Source: Planctomycetota bacterium (GTDB lineage Bacteria; Planctomycetota; PLA2; JAEUHO01). From it: a stretch of 48,116 nucleotides of DNA. The stretch spans positions 1 to 48,116 of the forward strand of contig CBDCTJ010000006.1 in NCBI GenBank assembly GCA_965222115.1, given 5' to 3'. The translations under genes were made by a program, and so were the position numbers. Below are positions 1 through 48,116 of this stretch, piece by piece. The notes below the pieces were generated by a model, which saw only the letters and a list, made by a program, of their open reading frames with translations, was not told where the DNA came from and did not search any database. The stretch's first letter is position 1. Each line of letters starts with the position of its first letter.

Positions 1-239
1 CGTTCTACAATCAAATTTTTATTCTGGAGCTTCAGAACTTCGATTTGATTAAGTAGAGTATCTCGCTCGCCATCTGACATACCTTCTTTATTCCTACGTT
101 TGCGATCAGTCGCAAGACGTTCGGAGACGATTCTGTCGATGTCAGCTTGTGTGAAAGTTTTTTCCCCCTGTACACCCCCGGGGTTCGGGTTAGGTGGATT
201 ATTTCCACCACCAGAAGTTTTTTCCTTTTCAGGTGGCAT
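1..239 (-). CDS. Capsid scaffolding protein, N-terminal part (continues across the origin into 48116..47558)
   Basis: ATG at 239 with upstream GAAAGG; translates MPPEKEK...KTFTQADIDRIVSERLATDRK, a typical scaffold (DUF4355-like) motif; open to base 1 and in frame with the ORF at the window end. Confidence 0.85.
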   Translation of the reverse strand, partial: MPPEKEKTSGGGNNPPNPNPGGVQGEKTFTQADIDRIVSERLATDRKRRNKEGMSDGERDTLLNQIEVLKLQNKNLIVE

Positions 240-297
240 TTCTGTATTACCTTTCAGTCATATCCGGTTAAATTATCAGTCTAGCATTGACTATTTG

Positions 298-621
298 CTA
301 GGCCTTCTGATACCAAATAATAGTCTCAAGATCGACCGCTGACAAATCAGTAGCAGCTGCTACTTCAACACCAGTACTCGGTACAATACACAAGACCTTT
401 TGGTTAGCAACATCAGCTTTAAAAGCTTTGTCACCTTGAGCTAGACACATAATTTGAACAATTGTGTGCCCGGTCAAATCGCTATGAATGTCAGCAAGAT
501 CGAATCCACCTGTTGCATAAGAGGCAGGTCCATTAGCCGTACCTAGCCATCGCATAAGTGAAGATCCCTCAATACCGCCCAGATCATAATCTTGACCATC
601 GAAGTGTACAGCAGTAGCCAT
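298..621 (-). CDS. Small virion protein, probable head decoration protein
   Basis: 107 aa, beta-rich with GPASYATGG motif; lies between portal and scaffold. Confidence 0.55.
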   Translation of the reverse strand: MATAVHFDGQDYDLGGIEGSSLMRWLGTANGPASYATGGFDLADIHSDLTGHTIVQIMCLAQGDKAFKADVANQKVLCIVPSTGVEVAAATDLSAVDLETIIWYQKA

Positions 622-633
622 TCTTCGAGTCTC

Positions 634-2442
634 CTAGGCCTGATTTGCAGCCTGTTGTTGTTCCTTAGCTTTACGTCGTTCTTCTGGCGTCGGCTGCTTC
701 TCCGGACGTCCCGACGGCTTGTCTGATGAATTAGTTGATTCTTCTTCAACGTGTTCAACAGCAAAAGTTTCTCTATCTTCTCTAATCTTGGTAAGAGCTT
801 TACGTGCTTCCTCGTCAGAAACACTAGGATTAAATATTTTATAAACTTCTACAGGACCTACTATACCACATTTAACTTTAAAATTCAAAGTAGCAAGTCC
901 TTGAGGTGAAGTTGAGTCTGTCATACCTTTAAGATTAGCAATAGTTTTCTCGGCTTCTGGTCCTTCTTCTAAAACTTCTTCAATAATCATTCTTGTTACA
1001 CCTTTAACTACCTCAGCAGGTACATAAGGTGCTTTATCCAGATCAACTAATAGTGATATTTTTTCACGTAACGTTTTAGTATCAAATACACGTGAGTATT
1101 TTACATGTATGTCCTTATCATTAACATGAGGTGTCTTAAAACTTGCAACCATACTAAGTACACATCGTTCTACAATTTCCATAGCTTCTGCCATAGATTC
1201 TAGAACTTGATCCATACTCTCTGAATCTTTTTCTTTCTTAGAGGCAGCTTCTGCTACTCTTTTCTGAAGTGGCTCACCAGATTGCTCCATATGAGCCATT
1301 CGATGAATTTCTTTAACTTCGTTGAACAAAGCATTCATAATAGAACGTGCTTGTTCAGGTTCTGCTCCTGTTGTATGAACTTTTGCTTCTGTACTAGGTA
1401 AGAAAATTATAGTTTGAGTGCCAAATTTAACGTCGTCGGCATCATTAGAGCCTATACCTGAAATGTAAGTTTGAGAAAATGTATTATTGTATAGTTCTTC
1501 ATAAAGAAGGCCGACGAGATTTAAAACTGTTTTGTTAGCTTCTGCAATATCTTCTGCAACACCTTTGCCACTAAAAGTTTCTACACAGAAAAACGGAACT
1601 TTGTCATAACCATGCTCTATAGCTTTCTGAGGTACAAGTGTAAAGCCAGGTTTAGGTATTGTAATAGCTTTACCATCTGTAGAAGGCATACCGGTTACTA
1701 CACCAGCTTCCATTACATCATCAGCAGATTTAGTTTGTGCAGGTTTCCATATTGTAACTGTTTTAGAATTCCATTCGTGATACTCATGTCGAATTTCAGC
1801 TGGTTGAGCAAACCCAGACTTTTTGTAAACTTCATGATGAATTACAATTCTAGTAACTTGACCTTCTCGGTCTAATTCAAAATCTACTATATTAGCATGA
1901 GAAACTGATACTAAGTAAGGTGTTCTTGTATCATTAGCAATGGTACGAACTGTACCATCTTCTGCTCTAGGAAGGTCCACGCCTACCCAATGTCTACCAA
2001 TCAAAGTAGCTTTTATCAGTACATTTTTCATAAATGCGTGGAGCGAAGAGCCACGCCTGTCTACGTTTTTAGTCCACTTAACGAACTCTTTCCTTTTAGA
2101 TCGCTGAGGCGGGGTGGACATAACGTAATTAGCAAACGAATCAACTATAGGTCCTACGTAATTTCTATACGTAGTTAGTCTTTTACGTCGCTGGTATCTA
2201 ACTTCTGATTCGCGCTCGTGTTTTACAAAAACAGGTTCTCCAGATCTGTCAACAGCATGTTTGAATGCCGGCCCTCCTTTGTAACACGCTTCCAGGAAAA
2301 GCACTCTAGATAACTGATCTTTGTAACCAGGATAGTAATGTGCTCCAGTAAGTGCTGGTATACGTGCAGAAATAGGCCCAATACTTCCCTTCTCTGACTC
2401 AGGGACAAATCCAAGTATATTATGGGCCGTATCTAAAGGCAC
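634..2442 (-). CDS. Portal protein
   Basis: Directly after terL; CYKGG...RYQRRK...YRNYVGPIVD and NVDRRG motifs typical of SPP1/DUF4055-like portals. GTG at 2442 has CAGGAG 6 nt upstream, preferred over TTG 2484. Confidence 0.85.
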   Translation of the reverse strand: MPLDTAHNILGFVPESEKGSIGPISARIPALTGAHYYPGYKDQLSRVLFLEACYKGGPAFKHAVDRSGEPVFVKHERESEVRYQRRKRLTTYRNYVGPIVDSFANYVMSTPPQRSKRKEFVKWTKNVDRRGSSLHAFMKNVLIKATLIGRHWVGVDLPRAEDGTVRTIANDTRTPYLVSVSHANIVDFELDREGQVTRIVIHHEVYKKSGFAQPAEIRHEYHEWNSKTVTIWKPAQTKSADDVMEAGVVTGMPSTDGKAITIPKPGFTLVPQKAIEHGYDKVPFFCVETFSGKGVAEDIAEANKTVLNLVGLLYEELYNNTFSQTYISGIGSNDADDVKFGTQTIIFLPSTEAKVHTTGAEPEQARSIMNALFNEVKEIHRMAHMEQSGEPLQKRVAEAASKKEKDSESMDQVLESMAEAMEIVERCVLSMVASFKTPHVNDKDIHVKYSRVFDTKTLREKISLLVDLDKAPYVPAEVVKGVTRMIIEEVLEEGPEAEKTIANLKGMTDSTSPQGLATLNFKVKCGIVGPVEVYKIFNPSVSDEEARKALTKIREDRETFAVEHVEEESTNSSDKPSGRPEKQPTPEERRKAKEQQQAANQA

Positions 2443-2508
2443 TACCAGCTCCTGCGAAGCTTCGCTCGCAGATAAATAATACAACCTGGTAGTTGTAATT
2501 CTTACTGG

Positions 2509-4200
2509 TTACGCTTTAATCCCGAACGGAGCAGGTATTTTAACAGTTTGTGCTATGGATGCGTAATTTGCAGCATGACGCCAATGATCGGGGCGTTTCA
2601 TGTTATCCCACACGTATACTTCAGATCCATTATTACGAACTTCTTTAATTCTGGCAACACAAGTTAAATGTTTGACTATTTGACCTGACATTTTAGACAT
2701 AGTATTAGACGGAAGTTCTACTTTTTTATTAGCTATTCTAGCATGACTTATGTCCATACTAATAGTACGGTCTGCTTTAAGAATACGTTCTTTCCAATCT
2801 CTCTTAGGATTTTTTAGTCCATGGTATTCATAATCACATCGCCATACGCGACCATAAGACCATCGTTCTGCGAATTCCTTAGACTTACGACTTTCAGGTC
2901 TTGCATCAATAACGCAACATTGAACATTAAATTGTTTCATAAGCAAATCTAAAGTTTCAAAGTCTTTACAAAAATCAACCTTTAAAACACGACAAGGGAG
3001 ATCCCCTGGTTGTATTTCTTCGATCCAGTAGTGTAGCATAGTTCCAACGTCCACGCCCATGACTGTCCTGTGTGACCCCAGTATATAATCCATGTCACGG
3101 TGGGATCCAACTGCTCTATATACAGCTTCACGGGTAAGTTGTGTATTTGCGGAGGAGTATGCAATTCCAAGGTCGTAATTAAAGAATTGCTGCATTTGTG
3201 TTTCGTCTTGTTTTCCTTTTTCAAATGTTTCAAAAAGCTCATAGAGTGGATATGTGGGATCCATAACTTTGCTGAGGTGGAAGCCAATTGTACGTGCGCC
3301 AGGATTTTCTTCAAACCATTGACCCGTTCCTCCTCTGTCCATTTCGCTCCCACAAGAGCGACAATAACATTTGATGTCTCTTTTGGAGTGCGAGTGCCAA
3401 TTTTTATCAATGAGTTCCCAGTATGACCAATCTTGCTCGTTTTCTTTATGTCCTGAAGGTGCTTTAAGGATATTTCCGAAGAATTTGAGCTGTTGCCAAT
3501 TCCCACAGTTGTTGCATTTTGTATACCACTCCATTTTGTTTGAGGATTCAAAATCACGATGTAGTCCTCCAGCTTCAATTGTAGGGTTACCCAATTTAAT
3601 ATGAATACGCATACTGCCTGGACCTTTTAAACGGTCTTTAGCAATAGGGATATTTGTTTGGTCGCAAGCATCTGCTTCATCAATAACTACCATATCAGCA
3701 GGGTACTCAACAAACTCTGTTGATACATTTGAACCTACAACTTTAATAACTCCACCACCAAAGTGTTTCATACCCTTAGTTTTAGCACCACCTTTAGTTC
3801 GTTTTAGTAATTCTTGATAATATGGAATTTGCGTAATAGGTTTATCAATGCGGTTAGCTACAAAAGTATACTTCAAATCAAATTTGGGTAAAACATACAA
3901 AATAGCACGACTGTACTCACCAGCATATGACAGTAACGCACATATAGCCCACTCTGAAATACCCATTTGTACGCACTTTTTGATAACAATGTTAAGACCA
4001 TTTTCACTAATTAAGTCTGGTCTAGGTAATGCTTTGTACATTGCTAGTAAGTATGGCCTAGAATTGAAATCCATAGGCTGCCCACGCGTATTTAAATGGT
4101 ACTGTCTAGCAAACCTTAGTGCAGGAAATTTAGCATTCTCTCTACGTATTAACTCACGTTTAAGCGCTATTTTTTTAGCCAAATCTGCTTTATTAATCAT
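2509..4200 (-). CDS. terL: Terminase large subunit, lambda GpA-like
   Basis: KCVQMGISE (GpA-type Walker A), VVIDEAD Walker B, CNNC/CRSC zinc pair, C-terminal nuclease motifs MGVDVG and PDHWRHA. Confidence 0.93.
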   Translation of the reverse strand: MINKADLAKKIALKRELIRRENAKFPALRFARQYHLNTRGQPMDFNSRPYLLAMYKALPRPDLISENGLNIVIKKCVQMGISEWAICALLSYAGEYSRAILYVLPKFDLKYTFVANRIDKPITQIPYYQELLKRTKGGAKTKGMKHFGGGVIKVVGSNVSTEFVEYPADMVVIDEADACDQTNIPIAKDRLKGPGSMRIHIKLGNPTIEAGGLHRDFESSNKMEWYTKCNNCGNWQQLKFFGNILKAPSGHKENEQDWSYWELIDKNWHSHSKRDIKCYCRSCGSEMDRGGTGQWFEENPGARTIGFHLSKVMDPTYPLYELFETFEKGKQDETQMQQFFNYDLGIAYSSANTQLTREAVYRAVGSHRDMDYILGSHRTVMGVDVGTMLHYWIEEIQPGDLPCRVLKVDFCKDFETLDLLMKQFNVQCCVIDARPESRKSKEFAERWSYGRVWRCDYEYHGLKNPKRDWKERILKADRTISMDISHARIANKKVELPSNTMSKMSGQIVKHLTCVARIKEVRNNGSEVYVWDNMKRPDHWRHAANYASIAQTVKIPAPFGIKA

Positions 4201-4255
4201 TGGAAGTACGTAACCTATACAAAATGCAACGACAGTATACGATATGCTTTAGATG

Positions 4256-4765
4256 CTATTGCGAAGCGTCTAAAGTACTGTTCAGTTGCTTTTGTTCGCG
4301 TATCGCAACTTTTAAAGCTTTGTTTCTAGCTTCATTGGCTCTTTCGTTAGTTCGCCATGTTTCAGAATGGCGATGGTTATTACTGTAAGTACAGTAGTAT
4401 TCTACGCCAGCTTGATGCAACATTCTAGCACAATTTCCGCAAGGCATACGAGTAATGTAAGCGGTCCCACCTTTAAGAGATACTCCGTGACGAGCAGCAT
4501 GGGCAATGGCATTAGCTTCTGCATGTACACAAGGGCATATATTGTAACTTTTGCCGCCGTGTAAGCCTAATTTATCTCGCATACACTCTTGCATATCATC
4601 ACATTCACCACGCATAGGCCCGTTATAACCCATAGCTAATATAACGCCACTAGAATCTGCTATAACACAACCTGTTTTGCCACCAGGACAAACTGATCTG
4701 TCCTGACACAACGATTCTGCAATATTTAGCATTGTTCTTGGAATTGATTGTCTCACGTCTTCCAT
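4256..4765 (-). CDS. dCMP deaminase family protein
   Basis: GYNG, HAEANA and PCGNC zinc-deaminase motifs. Confidence 0.92.
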   Translation of the reverse strand: MEDVRQSIPRTMLNIAESLCQDRSVCPGGKTGCVIADSSGVILAMGYNGPMRGECDDMQECMRDKLGLHGGKSYNICPCVHAEANAIAHAARHGVSLKGGTAYITRMPCGNCARMLHQAGVEYYCTYSNNHRHSETWRTNERANEARNKALKVAIREQKQLNSTLDASQ

Positions 4766-5076
4766 TATCCTGTATTTGTAGTGTTAAACCTAAAATTAGG
4801 TCCATTTAGTAGTGTGTTCATTAAACTAATTACTTGGTTTTTAGTCATTACAAATACTTCAGTAGGACTACCTGGATCTATGCTTTTAGCACCTTCTACA
4901 AAAACAACTTCTATAGTTTCGTCGTCGTGAAAGTAATATTGCAGCCTACGTTCGCGATCAGTTAAATCACCTCCACAAAATTCTAATCCTGGCGAGTGTA
5001 AAGACGAACCTTTTAGTACTCTAGTATCAGAACCTACTGCACTAAGCTCATCAAAAATTTCATCAGAGATTGGCAA
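4765..5076 (-). CDS. Hypothetical protein
   Basis: 103 aa; TAATG overlap with the deaminase start. Confidence 0.6.
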   Translation of the reverse strand: MPISDEIFDELSAVGSDTRVLKGSSLHSPGLEFCGGDLTDRERRLQYYFHDDETIEVVFVEGAKSIDPGSPTEVFVMTKNQVISLMNTLLNGPNFRFNTTNTG

Positions 5077-5866
5077 GGCGTTTCTCCTCTACTGCAGCTC
5101 TTTCAAGCCACACGTTTAACCATCTATACAGTTTAGTACCTTTTTGTGCTCTACCAATTTGTTTAAGGTATCTAGCATAAACTTCTGCAAAAGAATTTTC
5201 AATGTGACCTCCTACACTTAGAGGAGGCGGTGCTTCACTTCTACGATAGTAATGTTCTGCCCATTCAAGTTCCCACTTTTTAGCTACTTGCAATTCAGTC
5301 CATGTTTTATACTTAGGAGGAACTTCATCTAGCCATGGCCAAACGAATTCTTTATCGTCTAATTTGTTTAAACCTTGCTTAGTAATTCCACCAGTATTAG
5401 TAAGCACACGATCTACCATAGCATTACCAGGAGGTATTATTATACCCGTAATGTACTTATAGTCATCTCTTGGCGTAAGTATACGGCTGTCCTGATAGTT
5501 TTGTATTTTAAGCTGTCCAGCAGAATAGTAATATCCTGCCGGATCTCTTCGAGCTCTTGCTCTTGTTTCTTTCGCGTACATGTACCAGTATAAGAACAAT
5601 GCACCTCGTCGCCATTTCCATCTGGCATAGGAACCAGCTCGAAACCGCCCTCTGGTATTAGTAGCCACCCATATGGGGTACACTTTTCTTGCTGCTTCAT
5701 CTAGTGTACATTTCCAAACCTTTCCTGGATGAGCGCTAGGAAGATCTATATAAGGAGGACCTTTAGGACGAGGAGGTTGCGGGAGTGCTTTTGTTATTGG
5801 AAGTGGTTTTAGTGTCCTTTTCTTTTCATGCCTTTTTGGAGGAACTATTTTAGGAGGACGCCCCAT
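5063..5866 (-). CDS. Hypothetical basic, Trp/Tyr-rich protein
   Basis: ATG at 5866 overlaps the TS-like stop (TAATG); N-terminal GRPPK basic/Pro-rich segment. Confidence 0.7.
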   Translation of the reverse strand: MGRPPKIVPPKRHEKKRTLKPLPITKALPQPPRPKGPPYIDLPSAHPGKVWKCTLDEAARKVYPIWVATNTRGRFRAGSYARWKWRRGALFLYWYMYAKETRARARRDPAGYYYSAGQLKIQNYQDSRILTPRDDYKYITGIIIPPGNAMVDRVLTNTGGITKQGLNKLDDKEFVWPWLDEVPPKYKTWTELQVAKKWELEWAEHYYRRSEAPPPLSVGGHIENSFAEVYARYLKQIGRAQKGTKLYRWLNVWLERAAVEEKRLANL

Positions 5867-6759
5867 TACCAACCAATACCTTCATGTGAAAAGTTATAAG
5901 GCTGCATAAATCCATGATCTGCATGTTTGTAGTCGCCGTTTAGTACATTAAGCAATGGATTTAGCGAAGGTACTATATTGTGGTTAAAAGTTTGGAATTC
6001 TAGAATATCATCTAGTTGATTGTTAAGACCTATACTAAAAGCATCACTAATCATAGGAGTACTTTCAATAGCATAACTTGTACGAAGTTTTGGTAAAATA
6101 TCTTCAGTATTTGATTCATACTTTGTATAAAGATGCATAGAGCCAGCTATATGAGTATAAGTTCCTATATCAACAGCAAGATAGTTTGCAATCATTTGTT
6201 GCCAAAGAGTAAACGTAAACATATCGTATGGCATACCTAAATATGCATCATTAGATCTCATATAGGTAGTTGCATGCAATTGTCCGTTACGTACTTGATA
6301 TTGTAAAGTCATTGTGCAAGGTGGTGTACCAGGATGCCTATAGCGAGGTAAATTTCCACAACTTGGACTTAATACTGCGCGTCTTGTATTGGAATTAATT
6401 GAAAGGTCATTTACTACTAAGTATAAGTCTGGGAACACTGATGGTCCATACGCCCAATAAGCATATTCAGTTTGATCTTGGTCTGCCACAAATTTAGTTA
6501 TTCCTTTAGAGTATGCCTTTAAGAAATCAACATCATTGCGTGGACACAAATTCCACAATGACTCAGCAAGTGCATACCTATAGTTAAATCGTCTTTCCAC
6601 ACATGAAATTAAATTATACTGTGGACTATGTACTTTAATAGCATAGTTAATTATTTCCCTAACAGTACCTAGTCTAGATTCTTGTTTTTGTGGCAATAAG
6701 AGTTGCTTAAGTGTCTGTTTGTACGCATCTGTTATTGTATCAACTGAAATACAATGCAT
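5866..6759 (-). CDS. Thymidylate synthase superfamily enzyme, dCMP hydroxymethylase/methylase-like
   Basis: AYG, TRRAV, PPC (catalytic Cys), MRSND, GMPYD, GSMHLY motifs; Asp at the pyrimidine-specificity position; GGAGG RBS. Confidence 0.88.
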   Translation of the reverse strand: MHCISVDTITDAYKQTLKQLLLPQKQESRLGTVREIINYAIKVHSPQYNLISCVERRFNYRYALAESLWNLCPRNDVDFLKAYSKGITKFVADQDQTEYAYWAYGPSVFPDLYLVVNDLSINSNTRRAVLSPSCGNLPRYRHPGTPPCTMTLQYQVRNGQLHATTYMRSNDAYLGMPYDMFTFTLWQQMIANYLAVDIGTYTHIAGSMHLYTKYESNTEDILPKLRTSYAIESTPMISDAFSIGLNNQLDDILEFQTFNHNIVPSLNPLLNVLNGDYKHADHGFMQPYNFSHEGIGW

Positions 6760-6791
6760 GGTTACCTCCGGTTCGATTCATTACGCATTGT

Positions 6792-6800
6792 ATTATAGCA
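6792..6800 (-). promoter_or_regulatory. Extended -10 promoter (TGcTATAAT) for the TS-like operon
   Basis: TGn-TATAAT about 33 nt upstream of the 6759 start codon. Confidence 0.65.
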
Positions 6801-6833
6801 TAAGGAACTTAACGGAATTTCCACTAAGTCAGT

Positions 6834-7274
6834 CTAATCTACTGAAGTATCAAAGTTTCCAGCCGGGAACTGCGGCTGCACACCAAGATAAATATCTAAT
6901 GCTCTCGCTAGTGCTCCAAACCAAATTAGGTTACCAGTACCAGAAGCATCTGTACCAATTCCGTAATGAGTAGCTGTTTCAACACCAGCAGTAGCAGCAG
7001 CAAACGAAATGATACCAAAATTATCAGCTACATTTCCAGCAACTGTAAAACCTGCAGAAGTTCTAGCTACAGCCACGCGAGCATACGGTGTATATGTACA
7101 CTCATTAGTAGATTGATCACCAGATTCACCTGGATCAGCAGTATGGAGTGAAATGTAAAATGATCCAGCAACTGCACTAGGTTGTATTCCTGATGCATCT
7201 CCAATGTTAGCCCAAGCTACATTATTAAACAACAAATTCAACATTGCTGTTTCAGCAGCATTTGTAAGACTCAT
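6834..7274 (-). CDS. Small virion fibre/appendage subunit
   Basis: 146 aa; YISLHTADPG...YARVAV...THYGIG...GNLIWFGAL pattern common in phage fibre-associated proteins. Confidence 0.7.
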   Translation of the reverse strand: MSLTNAAETAMLNLLFNNVAWANIGDASGIQPSAVAGSFYISLHTADPGESGDQSTNECTYTPYARVAVARTSAGFTVAGNVADNFGIISFAAATAGVETATHYGIGTDASGTGNLIWFGALARALDIYLGVQPQFPAGNFDTSVD

Positions 7275-7285
7275 ATTAACTCCGA

Positions 7286-7672
7286 TTACGTTGTAGGACC
7301 GAGACGCAATGGTTCTAAGGTTACGTCACCTGTTCCCAAACAGCGTTCTTCTTTAGGTGTAACTGAGGTATCAGTATAGATCACATCGCATTGAAACTTA
7401 ATTTCATCTGTCTGACCGTCAGGTGAAATGTCAGTTAAAAACCACCACCTGAATATACCATTCGATCTGTTTTCCCAGGTACCGTGATCTGGATTACTAG
7501 TATTTCTAATAAAGGTAACAACTTTAGACCCATACTCGCGAAACCGCCACGTGATGATCCGTGCAGGATCAGTCATGTCGATAGCCACGCCATTCTTAGT
7601 CACAGACATTAACCATTCCCAAGTAGTCAGTCTATGAATGGTCCAGTAAAATTTCTTCTTATCGTGACTCAT
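7286..7672 (-). CDS. BppU N-terminal-like Ig-fold adaptor
   Basis: 128 aa; GVAIDMT, NGIFRW, FQCDV, GTGDVTL strand pattern; follows the repeat protein. Confidence 0.5.
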   Translation of the reverse strand: MSHDKKKFYWTIHRLTTWEWLMSVTKNGVAIDMTDPARIITWRFREYGSKVVTFIRNTSNPDHGTWENRSNGIFRWWFLTDISPDGQTDEIKFQCDVIYTDTSVTPKEERCLGTGDVTLEPLRLGPTT

Positions 7673-10029
7673 AACCTTACCTCAAATACCGTAGATGACG
7701 GTTCTTGGTAGTTTAGCGTAGAAGGTGCTGGTTCACTGTAGTCTAAAGTAGCAGCATCTGGATCATTATAGTTCAGGGTAGACTCAACTACTACTGTGGA
7801 GCCAGTAAACCGCGTGGAAAAGGAAGCTTCAGCACTCGCGTGTACAACGGATAGTTGAGCATTACTTGATCCTGAAAAAACAGAATCAGGCGAAAAGGTC
7901 GCTAACGAGCCAACAGATACTGCTGACAAACTGGCGTTAGTAGTAGCAGTAAAGGTTGGTGCAAACGTAGACGTAGAATCACTAACTACTATATGAAGAC
8001 TAGAGTGCGATGTTGCAGTGAATGTAGGCGATATGCTAGACGCACTCACTGAGGAACTGGCTATACTAATGCTAGAAGAAGAGGTAGCCGAACTAGACCC
8101 AGGATCAAACTGTGCACTAGAGCTAGATGCAACAATACTTAAGTTTTGGTCAGCGTTTGCGCTAAACACTGCTGCAGCATACACTGCTGTAGCACTACTA
8201 GATACCGTACCTACAGATCCAGACGCACTTGCAGTGAAAACAGGTGCTGTATGGGTAGCGCTAGATGAAGACTCTACAGATGCAACATTACTAGACGAAG
8301 TAGCAGTACGAGTAGGCTCAGTGTGGGTTGCAGTAGCACTACTCGATACAGAGCCAGCTACAGATGAGCCTGTTGCCGATCTTATCACATTTGAAAACGC
8401 TGCAGTAGCATTTGACGAAACTAGTCCTAACGCACTAGCTGACGTAGCAGAAAACGAAGGCGCTTCGTGTGATGAAGTAGAGCTAGACTCAACAATACTA
8501 ATAGAAGATGCGCCAGTGGCTGTGAATACTGGTGCAGTAGACGATCCGGTACTTGAACTCGTGACACTGCCTGCAACCCCATCAGAAGTAGCTGAACGCA
8601 CCACGGTAGACACAAGACCGGTAGCACTAGAATCTACTATGCTAAGTGAACTAGCCACAGTAGCTGTAAATACTGGTGCAGAATGGGTCGCTGTAGCAGA
8701 AGTGTCTGCTAGACTTAAGTCTGAACTTACTGAACCTGTTCTAGTAGCGGCAGAGTAACTTGCCGAAGCACTGGAAACCACCCCGCCCTTTAAGATAGAA
8801 GAGGTGGCGGTGAAGACAGGGGTTGTAGTAGTGCCAGTCGAACTAGACTCTAGTAAGGACAACTCACCTGAAGCGTTAGCAGTAAACACAGGTGCTGTGT
8901 GAGAACTAGTAGAATTAGACTCGACAATACCTAGAGACGCGGTTCCAGTGGCTGTAAACGTAGGCTGTGCGCTAGTGGCGCTTGATGCACTTTCAGCAAA
9001 GGTTTGGACAACACTGTCTGAAGTCCCACTGAATGTGGGCGCGACATTAGTACCGGAAGACGAAGATTCTACTACACTAAGGGTAGAAGCAGCTGTAGCC
9101 GTGAATACCGGCGCTGTGTAAGAACCGGTGCTTGAGGATTCTAGTACAGAAAGAGAACCACTAGCAGTTGCAGAGAACGTTGGCCCTGCGTGAGTAGCGG
9201 AAGAATTACTACCAACTACACTTAACTGGTTAGCGGCACTAGCAGTAAAAACCGGAGTTGTATGAGTTGCAGTACCAGCTGAGTTTACTGATGCAGCACT
9301 AGCACTTGCTGTAGCTTCCCGTGTCGCCAATGAGAAAGTTGCTGTAGCGCTAGATTGAATAGAGCCTGCGTCGCCAGCTGCTGAAGCAGTTCTAGTAGGA
9401 CCAATAAAGGAAGCAGAAGCGCTAGAACTTACACTGCCAGCAGAACCACTAGCTGTAGCGCTTCTTGTAGGAGCAGTGTAAGAAGCTGTAGCTGACGAGG
9501 TTCTTGGGGCAACTACACCAGCTGCAGTAGCTGTGAAGGTAGCAGCTGGTACGTCAGCTTCCCACCAAATAGCACCGATCTCGCAGCCGGCACGTTTGGA
9601 CGGGCTACCTCCTCCGCCACTAGTCTGGACTACTGCACACTCTACATTAGACCCGTCAGCAGTGGATAATTGGTTAGCGTTCCAGGTGGCGGTAACAACA
9701 GTCCCTGGGTCAGTAGCAGGTTCTGAATACGTGTTCAGAGTAGCGACAAGAACGCCACTCTCCCAAAGCTCAATCTTAAAGGGCGCCGTGTTAGTCCCGG
9801 AAGACGCAGCCCTTCTCATCCTTACTTTAAACGTTTGGAGCCCGGCCCCTACTGTTGGGTTACCAGACGGGGTATTGAACGCTACCCGAACACTTGTATC
9901 TCCGTTACCATCCCAAGCGCCCCAAAGAGTGTCGGCGTTATCTGGATCCTCGTTGATTCCACCGGACGTAATACTAGAATAGTTGGCGGAAGCCGCAATA
10001 GAGCTAATGGTGACATTCTCAATAGCCAT
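7669..10029 (-). CDS. Ser/Thr/Ala-rich repeat fibre protein
   Basis: 786 aa; ~160-aa N-terminal beta domain, 24 repeats of ~24 aa, three 10-aa C-terminal repeats. Confidence 0.8.
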   Translation of the reverse strand: MAIENVTISSIAASANYSSITSGGINEDPDNADTLWGAWDGNGDTSVRVAFNTPSGNPTVGAGLQTFKVRMRRAASSGTNTAPFKIELWESGVLVATLNTYSEPATDPGTVVTATWNANQLSTADGSNVECAVVQTSGGGGSPSKRAGCEIGAIWWEADVPAATFTATAAGVVAPRTSSATASYTAPTRSATASGSAGSVSSSASASFIGPTRTASAAGDAGSIQSSATATFSLATREATASASAASVNSAGTATHTTPVFTASAANQLSVVGSNSSATHAGPTFSATASGSLSVLESSSTGSYTAPVFTATAASTLSVVESSSSGTNVAPTFSGTSDSVVQTFAESASSATSAQPTFTATGTASLGIVESNSTSSHTAPVFTANASGELSLLESSSTGTTTTPVFTATSSILKGGVVSSASASYSAATRTGSVSSDLSLADTSATATHSAPVFTATVASSLSIVDSSATGLVSTVVRSATSDGVAGSVTSSSTGSSTAPVFTATGASSISIVESSSTSSHEAPSFSATSASALGLVSSNATAAFSNVIRSATGSSVAGSVSSSATATHTEPTRTATSSSNVASVESSSSATHTAPVFTASASGSVGTVSSSATAVYAAAVFSANADQNLSIVASSSSAQFDPGSSSATSSSSISIASSSVSASSISPTFTATSHSSLHIVVSDSTSTFAPTFTATTNASLSAVSVGSLATFSPDSVFSGSSNAQLSVVHASAEASFSTRFTGSTVVVESTLNYNDPDAATLDYSEPAPSTLNYQEPSSTVFEVRL
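7813..9543 (-). repeat. 24 degenerate tandem ~72-nt coding repeats (P-[VT]-[FR]-T-A-T-A...L-S-x-V-E-S-S-S-T-A-T-H-T-A)
   Basis: Counted by hand: 577 aa = 21 units of 24 aa, two of 25, one of 23. Confidence 0.85.
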
Positions 10030-10034
10030 ATTGC

Positions 10035-10229
10035 CTACTTAGTTTTCTTGAGCAACTTCCTCAAGAATTTTCGTTCTTCGATTACTTTGTGGTCAGTACT
10101 CTTACGTGGCAGATCCTTTAAGCGATTGAGGATTGTCGCGCGAGTGTATGAACTGGAAGCTTTAGCTTCAACTGTCACATTTAGGTCAATTAGAAGTGGG
10201 AGAGGCGGCGGTGTTGATGGTCTGGTCAT
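10035..10229 (-). CDS. Small basic hypothetical protein
   Basis: ATG at 10229, 1 nt after the upstream stop; fills the gap to the next gene. Confidence 0.55.
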   Translation of the reverse strand: MTRPSTPPPLPLLIDLNVTVEAKASSSYTRATILNRLKDLPRKSTDHKVIEERKFLRKLLKKTK

Positions 10230-10230
10230 C

Positions 10231-10650
10231 TTACTGTTCGTTGACCGTAAGCGTGAACGCGCTGATCGCCACTGTACCACCGGCAACGATCGACTTGTTG
10301 TCGAAAGTCATGTCAGGTGTGTCAGCAGCTTCACCGGCAGTGCCTTGCCAAATTACATTTGAATCAGAATCCTTGATTCGATAGTGCCCGGCATCGCCAG
10401 TTGCGTCTGCGTTAGTATCGCTAGTGATCGCACTAGCCGTAGCTACTCCTGCGGCAGCTGCACCAAATGCAGGATCGGAACAAGTAAGCGTTGCCAGCAG
10501 AGTTCCCGAGTCCGCAGTTGCGGGTGTCGCAGGCGGTGCACCAGTCCTGATCTCGATAGTACCAGCTCCGGCACCACCATCCACTAGATCCACAATTGCA
10601 TCGCACGCACCGTTCCGTGCGGCGGTTGAAATTTTCAAATTAGAGGCCAT
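10231..10650 (-). CDS. Small virion fibre/appendage subunit
   Basis: 139 aa Ala/Gly/Thr-rich; ARN...GTIEIRTGAPPA...LLATL...ADATGDAGHYRI pattern of phage structural proteins; GGGAG RBS. Confidence 0.75.
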   Translation of the reverse strand: MASNLKISTAARNGACDAIVDLVDGGAGAGTIEIRTGAPPATPATADSGTLLATLTCSDPAFGAAAAGVATASAITSDTNADATGDAGHYRIKDSDSNVIWQGTAGEAADTPDMTFDNKSIVAGGTVAISAFTLTVNEQ

Positions 10651-10796
10651 AATCGCTCCCGTACTGATATGCGCTCGGTTTACATAATAACGTACGGAAC
10701 AAAAAAGCTTCCAGTTGGGAGGGGTGTTTTCTTGTTGGGGCGAAAAATTCTCCGTATCGATAGCCTAAAGAAAATCTGAAAAAAGGCATATTGTCC

Positions 10797-10821
10797 TAAG
10801 TACTTGCTATATAAGTACTTA
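10797..10821. promoter_or_regulatory. Perfect inverted repeat TAAGTACTT-N7-AAGTACTTA, probable protein-binding site
   Basis: 9-bp arms in the divergent intergenic region; half-site matches the AAnnACTTA motif repeated at 12653-13020. Confidence 0.6.
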
Positions 10822-10854
10822 TATTAGTCAAGGTTGCAATGTCTAAATTATAAA

Positions 10855-10883
10855 TGTCACATGGCTCAAGAAAAGAGTATAAT
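10855..10883 (+). promoter_or_regulatory. Sigma70-like promoter
   Basis: TGTCAC-17 nt-TATAAT upstream of the + strand gene. Confidence 0.6.
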
Positions 10884-11013
10884 AGATATGTAACCAAGTG
10901 CACTTACAATGCACTAACTTACATGCTCTTTGACATTTTCATGCATCACACTGCAATACGTATGTAGGGCAGACCTTACTCTTCTCTCAATCAAGTCAAG
11001 AAAGGTCAATACT

Positions 11014-11352
11014 ATGTCACGTAACAGCAAAGCCACAAACACCGCAGTCAAGTCTCAGAGTGCTAAAGCAGTAGCTACAGCACAACCTGAGGTGCAGATT
11101 CAAGTTGTAAAAGTTGCTTCAAAAGAAGAAGCAACTATCAGGTTGCTAACACAACCAGTTGGCGATGGTATTCGTCGTTCCAACAATGAAATCACTGCTA
11201 TGCTTACCAAAACTTTTGGTTCGGCAAGTATAAACTGTGTACGATGGTACTCAAGCAAGCTTAGAAAAGATCCTAAGTATGCTATCAAGTACAAGATTGA
11301 AGATAAAAATCTCAATCTAACACCTCGTAAAGATCCTGTAAGCAGTAACTAA
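11014..11352 (+). CDS. Hypothetical protein with putative helical DNA-binding domain
   Basis: ATG 11014 with GAAAGG RBS; SNNEI...F...VRWY motif also present in 22810..23679. Confidence 0.75.
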   Translation: MSRNSKATNTAVKSQSAKAVATAQPEVQIQVVKVASKEEATIRLLTQPVGDGIRRSNNEITAMLTKTFGSASINCVRWYSSKLRKDPKYAIKYKIEDKNLNLTPRKDPVSSN

Positions 11353-11700
11353 CCCACAACATAAACCAATCAAGGTTTGCCCAAGTTGTAGTGTGATGCA
11401 TGAAGGTGTCAAAGATTTTTATTTCTTGATACAACCCATTCAACCTGGGATGCTTAGCATAAGGAGAGGAGGATTCTACCAATACTTTAGTGATACTTCC
11501 CATACTTACTATACCTAGTATGGTATACCACTACTTGTATTACTACTCTAGATTGTGTAGTATATCTTATATACTATATTCAAGGTGATATACCCCTAAC
11601 AGTTTTTATTTATCTCTAGTGCTATTTTAGTATGTACATATGATGTATCACAAGGTACAATACGTGTATAACACATACATGGAGATACACCTATAAGTAG

Positions 11701-12486
11701 CTAATCGTTGGAAACATCAACAATATGCTCGATCTTGTCATCTTGTGCCTTATTGGAAAGAGAGGGGGAGTCTGTCTGTGTGTTAGGGGTATTTTCCGCA
11801 GTTTGTTCCGTAGAGTCAGCTAATACTGCCCGTGGACTGGCATGTACCTCAATACCAAGTTCCCTAGCTTGTTTGACCAGCTCCTCATCTGAAACATCGT
11901 TTAGTGTTGGATCCCCTCCAGACTGCCCGCCAAAATTGAGCTGGGTAGGTCCGCCACCTGTATTGATATTCAAGCCAGATTTTTCGGAATTAAAACCGCC
12001 ATCTTTCATCAAAGCAGTGAGCAATCTTACTATATCCTTTCCATCGAGAAGCGCCACAATTCTTTCGGGCTCTAACTTACTCAATAATCTGTGGATCAGA
12101 CGAATAGTAGTACGTCTGTTTTCCAGTACTTGTATCCCTAGGGTTTTTTCCAAACCCCGACTAAGTTCTTCTGCTCGTTGGTCCCACCCATCGTTCTTTG
12201 CAAGTGCCTTAACACTTCGTGTAGTTAGTGCAAACTTAGCAGCTACTTGACTGTAATCACCTAGTTCAATGTAAGCAAAGAAAAGACGTTCTTTCAAAGC
12301 CATTGGCATTTTATGAAAACGAAGATGAAAACCATTCAAAGGTTGCTCAACAACAGCACCAGATTTAGGGTTCATAATACTGGCCCCTATATCATTAGGA
12401 TCCTGTATTCGAGCATGAAGATCACCTTCTTCAATACCCTCAGGCATGTCATCATCATCAAATTCTGAAAGATCAATTACACTCAT
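11701..12486 (-). CDS. terS: Probable terminase small subunit
   Basis: HTH-like YSQVAAKFALTTRSVKALAKNDGWDQR, helical middle, C-terminal NINTG...LNDVSDEEL, a typical TerS layout; same strand and upstream of terL. Confidence 0.65.
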   Translation of the reverse strand: MSVIDLSEFDDDDMPEGIEEGDLHARIQDPNDIGASIMNPKSGAVVEQPLNGFHLRFHKMPMALKERLFFAYIELGDYSQVAAKFALTTRSVKALAKNDGWDQRAEELSRGLEKTLGIQVLENRRTTIRLIHRLLSKLEPERIVALLDGKDIVRLLTALMKDGGFNSEKSGLNINTGGGPTQLNFGGQSGGDPTLNDVSDEELVKQARELGIEVHASPRAVLADSTEQTAENTPNTQTDSPSLSNKAQDDKIEHIVDVSND

Positions 12487-12652
12487 ACGTTACATCATAA
12501 CATTTGGTCCAAAACTGCCCGCTCCTTTAAGACCTAACCAGCGCGTATTTGACTTTGAAACTTGTAAAAGTAACTTTCAATGCTCTAGTTCTTATAACGC
12601 AACAAAAAAGTCTACAGCACATCACTGTACTAAAAATGCGCTAAAATGACAT

Positions 12653-13020
12653 AAACACTTACGACGCAATAACTTATAAAAACTCTTATTACGCAGAGGT
12701 AAATGTCTGCGCCTAAGAACTTTTAGCGTATATATAAAAACACAAATACGCTATTTCCAATTACCAGTATTCTGGGCCCTAAGGCCCTGGTATTGGGTAT
12801 AAGGCTTCGAAACATAAGAAAATGTCTATATATAATATTTATTTTTATGTAAAAGAATGTATTGTGTAGTAAGAACTTACGTAACGTGTTACAAACAAAA
12901 GACTTATGTCATTTAGCACAGTATTTCAACACAAAATGTAACTAAGAGCTAGAGCACCTAACGTCTTGTCTAATAAGCACTTGCGTCATTTCGCACATAC
13001 ATTATCGCGCCATAGACTTA
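12653..13020 (+). repeat. Six co-oriented AAnnACTTR-like motifs in an AT-rich non-coding region
   Basis: Copies at 12653, 12668, 12871, 12898, 12975 and 13012 (last with one mismatch). Confidence 0.6.
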
Positions 13021-13056
13021 GAGTTAAAATAAAACATCCACAAGCCGATTTTTTGC

Positions 13057-13085
13057 TTACATACTGGCCGCTCACACAGTATAAT
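13057..13085 (+). promoter_or_regulatory. Sigma70-like promoter
   Basis: TTACAT-17 nt-TATAAT followed by leader hairpin 13095-13118 and AGGAG RBS. Confidence 0.65.
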
Positions 13086-13139
13086 CTAAGTAACGAAGCA
13101 AGCAATCAGGCTTGCTTCAAGCAAAAGCTAGGAGCAATC

Positions 13140-13358
13140 ATGAAAACTGAATTCAAAATCGAAATTGAAACCAGCGATGGTGATAAAAACACATTACACT
13201 TCAACTTACCAAATGATGTACCAAGTACTGTATTGTATATTGTGCATCTAGCAGCTATTAGAATGCTGTGGATTTCGGACTACGTCCATTGCGACACTAG
13301 CTACCAAGTCTATGAGCGACATGATAATGAATGGGTACCACTACCCATCAGCGGTTAG
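13140..13358 (+). CDS. Hypothetical protein (paralogue of next gene)
   Basis: ATG 13140 with AGGAG RBS; 72 aa. Confidence 0.75.
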   Translation: MKTEFKIEIETSDGDKNTLHFNLPNDVPSTVLYIVHLAAIRMLWISDYVHCDTSYQVYERHDNEWVPLPISG

Positions 13359-13367
13359 GAGATTGCT

Positions 13368-13595
13368 ATGCACATATACTACAGAGTACGAGGCGAAACA
13401 GTAAATGGTTACAAGTTTGTAATAAACTACGAGCCAACTAAATCACATACACTTCGTGACCTAGAGCTGATTGCCTACAAACACTTATGGTACAATGGCT
13501 ACAGTCTAAAAGGTATGAAAAAATGGACTGTAGAACGTTTCAATCTTACAACAAAAAGATGGGTACCAACCAAAGTTAGCTCTAACCCTCAATAA
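13368..13595 (+). CDS. Hypothetical protein
   Basis: AGGAG RBS; 75 aa. Confidence 0.75.
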   Translation: MHIYYRVRGETVNGYKFVINYEPTKSHTLRDLELIAYKHLWYNGYSLKGMKKWTVERFNLTTKRWVPTKVSSNPQ

Positions 13596-13896
13596 CCAGT
13601 CCCTCAACCGAGCTGCGTACCTTCTTAAAGGGTACGCAGCTTATTTGCCATGCTCGATCCCCAACCCATGAACGAGCGTACCAGACAGGTATATCATCAA
13701 TATTGATACCGATAGGTACACCAGACGCTTGATCAACGCATGCTTCGCGCAATACTGCCCACACTTCAACACCTACTAAGTATACACATGAAGTCATTGG
13801 TTTTGTCAGTCTAGTACAGGCATCGACTATTTGATCCAAACCTGATTGTGGAGACAGCCACATAATGTCATAGTCAGGATGATCAATCATAATCAA
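13582..13896 (-). CDS. Hypothetical protein
   Basis: 104 aa; last gene of the tightly packed - strand array. Confidence 0.55.
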   Translation of the reverse strand: MIMIDHPDYDIMWLSPQSGLDQIVDACTRLTKPMTSCVYLVGVEVWAVLREACVDQASGVPIGINIDDIPVWYARSWVGDRAWQISCVPFKKVRSSVEGLVIEG

Positions 13897-14207
13897 GCAC
13901 CATCTATCAAATCACCTTCATTTGCCATAACTACACCAGACGTCGAAGGATCTGTACTCAAATCGGGTGCGTTTACAACAGAAGCACGACGTCCTGATGT
14001 TGAATCAAACACAAACGTAACGCCACCAGGCGAATCTGAAGCCGAGGTTTTCAAATCTATGACCACTATATTCAAAGAGTTTGGTAACAGCGGCGTAAAC
14101 GCAACACCCAAAGGTGCAACTCCTAATGCAACTACACCTCTAAGATTTGGTGGAATTTCACCAACCCCGCCGATATATGTGCCTCTTGTTCCATTCAATA
14201 CAGCCAT
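13893..14207 (-). CDS. Hypothetical Gly/Pro/Val-rich protein
   Basis: TAATG coupling to the upstream gene. Confidence 0.65.
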   Translation of the reverse strand: MAVLNGTRGTYIGGVGEIPPNLRGVVALGVAPLGVAFTPLLPNSLNIVVIDLKTSASDSPGGVTFVFDSTSGRRASVVNAPDLSTDPSTSGVVMANEGDLIDGA

Positions 14208-14515
14208 TAGAACACATCCGTACCGGCAGGTTCATCAACACCCGGGCCTGTTTTCAAAGCGCCATGAACTCGTATTTGCCAGTCTGGAGCTAAACCCCAA
14301 AAGAAAGCTAATGTCATAAAATGAACACCTCCAGCTGCTGCTGCTACAGCTGGATCTGTAACATAAATGTTTTGAACACCACCGGTAGTATTTATGAAAC
14401 CGAGAGTGTACCATCCTAGTATCGGAGAATGAAAGAACATCAAACCTTCAGTACATGAAACTGGCGCACCACCTGTTGTAGCCCACGTAAACTGTACATT
14501 ACCTCTGTAGCACAT
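14207..14515 (-). CDS. Hypothetical Gly/aromatic beta-rich protein
   Basis: 102 aa ATG ORF in operon register. Confidence 0.65.
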   Translation of the reverse strand: MCYRGNVQFTWATTGGAPVSCTEGLMFFHSPILGWYTLGFINTTGGVQNIYVTDPAVAAAAGGVHFMTLAFFWGLAPDWQIRVHGALKTGPGVDEPAGTDVF

Positions 14516-14526
14516 AAGAATTCCAA

Positions 14527-14742
14527 TTAAACCATTTCAGCTGATACCCACACTATAATAAGCTGGCGAGGCATCTGCTTCATTACTGGAGAGTGTAGTG
14601 GTAATACTTCTGACGGTTTGCAATCGCAATCACGATCGAAACGCACAGAAGTATTTGAACGTGATTGACATGGGCTCATTTGAATCACACCGATCTCAAC
14701 ACCGCATGCTTCACACTTTATTTTACCTTGCAGAACTATCAT
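14527..14742 (-). CDS. Small zinc-ribbon-like protein
   Basis: CEAC...CDC; ATG 14742 gives a short overlap with the upstream gene. Confidence 0.5.
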   Translation of the reverse strand: MIVLQGKIKCEACGVEIGVIQMSPCQSRSNTSVRFDRDCDCKPSEVLPLHSPVMKQMPRQLIIVWVSAEMV

Positions 14743-15034
14743 TTTCGAACTGGACCTTCCTGATCCCTTCGGCTTTTTCAATTTCGCGAGCTACTGCCCC
14801 AGCACTGGCGTTTGCTTTAATACCTGCTTGCATAATCACAGAATGACGCATCATCAATGCCTTTAGTTGACCAATGTCAAGACCATATTTCAAATGTAAT
14901 AAAAACGCCACTTCAGTCTCTCCCGCACATCTATCTCCTATAGGGCCATCCTTTAAGAACTTGGCGAGAAGACCACCGTTCATTCCTAGATCAAAGTCGG
15001 AAGACTGCCCGCCAATAAAGTTATTGTTATTCAT
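14723..15034 (-). CDS. Hypothetical protein
   Basis: 103 aa ORF in operon register. Confidence 0.65.
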   Translation of the reverse strand: MNNNNFIGGQSSDFDLGMNGGLLAKFLKDGPIGDRCAGETEVAFLLHLKYGLDIGQLKALMMRHSVIMQAGIKANASAGAVAREIEKAEGIRKVQFENDSSAR

Positions 15035-15233
15035 GTTTGATAGCTTTCAATACTTCACTACGTAGGTTTTTCTGTAAATGTTTTGTGTCTTTACCATCTA
15101 CAAGAGTCCACGCCAATTTGAGGTATATCTCATTAACAAGACGTGTAATATCCTTAGTATCTGTACTATCAAGTATTTTTAAGTTGAAAGTTGCAGAAAC
15201 TTCTAATTTGAAGTGCATTTCTATATCTGTCAT
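15027..15233 (-). CDS. Hypothetical protein
   Basis: 68 aa; ATGA overlap. Confidence 0.6.
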   Translation of the reverse strand: MTDIEMHFKLEVSATFNLKILDSTDTKDITRLVNEIYLKLAWTLVDGKDTKHLQKNLRSEVLKAIKHE

Positions 15234-15475
15234 ATGTCAGATCCTATTTGACTAGTAGTGGTAGTTTTAGGACCGCATATGGTACACTTACTTATAAACG
15301 GAGCATAACAACTTCCACAACCTGGGCATTGCCAGCCTTGAAGTGGTTTAGGCTGAACTGTACGTTCAGGGTTAGGTTCCTTTATTGGATCAAAGTCAGG
15401 GCAATCTTTTGTTGCATGTTGTCTACCACAACGAGCACAAAGTGGCCAATAAACATTATCAGGAAGTTTAGTCAT
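15230..15475 (-). CDS. Small double zinc-finger protein
   Basis: CARC-H-C and GWQCPGC...CTIC motifs. Confidence 0.7.
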   Translation of the reverse strand: MTKLPDNVYWPLCARCGRQHATKDCPDFDPIKEPNPERTVQPKPLQGWQCPGCGSCYAPFISKCTICGPKTTTTSQIGSDI

Positions 15476-15484
15476 AGCTTCGTC

Positions 15485-15664
15485 CTATTTAAGCATAGTC
15501 CATGCATCTTGTAAAATACAAAATGCAGAGATAAAAGGCCATACCAGGGCACCTACAAAAATAGCAATAACGTCTCCATAGTCTCTCGGAGAGTCGTCTT
15601 GCCACATAATAGCTCCAGTCTGATAGGCACCAAGCATATATAGAATAAACGTGAGGCTAGTCAT
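15485..15664 (-). CDS. Small membrane protein (not in ORF track, 59 aa)
   Basis: MTSLTFILYMLGAYQ...VIAIFVGALVWPFISAFCIL...MLK; fills the gap between neighbours. Confidence 0.65.
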   Translation of the reverse strand: MTSLTFILYMLGAYQTGAIMWQDDSPRDYGDVIAIFVGALVWPFISAFCILQDAWTMLK

Positions 15665-15863
15665 CGTCTACTTTTACAAAACGTGCACGTTTGCTTTTGA
15701 GCTCATCAATAAGCTTATCATACTTGGTGCCGTACTGGTCTGGTTCTGCATCAGGTGTGGTTTCTACGCATGATGCCATGCGAAATACACATAAACACAA
15801 AGTTATACAGAACACTGTGACTTGTAGTAGTTCCTTAGTGTTGACGTCTGCTTGTATACTCAT
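15657..15863 (-). CDS. Small membrane-anchored protein
   Basis: Hydrophobic LLQVTVFCITLCLCVF segment; TAATG coupling. Confidence 0.6.
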   Translation of the reverse strand: MSIQADVNTKELLQVTVFCITLCLCVFRMASCVETTPDAEPDQYGTKYDKLIDELKSKRARFVKVDDD

Positions 15864-16075
15864 TACAATGAACCTAATCCTTTCTTTACACCTGGATTAC
15901 CAGGTAATACTGGCGTCACCGCTTTTAGCTTCCATCCTAGTATCTTGCAGGTACTCCATTTCATATCATGCAATGGCATCTGTACCCACCAACACTGGCC
16001 GTTGTGGTACACGTTTACAAGTCCTGTCCATTTAGGCGTAGTAATCTTGAATACACCATGATGTGGTCTGTTCAT
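15863..16075 (-). CDS. Hypothetical Trp-rich protein
   Basis: ATG 16075 gives an ATGA overlap with the upstream stop. Confidence 0.55.
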   Translation of the reverse strand: MNRPHHGVFKITTPKWTGLVNVYHNGQCWWVQMPLHDMKWSTCKILGWKLKAVTPVLPGNPGVKKGLGSL

Positions 16076-16359
16076 AGTACTGGCACCCTTAGTTCCTTTT
16101 TTATAAGCTGCTGTAGTTGCCACAATGTTAAGTCACCTTTGTTCACTTTACTCATGACAAGGCCTTTTACAATGCTACGCAAATACTCAAGTTGAATTTG
16201 AAGTGACTCTAACTGCCCGCCATTATTAGATATAGTCATAACAGCATCTACATACGTAGATAATGGCACGTACACTTCGCTTCCATAACGATTTGTATAT
16301 TCTACTTTTACTTTAGGTGAAGCTATATGTCGCTTCATCTCTTTTTTGCTTAGGTACAT
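16072..16359 (-). CDS. Hypothetical protein
   Basis: 95 aa ORF in operon register. Confidence 0.65.
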   Translation of the reverse strand: MYLSKKEMKRHIASPKVKVEYTNRYGSEVYVPLSTYVDAVMTISNNGGQLESLQIQLEYLRSIVKGLVMSKVNKGDLTLWQLQQLIKKELRVPVL

Positions 16360-16361
16360 GA

Positions 16362-16772
16362 TTAGTTACTTTCTGGATCACTAGACCACAAACGTGCATA
16401 TGCATCTTCCTGGCGGTACATGTAGTACATTGCACCATGCAAGAAACTGTTAGCTAATGAGTTTGCTAATCGTAAAAAAGCTTCAGGATGCGACAACCAG
16501 AAATCAATACCAAGATCTTCTGTAAGCCTAGCTGAAAAATACGCAACCATATCGTCCATACAAAGACCAGTTGCATCTTCGCAGAACTTTGTAGTTTTTA
16601 TGGCTTTTTCTCTATTCGTCGGTTGCTTCATAGCGTTTACTATTTGGTCTGTATTTTTTACATACCCGCTGTCTATAAGTACACGTGCTGCAACTTGCTT
16701 GAGAACTTTACGACCTCTCTTTGATCGTTCTAGTTCATTTTTCACATCAGATACAAACTTTGAAGGATCCAT
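16362..16772 (-). CDS. Hypothetical protein
   Basis: 136 aa; AGGAG RBS and its own promoter. Confidence 0.75.
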   Translation of the reverse strand: MDPSKFVSDVKNELERSKRGRKVLKQVAARVLIDSGYVKNTDQIVNAMKQPTNREKAIKTTKFCEDATGLCMDDMVAYFSARLTEDLGIDFWLSHPEAFLRLANSLANSFLHGAMYYMYRQEDAYARLWSSDPESN

Positions 16773-16819
16773 AAAAACTCCTAGCTTTTAGCAAGATTGA
16801 TTTCTCGCTGCATATCTAT

Positions 16820-16850
16820 ATTATACAATGAGAAATCGCAAAAGCTGCAA
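16820..16850 (-). promoter_or_regulatory. Sigma70-like promoter
   Basis: TATAAT at 16820-16825; TTGCAG 19 nt upstream. Confidence 0.6.
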
Positions 16851-16868
16851 CAAAAACAGTCAGTGAAC

Positions 16869-17258
16869 TTATAATTTTGTCACGCGTCCTGCAGCCATAA
16901 TTGGTGATGGCATAAACATCCAACTAAAGTTTACCAAAACTGGAGCTCGCGCCCATGTAACTCCATTTTTTGCTTGTTTAGGATGTTGCAATGCGGAAAT
17001 TACAGTCATAGCAAGTTGCTGATTCAATTCCTGTATTAGTTCTGGTTTACACCCTACTAAGCCTGGTACTTCATGTGTAAATGGCATAGGTTGACCATCC
17101 TTTAAGATTAGTGTAGTGGCGCTAATTTTACCGAGGTATGATCCATGCAGTGGCTCTTTGCTGATTATACATTCCGCATAATTGAGACCGGAATGCTCGA
17201 ACCCTCCACTCAATACCTTTGTAAATCCTGCAAATTTGTCGCTTCCATTACTGACCAT
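16869..17258 (-). CDS. Hypothetical protein
   Basis: 129 aa; GGAG RBS. Confidence 0.7.
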   Translation of the reverse strand: MVSNGSDKFAGFTKVLSGGFEHSGLNYAECIISKEPLHGSYLGKISATTLILKDGQPMPFTHEVPGLVGCKPELIQELNQQLAMTVISALQHPKQAKNGVTWARAPVLVNFSWMFMPSPIMAAGRVTKL

Positions 17259-17263
17259 TCAAG

Positions 17264-17593
17264 TTACTCCATAAGATCTGACCATTTGTCGTCGACATTG
17301 GTTTTTCGGTCCTTTTTTGCTGCACGTTTACGTGACCAGTACCGTCTAGAAGATTCTAGTCTAGCTACTCTAGCTTTAGGATCACTATGATATTTGAGCC
17401 TAGCTTTACGAGCTTTTATTGCCAAGTAATACTTATCCTCTACTTTACGTCGTGCATGATAGTCTCGAGCATATTCTTTACGGCATGGTTTACAATAAGA
17501 ATCACCTCTATTGAAGTGCTTTTCGTTTTTTGTTTCACCACATTTGCAACAATACATGTTGCCATTCTCATCGGCACCTGTTTTTCTAGGCAT
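17264..17593 (-). CDS. Basic zinc-finger protein
   Basis: CCKCGETK...F...YCKPCRKEY, like the N-terminal Zn module of phage HNH/EndoVII proteins but with no catalytic domain; AGGAGG RBS. Confidence 0.7.
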   Translation of the reverse strand: MPRKTGADENGNMYCCKCGETKNEKHFNRGDSYCKPCRKEYARDYHARRKVEDKYYLAIKARKARLKYHSDPKARVARLESSRRYWSRKRAAKKDRKTNVDDKWSDLME

Positions 17594-17794
17594 TTATCCT
17601 CCTAGCAATTCACCTGGTAAACAGACCAACCAAATTATAGCTTTGTATGTAAACCATAATAATGGAATACCTACAACTAAACCTACGATTTCGTTAGTTA
17701 GAACTTCTATTTTTAGACGGAGCAATGATGATTGCTGTTTCTTTTGGTGAAAGTATAAGCATTGATCGATTTGACTGTTTCTTTTTTCGAACAA
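17594..17794 (-). CDS. Possible small membrane protein (start uncertain)
   Basis: Hydrophobic C-terminal half fills the gap, but the start overlaps the upstream ORF by ~100 nt. Confidence 0.35.
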   Translation of the reverse strand: MFEKRNSQIDQCLYFHQKKQQSSLLRLKIEVLTNEIVGLVVGIPLLWFTYKAIIWLVCLPGELLGG

Positions 17795-18098
17795 TTGATT
17801 TTTCTCCAGGAACTAATATTTTAGTTCCAGCTGCTGTTTTAGCCATAAGCCCCGGATTTCTGTAATCTTCTAAAGGACGTGGTACAAATGCTATGCATTG
17901 AGTACGGCCCCACAGTAAATCGGAGTTAGGTGTAGTTTTAGTAAAACTACACTTAGATTCATGCTCTGTGTGGGTTAGCTTCACACATGTAAAACAGCAT
18001 GGTGTTGCAAATAATCCTTTACCTTTCGGAGGTCTCTTTTTGCCTACAGCAAACAATATATTATACTGTTTGGTTCGACCGCGCGTTCCTGGTTTCAT
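17694..18098 (-). CDS. Hypothetical basic Cys-containing protein
   Basis: CCFTC...C...C; ATGA overlap. Confidence 0.6.
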   Translation of the reverse strand: MKPGTRGRTKQYNILFAVGKKRPPKGKGLFATPCCFTCVKLTHTEHESKCSFTKTTPNSDLLWGRTQCIAFVPRPLEDYRNPGLMAKTAAGTKILVPGEKSIVRKKKQSNRSMLILSPKETAIIIAPSKNRSSN

Positions 18099-18373
18099 TC
18101 TACATACCAGTCTTCGCTATCTACTACTTTTTTGGCAAGTTGAGCGCTCAATACTGCCCGCTGCTTAGTAGTTAGTGCTTGCCAGTATGGCGACTTAAAA
18201 TTAAAAGCTACTGTATCTCGTGACTCTAGTGTAGTAGCTGTTATGTCTACTGGCCGGCCTTCGTCATCTTGCACTATCAGACGCGCATATGAATCTGGAC
18301 CTATAGCGTAAGCCGTATCAACGGCAGAAGAAAACTTCATGACATACCTTTCTTGACTAAAATCAACGTACAC
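18095..18373 (-). CDS. Hypothetical protein
   Basis: 92 aa; start uncertain (GTG 18373 or a later ATG). Confidence 0.6.
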   Translation of the reverse strand: MYVDFSQERYVMKFSSAVDTAYAIGPDSYARLIVQDDEGRPVDITATTLESRDTVAFNFKSPYWQALTTKQRAVLSAQLAKKVVDSEDWYVE

Positions 18374-18385
18374 ATTGTACGCTTC

Positions 18386-18590
18386 GTTTTTATATTTTAG
18401 CTTGTGAAGCTACATAATAAAAACAAAAAACGAGAGTGGTTGCTTTTATTTTCACTCGTCGTTTCAGATAAATTCGCGCGTTCAGAAGCATTTGCAAGCG
18501 ATCTAAGATGCATTTTAGTCGCTTTGCGTTTGCTTCTAAACGCTAGTGGAACATGTCTTACGACTATTTATATATGCTACGTACTCCACT
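18386..18590 (+). ncRNA. Candidate structured RNA or ssDNA element (four adjacent hairpins)
   Basis: Inverted repeats 18386-18424, 18428-18464, 18478-18543, 18545-18590; wobble pairs are G-U on the + strand. Confidence 0.45.
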
Positions 18591-18592
18591 GT

Positions 18593-19198
18593 TTACTTAC
18601 GCCATCCTTTCTTGTTAAGTGCACGCTTTAGTAGCACAGTTTTAGACTTACTGCATGGTGCATGAAGACCACGTCCAAGCATATTTACTGATGCTCTATG
18701 ATGAAACCAATGACCTATACCAATAGCGTCTGCAATGTCAAGTTCACGCTTTTTATTTTTTAGGTTAACACCATACTGCCCGTATATGTGGTTAACAAAT
18801 GACAGATTAGCAGTTTTTTGAGACCTACCTTTCCATTTGTCAGGCGTCACCTCTAAGAAAAATCGCGGAACAGAGGGAGGTACGTGAATCGCAGATGCCA
18901 TCATACCAACCAAATATACGAGACGTAGTGTACCATCGGCTGAGCGTCCATCCCATTTTTTACCTTGGTAAATAGTGTTAGGACTTTCAGACACAACAAA
19001 CAAAGGATCATGTTCGCGTATCAATGACAAAACTTTATCTCTAACTGAAGCTGCTTTAAGTCGCCAGTCCTTAAGTGCTCGAGGCGGATGTAGTACACCC
19101 CACTCTACTGGAAGTCCACCATTCCATCCACAAAATCCACAATCATTAATTGATGGATCTAAAGATAAAACGGTCCATTTACCTCTAGCTCTCGCCAT
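18593..19198 (-). CDS. RuvC-like Holliday junction resolvase
   Basis: VLSLDPS, VVSE, PDKWK, DIADAIGIG acidic motifs. Confidence 0.8.
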   Translation of the reverse strand: MARARGKWTVLSLDPSINDCGFCGWNGGLPVEWGVLHPPRALKDWRLKAASVRDKVLSLIREHDPLFVVSESPNTIYQGKKWDGRSADGTLRLVYLVGMMASAIHVPPSVPRFFLEVTPDKWKGRSQKTANLSFVNHIYGQYGVNLKNKKRELDIADAIGIGHWFHHRASVNMLGRGLHAPCSKSKTVLLKRALNKKGWRK

Positions 19199-19211
19199 TT
19201 CTTAAAGGTTC

Positions 19212-19412
19212 CTATTTGGTTATATCTTTTATCATTTCGGATCCTATTTCGAATCCGTCAGCTAAGGCTTCCATCATTAAACCTGTAGCTATACCAAAAG
19301 CTACGAAAGGAAACATTACTACACTAGTTACTAATCTAAGTATTAGATTCATTTCTTGGCTTACCTTTCCATCTTTCTCGAGGAATTCTTCCTGGGGGTA
19401 ACTTAGCACCAC
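19212..19412 (-). CDS. Small membrane protein
   Basis: One long hydrophobic segment. Confidence 0.55.
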   Translation of the reverse strand: MVLSYPQEEFLEKDGKVSQEMNLILRLVTSVVMFPFVAFGIATGLMMEALADGFEIGSEMIKDITK

Positions 19413-19442
19413 CTGCTACACAATCACTGCATATAGCAAATG

Positions 19443-21413
19443 CTACAGGTTCGTCGACATCCACCATTTTTTCACACCAGTAGCATCTGCTATGTATTTG
19501 TTTCCGGCCTTTGCGCTTGGGTGATCCCATGTTGGCTCCACGTCAATATCTATAAGTTTACCCCATGTAGGATTAAACTGTTCTACGTCACATTTCAAAG
19601 GTACACAAAATAGATTTTTGTCACCTAAAAATGATGCACAATATGCTGACAATATCTCTATAGCATCAGATTCAGGTAACTTTTTAGATATTCTAATACC
19701 TGCTTCATCATGTACTGTTACGTATTGCTCAGCTATTTTTTGGTTATGCTTACGATTCCACCAATTTAAGCAATGGTAGCCTCGCACTAGGGCACGTTTC
19801 ATTAGTGTACCACAGCCACCTTGGATAAGCCAATTAATGGCTTTATACCATTCACTACTACCTAAACGGTGAGTACGACCAAACCTGTCAACAACGCACC
19901 CAAACTCAGCAATTTGGTGTGCTGTTAATTCCTTTAAACGGTTAACACCAGGAAACCCTTCAAGATAAGCACGACGAAGTGCGCGTGTTTGGCCCATTGT
20001 AATCATTTCTTGAAGGTTGTCGTCTTGATTAATAGTTTCCATTGTAGTTTTATCGCCAGCACCATAAATAATGGCAAAATTCAAAGTCTTTGCTCTGAAG
20101 CGATCTTCTTTGGTAACTTCGCTTGAATTCCCCATTACATGCTTTATGCGTTCTGCAGTTCCTGTATGTGCGTCAACTTCATTTAGGAACATACTAATAA
20201 GAGTTTTATCTTGACTATAGTCTGCAAAATCTACCATTTCAACTTGTTTGTAGTCAGCATGATAAGTATAGTAGTTATTTGATATAAAACAATCACGTAC
20301 AGAATAATTTTTGATGCTGCCTTCACGTGGCATTTGTTGAATAGGCGGTTCAGCAGCTGACATTCTACCTGTGCGTGCACCAGTTTGTCTATACGAAGGA
20401 TGGATTTTACCATCCGGACATATAGCACTAAGAATTTGCTTTGATATTTTTGTAAATGCTTCTAATTTACGAATACGTCTAAGTCGCCTAATAACTAAAC
20501 TATTAGGTGCATGTCTTTTAAGTGCATTTTTACCGCAAGATTTATTACCTGTTTTAGTAAAGTCTAAACATTCTAGACCTAATTTTTCATACATAAACTC
20601 GCGCATTTGCTTAGGTGAACGTTGATTAGGAGTGTAACCTACTTCTGCTTTTATTTTGCTATACTGATAGTCTATAGCAGAAAGTGCTTTTTCTACAGAA
20701 GATTCTAAGTATTCTTCATTTACAGGTAAACCATTGTTATGCATATCAATAAGCACTGGAACAAGATACATTTCAGTATTAAAGGTTGGCATCATATTAT
20801 CGCGTTCTAAGCCACCTTTAAGTAAATACCACATATACATGGTCATTTTACCGTCATCTTCTATGTACCGTCCCATTATTTCCCATGGTACATGAGAGTA
20901 GTTAGGCTCGCAGCCATAAGTAGTATGACAGTATTGGCGATTGCGAGCAATCCATGTTTTGACTTCAGAGTCTGATCCAGGTTCTATAAGTGGCTTACCA
21001 TCTTTTCTAAGATAGGCAGCAGAACACTGTTTTAGTCTAAATGGAAAAGCTTTTTCATCTAACAAACTTATAGCTACTTGAGCATCTGCCCATGGCCATT
21101 GCAGCTCTATACCATAGGTAGCAGTAATCATTCGCCAATCAAAGCCAATGTTCCAACCTACCTTTAAGACATCGGGATTTTCTAGTATGGCATGCAGTAT
21201 ACGTTTGTTTGTAGGTGAGCCAAAACCTTCAGCTCTCACTGATTCTAAGTATGCGCCTTCTTCCCGCAGAACTTTACAATCACCTGTATCAGAATACAAA
21301 ACCGTGGCAAATACACGGGCACCTTTATGCACATATAGTCCTGTTGTTTCACAGTCAAATGCAATAGCTTTATTGTACTCTAATCGGAAATCTCCGACTT
21401 CGATTGTTGGCAT
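19443..21413 (-). CDS. polA: DNA polymerase family A with 3'-5' exonuclease
   Basis: FDCETTGL, WNIGFD, YIEDD exonuclease motifs; ARTGRMS, ADYKQVE (A), RAKTLNFAIIYG (B), TVHDE (C); ATG 21413 has GAGG RBS. Confidence 0.95.
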   Translation of the reverse strand: MPTIEVGDFRLEYNKAIAFDCETTGLYVHKGARVFATVLYSDTGDCKVLREEGAYLESVRAEGFGSPTNKRILHAILENPDVLKVGWNIGFDWRMITATYGIELQWPWADAQVAISLLDEKAFPFRLKQCSAAYLRKDGKPLIEPGSDSEVKTWIARNRQYCHTTYGCEPNYSHVPWEIMGRYIEDDGKMTMYMWYLLKGGLERDNMMPTFNTEMYLVPVLIDMHNNGLPVNEEYLESSVEKALSAIDYQYSKIKAEVGYTPNQRSPKQMREFMYEKLGLECLDFTKTGNKSCGKNALKRHAPNSLVIRRLRRIRKLEAFTKISKQILSAICPDGKIHPSYRQTGARTGRMSAAEPPIQQMPREGSIKNYSVRDCFISNNYYTYHADYKQVEMVDFADYSQDKTLISMFLNEVDAHTGTAERIKHVMGNSSEVTKEDRFRAKTLNFAIIYGAGDKTTMETINQDDNLQEMITMGQTRALRRAYLEGFPGVNRLKELTAHQIAEFGCVVDRFGRTHRLGSSEWYKAINWLIQGGCGTLMKRALVRGYHCLNWWNRKHNQKIAEQYVTVHDEAGIRISKKLPESDAIEILSAYCASFLGDKNLFCVPLKCDVEQFNPTWGKLIDIDVEPTWDHPSAKAGNKYIADATGVKKWWMSTNL

Positions 21414-22174
21414 GGCTTTACCTCTACGCCACATGTAGTACATACACCATTAGGTAGAATGTTGCACACTCTATCCATAATAATGCATTCAGGTAGCTGC
21501 TCTGATACGGTTTTTAGAATAAAGTTAGACTCATGTGTTATTCCTGAGTCTTTACTTTTAGGTACAATACCACACTCATCGATAATCCAATTAGCTGTAG
21601 CTAGTTCATCTCCTACGTCTTCAGGTAATGTAGTTGTAACATGATTTAGCTTATGGTAAACTAGCCCACGAATAATGCCATCTATAGCTTGTTGGTAAAC
21701 AATACTATCAGATCGATAACAGTCTAGTACAAGTGGTAACCTTCCAAATGGCATCATTATTACTTGATCGTATGGATGCGTTGTTATGTGCATCATACAA
21801 CGATTCATCATGCGTAATGATTCATTTTCAAGAAGTTTTTGTTTACGTTTCCATTTTCCACCAAATCGAGGCAATACTGATGACCAGTATACAAAATAAG
21901 CTGCACTATCAAGAACAGTACGCTCTGCTATCCAGTTATGGTCTACAGCACTAGCGTTATTTTCGCATTCTATTTGGTTTTCTATTATTTCTACTTGCAC
22001 TTTTACATAAGTAAGAGGATCTTGGTCTAGATTTCTTTCTATAGATACAGTATTGTTTCGTTCAAATACAATTCTAGCTTGGGATTGTATATATCGATAC
22101 TTCATTAATGAAGCAATTTCAAGAGCTGTACATGTTTTACCTGTACCGCCAGAACCAGATAATGCTATCCTCAT
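21380..22174 (-). CDS. P-loop nucleotide kinase (AAA_28/NadR-like, probable dNMP kinase)
   Basis: MRIALSGSGGTGKT and ERTVLDSAAY motifs. Confidence 0.8.
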   Translation of the reverse strand: MRIALSGSGGTGKTCTALEIASLMKYRYIQSQARIVFERNNTVSIERNLDQDPLTYVKVQVEIIENQIECENNASAVDHNWIAERTVLDSAAYFVYWSSVLPRFGGKWKRKQKLLENESLRMMNRCMMHITTHPYDQVIMMPFGRLPLVLDCYRSDSIVYQQAIDGIIRGLVYHKLNHVTTTLPEDVGDELATANWIIDECGIVPKSKDSGITHESNFILKTVSEQLPECIIMDRVCNILPNGVCTTCGVEVKPCQQSKSEISD

Positions 22175-22659
22175 AGCTCTATACCATTTTTAGTGCGTTG
22201 GTCGTGGTCCTCTAGTACTTCTTTAATAGCAGGCGCCCTGTAAGAACTACCTTTAGATCTGAGACGGGTGTCTTTTTCGTCTCGTAGAGCTTTAGTCATG
22301 TTAGATTGATGTACTTCCCAGAATACATCTGCACATGGAATGTTATAAGTAACTGCAGTACCTATTACAACATATAGAAGGTCTGCAATAGCATCTGCGG
22401 CCATGATGCGATTGCCTCTAGATAGTGCTTCAGCTAACTCAGAAGCTTCTTCTAGAATTAAATGTAAGCGTACTAAAGATGTATCAGGAATACCTACAAA
22501 CTCTGAATCTTCAGCAAAGTTTAGTACTTCCTTAGACATAGCTTTTAGTCTATTAGCATGTCTAGTTAAGTAGTAACTATCACAACATTCTACTGGAATG
22601 TTTATTGGAAAGTTATATTTTTTGTGAAAACTTTCAACAGCACTTTGTTCTGCGTCCAT
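22171..22659 (-). CDS. MazG/PRA-PH-like NTP pyrophosphohydrolase
   Basis: LILEEASEL...DAIADLLYV...EVHQSNMTK motifs. Confidence 0.88.
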   Translation of the reverse strand: MDAEQSAVESFHKKYNFPINIPVECCDSYYLTRHANRLKAMSKEVLNFAEDSEFVGIPDTSLVRLHLILEEASELAEALSRGNRIMAADAIADLLYVVIGTAVTYNIPCADVFWEVHQSNMTKALRDEKDTRLRSKGSSYRAPAIKEVLEDHDQRTKNGIEL

Positions 22660-22749
22660 ATTTTTCCTAGCTTAAATACTACCTTGTGGCAGAGGTACAA
22701 CTTGAGAAAGCTAGGACAACCTCAAATTACACTTACCACAAAGCAGTAC

Positions 22750-22788
22750 AAAAAGTGAGCCGACCACCTATGTCAAAATGGTCGACTC
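22750..22788 (-). terminator. Rho-independent terminator
   Basis: GAGUCGACCA/UGGUCGGCUC stem followed by ACUUUUU. Confidence 0.75.
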
Positions 22789-22809
22789 GTTTTGTCAAGA
22801 AAGACGAAG

Positions 22810-23679
22810 TTACTCTACAGCAACTTCTTCGTCCTCGTCGAGGACTTCATCAGAATCAGCTGCAACATTTTCAGTTGTAGCTTCATCATCAAATTCGTCA
22901 AGTGGATCAGGTGCATCTTCAGAAGGCACTTCAACTTCTTTTGCTTGTGCCTTCTTTTCTGCAGCCTTGGCAGCTTTCTCAGCTTTTTCTTCTTCACGCT
23001 TTTTCTTATTGATAGCTTTATCAATATCACGTGTTAGCATAGCAAGAGGTTTGCCGGTATCACCGCCATAACCAACGTTCTCAAACTTACCATTACGGTA
23101 TTGCGTAAGATACCATGCAAGGTGAGTTTTATCGAACTTTGATTCAGGAAACTTTTCTTTGACAGCAGCAATAATATCATCATTGCTAGGTGCCACCATA
23201 CCAGTGACTTCTTCACCTGTTTCAGGATTGGTGTACGTTTGCTCAGTACCAGCAAGAATCTTCAATACAAGACTCTTGATAGTGGGCCCACGTGAAACAC
23301 GTTTAGTACCCGAACGTGGTGAATTTTCAACAAGTGGCTCACACATAGCTTCTTCTGTAACTTTAGCCACAGGTGCAGGCAAATCACCATCACATACTAC
23401 TGTATAGAAAAGCGCCTGGAAGCCATATTGACATAGACGTACTAGTTGCTTACGATTAGGGCTCAACAAAGTTTCTTCTGTTGCATCTTCACCCTCACCA
23501 CGGGTAACAGTAACCATAGGATCATGCCCGTAGAGCTCAGCGTACAACGGCTGAAGCTTCTTAGTAGGCATGGCACTAATAGCACGAATTACGTCCATGT
23601 AGTTTTCGGTGGTAGGTGCAACAACCGTCTCAAGACGATCCAAAGATTCTTTGGTGACCTGGCGTAGTTGTTCTGACAT
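22810..23679 (-). CDS. Hypothetical protein with helical domain, Lys/Ala-rich helix and acidic tail
   Basis: 289 aa; own promoter, GGAG RBS and terminator. Confidence 0.85.
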   Translation of the reverse strand: MSEQLRQVTKESLDRLETVVAPTTENYMDVIRAISAMPTKKLQPLYAELYGHDPMVTVTRGEGEDATEETLLSPNRKQLVRLCQYGFQALFYTVVCDGDLPAPVAKVTEEAMCEPLVENSPRSGTKRVSRGPTIKSLVLKILAGTEQTYTNPETGEEVTGMVAPSNDDIIAAVKEKFPESKFDKTHLAWYLTQYRNGKFENVGYGGDTGKPLAMLTRDIDKAINKKKREEEKAEKAAKAAEKKAQAKEVEVPSEDAPDPLDEFDDEATTENVAADSDEVLDEDEEVAVE

Positions 23680-23749
23680 TTCAGATACTCCAGTTCATGT
23701 TTGCTAAAAGCTACTGTTACCCAATGCAACAGCATGCTAAACAGACTAT

Positions 23750-23778
23750 ATTATACTGCAAGAAAACATCAAACGCAA
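23750..23778 (-). promoter_or_regulatory. Sigma70-like promoter
   Basis: TTGCGT-17 nt-TATAAT; leader hairpin UGCUGUUGC/GUAACAGUA follows. Confidence 0.75.
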
Positions 23779-23796
23779 CATTCTATTCGCCCAAAA

Positions 23797-26619
23797 CTAC
23801 GTTTTCTGCGCGGTTGATCGAGATTCTTGTATATACCTTAGAATGCGAATAAATCCAGGTTTCTTACGATATACAGGACCAGTTTTGTATACACAATTAT
23901 GGCGTACCAATACGCCTATAATAATTTTGGTTTCGTAACCGTCAATACCTGTAAAGTCAGCCATATCTGCTGCTGAAAATGCTTGAGTACCTAGTAGACC
24001 TTTTATAAAAGCGTCTTTATCAGATATTTTTTCAAGTATTTTGATTACAATACGTTCATCTACTGTGTCATCATCTGCTTGTGTTTCAGAATACCAATCG
24101 TAACCCATAGATGGTTTATCATAGCATTCTTGCATAAACTCTACTGCGAAATCAACACAATCTTCGTCCACTTCCAAAATCTCCCCGTTTGTAGTCCTAA
24201 AGGTTTTTGCAGCAACTGCACATGCTATTCTGGCAATTTTGTATCGTACATTTTCTACTTGAACTAACGGTACAGATGATGTATATTTACTACCTAAAAT
24301 TTTAGCATAATTTAAGCATGCATGAATAGCATCATCTGTAAATCGTACCTGATCAGGTCGTCTAGACCAAGCCCACATAATTAGTTTTCTGCTAGCATCT
24401 TTAGGATAAGGTGACTTAATTTCTTTAGGTGTAGGCATGTTTATTAAGTTTTCAGATACCTCACCTTGAGCTACTGTGAGAGCTAAATCAAATCTAGCAA
24501 TATCTTCACTATGCCCTATAAACTCATCTATAGTATTAACACCATAATCGTAATGGCGCATTAGTCTACCTGATCTAGGATTAGTTAGCCATATTAGTCT
24601 AGTTCTAGCTAATGTACGTTCAGACTGAATTTTTTGAACTTCTGCAATACCTTCTGATCTAAGGCGACTCATACGCCCAATGTCATCTTTAGACATTGAT
24701 TTAGCTTCATCTAATACAACTAACCTTCGATCGCCTAACGGAATTTTACCCCAAATAATTTGCCATGCATTACCAATTTGTTGCATACCACCAACTAAAC
24801 CAGCAAATGTACAGTTTTCTCCTGATACTACTTCACCTAGTCCATAGTATTGAACAAGTCGCTCAGCTGTGTAACCTTTACCGCAGCGAGTATCGCCAAT
24901 AACTAGTATGTCCATCCATCCTTTAGGAATAATTTCGGAGCCAAAGGTAAAACCTTGAACGCTATGAAAAGCTAAGTCACAAAGAAGCCATAAATCATCA
25001 CGACCTCGAATTTTAGTAATATTAGTAGAAGCATATTTAGCTTGCTCATTGAAAGTTTCTCTAATATTTGCTGTACGAAACATATACAGTTTTGACGATT
25101 CTTCGGGAGTTAAGTGAAACTTATCTATACTATCTTGTACTGGCATTGCAGATAGTATAACTAACACAGTTTCTTGAGTTTTAGGATCATTTGTAAGGTA
25201 GCCTCTTAAGTCGTAGCCTTTATTTGCATCAATGTGACAGTTAACAGCATACGCACTTTGAATTAGATAACTACCTTCAGTTTCTTCAATATCTAGCTCA
25301 GGCACAAGTGAAACATAAGTTACTTGATGCACTGTTTCAGTATTGAATGATGCAGAACATTTACGTTTAATACCTGCCCTTGATTTTAATGTAAGTCCAA
25401 CTCCTGTGTCAGTACCTCTACATAGCCCTATAATAGTTCTGTCATTTTCTGGAATAACGTCTAGTTTTTTTCCATTTGATGCTTTAAGTGGGCAGCCATC
25501 GCATTTTTGTGTCGCATCAGGATCGCACATTTGCCAGTACTTTTTGGGTACCAGCCACGGTGTTTGAGACTTGCCGACAACGTGAGCTCTGACTTCAACA
25601 TTTTTATCGAAATTAGCAGGGTCCCTAAGCTGTCGTAAACTGAGTCTACGATACTCGCCTCTAGTTTTCTTATCAGGGAGCACAGCTCTATACAAAGTAG
25701 CTGAATCTTCGATAAGCTGCTTGAATTCTTCAATGGTATGAGGTCTAGGATGCATCCCGAGACGGTAGTCTGAGTAGTCACCACCTTGGATTCCTTCGAC
25801 GGGCAGTATAACAATTTTGATAGATGCGGCAATGCCTCTGAGTTCAGTCGCTCTACTTTTAGCTCCAGTGATTCCGGTGTTAGTTTTGTCATTGAGATCC
25901 GGCACGATGATAACATGCTTGTCTCTGAATTGTTCCTTAAGCTTTCTGAAACCTGTTTTACCACCTGTTGTAAGGGTAATTGAGTTAAGTCCGTCTTGAT
26001 CGGCAAGTGCGGCATCTCTTTCTCCTTCAAATAAAACTACCGTTTGGTATTCCATATTGCGAATTGGCCAAAGTCGCGTCCCACCGTAACCAGTTCTATA
26101 CGATATAGTTTTAGGAATTCCTGATGGTTTAGGTCGTTTCCAGTAATATTTTCTTACATCAACTACCCATCCTGCTTCATTATGAATAGGAATCCATATT
26201 CTTTCAGTGTCTGGAGATAGTCCAAATTCGAGTTTTGTAATGGTATCTCTAGTAAGACCCATTTTACTTTCTATATGGGCAAGAACTTCTTGGTGTCCTT
26301 CAAGACGTTCACGAGATAACTTAAGTTCTTCTTCTGGAACTAGAGGACTTATCCATTTGTTATGTAAGTCTTTAAGTGCTTCTTCAAAATCTAGTTGATT
26401 ATCTTGTTCGTGAAATCCTACTACAGAAGACGATTTATGGGAGCATGCATGACAATATGTCGCACCTGTTTCATCTTGTATTGATAATGACGTAACAGTA
26501 TCTTCATGAAATGGACATAGTACATTTGTACCAGGGGTCCATGTTGGAAATCGTTTTGTGTAATACGCTACAATATCCACATGTGCAGCTACAATATGCT
26601 TGTAATCGCCTAGCTTCAC
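23797..26619 (-). CDS. Primase-helicase: CHC2 zinc finger + TOPRIM + MCM-like AAA+ helicase
   Basis: CPFHED...CHAC; FEGERD and PDLND TOPRIM motifs; ILVIGDTRCGKG, VVLDEA, NP, RFDL MCM motifs. Confidence 0.9.
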   Translation of the reverse strand: MKLGDYKHIVAAHVDIVAYYTKRFPTWTPGTNVLCPFHEDTVTSLSIQDETGATYCHACSHKSSSVVGFHEQDNQLDFEEALKDLHNKWISPLVPEEELKLSRERLEGHQEVLAHIESKMGLTRDTITKLEFGLSPDTERIWIPIHNEAGWVVDVRKYYWKRPKPSGIPKTISYRTGYGGTRLWPIRNMEYQTVVLFEGERDAALADQDGLNSITLTTGGKTGFRKLKEQFRDKHVIIVPDLNDKTNTGITGAKSRATELRGIAASIKIVILPVEGIQGGDYSDYRLGMHPRPHTIEEFKQLIEDSATLYRAVLPDKKTRGEYRRLSLRQLRDPANFDKNVEVRAHVVGKSQTPWLVPKKYWQMCDPDATQKCDGCPLKASNGKKLDVIPENDRTIIGLCRGTDTGVGLTLKSRAGIKRKCSASFNTETVHQVTYVSLVPELDIEETEGSYLIQSAYAVNCHIDANKGYDLRGYLTNDPKTQETVLVILSAMPVQDSIDKFHLTPEESSKLYMFRTANIRETFNEQAKYASTNITKIRGRDDLWLLCDLAFHSVQGFTFGSEIIPKGWMDILVIGDTRCGKGYTAERLVQYYGLGEVVSGENCTFAGLVGGMQQIGNAWQIIWGKIPLGDRRLVVLDEAKSMSKDDIGRMSRLRSEGIAEVQKIQSERTLARTRLIWLTNPRSGRLMRHYDYGVNTIDEFIGHSEDIARFDLALTVAQGEVSENLINMPTPKEIKSPYPKDASRKLIMWAWSRRPDQVRFTDDAIHACLNYAKILGSKYTSSVPLVQVENVRYKIARIACAVAAKTFRTTNGEILEVDEDCVDFAVEFMQECYDKPSMGYDWYSETQADDDTVDERIVIKILEKISDKDAFIKGLLGTQAFSAADMADFTGIDGYETKIIIGVLVRHNCVYKTGPVYRKKPGFIRILRYIQESRSTAQKT

Positions 26620-26641
26620 AAACGACCTTCCTTGAGTAGAT

Positions 26642-26666
26642 AAAAAATGGCCCCCTCTCAGGGACC
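26642..26666 (-). terminator. Rho-independent terminator
   Basis: GGUCCC-UGAGA-GGGGGCC hairpin then AUUUUUU. Confidence 0.7.
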
Positions 26667-26723
26667 TGTAACTTTCTGTTTTATGGCGTAGTTATAAGCG
26701 CCAGTGCCGACTTGCCCACGCGG

Positions 26724-27173
26724 CTACATACCGAGTTTACCACCTCCAGATTGCGTAGCAGTATCTGAGTCATCTACTTCTACACGTCGCTGTGGATAAA
26801 TGTTGCAGAATCCATCTTTATTTTTAACTTGACCTAAGTATGTAATTCCAGTTAACGCAGGGCCACACCACTTAGGAATCTCAGATAATTGAGCTGGTGG
26901 AGCAACTTCCAATTTTAGCATATTACGCTTAAACCATGTCATACTGTTAGCATTATCTAGTCCTTGATATTGCCAAACAGTTTTGCCAGCATGTTCGCCT
27001 ACAACTACTTTAAGTTTAAGACCCATTTGTAGTCGACCACTAGCTTGAGACTTACCTACACTAGCTTCTACAATTTCAAACGTCATCATACCGTCAGGTA
27101 AATTGGTACCACCTGATTCTGCTTTATCCCAGTCATCCTGGAGTTTAGCAAGTTCATCTTCTACTGAGCTCAT
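26724..27173 (-). CDS. Single-stranded DNA-binding protein (DUF669-like)
   Basis: LPDG...IVEASVGKSQASG...LKLKVVVGEHAGKTVW pattern; follows the Sak4-like gene. Confidence 0.75.
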   Translation of the reverse strand: MSSVEDELAKLQDDWDKAESGGTNLPDGMMTFEIVEASVGKSQASGRLQMGLKLKVVVGEHAGKTVWQYQGLDNANSMTWFKRNMLKLEVAPPAQLSEIPKWCGPALTGITYLGQVKNKDGFCNIYPQRRVEVDDSDTATQSGGGKLGM

Positions 27174-27176
27174 AAG

Positions 27177-27953
27177 TTATTCCTTAGTGTCTGTGTTGGT
27201 GTTTGTGTCTGCAGTATCAACATTTGATTCTACATGCTTTCCTGAAATAAACCTTTCAATAAGGTTATAGTCCATAGGAAATTTAGCTGGTAGTGTGCCA
27301 GTTCTATCTTTGCAATAAGCGTATTCACTAGGCTCTGATCGACACCTATGAACCTTTTTAAATTTGCTATCTTTAGGATCCTGAACTTCAACTACTTCAC
27401 AAAGAATCATTACATCTACAAGAGGAATAATAACTTTTGCACCAGTATTAGTAAGACTTGGTTTCATACAAGTAATAGTTGTACCACGCTCCTTTTTTTC
27501 AAAAAGTTGTGCATGCCCTACAAATACTAAACCTTGCTTCATACGAGACATATACCCAAGAACAATCTTGAACTCGTCTCGAAGTGCTGCCCATCCTTTA
27601 CCCCATTCAAGGTCAGATGGATGTGCGATTCCTTTAGCTTCACACACATGTTTTTCACACATTAGAAACAGTAAGTCAACAGTATCAACTACAACTGTTC
27701 CAAACTGTTCAGCTTCAGGATCTTGTTCTACTAGAAGCTTAAGAATTGCTTTAAAGTCAGCCCAACATGAAATAGATTTTTTATAAACTGAAAGAAAACC
27801 TACACCTTCCTCAGTACACAAAAATAATGGATCTCTAAACTTAGAAGCAAGAGTAGTTTTACCTACACCAGGTTCACCGTAAAAGTACCATCTAACTTTA
27901 TTTGGATCTCTTACAGGTTCTGTCTTTTTAGTTGGTAAGGTCAGTGATGTCAT
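27177..27953 (-). CDS. Sak4-like ssDNA-annealing ATPase (AAA_24)
   Basis: YGEPGVGKTT, TEEG, TVVVDT, WGKGW, FVGH, KDRTG motifs; ATG 27953 has GAGG RBS. Confidence 0.88.
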   Translation of the reverse strand: MTSLTLPTKKTEPVRDPNKVRWYFYGEPGVGKTTLASKFRDPLFLCTEEGVGFLSVYKKSISCWADFKAILKLLVEQDPEAEQFGTVVVDTVDLLFLMCEKHVCEAKGIAHPSDLEWGKGWAALRDEFKIVLGYMSRMKQGLVFVGHAQLFEKKERGTTITCMKPSLTNTGAKVIIPLVDVMILCEVVEVQDPKDSKFKKVHRCRSEPSEYAYCKDRTGTLPAKFPMDYNLIERFISGKHVESNVDTADTNTNTDTKE

Positions 27954-28935
27954 AGTGTGGAACCTCTTCAAATTGCTTTTCACGAATACGGAAGTATTGT
28001 AAAACGTCCGGATCAGACCCTCTGTCCATTCCCCAACATATAGGCCAATACCTACAAGAGCTACCGTATTTACCTAAACAAGAATCAGTATTTTGTGGAA
28101 AGTGCCTACTATCGTAACACTTTTTCATTTGGTTAACCCAATAACCCTGAGCTTGCTCATACCATTCTAGATCTTTTTTAGATATAGGAATAAATTCTCT
28201 ATGAAAATACTTATCAGGATTATTAAGGTATTCGTTCATTAATCTGGCATTAAATGCTTCTTGTGTTTCGGTTTTCTTTAAACGTATGCCTGGTTTTTTA
28301 ATAACGTTTATACACACACCCATAGGTGCTTTAGCTAATACACCCATTTGATGAGCTCTATGCGCTGCCCATGCATAATTATGTGGTTGAAATCCTAAAT
28401 GCCATTTCATAAGGTAATTGTGTGATGTTTGACCACCGTATGTTTTATGTTCGTTAACCCAAAAGTGACCGTCAGGAGTATGAACACCAACCATGTCCAT
28501 TCTACCAACATTTCTAGTTTCACCATCAACCCACGTTAAGTCAAATCCTAGTTCTGTTTGTACATTTTTCCATGTGTCTCTACGATCTTTAACACCATAG
28601 TGTTTAGCGTATCCTAAAAGCATTCCTGCAATAATAGAAATTTCTTTGTTTACTTTTGCTTGTTGGTCTTCAGGTACAAAAATAGTCTGTAGTTTAGCCC
28701 AAACATTATTTTGAACTGTTTGAACTATTTCGCGAGGATGCTCACCTTTATAAAATCGTTCAAGACCGTCATGTATGGCATCGCCAATAAAAAAGGGTAC
28801 ATATATACCTTCAGGCGTTAGTTGGCGAAGAAATTGAAGCTCATACTTTCTAGGACACTCTCTAAAAGCAGCCATAGATGAAGCTGACATTGCTTTTCTA
28901 CCTACCCATGGAGGTAATGCTCGTAAATTAGACAA
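27928..28935 (-). CDS. PD-(D/E)XK exonuclease (RecB/Cas4-like)
   Basis: ECPRKY, GDAIH, GRMD, EHKT, Q...Y, C-terminal C...C...C. Confidence 0.88.
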   Translation of the reverse strand: MSNLRALPPWVGRKAMSASSMAAFRECPRKYELQFLRQLTPEGIYVPFFIGDAIHDGLERFYKGEHPREIVQTVQNNVWAKLQTIFVPEDQQAKVNKEISIIAGMLLGYAKHYGVKDRRDTWKNVQTELGFDLTWVDGETRNVGRMDMVGVHTPDGHFWVNEHKTYGGQTSHNYLMKWHLGFQPHNYAWAAHRAHQMGVLAKAPMGVCINVIKKPGIRLKKTETQEAFNARLMNEYLNNPDKYFHREFIPISKKDLEWYEQAQGYWVNQMKKCYDSRHFPQNTDSCLGKYGSSCRYWPICWGMDRGSDPDVLQYFRIREKQFEEVPHYDITDLTN

Positions 28936-29149
28936 ATTTAATCTCCTTACTAGGTAAGGACACTTCCATCATATCTTTTTGAAGTTCCAAGTCTTCTATG
29001 AACTCCTTTAAGAGAAGTAAGATGGCGTGACCGGTTGCCATGTTTCGATGTTTGCAAAATTTCTCAAACCGTTCATACAAGTCTGGATCAGAGAAATATA
29101 AGCTTTTATTTCTACTTTTAGGATTAGGTTTGTTTTTCATGTCTGCCAT
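28928..29149 (-). CDS. Ribbon-helix-helix DNA-binding protein (start may be 29140)
   Basis: KSLYF strand followed by two helices (PDLYERFEKFCKHRN, TGHAILLLLKEFIE). Confidence 0.7.
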   Translation of the reverse strand: MADMKNKPNPKSRNKSLYFSDPDLYERFEKFCKHRNMATGHAILLLLKEFIEDLELQKDMMEVSLPSKEIKFV

Positions 29150-29151
29150 AT

Positions 29152-29160
29152 ATTATACTG
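29152..29160 (-). promoter_or_regulatory. -10 element (cagTATAAT)
   Basis: Same cagTATAAT context as the promoters at 23750 and 13080. Confidence 0.55.
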
Positions 29161-29175
29161 CATTGTATAAGCGAT

Positions 29176-30624
29176 TTAGCTGGTTTTCTGTTTATCTCGC
29201 TTGATTCGTTGTAAAATTTGTGCCTTAGATGTAAATCCTCGGCAATCCATACGTGCTTGGCCTACTGCTAGAGCTACTGCTTCATCCTCGGCATCTTCCA
29301 TTACAACATCAATGTGATTTAGTAAACGATATTTTTGTCCAGGTCGGTCAAATCGCATCTCTGCTTGCATACGAGATTCTACAATAGGCGAATTACTATA
29401 CCATATTGCTGTATCACACGTAACTAATTCATTTAAACCAAATCCCATGTCTGCTTGTGCTACACAAATTCTAGTTTCTGGATTATTTAGCATATTAAGC
29501 ATACCTGCATCGTTACGCTTAGCTGTATTACTACCGCGAAGTGAGACTACACCTACTTTAAGTTTTTTCAAAGCATCTAGTATAGAGTCAATTTCATTAT
29601 TAAATCTAGCCCATATTGTTATTTTAGGTCCACTTGGTGATAAATGATCTGTCATTTCTGCTGATATGCATTCAATTAAGCTATCTAATTTTGGGTTTTT
29701 GTTAAGCCAATAAGTGCCACCACCTTGCTCAGCAGGTATATTAATAAAGCCTGAACATATCTGTAACTTTTTCATAAACCCTACAGCAGGATTTGTTATC
29801 ATCCATGCTGAATTATTTGGCATAATAACGCAACCATTTGTAAGCATAGCTATCCAATGCTTTTGTTCATTAGACAATTTTGCTTGTAGCATACGATTTG
29901 ATACTCTGATGGGTATGCGAACATCATCCGTTTTCATAATAAAACTGTTTTCACTGACTACCTGTAAGAGACGTTGGCGAGCACCTGGCTTAAGGATAAG
30001 ATCATAGCCCATTTTATTAAAGAAAGATCTTTGAAATGACCAGTAAGTTGCACCTAACGGGTTACGATCTTTAATTGTATCAAATTGAAAGTAGTAGTCC
30101 TCTTTTTTCTGAGGTGCCATTTCACCTGTCATAACACATCTAAATATAACTGATGGTAATTTAGCAAGCTTTCTAATTGCTTGAGTACGTTTGCTATTTC
30201 GCTTAATTGCTGTAGATTCATCAACTAAAATTGCATGTGGTTGCAATGCTGCTAATTCATTATAGCAGGTTTTAGCACTATCATAATTAGTTAGAATAAT
30301 TAGTGTTATGCGTGGACTTCTAAAGCTGCTAGAAATATGTCCGACGATTTTTCGTATACGAGCTGTACCACCAGCAGCTTCGTATAATTCAGAGACACAA
30401 TGTTTTCTGATCTCTCTACCTGTAGTTTTTATGTTATTCTTGCGGGTAAAGTAGATTACGGTCGTGATGCGTGAGTCTCTTATCACGCGAGTGAGTGCTA
30501 CGCGAGTTTTTCCAGTAGAGTAACCCATGATAAGAGCAGCTTCATCATGATCGCGTACATAAGCTTCTGCTGGTTTCTGATACTCAAAGTCACCAGTAGC
30601 TTCAGTCAGCATCTCCGACGTCAT
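29176..30624 (-). CDS. SNF2-family helicase
   Basis: STGKT, VDEST, MTG, NPKL, IWARF, GFGLN, QAEMRFDRPGQ motifs. Confidence 0.88.
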   Translation of the reverse strand: MTSEMLTEATGDFEYQKPAEAYVRDHDEAALIMGYSTGKTRVALTRVIRDSRITTVIYFTRKNNIKTTGREIRKHCVSELYEAAGGTARIRKIVGHISSSFRSPRITLIILTNYDSAKTCYNELAALQPHAILVDESTAIKRNSKRTQAIRKLAKLPSVIFRCVMTGEMAPQKKEDYYFQFDTIKDRNPLGATYWSFQRSFFNKMGYDLILKPGARQRLLQVVSENSFIMKTDDVRIPIRVSNRMLQAKLSNEQKHWIAMLTNGCVIMPNNSAWMITNPAVGFMKKLQICSGFINIPAEQGGGTYWLNKNPKLDSLIECISAEMTDHLSPSGPKITIWARFNNEIDSILDALKKLKVGVVSLRGSNTAKRNDAGMLNMLNNPETRICVAQADMGFGLNELVTCDTAIWYSNSPIVESRMQAEMRFDRPGQKYRLLNHIDVVMEDAEDEAVALAVGQARMDCRGFTSKAQILQRIKRDKQKTS

Positions 30625-30660
30625 TTGCGTCTCCTAAAGGAACTTTAGTATTACTACTGT

Positions 30661-30689
30661 ATTATACAGTATGAAAACGCAAATGTACA
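30661..30689 (-). promoter_or_regulatory. Promoter for the replication region
   Basis: ctgTATAAT at 30661-30669; TGTACA 17 nt upstream of TATAAT; AGGAG RBS downstream. Confidence 0.6.
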
Positions 30690-30692
30690 GTT

Positions 30693-31049
30693 TTAATCAC
30701 CACTAGAACTATTTAGTGAAGATGCTATTTTGTTAAGAGATTTAGAAATTTCTATTAGACGACTGTTCATTCTGTCTAAACGTTGTTCAAGTGCTTTGGA
30801 ACTAGCTCTAGTTTCTGCTCGCCATTCTTCCAAAGATCTTATTCTAGGACGTAAATCTTTTTCAATTTTAACTTCATTTTGATTTGCATGTTTATCAGCA
30901 GCACTAGCAGTACTAGCTACTGACCCGTAATGCATAGATAATGCAGCTGTAGTAACTACAACAGATACAGCAGCTGTAACTAATGCTCTAACCCAATTGG
31001 GAATTACTAAAGACCCCTCACTTTGTTCACCCATTGGGTACTCCCTCAT
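30693..31049 (-). CDS. Single-TM coiled-coil protein (holin-associated or i-spanin-like)
   Basis: N-terminal hydrophobic helix then long heptad region. Confidence 0.6.
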   Translation of the reverse strand: MREYPMGEQSEGSLVIPNWVRALVTAAVSVVVTTAALSMHYGSVASTASAADKHANQNEVKIEKDLRPRIRSLEEWRAETRASSKALEQRLDRMNSRLIEISKSLNKIASSLNSSSGD

Positions 31050-31063
31050 TGTACCAGTAAAAA

Positions 31064-31249
31064 TTACTGAATTTTCTTCTTAGCTACTACTCGCCCTATA
31101 ATTACCATAATAGCAGAAACAGCTTCAGCTACTATAGCAATAGTTTTAAGTAGTTGGTCTTCTGTAACGTTGCCAAGTATCATAGCACCTATAAGAGCTA
31201 AGGCTGCTTGAATTGTTTTGGATTGCCACCACTTTTTTGTTTCTTTCAT
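31064..31249 (-). CDS. Probable holin
   Basis: 61 aa, KKWWQSKTI start, two hydrophobic helices, basic IGRVVAKKKI end. Confidence 0.7.
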   Translation of the reverse strand: MKETKKWWQSKTIQAALALIGAMILGNVTEDQLLKTIAIVAEAVSAIMVIIGRVVAKKKIQ

Positions 31250-32193
31250 ACCAATTTTACCAATCCGCCACAGCTACGAATAGCATATGGCATATCTACT
31301 CCAAAAGTTAAGTCTCTACCTGTATGGTCTGGACCACCTGCAAATAGCAAATTAGTAGCATGTAGATCTCGACCTGCAATCATGCTAGCACCTGAATGAC
31401 CACCTTGCGAAAAATCACCACCTCCAGGTTTAGTAGCCACAGTAACATTGTTAAAGTAGGCAATACCATTATCGTATGCTACAGGTTGCCCTTTAACACC
31501 CATAGCAATATATTCACCTTTTTGTGAACCAATAGTTCTACCATCGTTTCCAACTTCTTGATTCATATCTTCAGGTTGCGTAGATCGAATACCCTTAATA
31601 TCGCTATCAAACACATGAGACCATCTAGTAAGAACGTCAACATTGCGTAACTTAATAGACGCAGCATCTGTCATGTTAGTTGCAGTAAAAGAAATAGGTA
31701 CATACCTATATAATGACCCAATTGCTTTATTACCTTGATTAATTACATGTCCAGGTAAAAGTTTGTTTACCCCAGCAGCTACATGATTATTTGTCATCCA
31801 CAACAAAACATTTGGGTCTTCTGCGCTAGGTACAGGTAATGATCCTGTACCTACCCATGGCATACCCAGTGGACTAATTTGCGAACCTGATACTAATACT
31901 TTTTGGGTTCGTTGAAAAAATTGAGCCGTAGCCCTAGCTTTAGGGACTTTAGGAGTATAAACAATATCTGTTTCTTTAGGCGCATACGATTTAATAGTAT
32001 CAGCTTGTTTAAGATCTCTAGCAAGTACAAAAAGTCTAAATGATTTACCTTTCTTTGTATACCCAACAGCAGCACCTGGAATAGGTGCGTCTTCAGTAGA
32101 CTCTGAAAATGCTTTAGCTGCATCTGTTTTTGGTTCTGGAACTAAGTCGTCCCACAACTCAGTCATTAATGACTTTACACTTGTGTATCTCAT
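31246..32193 (-). CDS. Trypsin-fold serine protease, Nal1-like
   Basis: TNNHV (His), TDAA (Asp), FSQGGHSGA (Ser), LLFAG; N-terminal pro-domain-like region; no signal peptide. Confidence 0.8.
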   Translation of the reverse strand: MRYTSVKSLMTELWDDLVPEPKTDAAKAFSESTEDAPIPGAAVGYTKKGKSFRLFVLARDLKQADTIKSYAPKETDIVYTPKVPKARATAQFFQRTQKVLVSGSQISPLGMPWVGTGSLPVPSAEDPNVLLWMTNNHVAAGVNKLLPGHVINQGNKAIGSLYRYVPISFTATNMTDAASIKLRNVDVLTRWSHVFDSDIKGIRSTQPEDMNQEVGNDGRTIGSQKGEYIAMGVKGQPVAYDNGIAYFNNVTVATKPGGGDFSQGGHSGASMIAGRDLHATNLLFAGGPDHTGRDLTFGVDMPYAIRSCGGLVKLV

Positions 32194-32630
32194 TTAACTA
32201 CTGTTACCTTACTTTTAGCTTTCTTAACAACCATATTGTTACGAAAAGATACCATAATAGCCCATTGATCGCTATCTATAGTAATACGCCAAGTTACTAG
32301 ATTGTCTTCACCAGGATTCTCTTCAGGATCTTCGTAAGGTGTTCCAAGAAGAGATAGAACTTTTTCATAAGATGCTCCCGCCTCAATACCTTCAAAATCG
32401 TTGCCTGGATCAGTAGGAGGCGGGAGCGGTGGGTTTACAGGTTCATCAGGATTATTTGGTTCTCCTGGGTCTATTGGCGATACAGGGGGATCACCTAAAG
32501 GGTTATCAGGAGGTGCTGGAGGGGGGGAGATGGGAGGATATGTGGGTGGAAATCCTAAATCGTCGTTTAGGCGAGCGGTACACCCACATACAAGCAGACC
32601 AAACAAAATAGCTACTACTGTTTTACCCAT
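32190..32630 (-). CDS. Pro-rich lipoprotein with SmpA/BamE-like C-terminal domain
   Basis: Signal ending LVCG-C; PP-rich linker; FEGIEAGASYEKVLSLLGTP motif. Confidence 0.7.
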   Translation of the reverse strand: MGKTVVAILFGLLVCGCTARLNDDLGFPPTYPPISPPPAPPDNPLGDPPVSPIDPGEPNNPDEPVNPPLPPPTDPGNDFEGIEAGASYEKVLSLLGTPYEDPEENPGEDNLVTWRITIDSDQWAIMVSFRNNMVVKKAKSKVTVVK

Positions 32631-32664
32631 AATAGTTTAACCTAAATTGCAATATAGTATAAAC

Positions 32665-32985
32665 TTACTGAACGCAAGGATCCATACTAGTATATGGTAC
32701 AGTTTGATTATACGATTGTTGTGGTGTAAAAGGATCCCAGTTTAGTACAGCACCATCCCATACTACGCCAGCTTTAAATGTAAAGGGCCCAGCTGGAACA
32801 TTTACTGCAATAATTTCTTGAGGACCGACAACTCCAGGCTGTCCGTCTACAGCAGCACGTGCACTAGGTGTATACCCACTTTGAGCCAAAGCAGCTCGAG
32901 AAGACATACTAGTTCCTAGAATACCACATCCAGACAGCATTAGCATTGCGCTCAACATCATTAAAATCGTAGTAAAACGATTCAT
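32665..32985 (-). CDS. Lipoprotein
   Basis: Signal ending LSG-C lipobox; AGGAGG RBS. Confidence 0.75.
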   Translation of the reverse strand: MNRFTTILMMLSAMLMLSGCGILGTSMSSRAALAQSGYTPSARAAVDGQPGVVGPQEIIAVNVPAGPFTFKAGVVWDGAVLNWDPFTPQQSYNQTVPYTSMDPCVQ

Positions 32986-33378
32986 TTATACCTCCTCTTT
33001 TGGCATATTAAACGCCTCTATTAGTTTAGCCCATCTTTCACGACAACTAAGTCGTTTATGAGCATTTCTAGCCAAAGTTTCTGTAACTTTAGCAGGATCT
33101 TTTATTATATCGTTTGAGTTCCCATACGCGTAAGGATTACTCCACGTCTCTAAAACTTTATGTCCTAAAGGTAGTGAGCATGGTGCACCAAGTTTAAAAT
33201 TGCTTGCTGTTCTCCAGTATATTCTACCTTTAGAAGTACAACATTTAGCGAGGATTCTGGTAAACAGTTTTGTATGGCGGTATTTAAGATACCTAGCTAC
33301 AGGAAATGCGTAAATATGACCTTCATAATAAGGTCCACCGTCTACATTATTATCTTGATTAGTAATAACTAAAATCAT
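32986..33378 (-). CDS. Hypothetical protein
   Basis: 130 aa; ATGA overlap with the tail gene. Confidence 0.6.
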   Translation of the reverse strand: MILVITNQDNNVDGGPYYEGHIYAFPVARYLKYRHTKLFTRILAKCCTSKGRIYWRTASNFKLGAPCSLPLGHKVLETWSNPYAYGNSNDIIKDPAKVTETLARNAHKRLSCRERWAKLIEAFNMPKEEV

Positions 33379-36300
33379 ACAGCCTCATTTGCAATTGATG
33401 GAGCTGAAATAATTTCTCCGCAATCTTTAGGATCACACATTTTTGGATCAAATTTCCAATTACAGTATGTACTTTCTACATGTGCTACTTCATGACAACA
33501 ACCAGTATCTATATCGCAGTAAGCTCCACCTCCATCAAGTTTACCAGAAAGACACCAAGCTAATCTAAAGTCATTGTAAAGTAAACACATACATATAGCT
33601 TGCAAAGTTGTAGCTAATTCGTTTACTTTATCTTGAATAGGTTGTATACGTGAATTTTGAATACAGTTAGATAAAGTACCTATTGCTGTACCCATATTTT
33701 GTAAATCTATTTGTGTTTTGCCTAGTTCAGTATCTTGTGCGGCTAAAGCACCAACCATATCTTTCATAAAGCATGCAAGAAAGGTTCGTACTGTGTCTAA
33801 TCCAGTTATAGCTGACAATGCACCGCTACCAGGTTTCCATCCTTTGGGTACTGGCATAGAAAACCGTAATTTTTCAAGCAAAGCTGCATTACTGATTACT
33901 TGTCCAGGATTAGTTACTGTACCACTATCGCACATCCATTTTAAGCATGTTGGAGGTGGACATTGTTGTCCTGGTCCTGTAGTTTTTGTAGCGTATTCAT
34001 TACTACGATTGAAGTCACGTTGCGTTGTAGTGGCGCTTGTTTTTACTCGCTGGTCTCCAATAGGATTAGGATCTCTGCCATCGTCTGATGGGTTACCTTT
34101 TTGCATGCATTCTTGAAATTGTCTGAACTGTTCCATTTTGGCTTCAAGTTCAGCTACAGTTCTTTCTAAGCTTGTACTACGTTTAGCTTTTTCTATTTCT
34201 CTAGCAAAAATACTAGATGTGCCTATTTGAACTTCATTAGTATTAGTAAGAAAGTTCCAAGTCCATGATATAGGAATTAAGTCTTCAGATTCCCATCCTG
34301 TTGTAGACCTTGCAGCAGAAGACAACGTTAATTTTTTAGTAAATAATATGTTATCCCAGTCAAGACCTCTATACGTAACAGTACCTGACCATGGCATTAG
34401 TGAACGCCATTTAACTCGCTCTTCGAGAATTGCTAACCAGTCTGCTTTTTGTGCGCTATACTTAAACCCAGAATCTTCAATATCTTCTACTCTAGTTACG
34501 CCTAAGTCGCCTAATTCTGGTTTAGCATCTGCAGCTTCCCACAACAAAGAATTTTTAGAGAAAGCTGGTCCGTAGTATGAATTGTCTGCTTCAGGCCATC
34601 TTACACTAGCTACTGTTGTTTTCTTATACTTATACTTTAGATTTATAGCGCCGCCAGTTTCAATAATAGCTTCTGTTCTATCTTCTTGTACGCCACAAGC
34701 GCCTGTATTATCCAACCAGTTTACTATACCTACTTCAGGTAAAGTTACAGGTTCATTGACAAGAAAATGGCCGTCATCATCTGAAGTATCTTTTGGTAAA
34801 TCACCATAAATTGCAGGCCTAAGTTTAGATTTAAGTATAGTTTCAGTATCTTTACCGTATTCAATACCTAGATCAGCACATGAAGTTCTATCAATATTTC
34901 TTTTGGTCTCATCTGCTATTTGAAACAATCTGTATACGTAAAAGAATTTGTTTCTATTATTAGTAGTAGGATCACTCATGTATCCACTAACAGTAGCTCT
35001 ATTTCCTGGACTAGGTGCTGCAGATAAATTACCAGCTACAATAAAATCATACGTACCATCAGGTTTTTTACCAGTATGACTAAAAATTTGTAATTTATCA
35101 CCATCTGCAGGACCAGTAGTGATTTCAATTGTAGTACCTTGCCATTCATTAGCAAATGTTTCTTCATTAACAGCAGTAGTACTCATGTTAAGAAGATCTC
35201 TACCAGCAGGTCCTCCACCTGCTACATACGTACCAATTATATAACCTTGTGTTTGTCTTTGAGCTCGTTCTGGAGTCCATTCACTCTCGAGATTAGAATC
35301 CCATGCGTTACCTTTTTTAATACCTTTACTTTCATAATCTAGTATTTCTTCTACTATTTCTTCATTAACACCAGTAACTTCAGCTGCAGTATACACTGCA
35401 GATGTTTCTAAGTTTATGTCTACTTTAGGTAATCTTAATCCAGTAAACGATAAATCTTTAGCCACAAGACTAGACAAGTCTCTAATAAGAAATTGTCCTT
35501 TATCGTTAATCCATTACAGGTGCTTTATTTGCTTCAAGTCCAAGTACTTCTAGCATAAACTGATCTAGGTTACCGCGTACTACAGTTTTAGCTGGATTTA
35601 TTGTAAGACTATCTAATGTACCTTCTGCGTAAACTGGTTGTCCACCTTTTGGATCAGCTCCAAAATGAAAGTGTATTTTATCTTTATTTTGATCAAAAAT
35701 CTTCTTAAGAAACGCACCAGTACTTAAATTAGCAAATTCTTGATCGTAATCAGGATCTTTTTCATCATTTTGTACATTAGTAACAAGTGCATTCCATACA
35801 ATTTGCGGTGACAATGTTTCAGGGTGGCGTATTTTTACATATTGCCAATTAGCTCTATACCCGTAACATGTATAACTAATTGTTTCTTCTGGTGCAGATC
35901 CAGATTGAGGACGTACTCTAATCTTACCATGAAATACTCGAGTTCGTTCACCATTTATGTCAACAAATAATTCTACTATTTGCTCAGGTCTAAATGTAGC
36001 ATCAGTAAATGTTGTTTTTTGTACTAGTTCTAATGAATCTACGCCTACTATAGATTTAGTAAAAGAAACAATATAAATATTACTTTCAAGAAGAGCAGCT
36101 TCATCATACTCTACACCATCAACCTTTAAGAGAGTACCTGATGGGGAGGGGATACCGATACCGGTGTCGTAAGGCGTGTTTATTTCTACATGCTGAATTC
36201 TAACGGTACCACCAAATGATTGTGTAGCATGTAAAGTACCGAATCCTACGTAGCCTTGCGTATATACAAAACCATCAGTAGCTGTCATGTCTGGATTGTC

Positions 36301-36774
36301 AGGATCTTCGTTACCATTCCAGTATACTTTTAAAATGTCGTCTACTGCTTCTAGCTCTACGGTATACTGTAAATCTGCTACCAAAGCACTAGGAATTGTA
36401 AAAGTAGAACCTAGTTGTGTTGCTACTCCACCAACTATACGGTATAGTTTAATGGTAGGAGACCCTAAACCACTATCAACTTCTACATAGTACCCGTTTT
36501 TATTAGCTTTATCATACCGTATGAATAGTCTATGAATATGACCGGTTACACCAGGAGCGCCCCATGAAACGCGTGATCTGGCTCTGTAATTTCTAGTACC
36601 AGGTCTAACTGGTATAACATATCTAATATCTGATCCAGAAGCACCTTCTGCGATAACTTCTTGTGCATTAGTATTGTAAAGTAACTGTACAGCACCACCT
36701 TTAGTTTGTACTGCAGTTTTAAGTGGCGTTAAACTGGGACCATTTAATGGTTCATCATAAATGTTAGCAGCCAT
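33375..36774 (-). CDS. Tail tip/hub protein, ~1132 aa, split by one +1 frameshift near 35514
   Basis: Removing one base joins ...KAPV to WINDKGQFLIRDLSS...; lectin-like N-domain, hub-like RVFHGKI motif, coiled coil and Cys-rich C-terminus. Confidence 0.7.
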
Positions 36775-37502
36775 TACACTGCTCCAGTAAATATAGGCAT
36801 ATTGTCTGAGTCAAATTGGTACGTCATATTAAATCTATGGTCATCTTGAGAATTTTCTTGAACTTCTGGCAAAGCTTGGCCTCTATACTTGCACCGTCTA
36901 TAACATGAAAATGCTTTATAAACTGTGTAGTTATCACCTACACGTCTAGCTTCTTCCTCAACAAACCCGCCAAGTAATACTTCTCCAGGTATTTTATCTA
37001 TTGTTATTGAACCTGCCCCATTAGCTAAAACTTTAGCAAAAAAACCCTCATTAGCAGTTTCTGAACCTATCCAAACGTAATCACCATTTGATATACTTAA
37101 CGCAGTTAGATTGTCTACATTCAAGGCTACACTTGTTTGCTCACCCACTATGTCTGCACCTGGCTTGTTTACAAGTGTAGTTTTCGAAACATCATCCACC
37201 CATACTAAATCGTTAAATTTAAGTCCAGCATCAATAAAGCTACGCATTTCTTGCATAAAAGCTTTTTGGAGCTCTAATTGAGGAGTAGACGCACCTGTAT
37301 TACTACCATGAAGGTAAGACAGCACACTATACGAAAACTTCATAGACGGACTGTTTACGCTTACAAATGCTATATCTTGGTCTATATCTGTACCGTCGTT
37401 ACCACCTAGCCTAGATACAGATGGTATAATAGTAATCAATTCTGTACCTAAACGTATTCCACGAAAGTATGCGATTCTAGTAGATGGTGTAGTGTATGTC
37501 AT
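36774..37502 (-). CDS. Distal tail (Dit-like) protein
   Basis: Position directly after the tape measure; TAATG coupling on both sides. Confidence 0.55.
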   Translation of the reverse strand: MTYTTPSTRIAYFRGIRLGTELITIIPSVSRLGGNDGTDIDQDIAFVSVNSPSMKFSYSVLSYLHGSNTGASTPQLELQKAFMQEMRSFIDAGLKFNDLVWVDDVSKTTLVNKPGADIVGEQTSVALNVDNLTALSISNGDYVWIGSETANEGFFAKVLANGAGSITIDKIPGEVLLGGFVEEEARRVGDNYTVYKAFSCYRRCKYRGQALPEVQENSQDDHRFNMTYQFDSDNMPIFTGAV

Positions 37503-40500
37503 TATAGATTACCTACAGCTGCTTCTAATTGGCGAAGACGATCTTCTTGTTCTTTCTTTTGTTGTTGAACTCTTTCTATTAAAGTTGTAACAATTTTAGC
37601 TACACGTGCAGTACCTTCAAGAGTCATATTACCAAGCTCGGCGGTGTTGATCCCCACAGCTTCAAGCGCTTTTATTTGTTCAGCTGAAAAGTCCAAAAGT
37701 TTAGCAGTTTCGTCTTTCTTTTCAGCATTCAAAGCATCCATAGCAGCACCTAGATTGCTAAGCGCTCCTTCTATTTGCTCTGCCGATTGCTTAGTAGTTT
37801 CTTCTACAGCTGCTGCACTATCAGCAGCTTTAGAAGCTTCTTCACTCGTCTTAGTAGTTCCAGATGAACCGACCGAAGCAGACTCACCTTGCGCAGATTC
37901 TAGTGATTTCTTAAATATTTCACGTTGAGCTTTTCGTTTTTCAGCTGCTTTACGGAGTTCAGCAATTTTAGCTCTTCTAGCAAGTTCACGTTTGTAGCTA
38001 ACTCGAACAGGACCGAAAGCTCCTGGTCTCTGTTGAAAACCTGTAATCTCACCGTCTGCGTTTCTTAAAGGATCCCCAAGTGTTAATCCAAGAGGTCCTT
38101 GTCTAATACCAAAACCAGTACCTGCTATATTGCTTGTATCACCAAACGGTTGAAATGATTGCCTCAAACGATCTCTATTAAATTGTTTTCTGAGACGAAC
38201 TATATCTTGTTTACTAAGAGGTTTAGGTTTCTTTTTACGCTTTGGTTTTTTATTCTTGCCAAATTGGTCACCTTCAGCTAATGCTTGCAAAGCAACTTTA
38301 ATAGCATTGTCACCAATACTAGGTGCAGTTAAGCTTGGCGTTGCTTTTGGTGCTTTTCCAATAAATAGCCCTGTCGGATCATCAGCAGTGGGACCAACGT
38401 TAAGTCCAGCTAATGCTTTAGCAGTGTTTTGAGTATGGTTTTCTATAGCGCTAAGTGAGGATGATGTTTGTTGTACTTTAGCTTCAGTTTTGGTAGTATT
38501 AACAGTATCAAACAAGTTAACTTGTTTGCCAGCATTACCACCGTCTCCTCCTGCACCACCATCTCCACCGTTAGATACTCCATCGCCATCCTGGTCTGGG
38601 TTATTAGGATTAATACCGTTTGGTGAGTGTATAATAGCTTGTTCAATATTTTTAAGTAACTGCTGAGTTTTCTTTTCAGCTTCCTCTGCGAGCTCTATCA
38701 GCATCTACTCGTGCTCTAACTTCAGCTTCAGTAGATTTTTTGTAAACCTGTTATAATATCTCCAAATTCTGCAACAGGTCCAAAGTAGCTATCTTGGTCT
38801 TTAGGATCTATATCAAATCTACGCAATTGTGAAGTAGCATCATTTACAATTTCTAAACTTTCAGTAAGCAAACCAAGATCTTTACTGACTGCTTGATTTA
38901 TAGTTTCTGCAACTTCATCTGTTATAGTGACACCAATAGATTTAAGTTGATGAACAATAGATTGCTTTACATCTTTTGCTACATCGTCTGAATCAAATGT
39001 ATCTAACCCTGTAAAAGTATCATCGGCAGTACGAGCTCTCGACAAAATAACTTCAAAAGCTTTAGTTACCGCATTAATTATTTGTTTGTCTCGTTCATCA
39101 GCTTTTGCAAATTCTCCAAATCCAGGTCTAGATGAGTTTAGCGATCCAAATGTATTTATAGATCTAGCTAAGTTAGCACCAGCTAACGATGCGATACTTC
39201 TAGTACCAGTTGTTGCTAATTGTCTATCTGCTACAAGAGTGCGAGGCGAATCACTAGTAGCAAAATCAATAGGATTTTTAGCAAGCAACATAATTTCTTT
39301 TAGCTCGTTAGTTGCTTTGTTTATAAGTGGTTCAACTGTTTGTAAAAAATCAGCAAATGATGAGCGCATGAAATCAATCATACGCGCCCATAAAACTTCT
39401 ATTTCTTCAACTAGCCCTATAATTGGATTAGTATCACCAGCTGCAATAGCTTCTATACTAGTCCATAAAGACTTGAAACCTTTTTCAATACTAGTCCACG
39501 TTTTGGTTACAGTAACACCTAAATTTTCGTCTCCTAAAGCTTTTGCAAGTGTATCTCCTACTAATTGACTAGTAACTACTAAAGCTTTAAATATAGTAGA
39601 CATTACATTAAATGTCTGTTTAGCTCCATCTACAATTTTAGACCAATTTTTGATTATATAGTCTATAGCATCAAAAAAGTAATCAACTACATTAGTAAGT
39701 GCAAATTTTGTAGCATCTTGTATAGTTTTTCCATTTTTTAGAAAAAATCCGTCTATTTGACTAGTTAGTTGACCAACTCGTACAACAACTTGATCAGCGG
39801 CAGCAGCAAAACTTGGAGCTAAAGTGTTAAATGCACTTTTAAATGTATTCTGTATAGTATTGGTAACTACTTTAACTTTATTGTTAATAGTAGCAGTTTG
39901 TATTTCAAGACCAGCTTCAATAGCTTGACCAGTATCTTCTGTAATAGCTTTAATAGCTTGTGATGCTCTATCTTGAGCAGACACCATAGCTGCAAAAGCT
40001 GCCAATGCTCTTTTTTCAGGGATAATTTTTCTAAGTTGTTCTGGTTTAAGGTCTAGTGCACTGAGTTTCTGGACAGACTGATTAATACCAATAAAATCAC
40101 CAACAGAACGTTGAAATAACCCAAATTCATCTTTAGATCTTTTCAGTTCTTTACGTAAGTCTCTAAGAGCTAATTTTTGTGAGTGACTCCGCTTACGAAG
40201 ACGAGCAAGACTTTCTGCTAGTTTCTCCATTTGAGCAATTCTAGCTTCTCGTTGTGACAATCCTTTCTTTTCTTCAGCAGTATATGTTTTTAAAGATATA
40301 CCAAGCTGATCCATTGCTTTTTTAGCTTCAAAAGTTGGAGCAGCTAATGACAATACAAGGTTTTTAGTTCCTACAAATACTTGTCTAGGAACAAGACTTT
40401 TAGACGCAAGTACCAAAGTAGACAATAAGTCGTCTAGAGTAACATCAAAGTTAGCAGCAATACCCGATGCTGCTTGAATACCATCTGAAAGCTGTTTAAA

Positions 40501-42019
40501 ATTAAACCTACCAAGAATAGCAGTTTTAAACATTTTACTTAGTGTAGCTTCTGTATCTTCTGCTTTCAAATTAAAAGCTGAAAGAACACCAGTAGCTGCT
40601 TGAGCAACTGAAAAAACATCTGTCTCACTACCACCTGCTACTGTAGCTTTAGCAACCCCTTCAAGAACTTGAAGTGCTTCTTCGGGAGATGATTGTTAAT
40701 TGAGTTGATACAATTTCAAATAAACCAGACGCTAAGTCTTTTTTCAATAGAGGAAGTTTATTAGATATAGAAATAATTGATTCTTCAATAAGCTTAAATT
40801 TGTCGGCACCAATTTCAGGTGTTTGTGTAAAAATATCAGCTAATGAAGATTGGAAGTCTGCAAATTTCCTAAACCCAGTAGTAGCTAAATCTATACCTGT
40901 ACTAATTACTTTACCTAATACTTTACCAGCAAGATCGCCTACCTTTCCTAGAACGGAACCTACCGCGCTGAAAATACTTGTTATTGCGTCGCCTACTACT
41001 GTTAGGGCGGTTGTTACTAAGCTTGATACAGTATTTACTAAACCTTCTACTAGTCCGCCGGCTACCTCCACCAAACCTGAAATAGCATCTGTAATGCCTC
41101 TTACTATGCCAGATACTAGATTTGTTGTACCTACAAGCAAACCTGCAAATAAGAAACCTACTTTCGGAATAAAAAATGATAGCGAAGCAGTAAGGTTACC
41201 AAACAAACTAATAAATAACGCAGCAATACCACCAGCTGCTTTAGTAACCAATGATGATAATTGCGTTATTAACCGTATAGATTTTGGTATAAGTTGATTT
41301 AAATTTGTAAACCCAGATCTAAGAGTAGATGCTAAACTGGTTAATCCGCCACCAAGTTGTCCACCAAATAGCGATGCTTGGGATCCAGCTAAAGAACCTG
41401 CAAAAATTAAGTTGAAACCAGCGTTACGTAACCCACTAAAAAACTGGTCTATTCTCTTTTTACGTCTAAGTAATCTTTCTCGTTCTTCTCGTTCAGCTTT
41501 AGCTTCTCTTTGCCGCTTTTCTCTAAAGTATTGTTGTTCGCCTTGACGTCTAGCTCGTAGAACAGATTGTCTGTACCTGTTGGCACCTATAGCTATTCTT
41601 CTAGCATTTTTAGCTGCTTCGTTTTCAGCTCTAGTTCTAGCTTTTAGTTCTGTAGTTACTGCACGGGTTTCTTGATTAAGTTGCCTACGAATAATTTGCG
41701 TACGACGCAAACGCTTTCTTGCTAAGTCGCGTTGGTTTTTATTACCAGCATTTTGAATACGAAGTTGGAATCTTACTTCCATTAACTCCATTGTACGAAG
41801 TGCACGCTGTCTCTCATTTACAAGCTTACGTAAATCAGCAGTAGACTTTCTAGAGAAATCTCTAGACGCCTGAGTCATATTCTTAAAGGTACGAGTAATA
41901 GTGGCTGATGCTTGCGATTTAGATGCTTCACCAGTCAGACGTCTGAACGCAGCAATAGCAGTATTGACTGCATTTTGCGTAAGGTCAAGCGCCTCAATTC
42001 TGATAGTTACATCAGCCAT
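37502..42019 (-). CDS. Tail tape measure protein, ~1504 aa, split by +1 frameshifts near 40693, 38738 and 38687
   Basis: MADVTIRIEALD start; TP901-type core continues across the first break (GLFEIVS...PEEALQVLEGVAKA...APTFEAKKAMDQLGI). 37502..38704 could alternatively be a separate gene. Confidence 0.85.
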
Positions 42020-42031
42020 TACATTACCGAT

Positions 42032-42313
42032 TTAGCAGCCTTTTAAGAAACCAAACTCGGTGAGTTCGAGGACCAAATTGACAAATGGTGCTGATTGTTT
42101 AGGTCTTGCACCTTCTTTAGGCCAAGTTCCTGTATGTATCAAAACATTTATGTCTCGTACAGCATCCCATACCCATTTAGGAAAATGGGATCTAGGATCA
42201 GTACCTTTGGTTTTGAATCTTAGATCTGATTTATCTTTGTCTCTCCATCTATTTTTAGTTGAATCCCATCCTTCTCCAGTTAATTGAATCTGGAGTCCGT
42301 AGATAAGATTCAA
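42032..42313 (-). CDS. Tail assembly chaperone, T-like part (probably reached by -1 frameshift)
   Basis: -1 frame relative to the upstream ORF, weak TTG start, directly before the tape measure. Confidence 0.6.
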   Translation of the reverse strand: MNLIYGLQIQLTGEGWDSTKNRWRDKDKSDLRFKTKGTDPRSHFPKWVWDAVRDINVLIHTGTWPKEGARPKQSAPFVNLVLELTEFGFLKGC

Positions 42314-42888
42314 ACCGTAGGGTGAGTATCAGATCCCTCCTCAGGATCTAGTTCAATTAAGTCTGATACGGTAACTTTAGATAACCACATTGTAGCCATT
42401 TTAATCATGGTGTAAATTCTACCAGAAATGTACTTATCTAGAATTTGTCTAGCAGTAGCTTCTTTGCTAGAATAAATATTCCATAGATTTTCAAAATGAT
42501 GGCCAGTATCGTATGTTTTATTGTTAATTTTGAACGGTCTACGAACTTTATATTCTTCAGGAATTTTAGAAATGGATTCAATAACTACATTTTGTTCTCG
42601 CATGCGCTCTGTTTTAGATGTAGCTCTATCCATTTCTTCCATAGCACCAGATGAAGCTGCTACTATTTCAAAGTCTATTGTTTGTCCATTAGCATCAGGA
42701 ACTCTTACAATACCTGTATCATATCCTGTACGTTCAAACCAGTCTGGAGGTGGTTCAGATCCTGTTTGTATACCAATGATTCGCTTTTGAATAGCGATCA
42801 TCTTTTCATTGCCTAGAAGTTCTCTAACATCTTGCTCTTGTTGAATTGCATTATCGCCTTCATCTAGCGTAAAAATTTCGTCACTCAT
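42310..42888 (-). CDS. Tail assembly chaperone, G-like
   Basis: Between tail tube and tape measure; ends ...HPTV. Confidence 0.7.
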   Translation of the reverse strand: MSDEIFTLDEGDNAIQQEQDVRELLGNEKMIAIQKRIIGIQTGSEPPPDWFERTGYDTGIVRVPDANGQTIDFEIVAASSGAMEEMDRATSKTERMREQNVVIESISKIPEEYKVRRPFKINNKTYDTGHHFENLWNIYSSKEATARQILDKYISGRIYTMIKMATMWLSKVTVSDLIELDPEEGSDTHPTV

Positions 42889-42908
42889 ATTAGTCTCGAT
42901 CCGATTAG

Positions 42909-42971
42909 TATCCGGTTAAAGCGGGACTCGACAAGCTGGCAACCGGATAAACCGCATACTTGCCGAATCCC
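42909..42971 (-). promoter_or_regulatory. H-type RNA pseudoknot in the chaperone leader
   Basis: 13-bp stem GGGAUUCGGCAAG/CUUGUCGAGUCCC; loop UAUCCGGUU pairs with downstream AACCGGAUA. Confidence 0.7.
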
Positions 42972-43000
42972 TTGAGTAAGCTACAAACTTACCCCAAAGT

Positions 43001-44162
43001 TTACTCTGCTTTATAAGAAATTGGAAGACCTGTACCGTCATCCACTGCTTCAAAGTTTAGAGTTTGTTTCAAGTCATCTTTATGTCCACCTTGCCTTGGT
43101 GCTGTAGTAGCATCAAAACTGTCAATTTTAATTTCTAGAGCTTCTGTAAAGATATAGTCATCATCTACTATATCAAAGTCTAGAACATCAACAGTAATAT
43201 CCGTTGCAGTAGTATCAATAGCTGTTACAGTTGCTACAGATGTTTTGCTAGTATCCGCTGTACGGAACATCACAACATCACCAATAGCAAAGTCAGATGA
43301 ATCATCTACTGCAATTTCTACACCAGCACCTGCTGAGTATCCTGCACCATTATTTACTTGTGTTTTCTTAGATGTAGGATGAATGAACATCAAGCGAAGT
43401 TCACCTCTTACACCATTTCGTACCATTGCAGAAATTTCAGAATTTATATACTGTACTACTAAACTACCGGACACCGATTGTACACCTGTATTGATATACG
43501 ATCGAGTCAAATTGTTGTAGTCGAGTATCTGAAATGCGTGCGGTCCAGGTGATAACGCATTGTCTACTTGCAAATTAAATGAATCTACAGTAGCCAACAA
43601 ATCGTAGCTAGTTCCAGCATCTTTTGACATAAGAAAATGTCCGTACTGGAATACAAAAGACGCAGGTGCTGGATATGTTGGTATGGCAGGAATGCTACCA
43701 CCAGTAAGTTCTTGTTCAGAACGTCCCATAAGATCACATTGAAATTGAAGATCTGGTGAACCTTCAGATGCACTCATGGTAAGCTGATTTACATAGCATC
43801 CTAAATGTCGAACAGTTTCAACATTAGGTGTTACCCATGTAAAAGACCACGGAGTTAAACAACCAGAACCGTCTACTGCAATAGCGTAATCCAACAAAGC
43901 TTTTGCTGGACCTCCAGCTGGCCACAGACCAGTTGTTAACTGACCTGTAACATCTACAGCATTTCGGTTTCTGTATTTATCACCTCGTGCACCAACTTTG
44001 TATGGTTGGCTAGAAAAAGCCGCAGCTGCAGCATACAGTATATCCGTCATCATAAACAGGAATAGCAATATCGCTTCCTGCTCCATCATAAACTGAGTAC
44101 GCTGTCTCAGGACGACCAATAAGATACTGCAGAGCGCCTACGGTGCCTTGGCATCCAGGCAT
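43001..44162 (-). CDS. Major tail tube protein, ~386 aa, one +1 frameshift near 44033
   Basis: ATG 44162 with AAAGG RBS gives MPGCQG...GRPETAYS...IAIPV; GCYVNQLTMS, SFNLQVDN, VSGSL tube motifs. Confidence 0.85.
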
Positions 44163-44226
44163 TATACTATCCTTTTTATAAGCATCATAGGGCTAGATGC
44201 GAGTTGCAAGGCGATCGAAACTGTAT

Positions 44227-44757
44227 TTAACTCTGCATAAACGCATGCAAAGTGAATTGTAAATCTACTTGTATTGGAATAGCAAATTTCCAAAATGGTA
44301 GGTTATTTTTACTTATTTGTACACCTCTATTGGCAGAACCAACATACCATTTTTTAATGTATCCTAAAGGTATACCGTTACTGTCGTGAAGACAGGGGTA
44401 GTCGAACCAAAGTGCTCTAAGTACCAACCACAAAAACTTTTCACGAGTCCTTTGATCTCTGGAGGTAACGACCCCTGTAATAATAAATTGTTCGGGGAGT
44501 TCAATAGTTCTAGTAACTGCCCACCCATATTTTTGGGAAGGTGCGTTTCCAATATGAATAGCGGGTGACTCTGTGCTATTGATGCTCCGTGGAAATCCAG
44601 CACCTTCGGTGTCGTCAACTCTAAACGTAGTGAGTCCTGTTCCTGGGTTCTCACTATTCGCCCATTGATGGAGAAGGTTCGCGCCTCCTGTACTATCATC
44701 GATTCGTCGCCAGAGCGCATCTAAAACCTCAGCAAATGGACTATCTGGTAAGCTCAT
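44227..44757 (-). CDS. Probable tail terminator protein
   Basis: Position before the tail tube; SPAIHI motif. Confidence 0.6.
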   Translation of the reverse strand: MSLPDSPFAEVLDALWRRIDDSTGGANLLHQWANSENPGTGLTTFRVDDTEGAGFPRSINSTESPAIHIGNAPSQKYGWAVTRTIELPEQFIITGVVTSRDQRTREKFLWLVLRALWFDYPCLHDSNGIPLGYIKKWYVGSANRGVQISKNNLPFWKFAIPIQVDLQFTLHAFMQS

Positions 44758-45452
44758 GGGCCGAATCCAGATCCTTTAAGAATATCTCGGAGGAGTCGTT
44801 GTTCTCCACTTAACTTAGGTCGACCTCTTGGAGCATCGCCAAAATCAAAAGGTTTTGCTTCTCCTACTGTTATGTTTAAAGGTCCATCAGCTGTATGTAC
44901 AAAAGCGTCACCTTTTCCAGACAATGGTTTAAAAAGTTGTACTGCAATACCTTTTACTAGAGCAGCAATTTCAGTAATAACAAATACAGGACGTGTTCGT
45001 TCTTGAATAGCTGAAATTGCATCACTTATGTTAATATTAAGTGAATTAGCTGATACTTGTATAGCTTGCTGAGCAACAATTAAGCTTCTAGTACTCCATA
45101 AACGAGGTGTATCACCAGAACCTGGTAACCCACGATAATAGCCGTACCCACGCTTTCTATGTTGTTTAGTCGACAATTCAAGCGGTGCCCAAGCATCTAA
45201 ACTACCACCTGATACACCTATTTTGCTAGCAACAGATGAAAACCCACGACCACCTGTTTCATACTGAGCTGTAATATACTGTTTCATTACCACAGATGAA
45301 ACTTCCATCAACTTATTAAGTCGACGATTCATGGCTTTAGGACCAAATTTAGGCAAAAAATCTAAAGGATCTTTATTAGATACAGATACTTCAATACCAG
45401 ATGCTTTACCTGAACTTACAAGTGGCACGTAATTTAAAGCTACTACAGGCAT
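44754..45452 (-). CDS. Neck/tail completion (virion morphogenesis) protein
   Basis: QYETGG...WAPLELSTKQHRK...RP motifs. Confidence 0.65.
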   Translation of the reverse strand: MPVVALNYVPLVSSGKASGIEVSVSNKDPLDFLPKFGPKAMNRRLNKLMEVSSVVMKQYITAQYETGGRGFSSVASKIGVSGGSLDAWAPLELSTKQHRKRGYGYYRGLPGSGDTPRLWSTRSLIVAQQAIQVSANSLNINISDAISAIQERTRPVFVITEIAALVKGIAVQLFKPLSGKGDAFVHTADGPLNITVGEAKPFDFGDAPRGRPKLSGEQRLLRDILKGSGFGP

Positions 45453-45946
45453 TAAGTTCTCGACTTCTTTTTAGTATGCATACCTTTATACTCATCAAAT
45501 CTTTGAAAGTAGCGTCTAGTACCGTCTACTTTAGTCATAAAAGTTACTGCTTCTAGTCTTTTTTTCCTTCCTTTAACCATTCTTTCAGTTAGTTTATATT
45601 GTGCACTAGTTTCATCATCCATGTCACCAGACATGAAATCAGCCCAATCCATAGCGAAATTAGCTGCTACAGTATCAGCAAGTGCTTTTATAGCAGCGTA
45701 ATTATCATGATCGTGATTACTTTCGTAATCAGCAATCATTTCTTCAGCAACGTTTAAGTAGTTTCCGTCATCATCCAAAATGATTTCAAAAACTTCATCT
45801 CGTCCTATTGCACCAAATAAACGTCTAAACCATGTACGAATATCTTGATCTGCTAGGTTTCTAGCAGATATAAGCTCTTCGTCTGAAAGCTTACCACGAA
45901 TACGTCTAAGCCATTCGCGGTCTAGAGTTATTTCAGCAATAGGCAT
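45452..45946 (-). CDS. Probable head-tail adaptor
   Basis: Helical 164 aa protein in adaptor position. Confidence 0.55.
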   Translation of the reverse strand: MPIAEITLDREWLRRIRGKLSDEELISARNLADQDIRTWFRRLFGAIGRDEVFEIILDDDGNYLNVAEEMIADYESNHDHDNYAAIKALADTVAANFAMDWADFMSGDMDDETSAQYKLTERMVKGRKKRLEAVTFMTKVDGTRRYFQRFDEYKGMHTKKKSRT

Positions 45947-45948
45947 AT

Positions 45949-46518
45949 CTAAACCCCACTACCTCCTGCTGGCTGTGCGCCACCTGCTACACTTGCGATT
46001 TCATCAGCAGTAGGCTCATCACTAATAGCTCTACTACCACCTTCTGAGCGATTTTGTTGTTCTTCAATTAGTAAATCTTCTTGAGAAGCTACACCACCAG
46101 TACGAAGTGAAACGTTAGGACCAAGATCTGTACGATTTTCTTGAACTACTTCTTCAAAGCATGGACGATCAAATGGTGCTTCATGTGTAGATTGGTGACG
46201 AAAGCTTCCACCTACCATAGCAATACAAAATTTTTCCCATAGAAATGCTGCAACTTGTGCAGGCAATTCCATTTCTTGACCTTTTCTAAACACACGTTCA
46301 ACTCCGGCATACTTAGTGCGAAGAAGTTTGCGTTCAACCATTTTAGTGTAAGTTTCACCTGTATCTTTTTTGCGAAATCGCTTAGGTTCCATACCAGTGT
46401 AAACACACTTAAGAGTGTATGTCACACCTTTCTCAATAGCGCGTTGAATTAGTGCTTGCTTATGTGGCTCTGGAATTTTTTCCTTAATGTATTGAATACT
46501 GTGAAGTGCGTGTGGCAT
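45949..46518 (-). CDS. Hypothetical protein after the capsid gene
   Basis: 189 aa; GGAGG RBS. Confidence 0.75.
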   Translation of the reverse strand: MPHALHSIQYIKEKIPEPHKQALIQRAIEKGVTYTLKCVYTGMEPKRFRKKDTGETYTKMVERKLLRTKYAGVERVFRKGQEMELPAQVAAFLWEKFCIAMVGGSFRHQSTHEAPFDRPCFEEVVQENRTDLGPNVSLRTGGVASQEDLLIEEQQNRSEGGSRAISDEPTADEIASVAGGAQPAGGSGV

Positions 46519-46544
46519 ATTGACCTCCGGTTATCGTGCATGAC

Positions 46545-46572
46545 AAAATCCACCGACCTTTAAGATCGGTGG
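46545..46572 (-). terminator. Rho-independent terminator after the capsid gene
   Basis: CCACCGAUC-UUAAA-GGUCGGUGG then AUUUU. Confidence 0.8.
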
Positions 46573-46596
46573 AAACATTAGGATTCTTACTATTAG

Positions 46597-47538
46597 TTAT
46601 GCAACTTCTAGTAGAGTTCCTTGCTTGTAAGGGTCCTTGCATCGAAGTTGACTGTAATGCTTCATGAAAAACGTATCTACATCTTTCACTTTTGCGAGTT
46701 TCTCAGTAACAAAGTTACGAAGAATATAATACTCCCACCAACGCTCATCAACAAAGTCCATACGGTTAGCTGCATATCCTGGTACTTTAATTACAGGAAT
46801 ACCTTCAAACAACAAAGCTTGATAGCCACCGTTTAGAATTTGAATATTATCGTTGTATGATCTACGAGCATCATCCGTACCAATCAGCAACGTGCCGTAC
46901 GAATCCCACAAAGCATCGCCAGTCCAAATGGCACTAACACGACCTTTTCGCGGAAACGACTCAACAGTACGCTTTACATCACGCATAAGCGCCATAGTCA
47001 AAGTACGGTTACCACCACCAGCATTGTCATTACGATAGGAAGCCATAAGAGGCTGACCTGCTCGCGACACACCTGCATAAGTAGCAGTATCAGTACCATC
47101 ATCAATGGCAGCTGTAACACCTGTTAAGTCTTTACCACTATTCCCAGTTCCATCACCGAGAAGTTGGGTGTTAATTTCTTCTTGAAGATCTGGTAGCGCT
47201 TCTTCAAGTTCATTTTGCAAAAGGTCTACTACAAATCCTTCACCAGCAGAAATAGCTTGAGCGAGCCCAGATACTTCTACAAGGATTTTATTAAGCTTCC
47301 AAGGAAGCTCAGCAGTAATGTAACCCTGCATTCCAGCGGTCCCGAGATTATCGAGTTCGCCGTATGAACCACGAGAATTATTACCAGAGGTATGTACCCG
47401 CCACTTAATAGTTTTTGCAGTTGATCCTTTAACGCGAATGCGACTCAACAGCCATGTATTACGTTGTAGAACTTCTGCAAATACGGGGTCAAAGACCTCG
47501 TTAATAAGTGCGGGAATGGCATCAATCGTGACCGTCAT
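46597..47538 (-). CDS. Major capsid protein (HK97 fold)
   Basis: 313 aa; LLGDGTGNSGKDLTG, FEGIPVI, QLRCKDPYKQG motifs; GGAGG RBS; follows the scaffold, followed by a terminator. Confidence 0.92.
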   Translation of the reverse strand: MTVTIDAIPALINEVFDPVFAEVLQRNTWLLSRIRVKGSTAKTIKWRVHTSGNNSRGSYGELDNLGTAGMQGYITAELPWKLNKILVEVSGLAQAISAGEGFVVDLLQNELEEALPDLQEEINTQLLGDGTGNSGKDLTGVTAAIDDGTDTATYAGVSRAGQPLMASYRNDNAGGGNRTLTMALMRDVKRTVESFPRKGRVSAIWTGDALWDSYGTLLIGTDDARRSYNDNIQILNGGYQALLFEGIPVIKVPGYAANRMDFVDERWWEYYILRNFVTEKLAKVKDVDTFFMKHYSQLRCKDPYKQGTLLEVA

Positions 47539-47557
47539 AGGTCAACCTCCGTGACAC

Positions 47558-48116
47558 CTAACTACCTGCTAATTTTTCTCTTAGTCTTGCACCCGCGTTA
47601 TTGAACAAATCACCATGACTAGCAGCTGATCCATCGCTGGAAGACACACCTGAAGGCAAGTGACCCACTTCCTTACTACCAGAATGGATAACGCCTTTAG
47701 GAAGTTTAGATCCGTCGGCATTACTACCCGGTTCTGGTTCAGAAGCGGGATCACTAGCTGAAGATGCACCAGCACCTGCTGGAATACTTGATTTCTTCAA
47801 ATATGGAGCTTCAGACTCAAGAAAAGCATTAACACCAGTTTCGGCGTCTATCCATTCCGTTGTCTTGTTTCCATCGCGCTCGACTTCCGATTTAATCTCA
47901 ACAACGTACTCACCCGTAGATTCGCCGTTATTGGTGATCTCACGTAACCGCGTACGTTTATTGCCAAGCAACTGGTGAACAGCAGTGGGATCGATTGCAC
48001 CAGCCTTCGCAGCTGCAGTTCCGATCGCCCTATTGATCCGTTCAGCATTGACCTGTTGGCGCAATGTCTTGCTACTTTTCTCAGCAGTGGCAAATTTTTC
48101 GTTTGCGGTATCGCGT
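47558..48116 (-). CDS. Capsid scaffolding protein, C-terminal part
   Basis: Frame open to the window end; AAAKAGAIDPTAV and PYLKK...GAGAS motifs. Confidence 0.85.
   Translation of the reverse strand, partial: RDTANEKFATAEKSSKTLRQQVNAERINRAIGTAAAKAGAIDPTAVHQLLGNKRTRLREITNNGESTGEYVVEIKSEVERDGNKTTEWIDAETGVNAFLESEAPYLKKSSIPAGAGASSASDPASEPEPGSNADGSKLPKGVIHSGSKEVGHLPSGVSSSDGSAASHGDLFNNAGARLREKLAGS

Follow-up and report, generated by a model that had tools for sequence, protein, structure and literature searches.

Whether a phage can be cut by a given restriction, CRISPR or type IV system depends on its modified bases, and the enzymes that produce them have become sequencing and labelling tools. 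Phages Xp12 and PaMx74, both reported as 5-methylcytosine (5mC) phages (10.1101/2024.12.05.627091), replace cytosine by this base through a module consisting of an NTP pyrophosphohydrolase or a HAD hydrolase, a TS-family dCMP methyltransferase, a deaminase and a DHFR, whereas the pathway of T4 consists of gp42, the gp56 dCTPase, the gp1 dNMP kinase and the cd deaminase. According to the former report, a TS gene lay within 3 kb of the dCMP deaminase gene in 104 of 149 cases from modified-cytosine contigs compared to 17 of 277 from unmodified contigs, PRA-PH and DNA_pol_A were frequent neighbours of such TS-deaminase pairs, and five of the seven deaminase-linked TS enzymes tested made 5-methyl-dCMP (10.1101/2024.12.05.627091). 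To predict what a TS homologue makes, the published rule reads three positions, 177 (Asn or Asp), 143 (Leu or Asp/Glu) and 169 (Asn), and the enzyme analysed here falls outside it.

The window, a stretch of 48,116 nucleotides with a GC content of 0.397 (60% A+T), belongs to an uncultured tailed phage without a close cultured relative. No near-identical DNA was found in the phage collection, in which TerL and PolA gave nothing above 24-26% identity (25.8% for the best PolA), so that no cultured relative of known DNA chemistry could be used for comparison. Rfam and tRNA scans of the window gave nothing. Palindrome representation was tried as a proxy for protective modification and was uninformative, with observed/expected ratios of 0.99 and 0.92 for C-containing 4-mers and 6-mers and of 0.95 and 0.87 for those of A+T only; overall, palindromes with C were neither avoided nor in excess.

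Positions 4256..6759 of the minus strand are occupied by four co-oriented ORFs encoding a TS homologue, a 267-aa protein, a 103-aa protein and a 169-aa deaminase. Direct reading of the junctions revealed TAATG both at the TS stop and 267-aa ORF start and at the 103-aa ORF stop and deaminase start, and the two central ORFs overlap by 14 nt, a GAGGAG being located 7 nt ahead of the TTG at this junction; the translationally coupled four-gene set claimed in a preliminary description of this DNA was thus borne out. With codon statistics learned from 11 confident genes elsewhere and here in the window, own-frame scores were positive for all four ORFs (6.0-8.2 bits per 100 nt) and negative for their remaining frames, except for one antisense frame of the 103-aa ORF (+1.0). 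The same description had assigned to the cluster its own promoter. A candidate extended -10 element, TGCTATAAT (6792..6800, minus strand), was indeed read in the 74-nt interval that precedes the TS gene, but the motif is no commoner in the window than expected by chance (4 observed vs. 3.8 expected) and this site was not listed by a generic promoter scan of the window, so it is kept as a candidate only. The deaminase gene is the last of the four, as had been noted, although the claim that the operon ends there found no backing in the terminator scan, in which no terminator-like site was seen after this gene, and terL starts only 55 nt downstream.

The TS homologue (5866..6759, minus strand) has 297 aa and matched Pfam PF00303 above the curated cut-off (E 6.2e-18, 65.3 bits vs. 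24.3), whereas the seven NCBIfam ThyA equivalog models gave 16.5-65.3 bits against cut-offs of 108-427, the best being 65.3 vs. 327. Its key residues are Cys148, Thr145 at Cys-3 (three positions before the catalytic Cys), Trp102 at Tyr-2, Ser169, Asp171, Asp179 and Arg126/127, with residues 168-179 forming the motif RSNDAYLGMPYD (window positions 6223-6258). In four independent alignments, Asp179 shared its column with Asn177 of E. coli ThyA and Asp179 of T4 gp42, and Asp was present at this column in 117/118 homologues. These results agree with the earlier identification of a TS-family protein with Asp in place of the Asn of ThyA, and the proposal that this Asp specifies dCMP is supported by the alignments and by published work (PMC8670742, PMC6400193, PMC5175136, PMC13326640), including the report that an N177D change in ThyA itself shifts its preference to dCMP (PMC8670742). 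The catalytic Cys and Glu58, Tyr94, Arg126/127, Arg166, Ser167, Asp169, His207 and Tyr209 (E. coli numbering) were invariant in a nine-sequence alignment that included the window protein (alignment A4). By contrast, other features of canonical ThyA were absent, as Asn177, Leu143 and His147 are replaced by Asp179, Thr145 and Thr149, and the C-terminal region differs, its flexible tail ending in GIGW.

The active site is therefore of cytosine type and, from other residues, of deoxyribose type. The ribose preference of the mildiomycin CMP 5-hydroxymethylase MilA has been tied to an Ala and a Lys in the columns of Ser167 and Arg126, respectively (PMC5175136), where the TS homologue has Ser169 and Arg126, which rules out a ribo-specific CMP hydroxymethylase of the MilA type. 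A 5-hydroxy-dCMP synthase was ruled out by its diagnostic residue, as the enzymes of the RB69 gp48 / DLP3 gp80 type are described with Asn at the Asp169-equivalent position (PMC13326640), occupied here by Asp171 within RSND. Regarding overall similarity, MilA was the best solved relative by sequence (E 2.4e-25, compared to 9.7e-14 for the best ThyA). It was also the top Foldseek match (5jnh_A, E 8.5e-21, TMq 0.68-0.71) of an AF2 model of the TS homologue (pLDDT 83.3, pTM 0.84), followed by ThyA and phage dCMP hydroxylase, all with probability 1.00, and the Foldseek alignment spanned 306 columns, taking in a MilA-like C-terminal helical region. Among phage proteins, the homologue matched the 'pyrimidine hmase' of MW202657 with E 1.7e-43 and the TS of PaMx74 with E 7e-10 (28% identity over 76 aa), and a profile search of genome contigs with its clade detected one actinomycete locus at 24% identity.

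The atypical feature of the enzyme is Thr145 (GTPPC), as Cys-3 is Asp/Glu in hydroxymethylases and Leu/Asn in methylases, with Leu in ThyA and Asn in the dCMP methylases of Xp12 and PaMx74. Thr was found at this site in only 3/118 homologues, whereas the residue is acidic (Asp or Glu) in 109/118. GTPPC, WAYG and the C-terminal Trp are retained throughout the window clade, whose three members share about 40% identity, non-acidic residues (Ser, Asn, His) appear sporadically in six of the 118 homologues besides this clade, and SPPC is present at the same site in a second, unrelated lineage (P0053/P0075/P0106). In T4 dCMP hydroxymethylase (dCH), Asp145 is reported to activate the substrate water and the D145N form to yield no product, Asp/Glu at Cys-3 together with Ser/Thr at Tyr-2 being the proposed signature of hydroxymethylation (PMC6400193). 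At Tyr-2 the TS homologue has Trp102 (WAYG) rather than Ser/Thr, but these are also absent from the aligned dUMP hydroxymethylases, so this second criterion is the weaker one. The Cys-3 rule itself derives from one mutagenesis study plus correlation. A phylogeny had also been proposed as a check, and both trees placed the window clade outside the group of ThyA with Xp12/PaMx74, across a branch with 100/99 support, whereas placement next to ThyA/Xp12/PaMx74 was not rejected by the AU test (delta lnL 0.31, p 0.467); phylogeny therefore decides nothing on the product and was dropped as a predictor of it.

The deaminase (4256..4765, minus strand; 169 aa) starts 1.1 kb downstream of the end of the TS gene, thus within 3 kb of an Asp177-type TS. 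It is a zinc-dependent enzyme of the dCMP deaminase family (PF00383, E 1.8e-16, 60.3 bits vs. a cut-off of 25; PF14437, E 4.8e-11; PHROG 174) with GYNG, HAE and PCGNC intact, and its zinc ligands and catalytic Glu (HAE 81-83, PCGNC 108-112) were invariant in alignment A6. Its PDB relatives are 1vq2, 2hvv, 7fh4, 2w4l and 4p9c. Family membership does not predict the substrate, because selectivity for 5mC is reported to be a polyphyletic trait among these enzymes (10.1101/2024.12.05.627091); the earlier suggestion that the deaminase may act on a modified cytosine nucleotide coincides with a pathway already proposed in that report. In addition, a 408-aa viral protein annotated as deaminase-domain aligned to the TS model over 242 columns, which indicates a putative natural TS-deaminase fusion.

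The 267-aa protein (5063..5866, minus strand, from the ATG at 5866, or alternatively 269 aa from the TTG at 5872) belongs to a small orphan family with seven matches, itself included, among 1.84 billion representatives, and with the conserved motifs RRGA-FL, LDD-EFVWPW-D and GRAG-GT-LG-WLD-WLERA (alignment A2). Pfam, PHROGs and PDB-profile searches with all seven members gave no match, a word-based homologue search returned only the protein itself, the best Atlas score was 0.85 with no family, and a profile search of genome contigs found nothing. The AF2 model built from the seven sequences (pLDDT 48.4) was too poor for a fold search. No similarity was detected between this protein and the unknown neighbours of the TS genes in MW202657, AXL3, Xp12, PaMx74 and vipetofem, most of which lack Pfam families themselves. 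As judged from contigs matching in length and source, the family shares contigs of 5600, 15083 and 39290 nt with the TS clade and one of 6355 nt with the deaminase subfamily; no such matching contig was shared with the SPPC lineage. Thus, the family appears to travel with the TS clade and the deaminase subfamily of the window. The 103-aa ORF (4765..5076, minus strand), coupled on both sides and with a coding score of +8.2 bits per 100 nt, gave no family match in Pfam, PHROGs or NCBIfam, and its best Atlas score was 0.79. A small terminase subunit was considered for either ORF, as both lie upstream of terL, but nothing was found that speaks for or against it.

Further candidate genes of the pathway lie some 15 kb away. 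A MazG/PRA-PH-type NTP pyrophosphohydrolase of 162 aa (22171..22659, minus strand; PF01503, E 2.3e-13; PHROG 671; PDB DR2231, E 7.9e-7) is 39% identical over 98 aa to the NTP-PPase that MW202657 encodes beside its 'pyrimidine hmase', also resembles the NTP-PPases of PaMx74, Xp12 and AXL3, and is a putative dCTP/dUTP-clearing enzyme. The start of a 264-aa P-loop protein, beginning MRIALSGSGGTGKT (21380..22174, minus strand), overlaps the stop of this gene. This protein scored 28.9 bits for Pfam AAA_28 (cut-off 27), matched PHROG 2107 'thymidylate kinase' with E 1.6e-9 and had a coding score of +7.6, but gave no match to PDB sequences at E<=1, and is a weak candidate for a nucleotide monophosphate kinase acting on the modified dNMP. 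The adjacent family A DNA polymerase (PolA; 19443..21443, minus strand; PHROG 17, E 5e-79) is the presumed user of the modified dNTP. The MazG-like gene, the P-loop kinase next to PolA and the atypical Thr at the product-determining position did not figure in the preliminary description. Only one TS-family gene was present among the called ORFs, and the window yielded no ThyX motif, second TS, DHFR, td or frd. Neither a glycosyltransferase nor another hydroxymethyl-decorating enzyme was detected when the called ORFs were scanned with Pfam and PHROGs, so that, within this scope, the earlier remark that no glycosyltransferase was recognised holds.

The gene content, residues, coupling and similarities described above make it very probable that the cluster provides the nucleotide-pool steps of a cytosine-replacement pathway acting before replication. 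The set of NTP-PPase, TS homologue and deaminase is also present in Xp12, PaMx74, MW202657 and AXL3, and the C5-modified dCMP pathway proposed earlier gains comparative support from a published signature, that of a cytosine-type TS less than 3 kb from a dCMP deaminase with PRA-PH/MazG and PolA. In the pathway as we infer it, the MazG-like pyrophosphohydrolase would turn dCTP (and dUTP) into the monophosphate, feeding the TS homologue and keeping plain dCTP from the polymerase. The TS homologue would bind dCMP, and not dUMP or CMP, and with methylene-tetrahydrofolate would add a one-carbon unit at C5 through the usual covalent mechanism of Cys148. The P-loop kinase would then phosphorylate the modified dNMP and the phage PolA would incorporate it, while the deaminase would supply a thymidine branch for a 60% A+T genome in a phage without its own dUMP-type TS.

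As for the product, the reading to which we commit, though tentatively and without calling it probable, is 5-methyl-dCMP, because the enzyme is without the Cys-3 carboxylate on which water activation by T4 dCMP hydroxymethylase depends. The conservation of Thr145 in the window clade and the lack of any detected decorating enzyme point in the same direction, as does the production of 5-methyl-dCMP by five of the seven deaminase-linked TS reported (10.1101/2024.12.05.627091). The deaminase would accordingly be expected to make thymidine nucleotides from 5-methyl-dC nucleotides, following the logic of Xp12/PaMx74 on a MilA/hydroxymethylase-like scaffold. Against this reading, a methylase oxidises its folate and hence needs DHFR, which lies beside the module in Xp12 and PaMx74 and was not found in the window; Thr differs from both residues of the proven methylases (Leu and Asn) and has a hydroxyl that could hold water; and TS-deaminase linkage is not specific to methylases, since AXL3 and MW202657 show it with Asp at Cys-3. 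Moreover, the overall similarity is higher to hydroxymethylases (MilA, MW202657), and it is possible, with a smaller but substantial likelihood, that the TS homologue is a dCMP hydroxymethylase as in T4, its water being activated by some residue other than a carboxylate at Cys-3, in which case the DNA would carry 5-hydroxymethylcytosine, possibly decorated by an enzyme that escaped recognition, and a classical dCMP deaminase would feed dUMP to the host ThyA. The nearest solved and annotated relatives, the MilA-like C-terminal helical region aligned over 306 columns, the missing DHFR, the identical gene linkage around the Asp-type enzymes of AXL3 and MW202657 and the existence of non-acidic Cys-3 residues in 6/118 other homologues are all consistent with this alternative, as is the P-loop kinase candidate, given that T4 is reported to need the phage-encoded kinase gp1 for hmdCMP (10.1101/2024.12.05.627091). 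Against it stand the inactivity of the D145N form of T4 dCH (PMC6400193), considering the Thr at Cys-3 and the Trp at Tyr-2 of the window protein, and the fact that no glycosyltransferase was recognised.

A new chemistry, in which a TS homologue of the [ST]PPC type, perhaps with the 267-aa protein, captures the exocyclic methylene intermediate by means of a nucleophile that is neither hydride nor water and thereby gives an undescribed C5 substituent at the mononucleotide level, seems unlikely. The product-determining residue is seen in neither proven class, SPPC has appeared in a second unrelated lineage, a family of seven members in 1.84 billion apparently co-occurs with the TS clade and the deaminase subfamily, and the TS family has lately yielded the flavin-dependent 5-hydroxy-dCMP synthases as an unexpected chemistry (PMC13326640). 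However, there is no positive sign of another nucleophile or cofactor, the co-occurrence may merely reflect synteny among related phages, the SPPC lineage showed no link to the 267-aa family by matching contigs, and no catalytic motif is recognisable in the 267-aa protein, whose gene occupies a place where one might look for a small terminase subunit. In its fullest form, which we likewise consider improbable, the GTPPC-type homologue would represent a third product class on a hydroxymethylase scaffold, with a C5 group that is neither methyl nor hydroxymethyl and the 267-aa protein obligately linked; the deaminase would then turn part of the pool into the matching uracil derivative, and the DNA would contain undescribed pyrimidines made before replication. 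The least likely reading of all is ordinary thymidylate supply, with dUMP coming from the deaminase, its methylation to dTMP carried out by the TS homologue, and canonical bases in the DNA. Textbooks describe dTMP synthesis by dCMP deaminase and then TS, A+T predominates in the genome (GC 0.397), decorating enzymes were not detected and C-containing palindromes show neither general avoidance nor excess, but the residue at the specificity position is Asp instead of Asn, both here and in 117/118 homologues, Thr replaces both His147 and Leu143, the ThyA-type C-terminus is absent, all seven ThyA equivalog models score far below their cut-offs, and N177D in ThyA is enough to shift the preference to dCMP (PMC8670742). 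The final base had been left open in the preliminary description and this is also the endpoint here, as methyl, hydroxymethyl and other groups all keep weight.

The window enzyme bears on whether the Cys-3 carboxylate separates hydroxymethylation from methylation and on whether methylases arose more than once. Its linked deaminase belongs to the pool that yielded 5mC-selective deaminases, and the 267-aa family is one of the rare cases in which an orphan can be tested against a defined genomic partner.

Compared with the known systems, the window has in common with Xp12 and PaMx74 the Asp at the ThyA N177 position, a non-acidic Cys-3, a deaminase gene that follows shortly after the TS gene, a related MazG-type pyrophosphohydrolase, PolA and the lack of a separate dUMP-type TS. 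In contrast, its TS is distant from theirs, has Thr instead of Asn at Cys-3 and is ungrouped with them in the trees, DHFR is missing, two orphan genes separate TS and deaminase, and the pyrophosphohydrolase gene is 15 kb away. With T4 gp42, the TS homologue shares the cytosine-type Asp, the RSND motif and Cys-Thr after the catalytic Pro, and pyrophosphohydrolase, kinase and deaminase make up the same logical set of functions, but it has Thr145 for Asp145, Trp102 for Ser94 and a MilA-like C-terminal region absent from gp42, and no glucosyltransferase, td or frd accompanies it in the window. MilA (PDB 5jnh, 5b6d), the best match in sequence and structure, C-terminal helical region included, has the same Asp at the specificity position, whereas it has Ala176, Lys133 and Asp at Cys-3 in place of Ser169, Arg126 and Thr145 and serves a cellular antibiotic pathway instead of a putative phage DNA pathway. 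The MetaGPA-defined deaminase-plus-TS contigs, as reported, resemble the window in having the deaminase within 3 kb of an Asp177-type TS and PRA-PH plus PolA in the genome, and the deaminase mSCD-B5 from the same report has the PDB relatives 7fh4, 4p9c and 1vq2 in common with the window deaminase (10.1101/2024.12.05.627091). A cytosine-specific TS relative coupled to a dCMP-type deaminase is a known signature of cytosine-replacing phages, and what is unusual here is the Thr at Cys-3, the adjacent orphan 267-aa protein and the distance of the phage from any cultured relative.

The window is phage-like in its 48,116 bases, with a GC content of 0.397, nearly all genes on the minus strand and a gene set including portal, large terminase, major head and tail genes, PolA, a primase-helicase, a Sak4-like protein, an exonuclease and a helicase. 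A cluster of four minus-strand genes encodes a 297-aa thymidylate synthase (TS)-family protein (5866..6759) that matches PF00303 in a Pfam scan, a 267-aa ORF product with no known domain (5063..5866), a 103-aa ORF product (4765..5076) and a 169-aa protein of the dCMP-deaminase family (4256..4765). Read directly, the first and third junctions are both TAATG, and at the second one the genes overlap by 14 nt, with GAGGAG as the Shine-Dalgarno sequence; each ORF scored as coding in its own frame with a codon model, and the GC content of the cluster (0.387) is like that of the window. The translational coupling put forward in the preliminary description is therefore real, but the promoter assigned to these genes did not gain the same support: TGCTATAAT at 6792-6800, inside the 74-nt gap upstream of the TS homologue, occurs four times in the window versus 3.8 in shuffles, showing no enrichment, and this copy was not picked by a promoter scan of the window. 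The claim that the operon ends at the deaminase gained no support either, as no terminator was found 3' of that gene and terL begins 55 nt further on. Neither a promoter belonging to the cluster nor an operon end at the deaminase is proven.

The TS homologue scored below the cut-off of all seven NCBIfam ThyA equivalog models. Among proteins of solved structure, the closest in sequence was MilA, the CMP 5-hydroxymethylase of mildiomycin biosynthesis (E 2.4e-25), with the best ThyA at 9.7e-14. An AF2 model from 47 sequences (pLDDT 83.3) was confident save for the last 17 residues, and its top structural match was again MilA (E 8.5e-21, 306 aligned columns), followed by ThyA and a phage dCMP hydroxylase. 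In a phage collection, 2,553 records matched the protein by tblastn, none of them covering 80% of it; the best, with 36.2% identity over 66%, came from an uncultured siphovirus and is annotated 'pyrimidine hmase'. The nearest among 5.8 billion clustered proteins were P0002 and P0003, with about 39% identity, which together with the window protein form what we call the window clade.

Regarding the substrate, with residues in E. coli ThyA numbering, equivalents of Glu58, Tyr94, Cys146, Arg126/127, Arg166, Ser167 and Asp169 are all present. Position 177 is Asp (Asp179 of the window protein), as in T4 gp42 and in the Xp12 and PaMx74 enzymes, whereas the dUMP enzymes (ThyA, SPO1 gp29, and those of SP-10, a ViI-like phage and PaMx11) have Asn, thus bearing out the replacement noted in the preliminary description; Asp occupies this position in 117 of the 118 aligned homologues, window protein included. 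Ser167 and Arg126 are described as deoxyribose-type residues, and in this the window TS differs from MilA, which has Ala and Lys there (PMC5175136). A 5-hydroxy-dCMP synthase was ruled out by the Asp169 equivalent, since such enzymes are reported to be marked by Asn at 169 (PMC13326640). Because of this pattern at Asp177, Ser167, Arg126 and Asp169, dCMP is by comparison the well-supported candidate substrate.

The nature of the product, methyl, hydroxymethyl or another C5 group, was considered from the residue three positions before the catalytic Cys (Cys-3). In the T4 dCMP hydroxymethylase this residue, Asp145, is described as activating the substrate water, the D145N mutant gave no product, and its authors proposed Asp or Glu at Cys-3 as a mark of hydroxymethylases (PMC6400193); the same correlation, Leu143 versus Asp/Glu, appears in PMC13326640. 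Among the 118 homologues, Cys-3 is Asp in 102, Glu in seven, Thr in three, Ser in three, Asn in two and His in one. The window TS has Thr (GTPPC), and the other two Thr belong to P0002 and P0003. At Cys-3, ThyA has Leu, and the TS homologues of two phages in which C is replaced by 5mC according to a preprint (10.1101/2024.12.05.627091), Xp12 and PaMx74, have Asn. All three members of the window clade retain WAYG where T4 has S-N-Y, and share an invariant C-terminal Trp on the tail left disordered by AF2. A separate Asp177-type lineage (P0053, P0075 and P0106) carries SPPC before the catalytic Cys, with Lys at the Arg126 position, suggesting recurrent loss of the Cys-3 carboxylate. Mainly because of the Thr and the clade signature, we lean towards a methyl product, judging from one mutagenesis study plus a correlation; the active-site signature itself is outside the current predictive rule. 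Full-text searches worded without the motif itself returned no paper on a TS variant with Thr at Cys-3; the variant may nevertheless have been described, and homologues of this type may already be among the enzymes assayed for the preprint.

Phylogeny, which had been proposed as a check, was run as a quick tree of 127 rows (the 118 homologues and nine references) and a careful tree of 45 rows, in which the window protein and 12 further references were joined by 32 homologues picked for diversity from the other 117. In both, a strongly supported branch splits ThyA and the 5mC-type enzymes from all other rows, and the window clade (support 100/100) is placed among the latter. The deepest branching of this non-ThyA group was without resolution, and the AU test did not reject a tree in which ThyA and the Xp12 and PaMx74 enzymes are kept together with the window clade (delta lnL 0.31, p 0.467). 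The phylogeny thus leaves the product unsettled. The window-clade profile had a single match in a genome-contig search, a cellular TS homologue of Streptomonospora halophila (NZ_BAABIK010000006.1, 9986-10957, +; 323 aa) with DVPC, Asp at 177 and Gly in place of Ser167, which may be a MilA-like nucleoside-antibiotic enzyme.

With respect to the rest of the cluster, the GYNG, HAE and PCxxC motifs of the deaminase are all intact. Relatives found for it in the PDB are T4 Cd (1vq2), 2hvv, 7fh4, 2w4l and 4p9c, and those of the 5mC-selective deaminase of the preprint are given as 7fh4, 4p9c-e and 1vq2 (10.1101/2024.12.05.627091). A search of 1.84 billion representatives gave no more than six relatives of the 267-aa protein, which share conserved motifs but matched no known domain. 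Judged by equal contig size and source, relatives appear to lie on the contigs of window-clade TS genes (5,600, 15,083 and 39,290 nt), and one on a contig of 6,355 nt whose deaminase is 54% identical to that of the window; its link with TS may be functional or mere synteny. No relatives of the 103-aa protein were found in Pfam, PHROGs and NCBIfam family scans or an Atlas search.

Elsewhere, a MazG/PRA-PH pyrophosphohydrolase (22171..22659, −), identified by Pfam, PHROGs and PDB similarity, resembles those adjoining the TS genes of phages MW202657, AXL3, PaMx74 and Xp12. Directly downstream lies a 264-aa P-loop protein (21380..22174, −), a candidate nucleotide kinase (AAA_28 just over the cut-off; PHROG 'thymidylate kinase') whose gene overlaps the longest PolA ORF, and then PolA. 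Upstream of the MazG-like gene, residues 165-202 of a 289-aa protein (22810-23679, −) resemble ORFs near the PaMx74 and Xp12 TS modules, in short matches (34-39% identity over 32-38 aa, E 5e-5 and 3e-4). Pfam and PHROGs scans of the ORFs called in the window revealed neither a further TS nor a ThyX motif, and no DHFR or glycosyltransferase, the last in agreement with the preliminary description.

Other features of the window were also recorded. GATATC is absent from both strands versus 17.3 expected, the most depleted 6-bp palindrome, and C-containing palindromes as a class were not depleted. A Ser/Thr/Ala-rich, highly repetitive 786-aa protein with no family match found is encoded at 7669-10029 (−), surrounded by virion and fibre-like genes, in a region where local GC peaks at 0.498 (8001-10000) versus about 0.39 elsewhere; the coding score of a long antisense ORF opposite it (8018-8758) is probably an artefact of composition. 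At 12900-16100, where plus-strand ORFs were initially called, the codon model prefers small minus-strand genes (13893-14207, 14207-14515, 15027-15233 and 15230-15475), with no Pfam match. A simple repeat check found no second copy in the window of its first 12-200 bases. The structural module seems to run on from one end of the window into the other (portal 634-2484, head genes 46597-48064), which is consistent with a complete genome that is circularly permuted or was opened at an arbitrary point.

According to the preprint (10.1101/2024.12.05.627091), 104 of 149 dCMP deaminases lie within 3 kb of TS on modified-cytosine contigs versus 17 of 277 on unmodified contigs, PRA-PH and PolA are often encoded nearby, five of seven linked TS enzymes assayed made 5-methyl-dCMP, and the deaminase studied converted 5-methyl-dCTP into dTTP. 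The TS-deaminase layout of Xp12, PaMx74, AXL3 and MW202657 is as in the window, and BFVD entry A0A8S5MQL3, a 408-aa viral protein with a CMP/dCMP deaminase-domain name that aligned to the TS model over 242 columns, appears to be a TS-deaminase fusion. As the pairing is published, its layout recurs in four phages and there is an apparent viral fusion, this kind of pathway is already known, and the reading as a modified-cytosine pathway agrees with the published association through the TS-deaminase pairing, MazG/PRA-PH and PolA. The observation behind that reading was confirmed, and these comparisons support its interpretation, with the cluster as a putative, divergent representative of a type of phage pathway that was described only recently. 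The window variant is set apart by its Thr signature, by a MilA-like scaffold that carries a non-acidic residue at Cys-3, by the two orphan genes inserted into the cluster, and by the lack, in the Pfam and PHROGs scans, of the DHFR found with the Xp12-type module.

Follow-up and report, generated by a model that had tools for sequence, protein, structure and literature searches.

A candidate phage lysis cassette with a NAL1-like serine peptidase in the position of an endolysin, on a contig associated with Planctomycetota

The lambda S, R and Rz/Rz1-type lysis cassettes, found in tailed phages that infect Gram-negative hosts, are clusters of coupled genes at the end of a late operon, in which a small membrane protein lies beside a signal-less enzyme, with a TM + coiled-coil protein and Pro-rich lipoproteins nearby. 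We compared these cassettes with a five-gene locus on contig CBDCTJ010000006.1, and the two layouts are alike in these respects. However, the components show distinct differences. First, the enzyme is a chymotrypsin-fold serine peptidase and not a glycosidase, an amidase or a metallo- or cysteine-peptidase. Second, it is predicted to have a dedicated lipoprotein as a docking partner. Third, the spanin-like genes are neither adjacent, overlapping nor nested, and three genes lie between the gene of lipoprotein 1 and the 118-aa ORF. Finally, no component of the cassette passes a family threshold.

Regarding the enzyme, plant NARROW LEAF 1 (NAL1; Pfam Nal1_C / NAL1_N) acts as a regulatory protease in the cytoplasm or nucleus, whereas the window protease, which itself falls below the Pfam threshold, belongs to a GHSG subgroup with lipoprotein and membrane-protein neighbours. 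The alpha-lytic family, including Lysobacter L1 and L5 (PDB 5mrr, 5mrt), shares the fold and the His-Asp-Ser triad, with a TM-score of ~0.76 on the target. L1 and L5 are described as hydrolyzing the peptide bridges of peptidoglycan (PMC12250508), and thus an S1-fold murein endopeptidase has a precedent; the ten domain types of cell-wall peptidases set out in the review PMC6403190 do not include the chymotrypsin fold. L1 and L5 come from a predatory bacterium, which secretes them with a pro-region, and they attack from the outside, whereas the cassette protease has no signal peptide. In contrast to the alpha-lytic family, it also carries an N-terminal alpha/beta domain and a GGHSG motif, and groups with NAL1 and not with S1E.

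Mycobacteriophage LysB resembles the cassette protease as a serine hydrolase of a lysis cassette whose target is not the glycan strands but another layer of the envelope. It is an esterase of the alpha/beta-hydrolase (cutinase-like) fold for the mycolyl-arabinogalactan link, and to our knowledge it always accompanies LysA. Thus, LysB acts on an ester bond beside LysA, whereas no LysA equivalent was found on the phage contig with Pfam, PHROGs and NCBIfam. ChiX of Serratia marcescens is a metallopeptidase (an L-Ala-D-Glu endopeptidase). As described in the passages of PMC4259817 on this pair, ChiW and ChiX are a holin-like protein and an endopeptidase that serve protein secretion, and the tandem of a holin-like protein with a signal-less peptidase is shared with our locus. 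However, theirs is a bacterial secretion locus, whereas an S1 serine peptidase with a lipoprotein partner lies in a phage late operon here. LpoA and LpoB are outer-membrane lipoproteins with long flexible linkers that reach PBPs and activate synthases in growing cells. A similar design is proposed for lipoprotein 2 of the cassette, in which a long linker would join the lipid anchor to a small globular domain for binding an enzyme that acts on the wall; no homology is claimed.

The window, which is the whole contig of 48,116 bp, encodes terminase, portal, capsid, tail and replication genes, and belongs to a novel siphovirus-like phage, probably associated with Planctomycetota. In tblastn searches against phages, the terminase finds matches at 24% identity or less only, and the capsid protein matches only the Myxococcus phages Mx8 and Mx9 (~25% identity). 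No relative of either protein is present in 39 other genomes of the class, and the contig occurs in one sample and one study only, with no RNA dataset listed. It falls in the bin of a Planctomycetota genome, and the other of the two cassette-bearing genome bins comes from the same planctomycete family, which fits the guess of an unusual host in the initial annotation. The GC content of the phage (39.7%) differs from that of the remaining assembly (55–59%); thus, the host link is one of binning alone. Against the six other contigs of the assembly, the phage contig gives no spacer-like match and no blastn match, and weak tblastn matches come from only 3 of 57 phage proteins. No tRNA was found on the phage contig. 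The initial annotation also supposed a host with little peptidoglycan, and this part does not stand: the binned genome has four PBP-transpeptidase matches and five Mur-ligase matches, including a cluster. In its passages on the subject, PMC4432640 describes the make-up of the planctomycete envelope, protein versus peptidoglycan, as long disputed, and states that planctomycetes do possess peptidoglycan.

The cassette occupies positions 30693..32985 of the minus strand, where the initial annotation had placed it, and its five genes, both ATGA overlaps and both lipoboxes are recovered from the ORFs and the sequence. Its products are lipoprotein 1 (32665..32985; 106 aa), lipoprotein 2 (32190..32630; 146 aa), the NAL1-like chymotrypsin-fold serine peptidase (31246..32193; 315 aa), a small membrane protein that is a holin candidate (31064..31249; 61 aa) and an i-spanin candidate (30693..31049; 118 aa). 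The ATGA overlaps join lipoprotein 2 to the protease at 32190-32193 and the protease to the 61-aa gene at 31246-31249. The cassette is located at the end of the tail operon, ahead of a promoter-like site and the replication genes. This site (TGTACA-17-TATAAT; 30661..30689, minus strand) opens the next transcription unit, that of the helicase and replication genes, and thus marks the end of the late operon; it has 10 of 12 consensus matches and is the best of 19 sites within 28500-36000, a number not above the shuffled expectation, and is to be read as a consensus match only.

The order of Pro-rich lipoprotein, protease and small membrane protein recurs in two other loci, L004 and L005, on contigs of ~70% GC, where the protease is only 35% identical to that of the window. 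In both, the lipoprotein stop and the protease start share one base, and the small membrane protein 3′ of the protease has 77 aa in L004 and ~74 aa in L005. The L004 cassette also holds a 100-aa TM/helical ORF and a Cys/Pro-rich lipoprotein. The gene order is kept in distant relatives, which shows that the ORFs are genuine genes rather than the product of chance. Because L002-L005 are nearly identical, they provide only one additional independent lineage. A degenerate DNA pattern for WVGT..T..HV..GHSG gave three matches in metagenome contigs, one in genome contigs and none in IMG/VR, where queries with the window protease, four homologues (P0002, P0004, P0005 and P0006) and the terminase also found no related locus. 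The ten closest homologues of the protease are singletons on Logan or ENA contigs.

The claim that the cassette encodes a signal-less trypsin-fold protease is upheld by an invariant triad, a NAL1 profile match and an AlphaFold2 model. The protein contains no hydrophobic 19-residue window and thus no signal peptide. In a Pfam scan of the 315-aa sequence itself, no family reaches the gathering cut-off; therefore, membership in the NAL1-like family is derived from the profile of its relatives, 338 of which were detected by HMMER at E ≤ 1e-3. The catalytic residues H137, D176 and S267, together with G265 and G268, are invariant in 102 aligned sequences (the window protein and 101 relatives). The triad follows the order His, Asp, Ser with a G-x-S-G motif, which reads GGHSG here compared with GDSGS in the family consensus. 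The subgroup of the window protease has GHSG instead of GDSG in 12 of the 13 closest sequences. Among the 102 aligned members, 78 match Nal1_C (PF25819) at E ≤ 0.01, 35 match Trypsin_2, and 89 match phrog_20754, annotated as 'protease'. The closest family by profile is that of the plant NARROW LEAF 1 chains (4.5e-20), and the alpha-lytic protease family follows with E values of 5e-4 to 7e-3. The AlphaFold2 model (pLDDT 95.3, pTM 0.80) shows the double beta-barrel of the solved members and includes an N-terminal alpha/beta domain of ~95 residues. NAL1 is also the closest match by fold (Foldseek, 2.5e-14), with further matches to alpha-lytic protease, Lysobacter L1/L5 and streptogrisin at TM-scores of 0.74–0.81 on the target; a fold search of BFVD returned two unnamed viral proteins and RNA-virus 3C-like proteases, which give no clue to its function. 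From the model and the profiles, we confidently assign the 315-aa ORF as a NAL1-like chymotrypsin-fold (clan PA) serine peptidase, and its invariant triad and the model confidence predict a catalytically competent enzyme. The wider family also occurs in non-lysis settings, on planctomycete chromosomes (L021-L024) and in a 484-kb uncultured phage; thus, the fold alone predicts nothing on lysis. The lipoprotein and membrane-protein neighbours are specific to the GHSG subgroup, being present in L004 and L005 and not on the chromosomes or in the 484-kb phage.

Lipoprotein 2 links this protease to the envelope. It has a lipobox (..VCGC, G16-C17), a Pro-rich linker of ~59 residues and a C-terminal domain of ~70 aa. 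The BamE-like label that the initial annotation gave to this domain comes from sub-threshold matches only, namely DUF3862 (E = 0.065) and BamE (E = 0.25) in Pfam and PHROG BLIP (E = 0.058). In L004 and L005, the gene immediately upstream of the protease encodes a homologue with 37% identity (BLASTP E = 0.006 against that of L004), and the lipobox and an EN.GED motif are invariant in the alignment. In the predicted complex of the protease with residues 76-146 of lipoprotein 2, the ipSAE is 0.74, compared with 0.00 for the best of three controls. In the calibration, 58 of 80 solved complexes and 2 of 110 mismatched pairs attained the mark for this score, counts that hold only roughly here, as the prediction used custom alignments. 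At least 90% of contacts are shared between the runs, and the partner has a pLDDT of 79. The residues listed for the interface on the protease (97-99, 120, 130, 182-191, 196-198 and 315) include none of the triad. A natural fusion, P0022 (488 aa), combines a lipobox (LLLAGC), a Pro-rich stretch, a domain of ~55 aa and then the protease, and the lipoprotein 2 alignment matches its residues 38-149 in hhalign (89.9% probability, E = 1.7e-6); it is one sequence among the 150 matches listed. Judged by its sequence, the P0022 protease is built for export. The complex prediction supports binding of the C-terminal domain to the protease, and we propose lipoprotein 2 as a membrane-anchored docking partner. 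Together, the conserved lipoprotein neighbour, the predicted complex and the natural fusion indicate that the protease acts outside the cytoplasm.

These three observations also disfavour the alternative raised in the initial annotation, a virion maturation protease that would act in the cytoplasm on proteins of the capsid, scaffold or tail. Chymotrypsin-fold proteases do process polyproteins in many RNA viruses, and no HK97-type or ClpP-type prohead protease was detected on the contig with Pfam and PHROGs. However, the clan PA fold is neither of the HK97 type (S78/U35) nor of the ClpP type, and the gene does not lie between portal and capsid; it is ~14 kb from the capsid genes, behind the tail fibre gene. 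A scaffold-like gene precedes the capsid gene (weak match to phrog_206, 8.4e-4), the conserved partner of the protease is an exported lipoprotein, and in P0022 the protease is itself fused behind a lipobox. A role in maturation is thus very improbable.

The remaining cassette proteins are assigned by their features. The 61-aa product had been described as a holin-like protein with two TM segments; one strongly hydrophobic stretch is confirmed (windows starting at 32-39), and the N-terminal stretch is weaker. Its C-terminus is Lys-rich (AKKKIQ), its family matches are at the noise level (PHROG holin, E = 0.5; Pfam PNTB_4TM, 0.0065, below its cut-off), and its collinear alignment with the 77-aa L004 counterpart is not significant (E = 0.6). 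It is thus a holin candidate by size, position and translational coupling only. The 118-aa protein has an N-terminal TM segment and a C-terminal coiled-coil-like region, and is a candidate i-spanin by these features; its best spanin match is sub-threshold (PHROG Rz-like, E = 0.011), and it has no sequence similarity to the 100-aa TM + helical ORF of L004. Lipoprotein 1 has a hydrophobic N-terminus, a signal peptide ending in LSGC and a strong AGGAGG site upstream, and its lipid-attachment matches are sub-threshold (LPAM_1, 0.053, Pfam; LptM signal, 0.013, NCBIfam). Pro, Gly and Val abound in its mature part, which has a single Cys at the C-terminus, and the protein shows no detectable homology to the Cys/Pro-rich lipoproteins of L004/L005 beyond the signal peptide (hhalign probability 5.6%). 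It is a candidate o-spanin by features only, so that spanin-type features are present in both the 118-aa ORF and lipoprotein 1.

Such weak matches bear on a second alternative, in which the cassette is a moron, i.e. a late-expressed accessory for remodelling the host envelope, for superinfection exclusion or against a host defence, with membrane proteins unrelated to holins and spanins. A lipoprotein gene behind a tail-fibre gene often serves in exclusion (T5 Llp, Cor), and this cassette likewise follows a tail-fibre-like gene. No holin or spanin match reaches its threshold (E = 0.011 to 0.5), no conservation can be detected between the membrane proteins of the window and those of L004, and members of the protease family occur in non-lysis settings. 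However, a signal-less protease needs a membrane lesion to meet a periplasmic lipoprotein partner, and a small membrane protein is always next after the protease in the window, L004 and L005. The genome would then also hold no recognizable lysis gene. We therefore regard a non-lysis function as unlikely. The initial annotation had raised whether homologues sit beside holins and exclude endolysins: in L004 and L005, a small membrane protein does follow the protease and the cassette contains no muralytic ORF, but the membrane proteins have no detectable similarity to those of the window.

The absence of a recognizable amidase, muramidase or peptidoglycan endopeptidase, noted from the start, is confirmed by profile scans of the contig ORFs. 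None of these families was found in 59 ORFs with Pfam and PHROGs, no muralytic domain in 54 ORFs with NCBIfam, and none in the 27 unassigned ORFs even at a Pfam E ≤ 10. The protease ORF itself contains no recognized muralytic domain (glycosidase, amidase, CHAP, NlpC/P60, M15 or M23). A third alternative is that the lipoprotein–protease pair is an accessory lysis factor which removes an extra envelope layer or tether, for instance wall proteins or outer membrane–peptidoglycan links, analogous to LysB beside LysA, and that an unrecognized muralytic enzyme elsewhere degrades the peptidoglycan. The binned host has a full peptidoglycan machinery, so peptidoglycan must be breached somehow, and with ~35 of ~60 ORFs lacking an assignment, a muralytic enzyme of a new family could exist. 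A lipoprotein anchor with a long linker would also suit a membrane-near target, and the wider protease family is not known for murein action. Against this, the three HMM libraries reveal no candidate muralytic ORF, the conserved L004/L005 cassette has none, and S1-fold enzymes that cut murein peptide bridges exist, as described for the Lysobacter enzymes in PMC12250508. We consider an accessory role doubtful, with enough in its favour to be kept in mind.

The evidence as a whole points to an envelope-directed protease released at lysis. We estimate a probability of about one half that the cassette is the lysis module of a siphovirus-like phage in which a NAL1-like chymotrypsin-fold serine peptidase replaces the endolysin. 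In the mechanism that we propose for this lysis module, the protease, which lacks a signal peptide, would be made in the cytoplasm. Late in infection, the 61-aa protein would act as a holin and let the folded protease into the periplasm, as its position, size and coupling suggest. There, the protease would dock on the BamE/BLIP-like C-terminal domain of the lipid-anchored lipoprotein 2, in line with the gene adjacency, the predicted complex and the fusion, and the ~59-residue Pro-rich linker would keep the enzyme within the wall layer, at a set distance from the membrane. The tethered protease may then cut either the stem-peptide cross-links of peptidoglycan or wall and tether proteins; cross-links are at least as likely a target as a proteinaceous layer. 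Lastly, the TM/coiled-coil protein and lipoprotein 1 could disrupt the outer membrane as a spanin-like pair, as their features would allow. The full sequence of events, a holin-released signal-less S1 protease captured by a lipoprotein adaptor that dismantles peptide or protein of the planctomycete envelope in place of a glycan-cutting or classical murein-peptidase endolysin, is put forward as a tentative reading.

The cassette may thus represent a mode of virus-induced bacterial lysis not described before. No description of a comparable cassette was found in the open-access full-text literature, planctomycete phages included, and three tblastn queries against 50,697 phage records found none. 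If it is the protease that breaches the wall, the chymotrypsin fold would be a new catalytic class in phage lysis, and a lipoprotein adaptor that positions the enzyme would be a new principle. It would be the first protease of the chymotrypsin/S1 fold to serve as an endolysin and the first lysin to have a lipoprotein adaptor of its own. For Planctomycetota phages, the cassette would be the first lysis mechanism to be described, and it would give a first view of exit from a planctomycete. The protease could then be used as a probe of planctomycete wall cohesion and as a reagent to lyse cells that resist disruption. The lipoprotein–protease pair would be a compact and testable two-compartment complex, formed only after the inner membrane is breached.

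One further ORF (32986..33378, minus strand; 130 aa) lies between the 700-aa tail-fibre-like gene and the cassette. It was examined as a candidate for a hidden lysin and is an orphan: it has no Pfam, PHROG or NCBIfam match, it finds only itself among 5.8 billion proteins, with no usable Atlas match, and its single-sequence AlphaFold2 model is uninformative (pLDDT 45). It overlaps the stop of the 700-aa gene at 33375-33378.

The five genes of the cassette occupy 30693–32985 on the minus strand and are arranged as the initial annotation described. They encode lipoprotein 1 (32665–32985, 106 aa), lipoprotein 2 (32190–32630, 146 aa), the protease (31246–32193, 315 aa), a 61-aa holin candidate (31064–31249) and a 118-aa i-spanin candidate (30693–31049), and both ATGA overlaps are present, at 32190–32193 and 31246–31249. 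Both lipoproteins have hydrophobic N-termini, which end in LSGC (lipoprotein 1) and VCGC (lipoprotein 2); no such segment occurs in the protease, and the 118-aa protein has a single one at its N-terminus. The 61-aa protein had been described as having two transmembrane segments; one strong hydrophobic segment agrees with this, whereas the other is weaker. On the 3′ side of the last cassette gene lie the region's best sigma-70-like match (10/12) and then a helicase gene, so the cassette ends the late operon.

No recognised lysin was found among 59 ORFs (Pfam at E ≤ 0.01; PHROGs), 27 ORFs of unassigned function (Pfam at E ≤ 10) or 54 ORFs (NCBIfam), in agreement with the initial annotation. By sequence comparison, the absence of an endolysin holds only at the level of known families, and about 35 ORFs match none of them. 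Just upstream of the cassette, a 130-aa ORF is an orphan, and its single-sequence model (pLDDT 45) is too low in confidence to use. With so many unmatched ORFs, the protease could be an accessory lysis factor beside a muralytic enzyme of unrecognised type, a reading that we regard as possible but doubtful.

The protease alone has no match in Pfam, PDB sequences or phage records, and among 5.8 billion proteins a word-based search retrieves only the protease itself. When 1.84 billion cluster representatives are scanned in full with HMMER, 338 relatives pass E ≤ 1e-3; of these, 58 also pass 1e-10 and 12 pass 1e-30. Among the non-self matches, the best is 41% identical. Of the 149 non-self matches listed, 101 were aligned with the window protein; the 30 weakest were left out, as were 18 that looked like fragments or fusions from their length or matched stretch. 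His137, Asp176, Ser267, Gly103, Gly115, Gly265 and Gly268 are invariant in these 102 proteins, and the consensus includes LSNNHVLA, VDAAxA and GDSGSLI; in 12 of the 13 closest sequences, which form a subgroup, GHSG replaces GDSG. Nal1_C is matched by 78, Trypsin_2 by 35 and Peptidase_S64 by 12 of the 102 members, and phrog_20754 ('protease') by 89. The family profile matches chains of rice NARROW LEAF 1 (NAL1) at 4.5e-20 and, more weakly (1e-6 to 7e-3), streptogrisins, alpha-lytic protease and Lysobacter lytic endopeptidases. AlphaFold2 gives a confident model (pLDDT 95.3, pTM 0.80) with an N-terminal alpha/beta domain of about 95 residues and two beta-barrels; for this model Foldseek ranks NAL1 first, followed by alpha-lytic protease, Lysobacter L1/L5 and streptogrisin B. 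The 'putative serine protease' of Aeropyrum coil-shaped virus (HE681887/NC_043427) belongs to the wider family, as does a gene of a 484-kb uncultured phage (LR756508), the flanking ORFs of which include no lipoprotein-like or holin-like neighbour. Two planctomycete chromosomes (L021, 9461–10976; L023, 9474–10699) carry a wider-family protease, with no lipoprotein or holin-like neighbour, followed by a 77–83-aa ORF that by eye resembles the small N-terminal domain of the family.

Two lines of evidence, a predicted complex and a natural fusion, say that lipoprotein 2 and the protease meet. The complex was predicted from a 13-row protease alignment and a 3-row alignment of lipoprotein 2 residues 76–146, together with three controls. 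It scores 0.74 in all three runs versus 0.00 for the best control; 58 of 80 solved complexes attain this mark, as do 2 of 110 mismatched pairs, counts that are only rough with custom alignments. The runs have at least 90% of their contacts in common, with a partner pLDDT of 79. In the predicted interface, the C-terminal strand of lipoprotein 2 (residues 140–146) pairs with protease residues 182–191, and the catalytic triad is absent from the listed interface residues; thus, the interface looks like docking and not inhibition. Regarding the fusion, a 488-aa family member from the protein representative library (P0022) consists of a hydrophobic leader ending in LLLAGC, a Pro-rich stretch, a domain of about 55 aa and the protease, and is a natural in-frame lipoprotein–protease fusion. 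The lipoprotein 2 profile matches its residues 38–149 with 89.9% probability (E 1.7e-6), a score that comes partly from the Pro-rich and signal regions; plain BLASTP gives no match.

Since its predicted partner, a lipoprotein, is exported, the protease would have to act outside the cytoplasm, and because it has no signal peptide it could reach this partner only via a membrane lesion, as made by a holin. This combination is the main argument for a role in lysis and against maturation of virion proteins, the alternative offered by the initial annotation, which we consider very improbable. We give roughly even odds (about 0.5) to a serine peptidase that depends on a holin, docks on a lipoprotein and breaches the envelope at its peptide part. 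The candidate targets are cross-links of murein, for which Lysobacter L1 and L5 are an S1-fold precedent (PMC12250508), or proteins of the wall and its tethers. The chymotrypsin fold is not one of the ten domain types that PMC6403190 lists for cell-wall peptidases. No trypsin-like or serine-protease endolysin, no endolysin-less lysis cassette and no lysis study of planctomycete phages was found in the open full-text literature, subscription journals being outside the scope of the search for such systems. What would be new in the cassette is the enzyme class and the adaptor lipoprotein; the holin/lysin/spanin plan is already known.

The closest homologues of the protease come from Logan or ENA contigs, and locus searches and a degenerate DNA pattern found no protease relatives in IMG/VR. 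The pattern, built for three subgroup motifs, retrieved three metagenome contigs and one genome contig, all of about 70% GC and mutually close. One of these contigs (L004) encodes, on one strand, a 100-aa transmembrane plus helical protein, a 69-aa ORF, a Cys/Pro-rich lipoprotein, a small ORF, a 122-aa Pro-rich lipoprotein, the protease and, 8 bases on, a 77-aa membrane protein, beyond which the coding strand switches. The stop of the Pro-rich lipoprotein and the start of the protease share one base. A second contig (L005) repeats this order from the Cys/Pro-rich lipoprotein on. Compared with the window, the proteases of both are 35% identical and the Pro-rich lipoproteins 37% identical, with an invariant Gly-Cys lipobox and a common EN.GED motif in the C-terminal domain of about 65 aa. 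For the remaining membrane proteins the resemblance is confined to features, which reduces the conserved core to lipoprotein 2 and the protease; a small membrane protein comes next in every case. None of the copies checked contains a classical lysin gene. The wider family occurs in unrelated contexts, so the lysis reading is confined to the GHSG subgroup with a lipoprotein; against this background, an envelope or exclusion module with no part in lysis has to be weighed, and we judge it unlikely for the cassette. In a further metagenome contig (L003, 464–1661), unrelated sequence stands in place of the protease's N-terminal part and overlaps a DtxR/MntR-like repressor frame on the opposite strand; the contig may represent a prophage remnant, a junction or an assembly chimera.

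The window is the entire contig C6 (48,116 bp) of a 4.55-Mb, seven-contig assembly. Its GC content is 39.7% versus 55.4–59.0% in the other six contigs, a gap of about 19 points that is unusual for phage and host, and no spacer, tRNA or sequence link to them was found; these observations speak against a connection between the phage and the remaining contigs. In favour of a planctomycete host, the single genome-collection match for the cassette is a planctomycete MAG (G828) of the same phylum and family as the assembly of the window. Phylum-wide samples taken around this MAG and around the assembly gave an identical set of 14 hit places, which puts both in one phylum, and a class-level search, where the match recurs with identical contig, coordinates and E-value, places them in one family. 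In the MAG, the cassette contig is 2.5 kb long, with a GC content matching its bin (70–77%, five sampled contigs). Within this family, 2 of 29 genomes have a cassette-type protease (E ≤ 1e-20), compared with 0 of 11 in the sister family and no further genome of a 400-genome sample of the phylum. A planctomycete host is likely, with both links made by binning; a shared habitat could inflate the coincidence. The initial annotation had assumed a host with little peptidoglycan. This premise fails, because the assembly has four PBP-transpeptidase and five Mur-ligase matches, including a cluster at 2052–2056 kb of contig C7, and planctomycetes are reported to possess peptidoglycan (PMC4432640).

Nearly all genes of the window are on the minus strand, and Pfam and PHROGs scans (59 ORFs) reveal a tailed-phage layout, with no integrase match. 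A scaffold-like gene, an SU10-type major capsid protein, a tail tube and a tape measure in two ORFs are followed by four large tail genes of unassigned family and the five cassette genes. After these come a replication module (SNF2-type helicase, PD-(D/E)XK exonuclease, Sak4-like ATPase, primase-helicase and family A polymerase), many small genes of no assigned function, a second virion gene set with nucleotide-metabolism genes, and the large terminase and portal. None of 50,697 phage records is more than 24% identical to the terminase, and for the capsid protein the only matches among phage records are to Myxococcus phages Mx8 and Mx9, at about 25%; judged by these sequences, the phage is distant from every cultured phage. 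The tape measure is split into consecutive ORFs of 452 and 613 aa (38728–42019, minus strand), about 90 bases apart, both with tape-measure PHROG matches. The nucleotide-metabolism genes (4256–6759 and 21380–22659, minus strand) are thymidylate-synthase-like, dCMP deaminase, MazG-like pyrophosphohydrolase and AAA_28/thymidylate-kinase-like, and as a set they suggest that the phage DNA contains a modified pyrimidine. Among virion genes for a phrog_3758 structural protein and a Gp80-like fibre protein, a local 50% GC island contains the gene of a 786-aa protein (7669–10029, minus strand) with no Pfam or PHROGs family match, in which an N-terminal domain of about 160 aa precedes dozens of Ser/Thr/Ala-rich repeats of the type TAPVFTATASG..S.VESSSTG. 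Lastly, 10650–13600 is the sole stretch with plus-strand ORFs and long intergenic gaps; it encodes an acidic protein of 261 aa that has a helix-turn-helix-like segment, and may be a regulatory or origin region.
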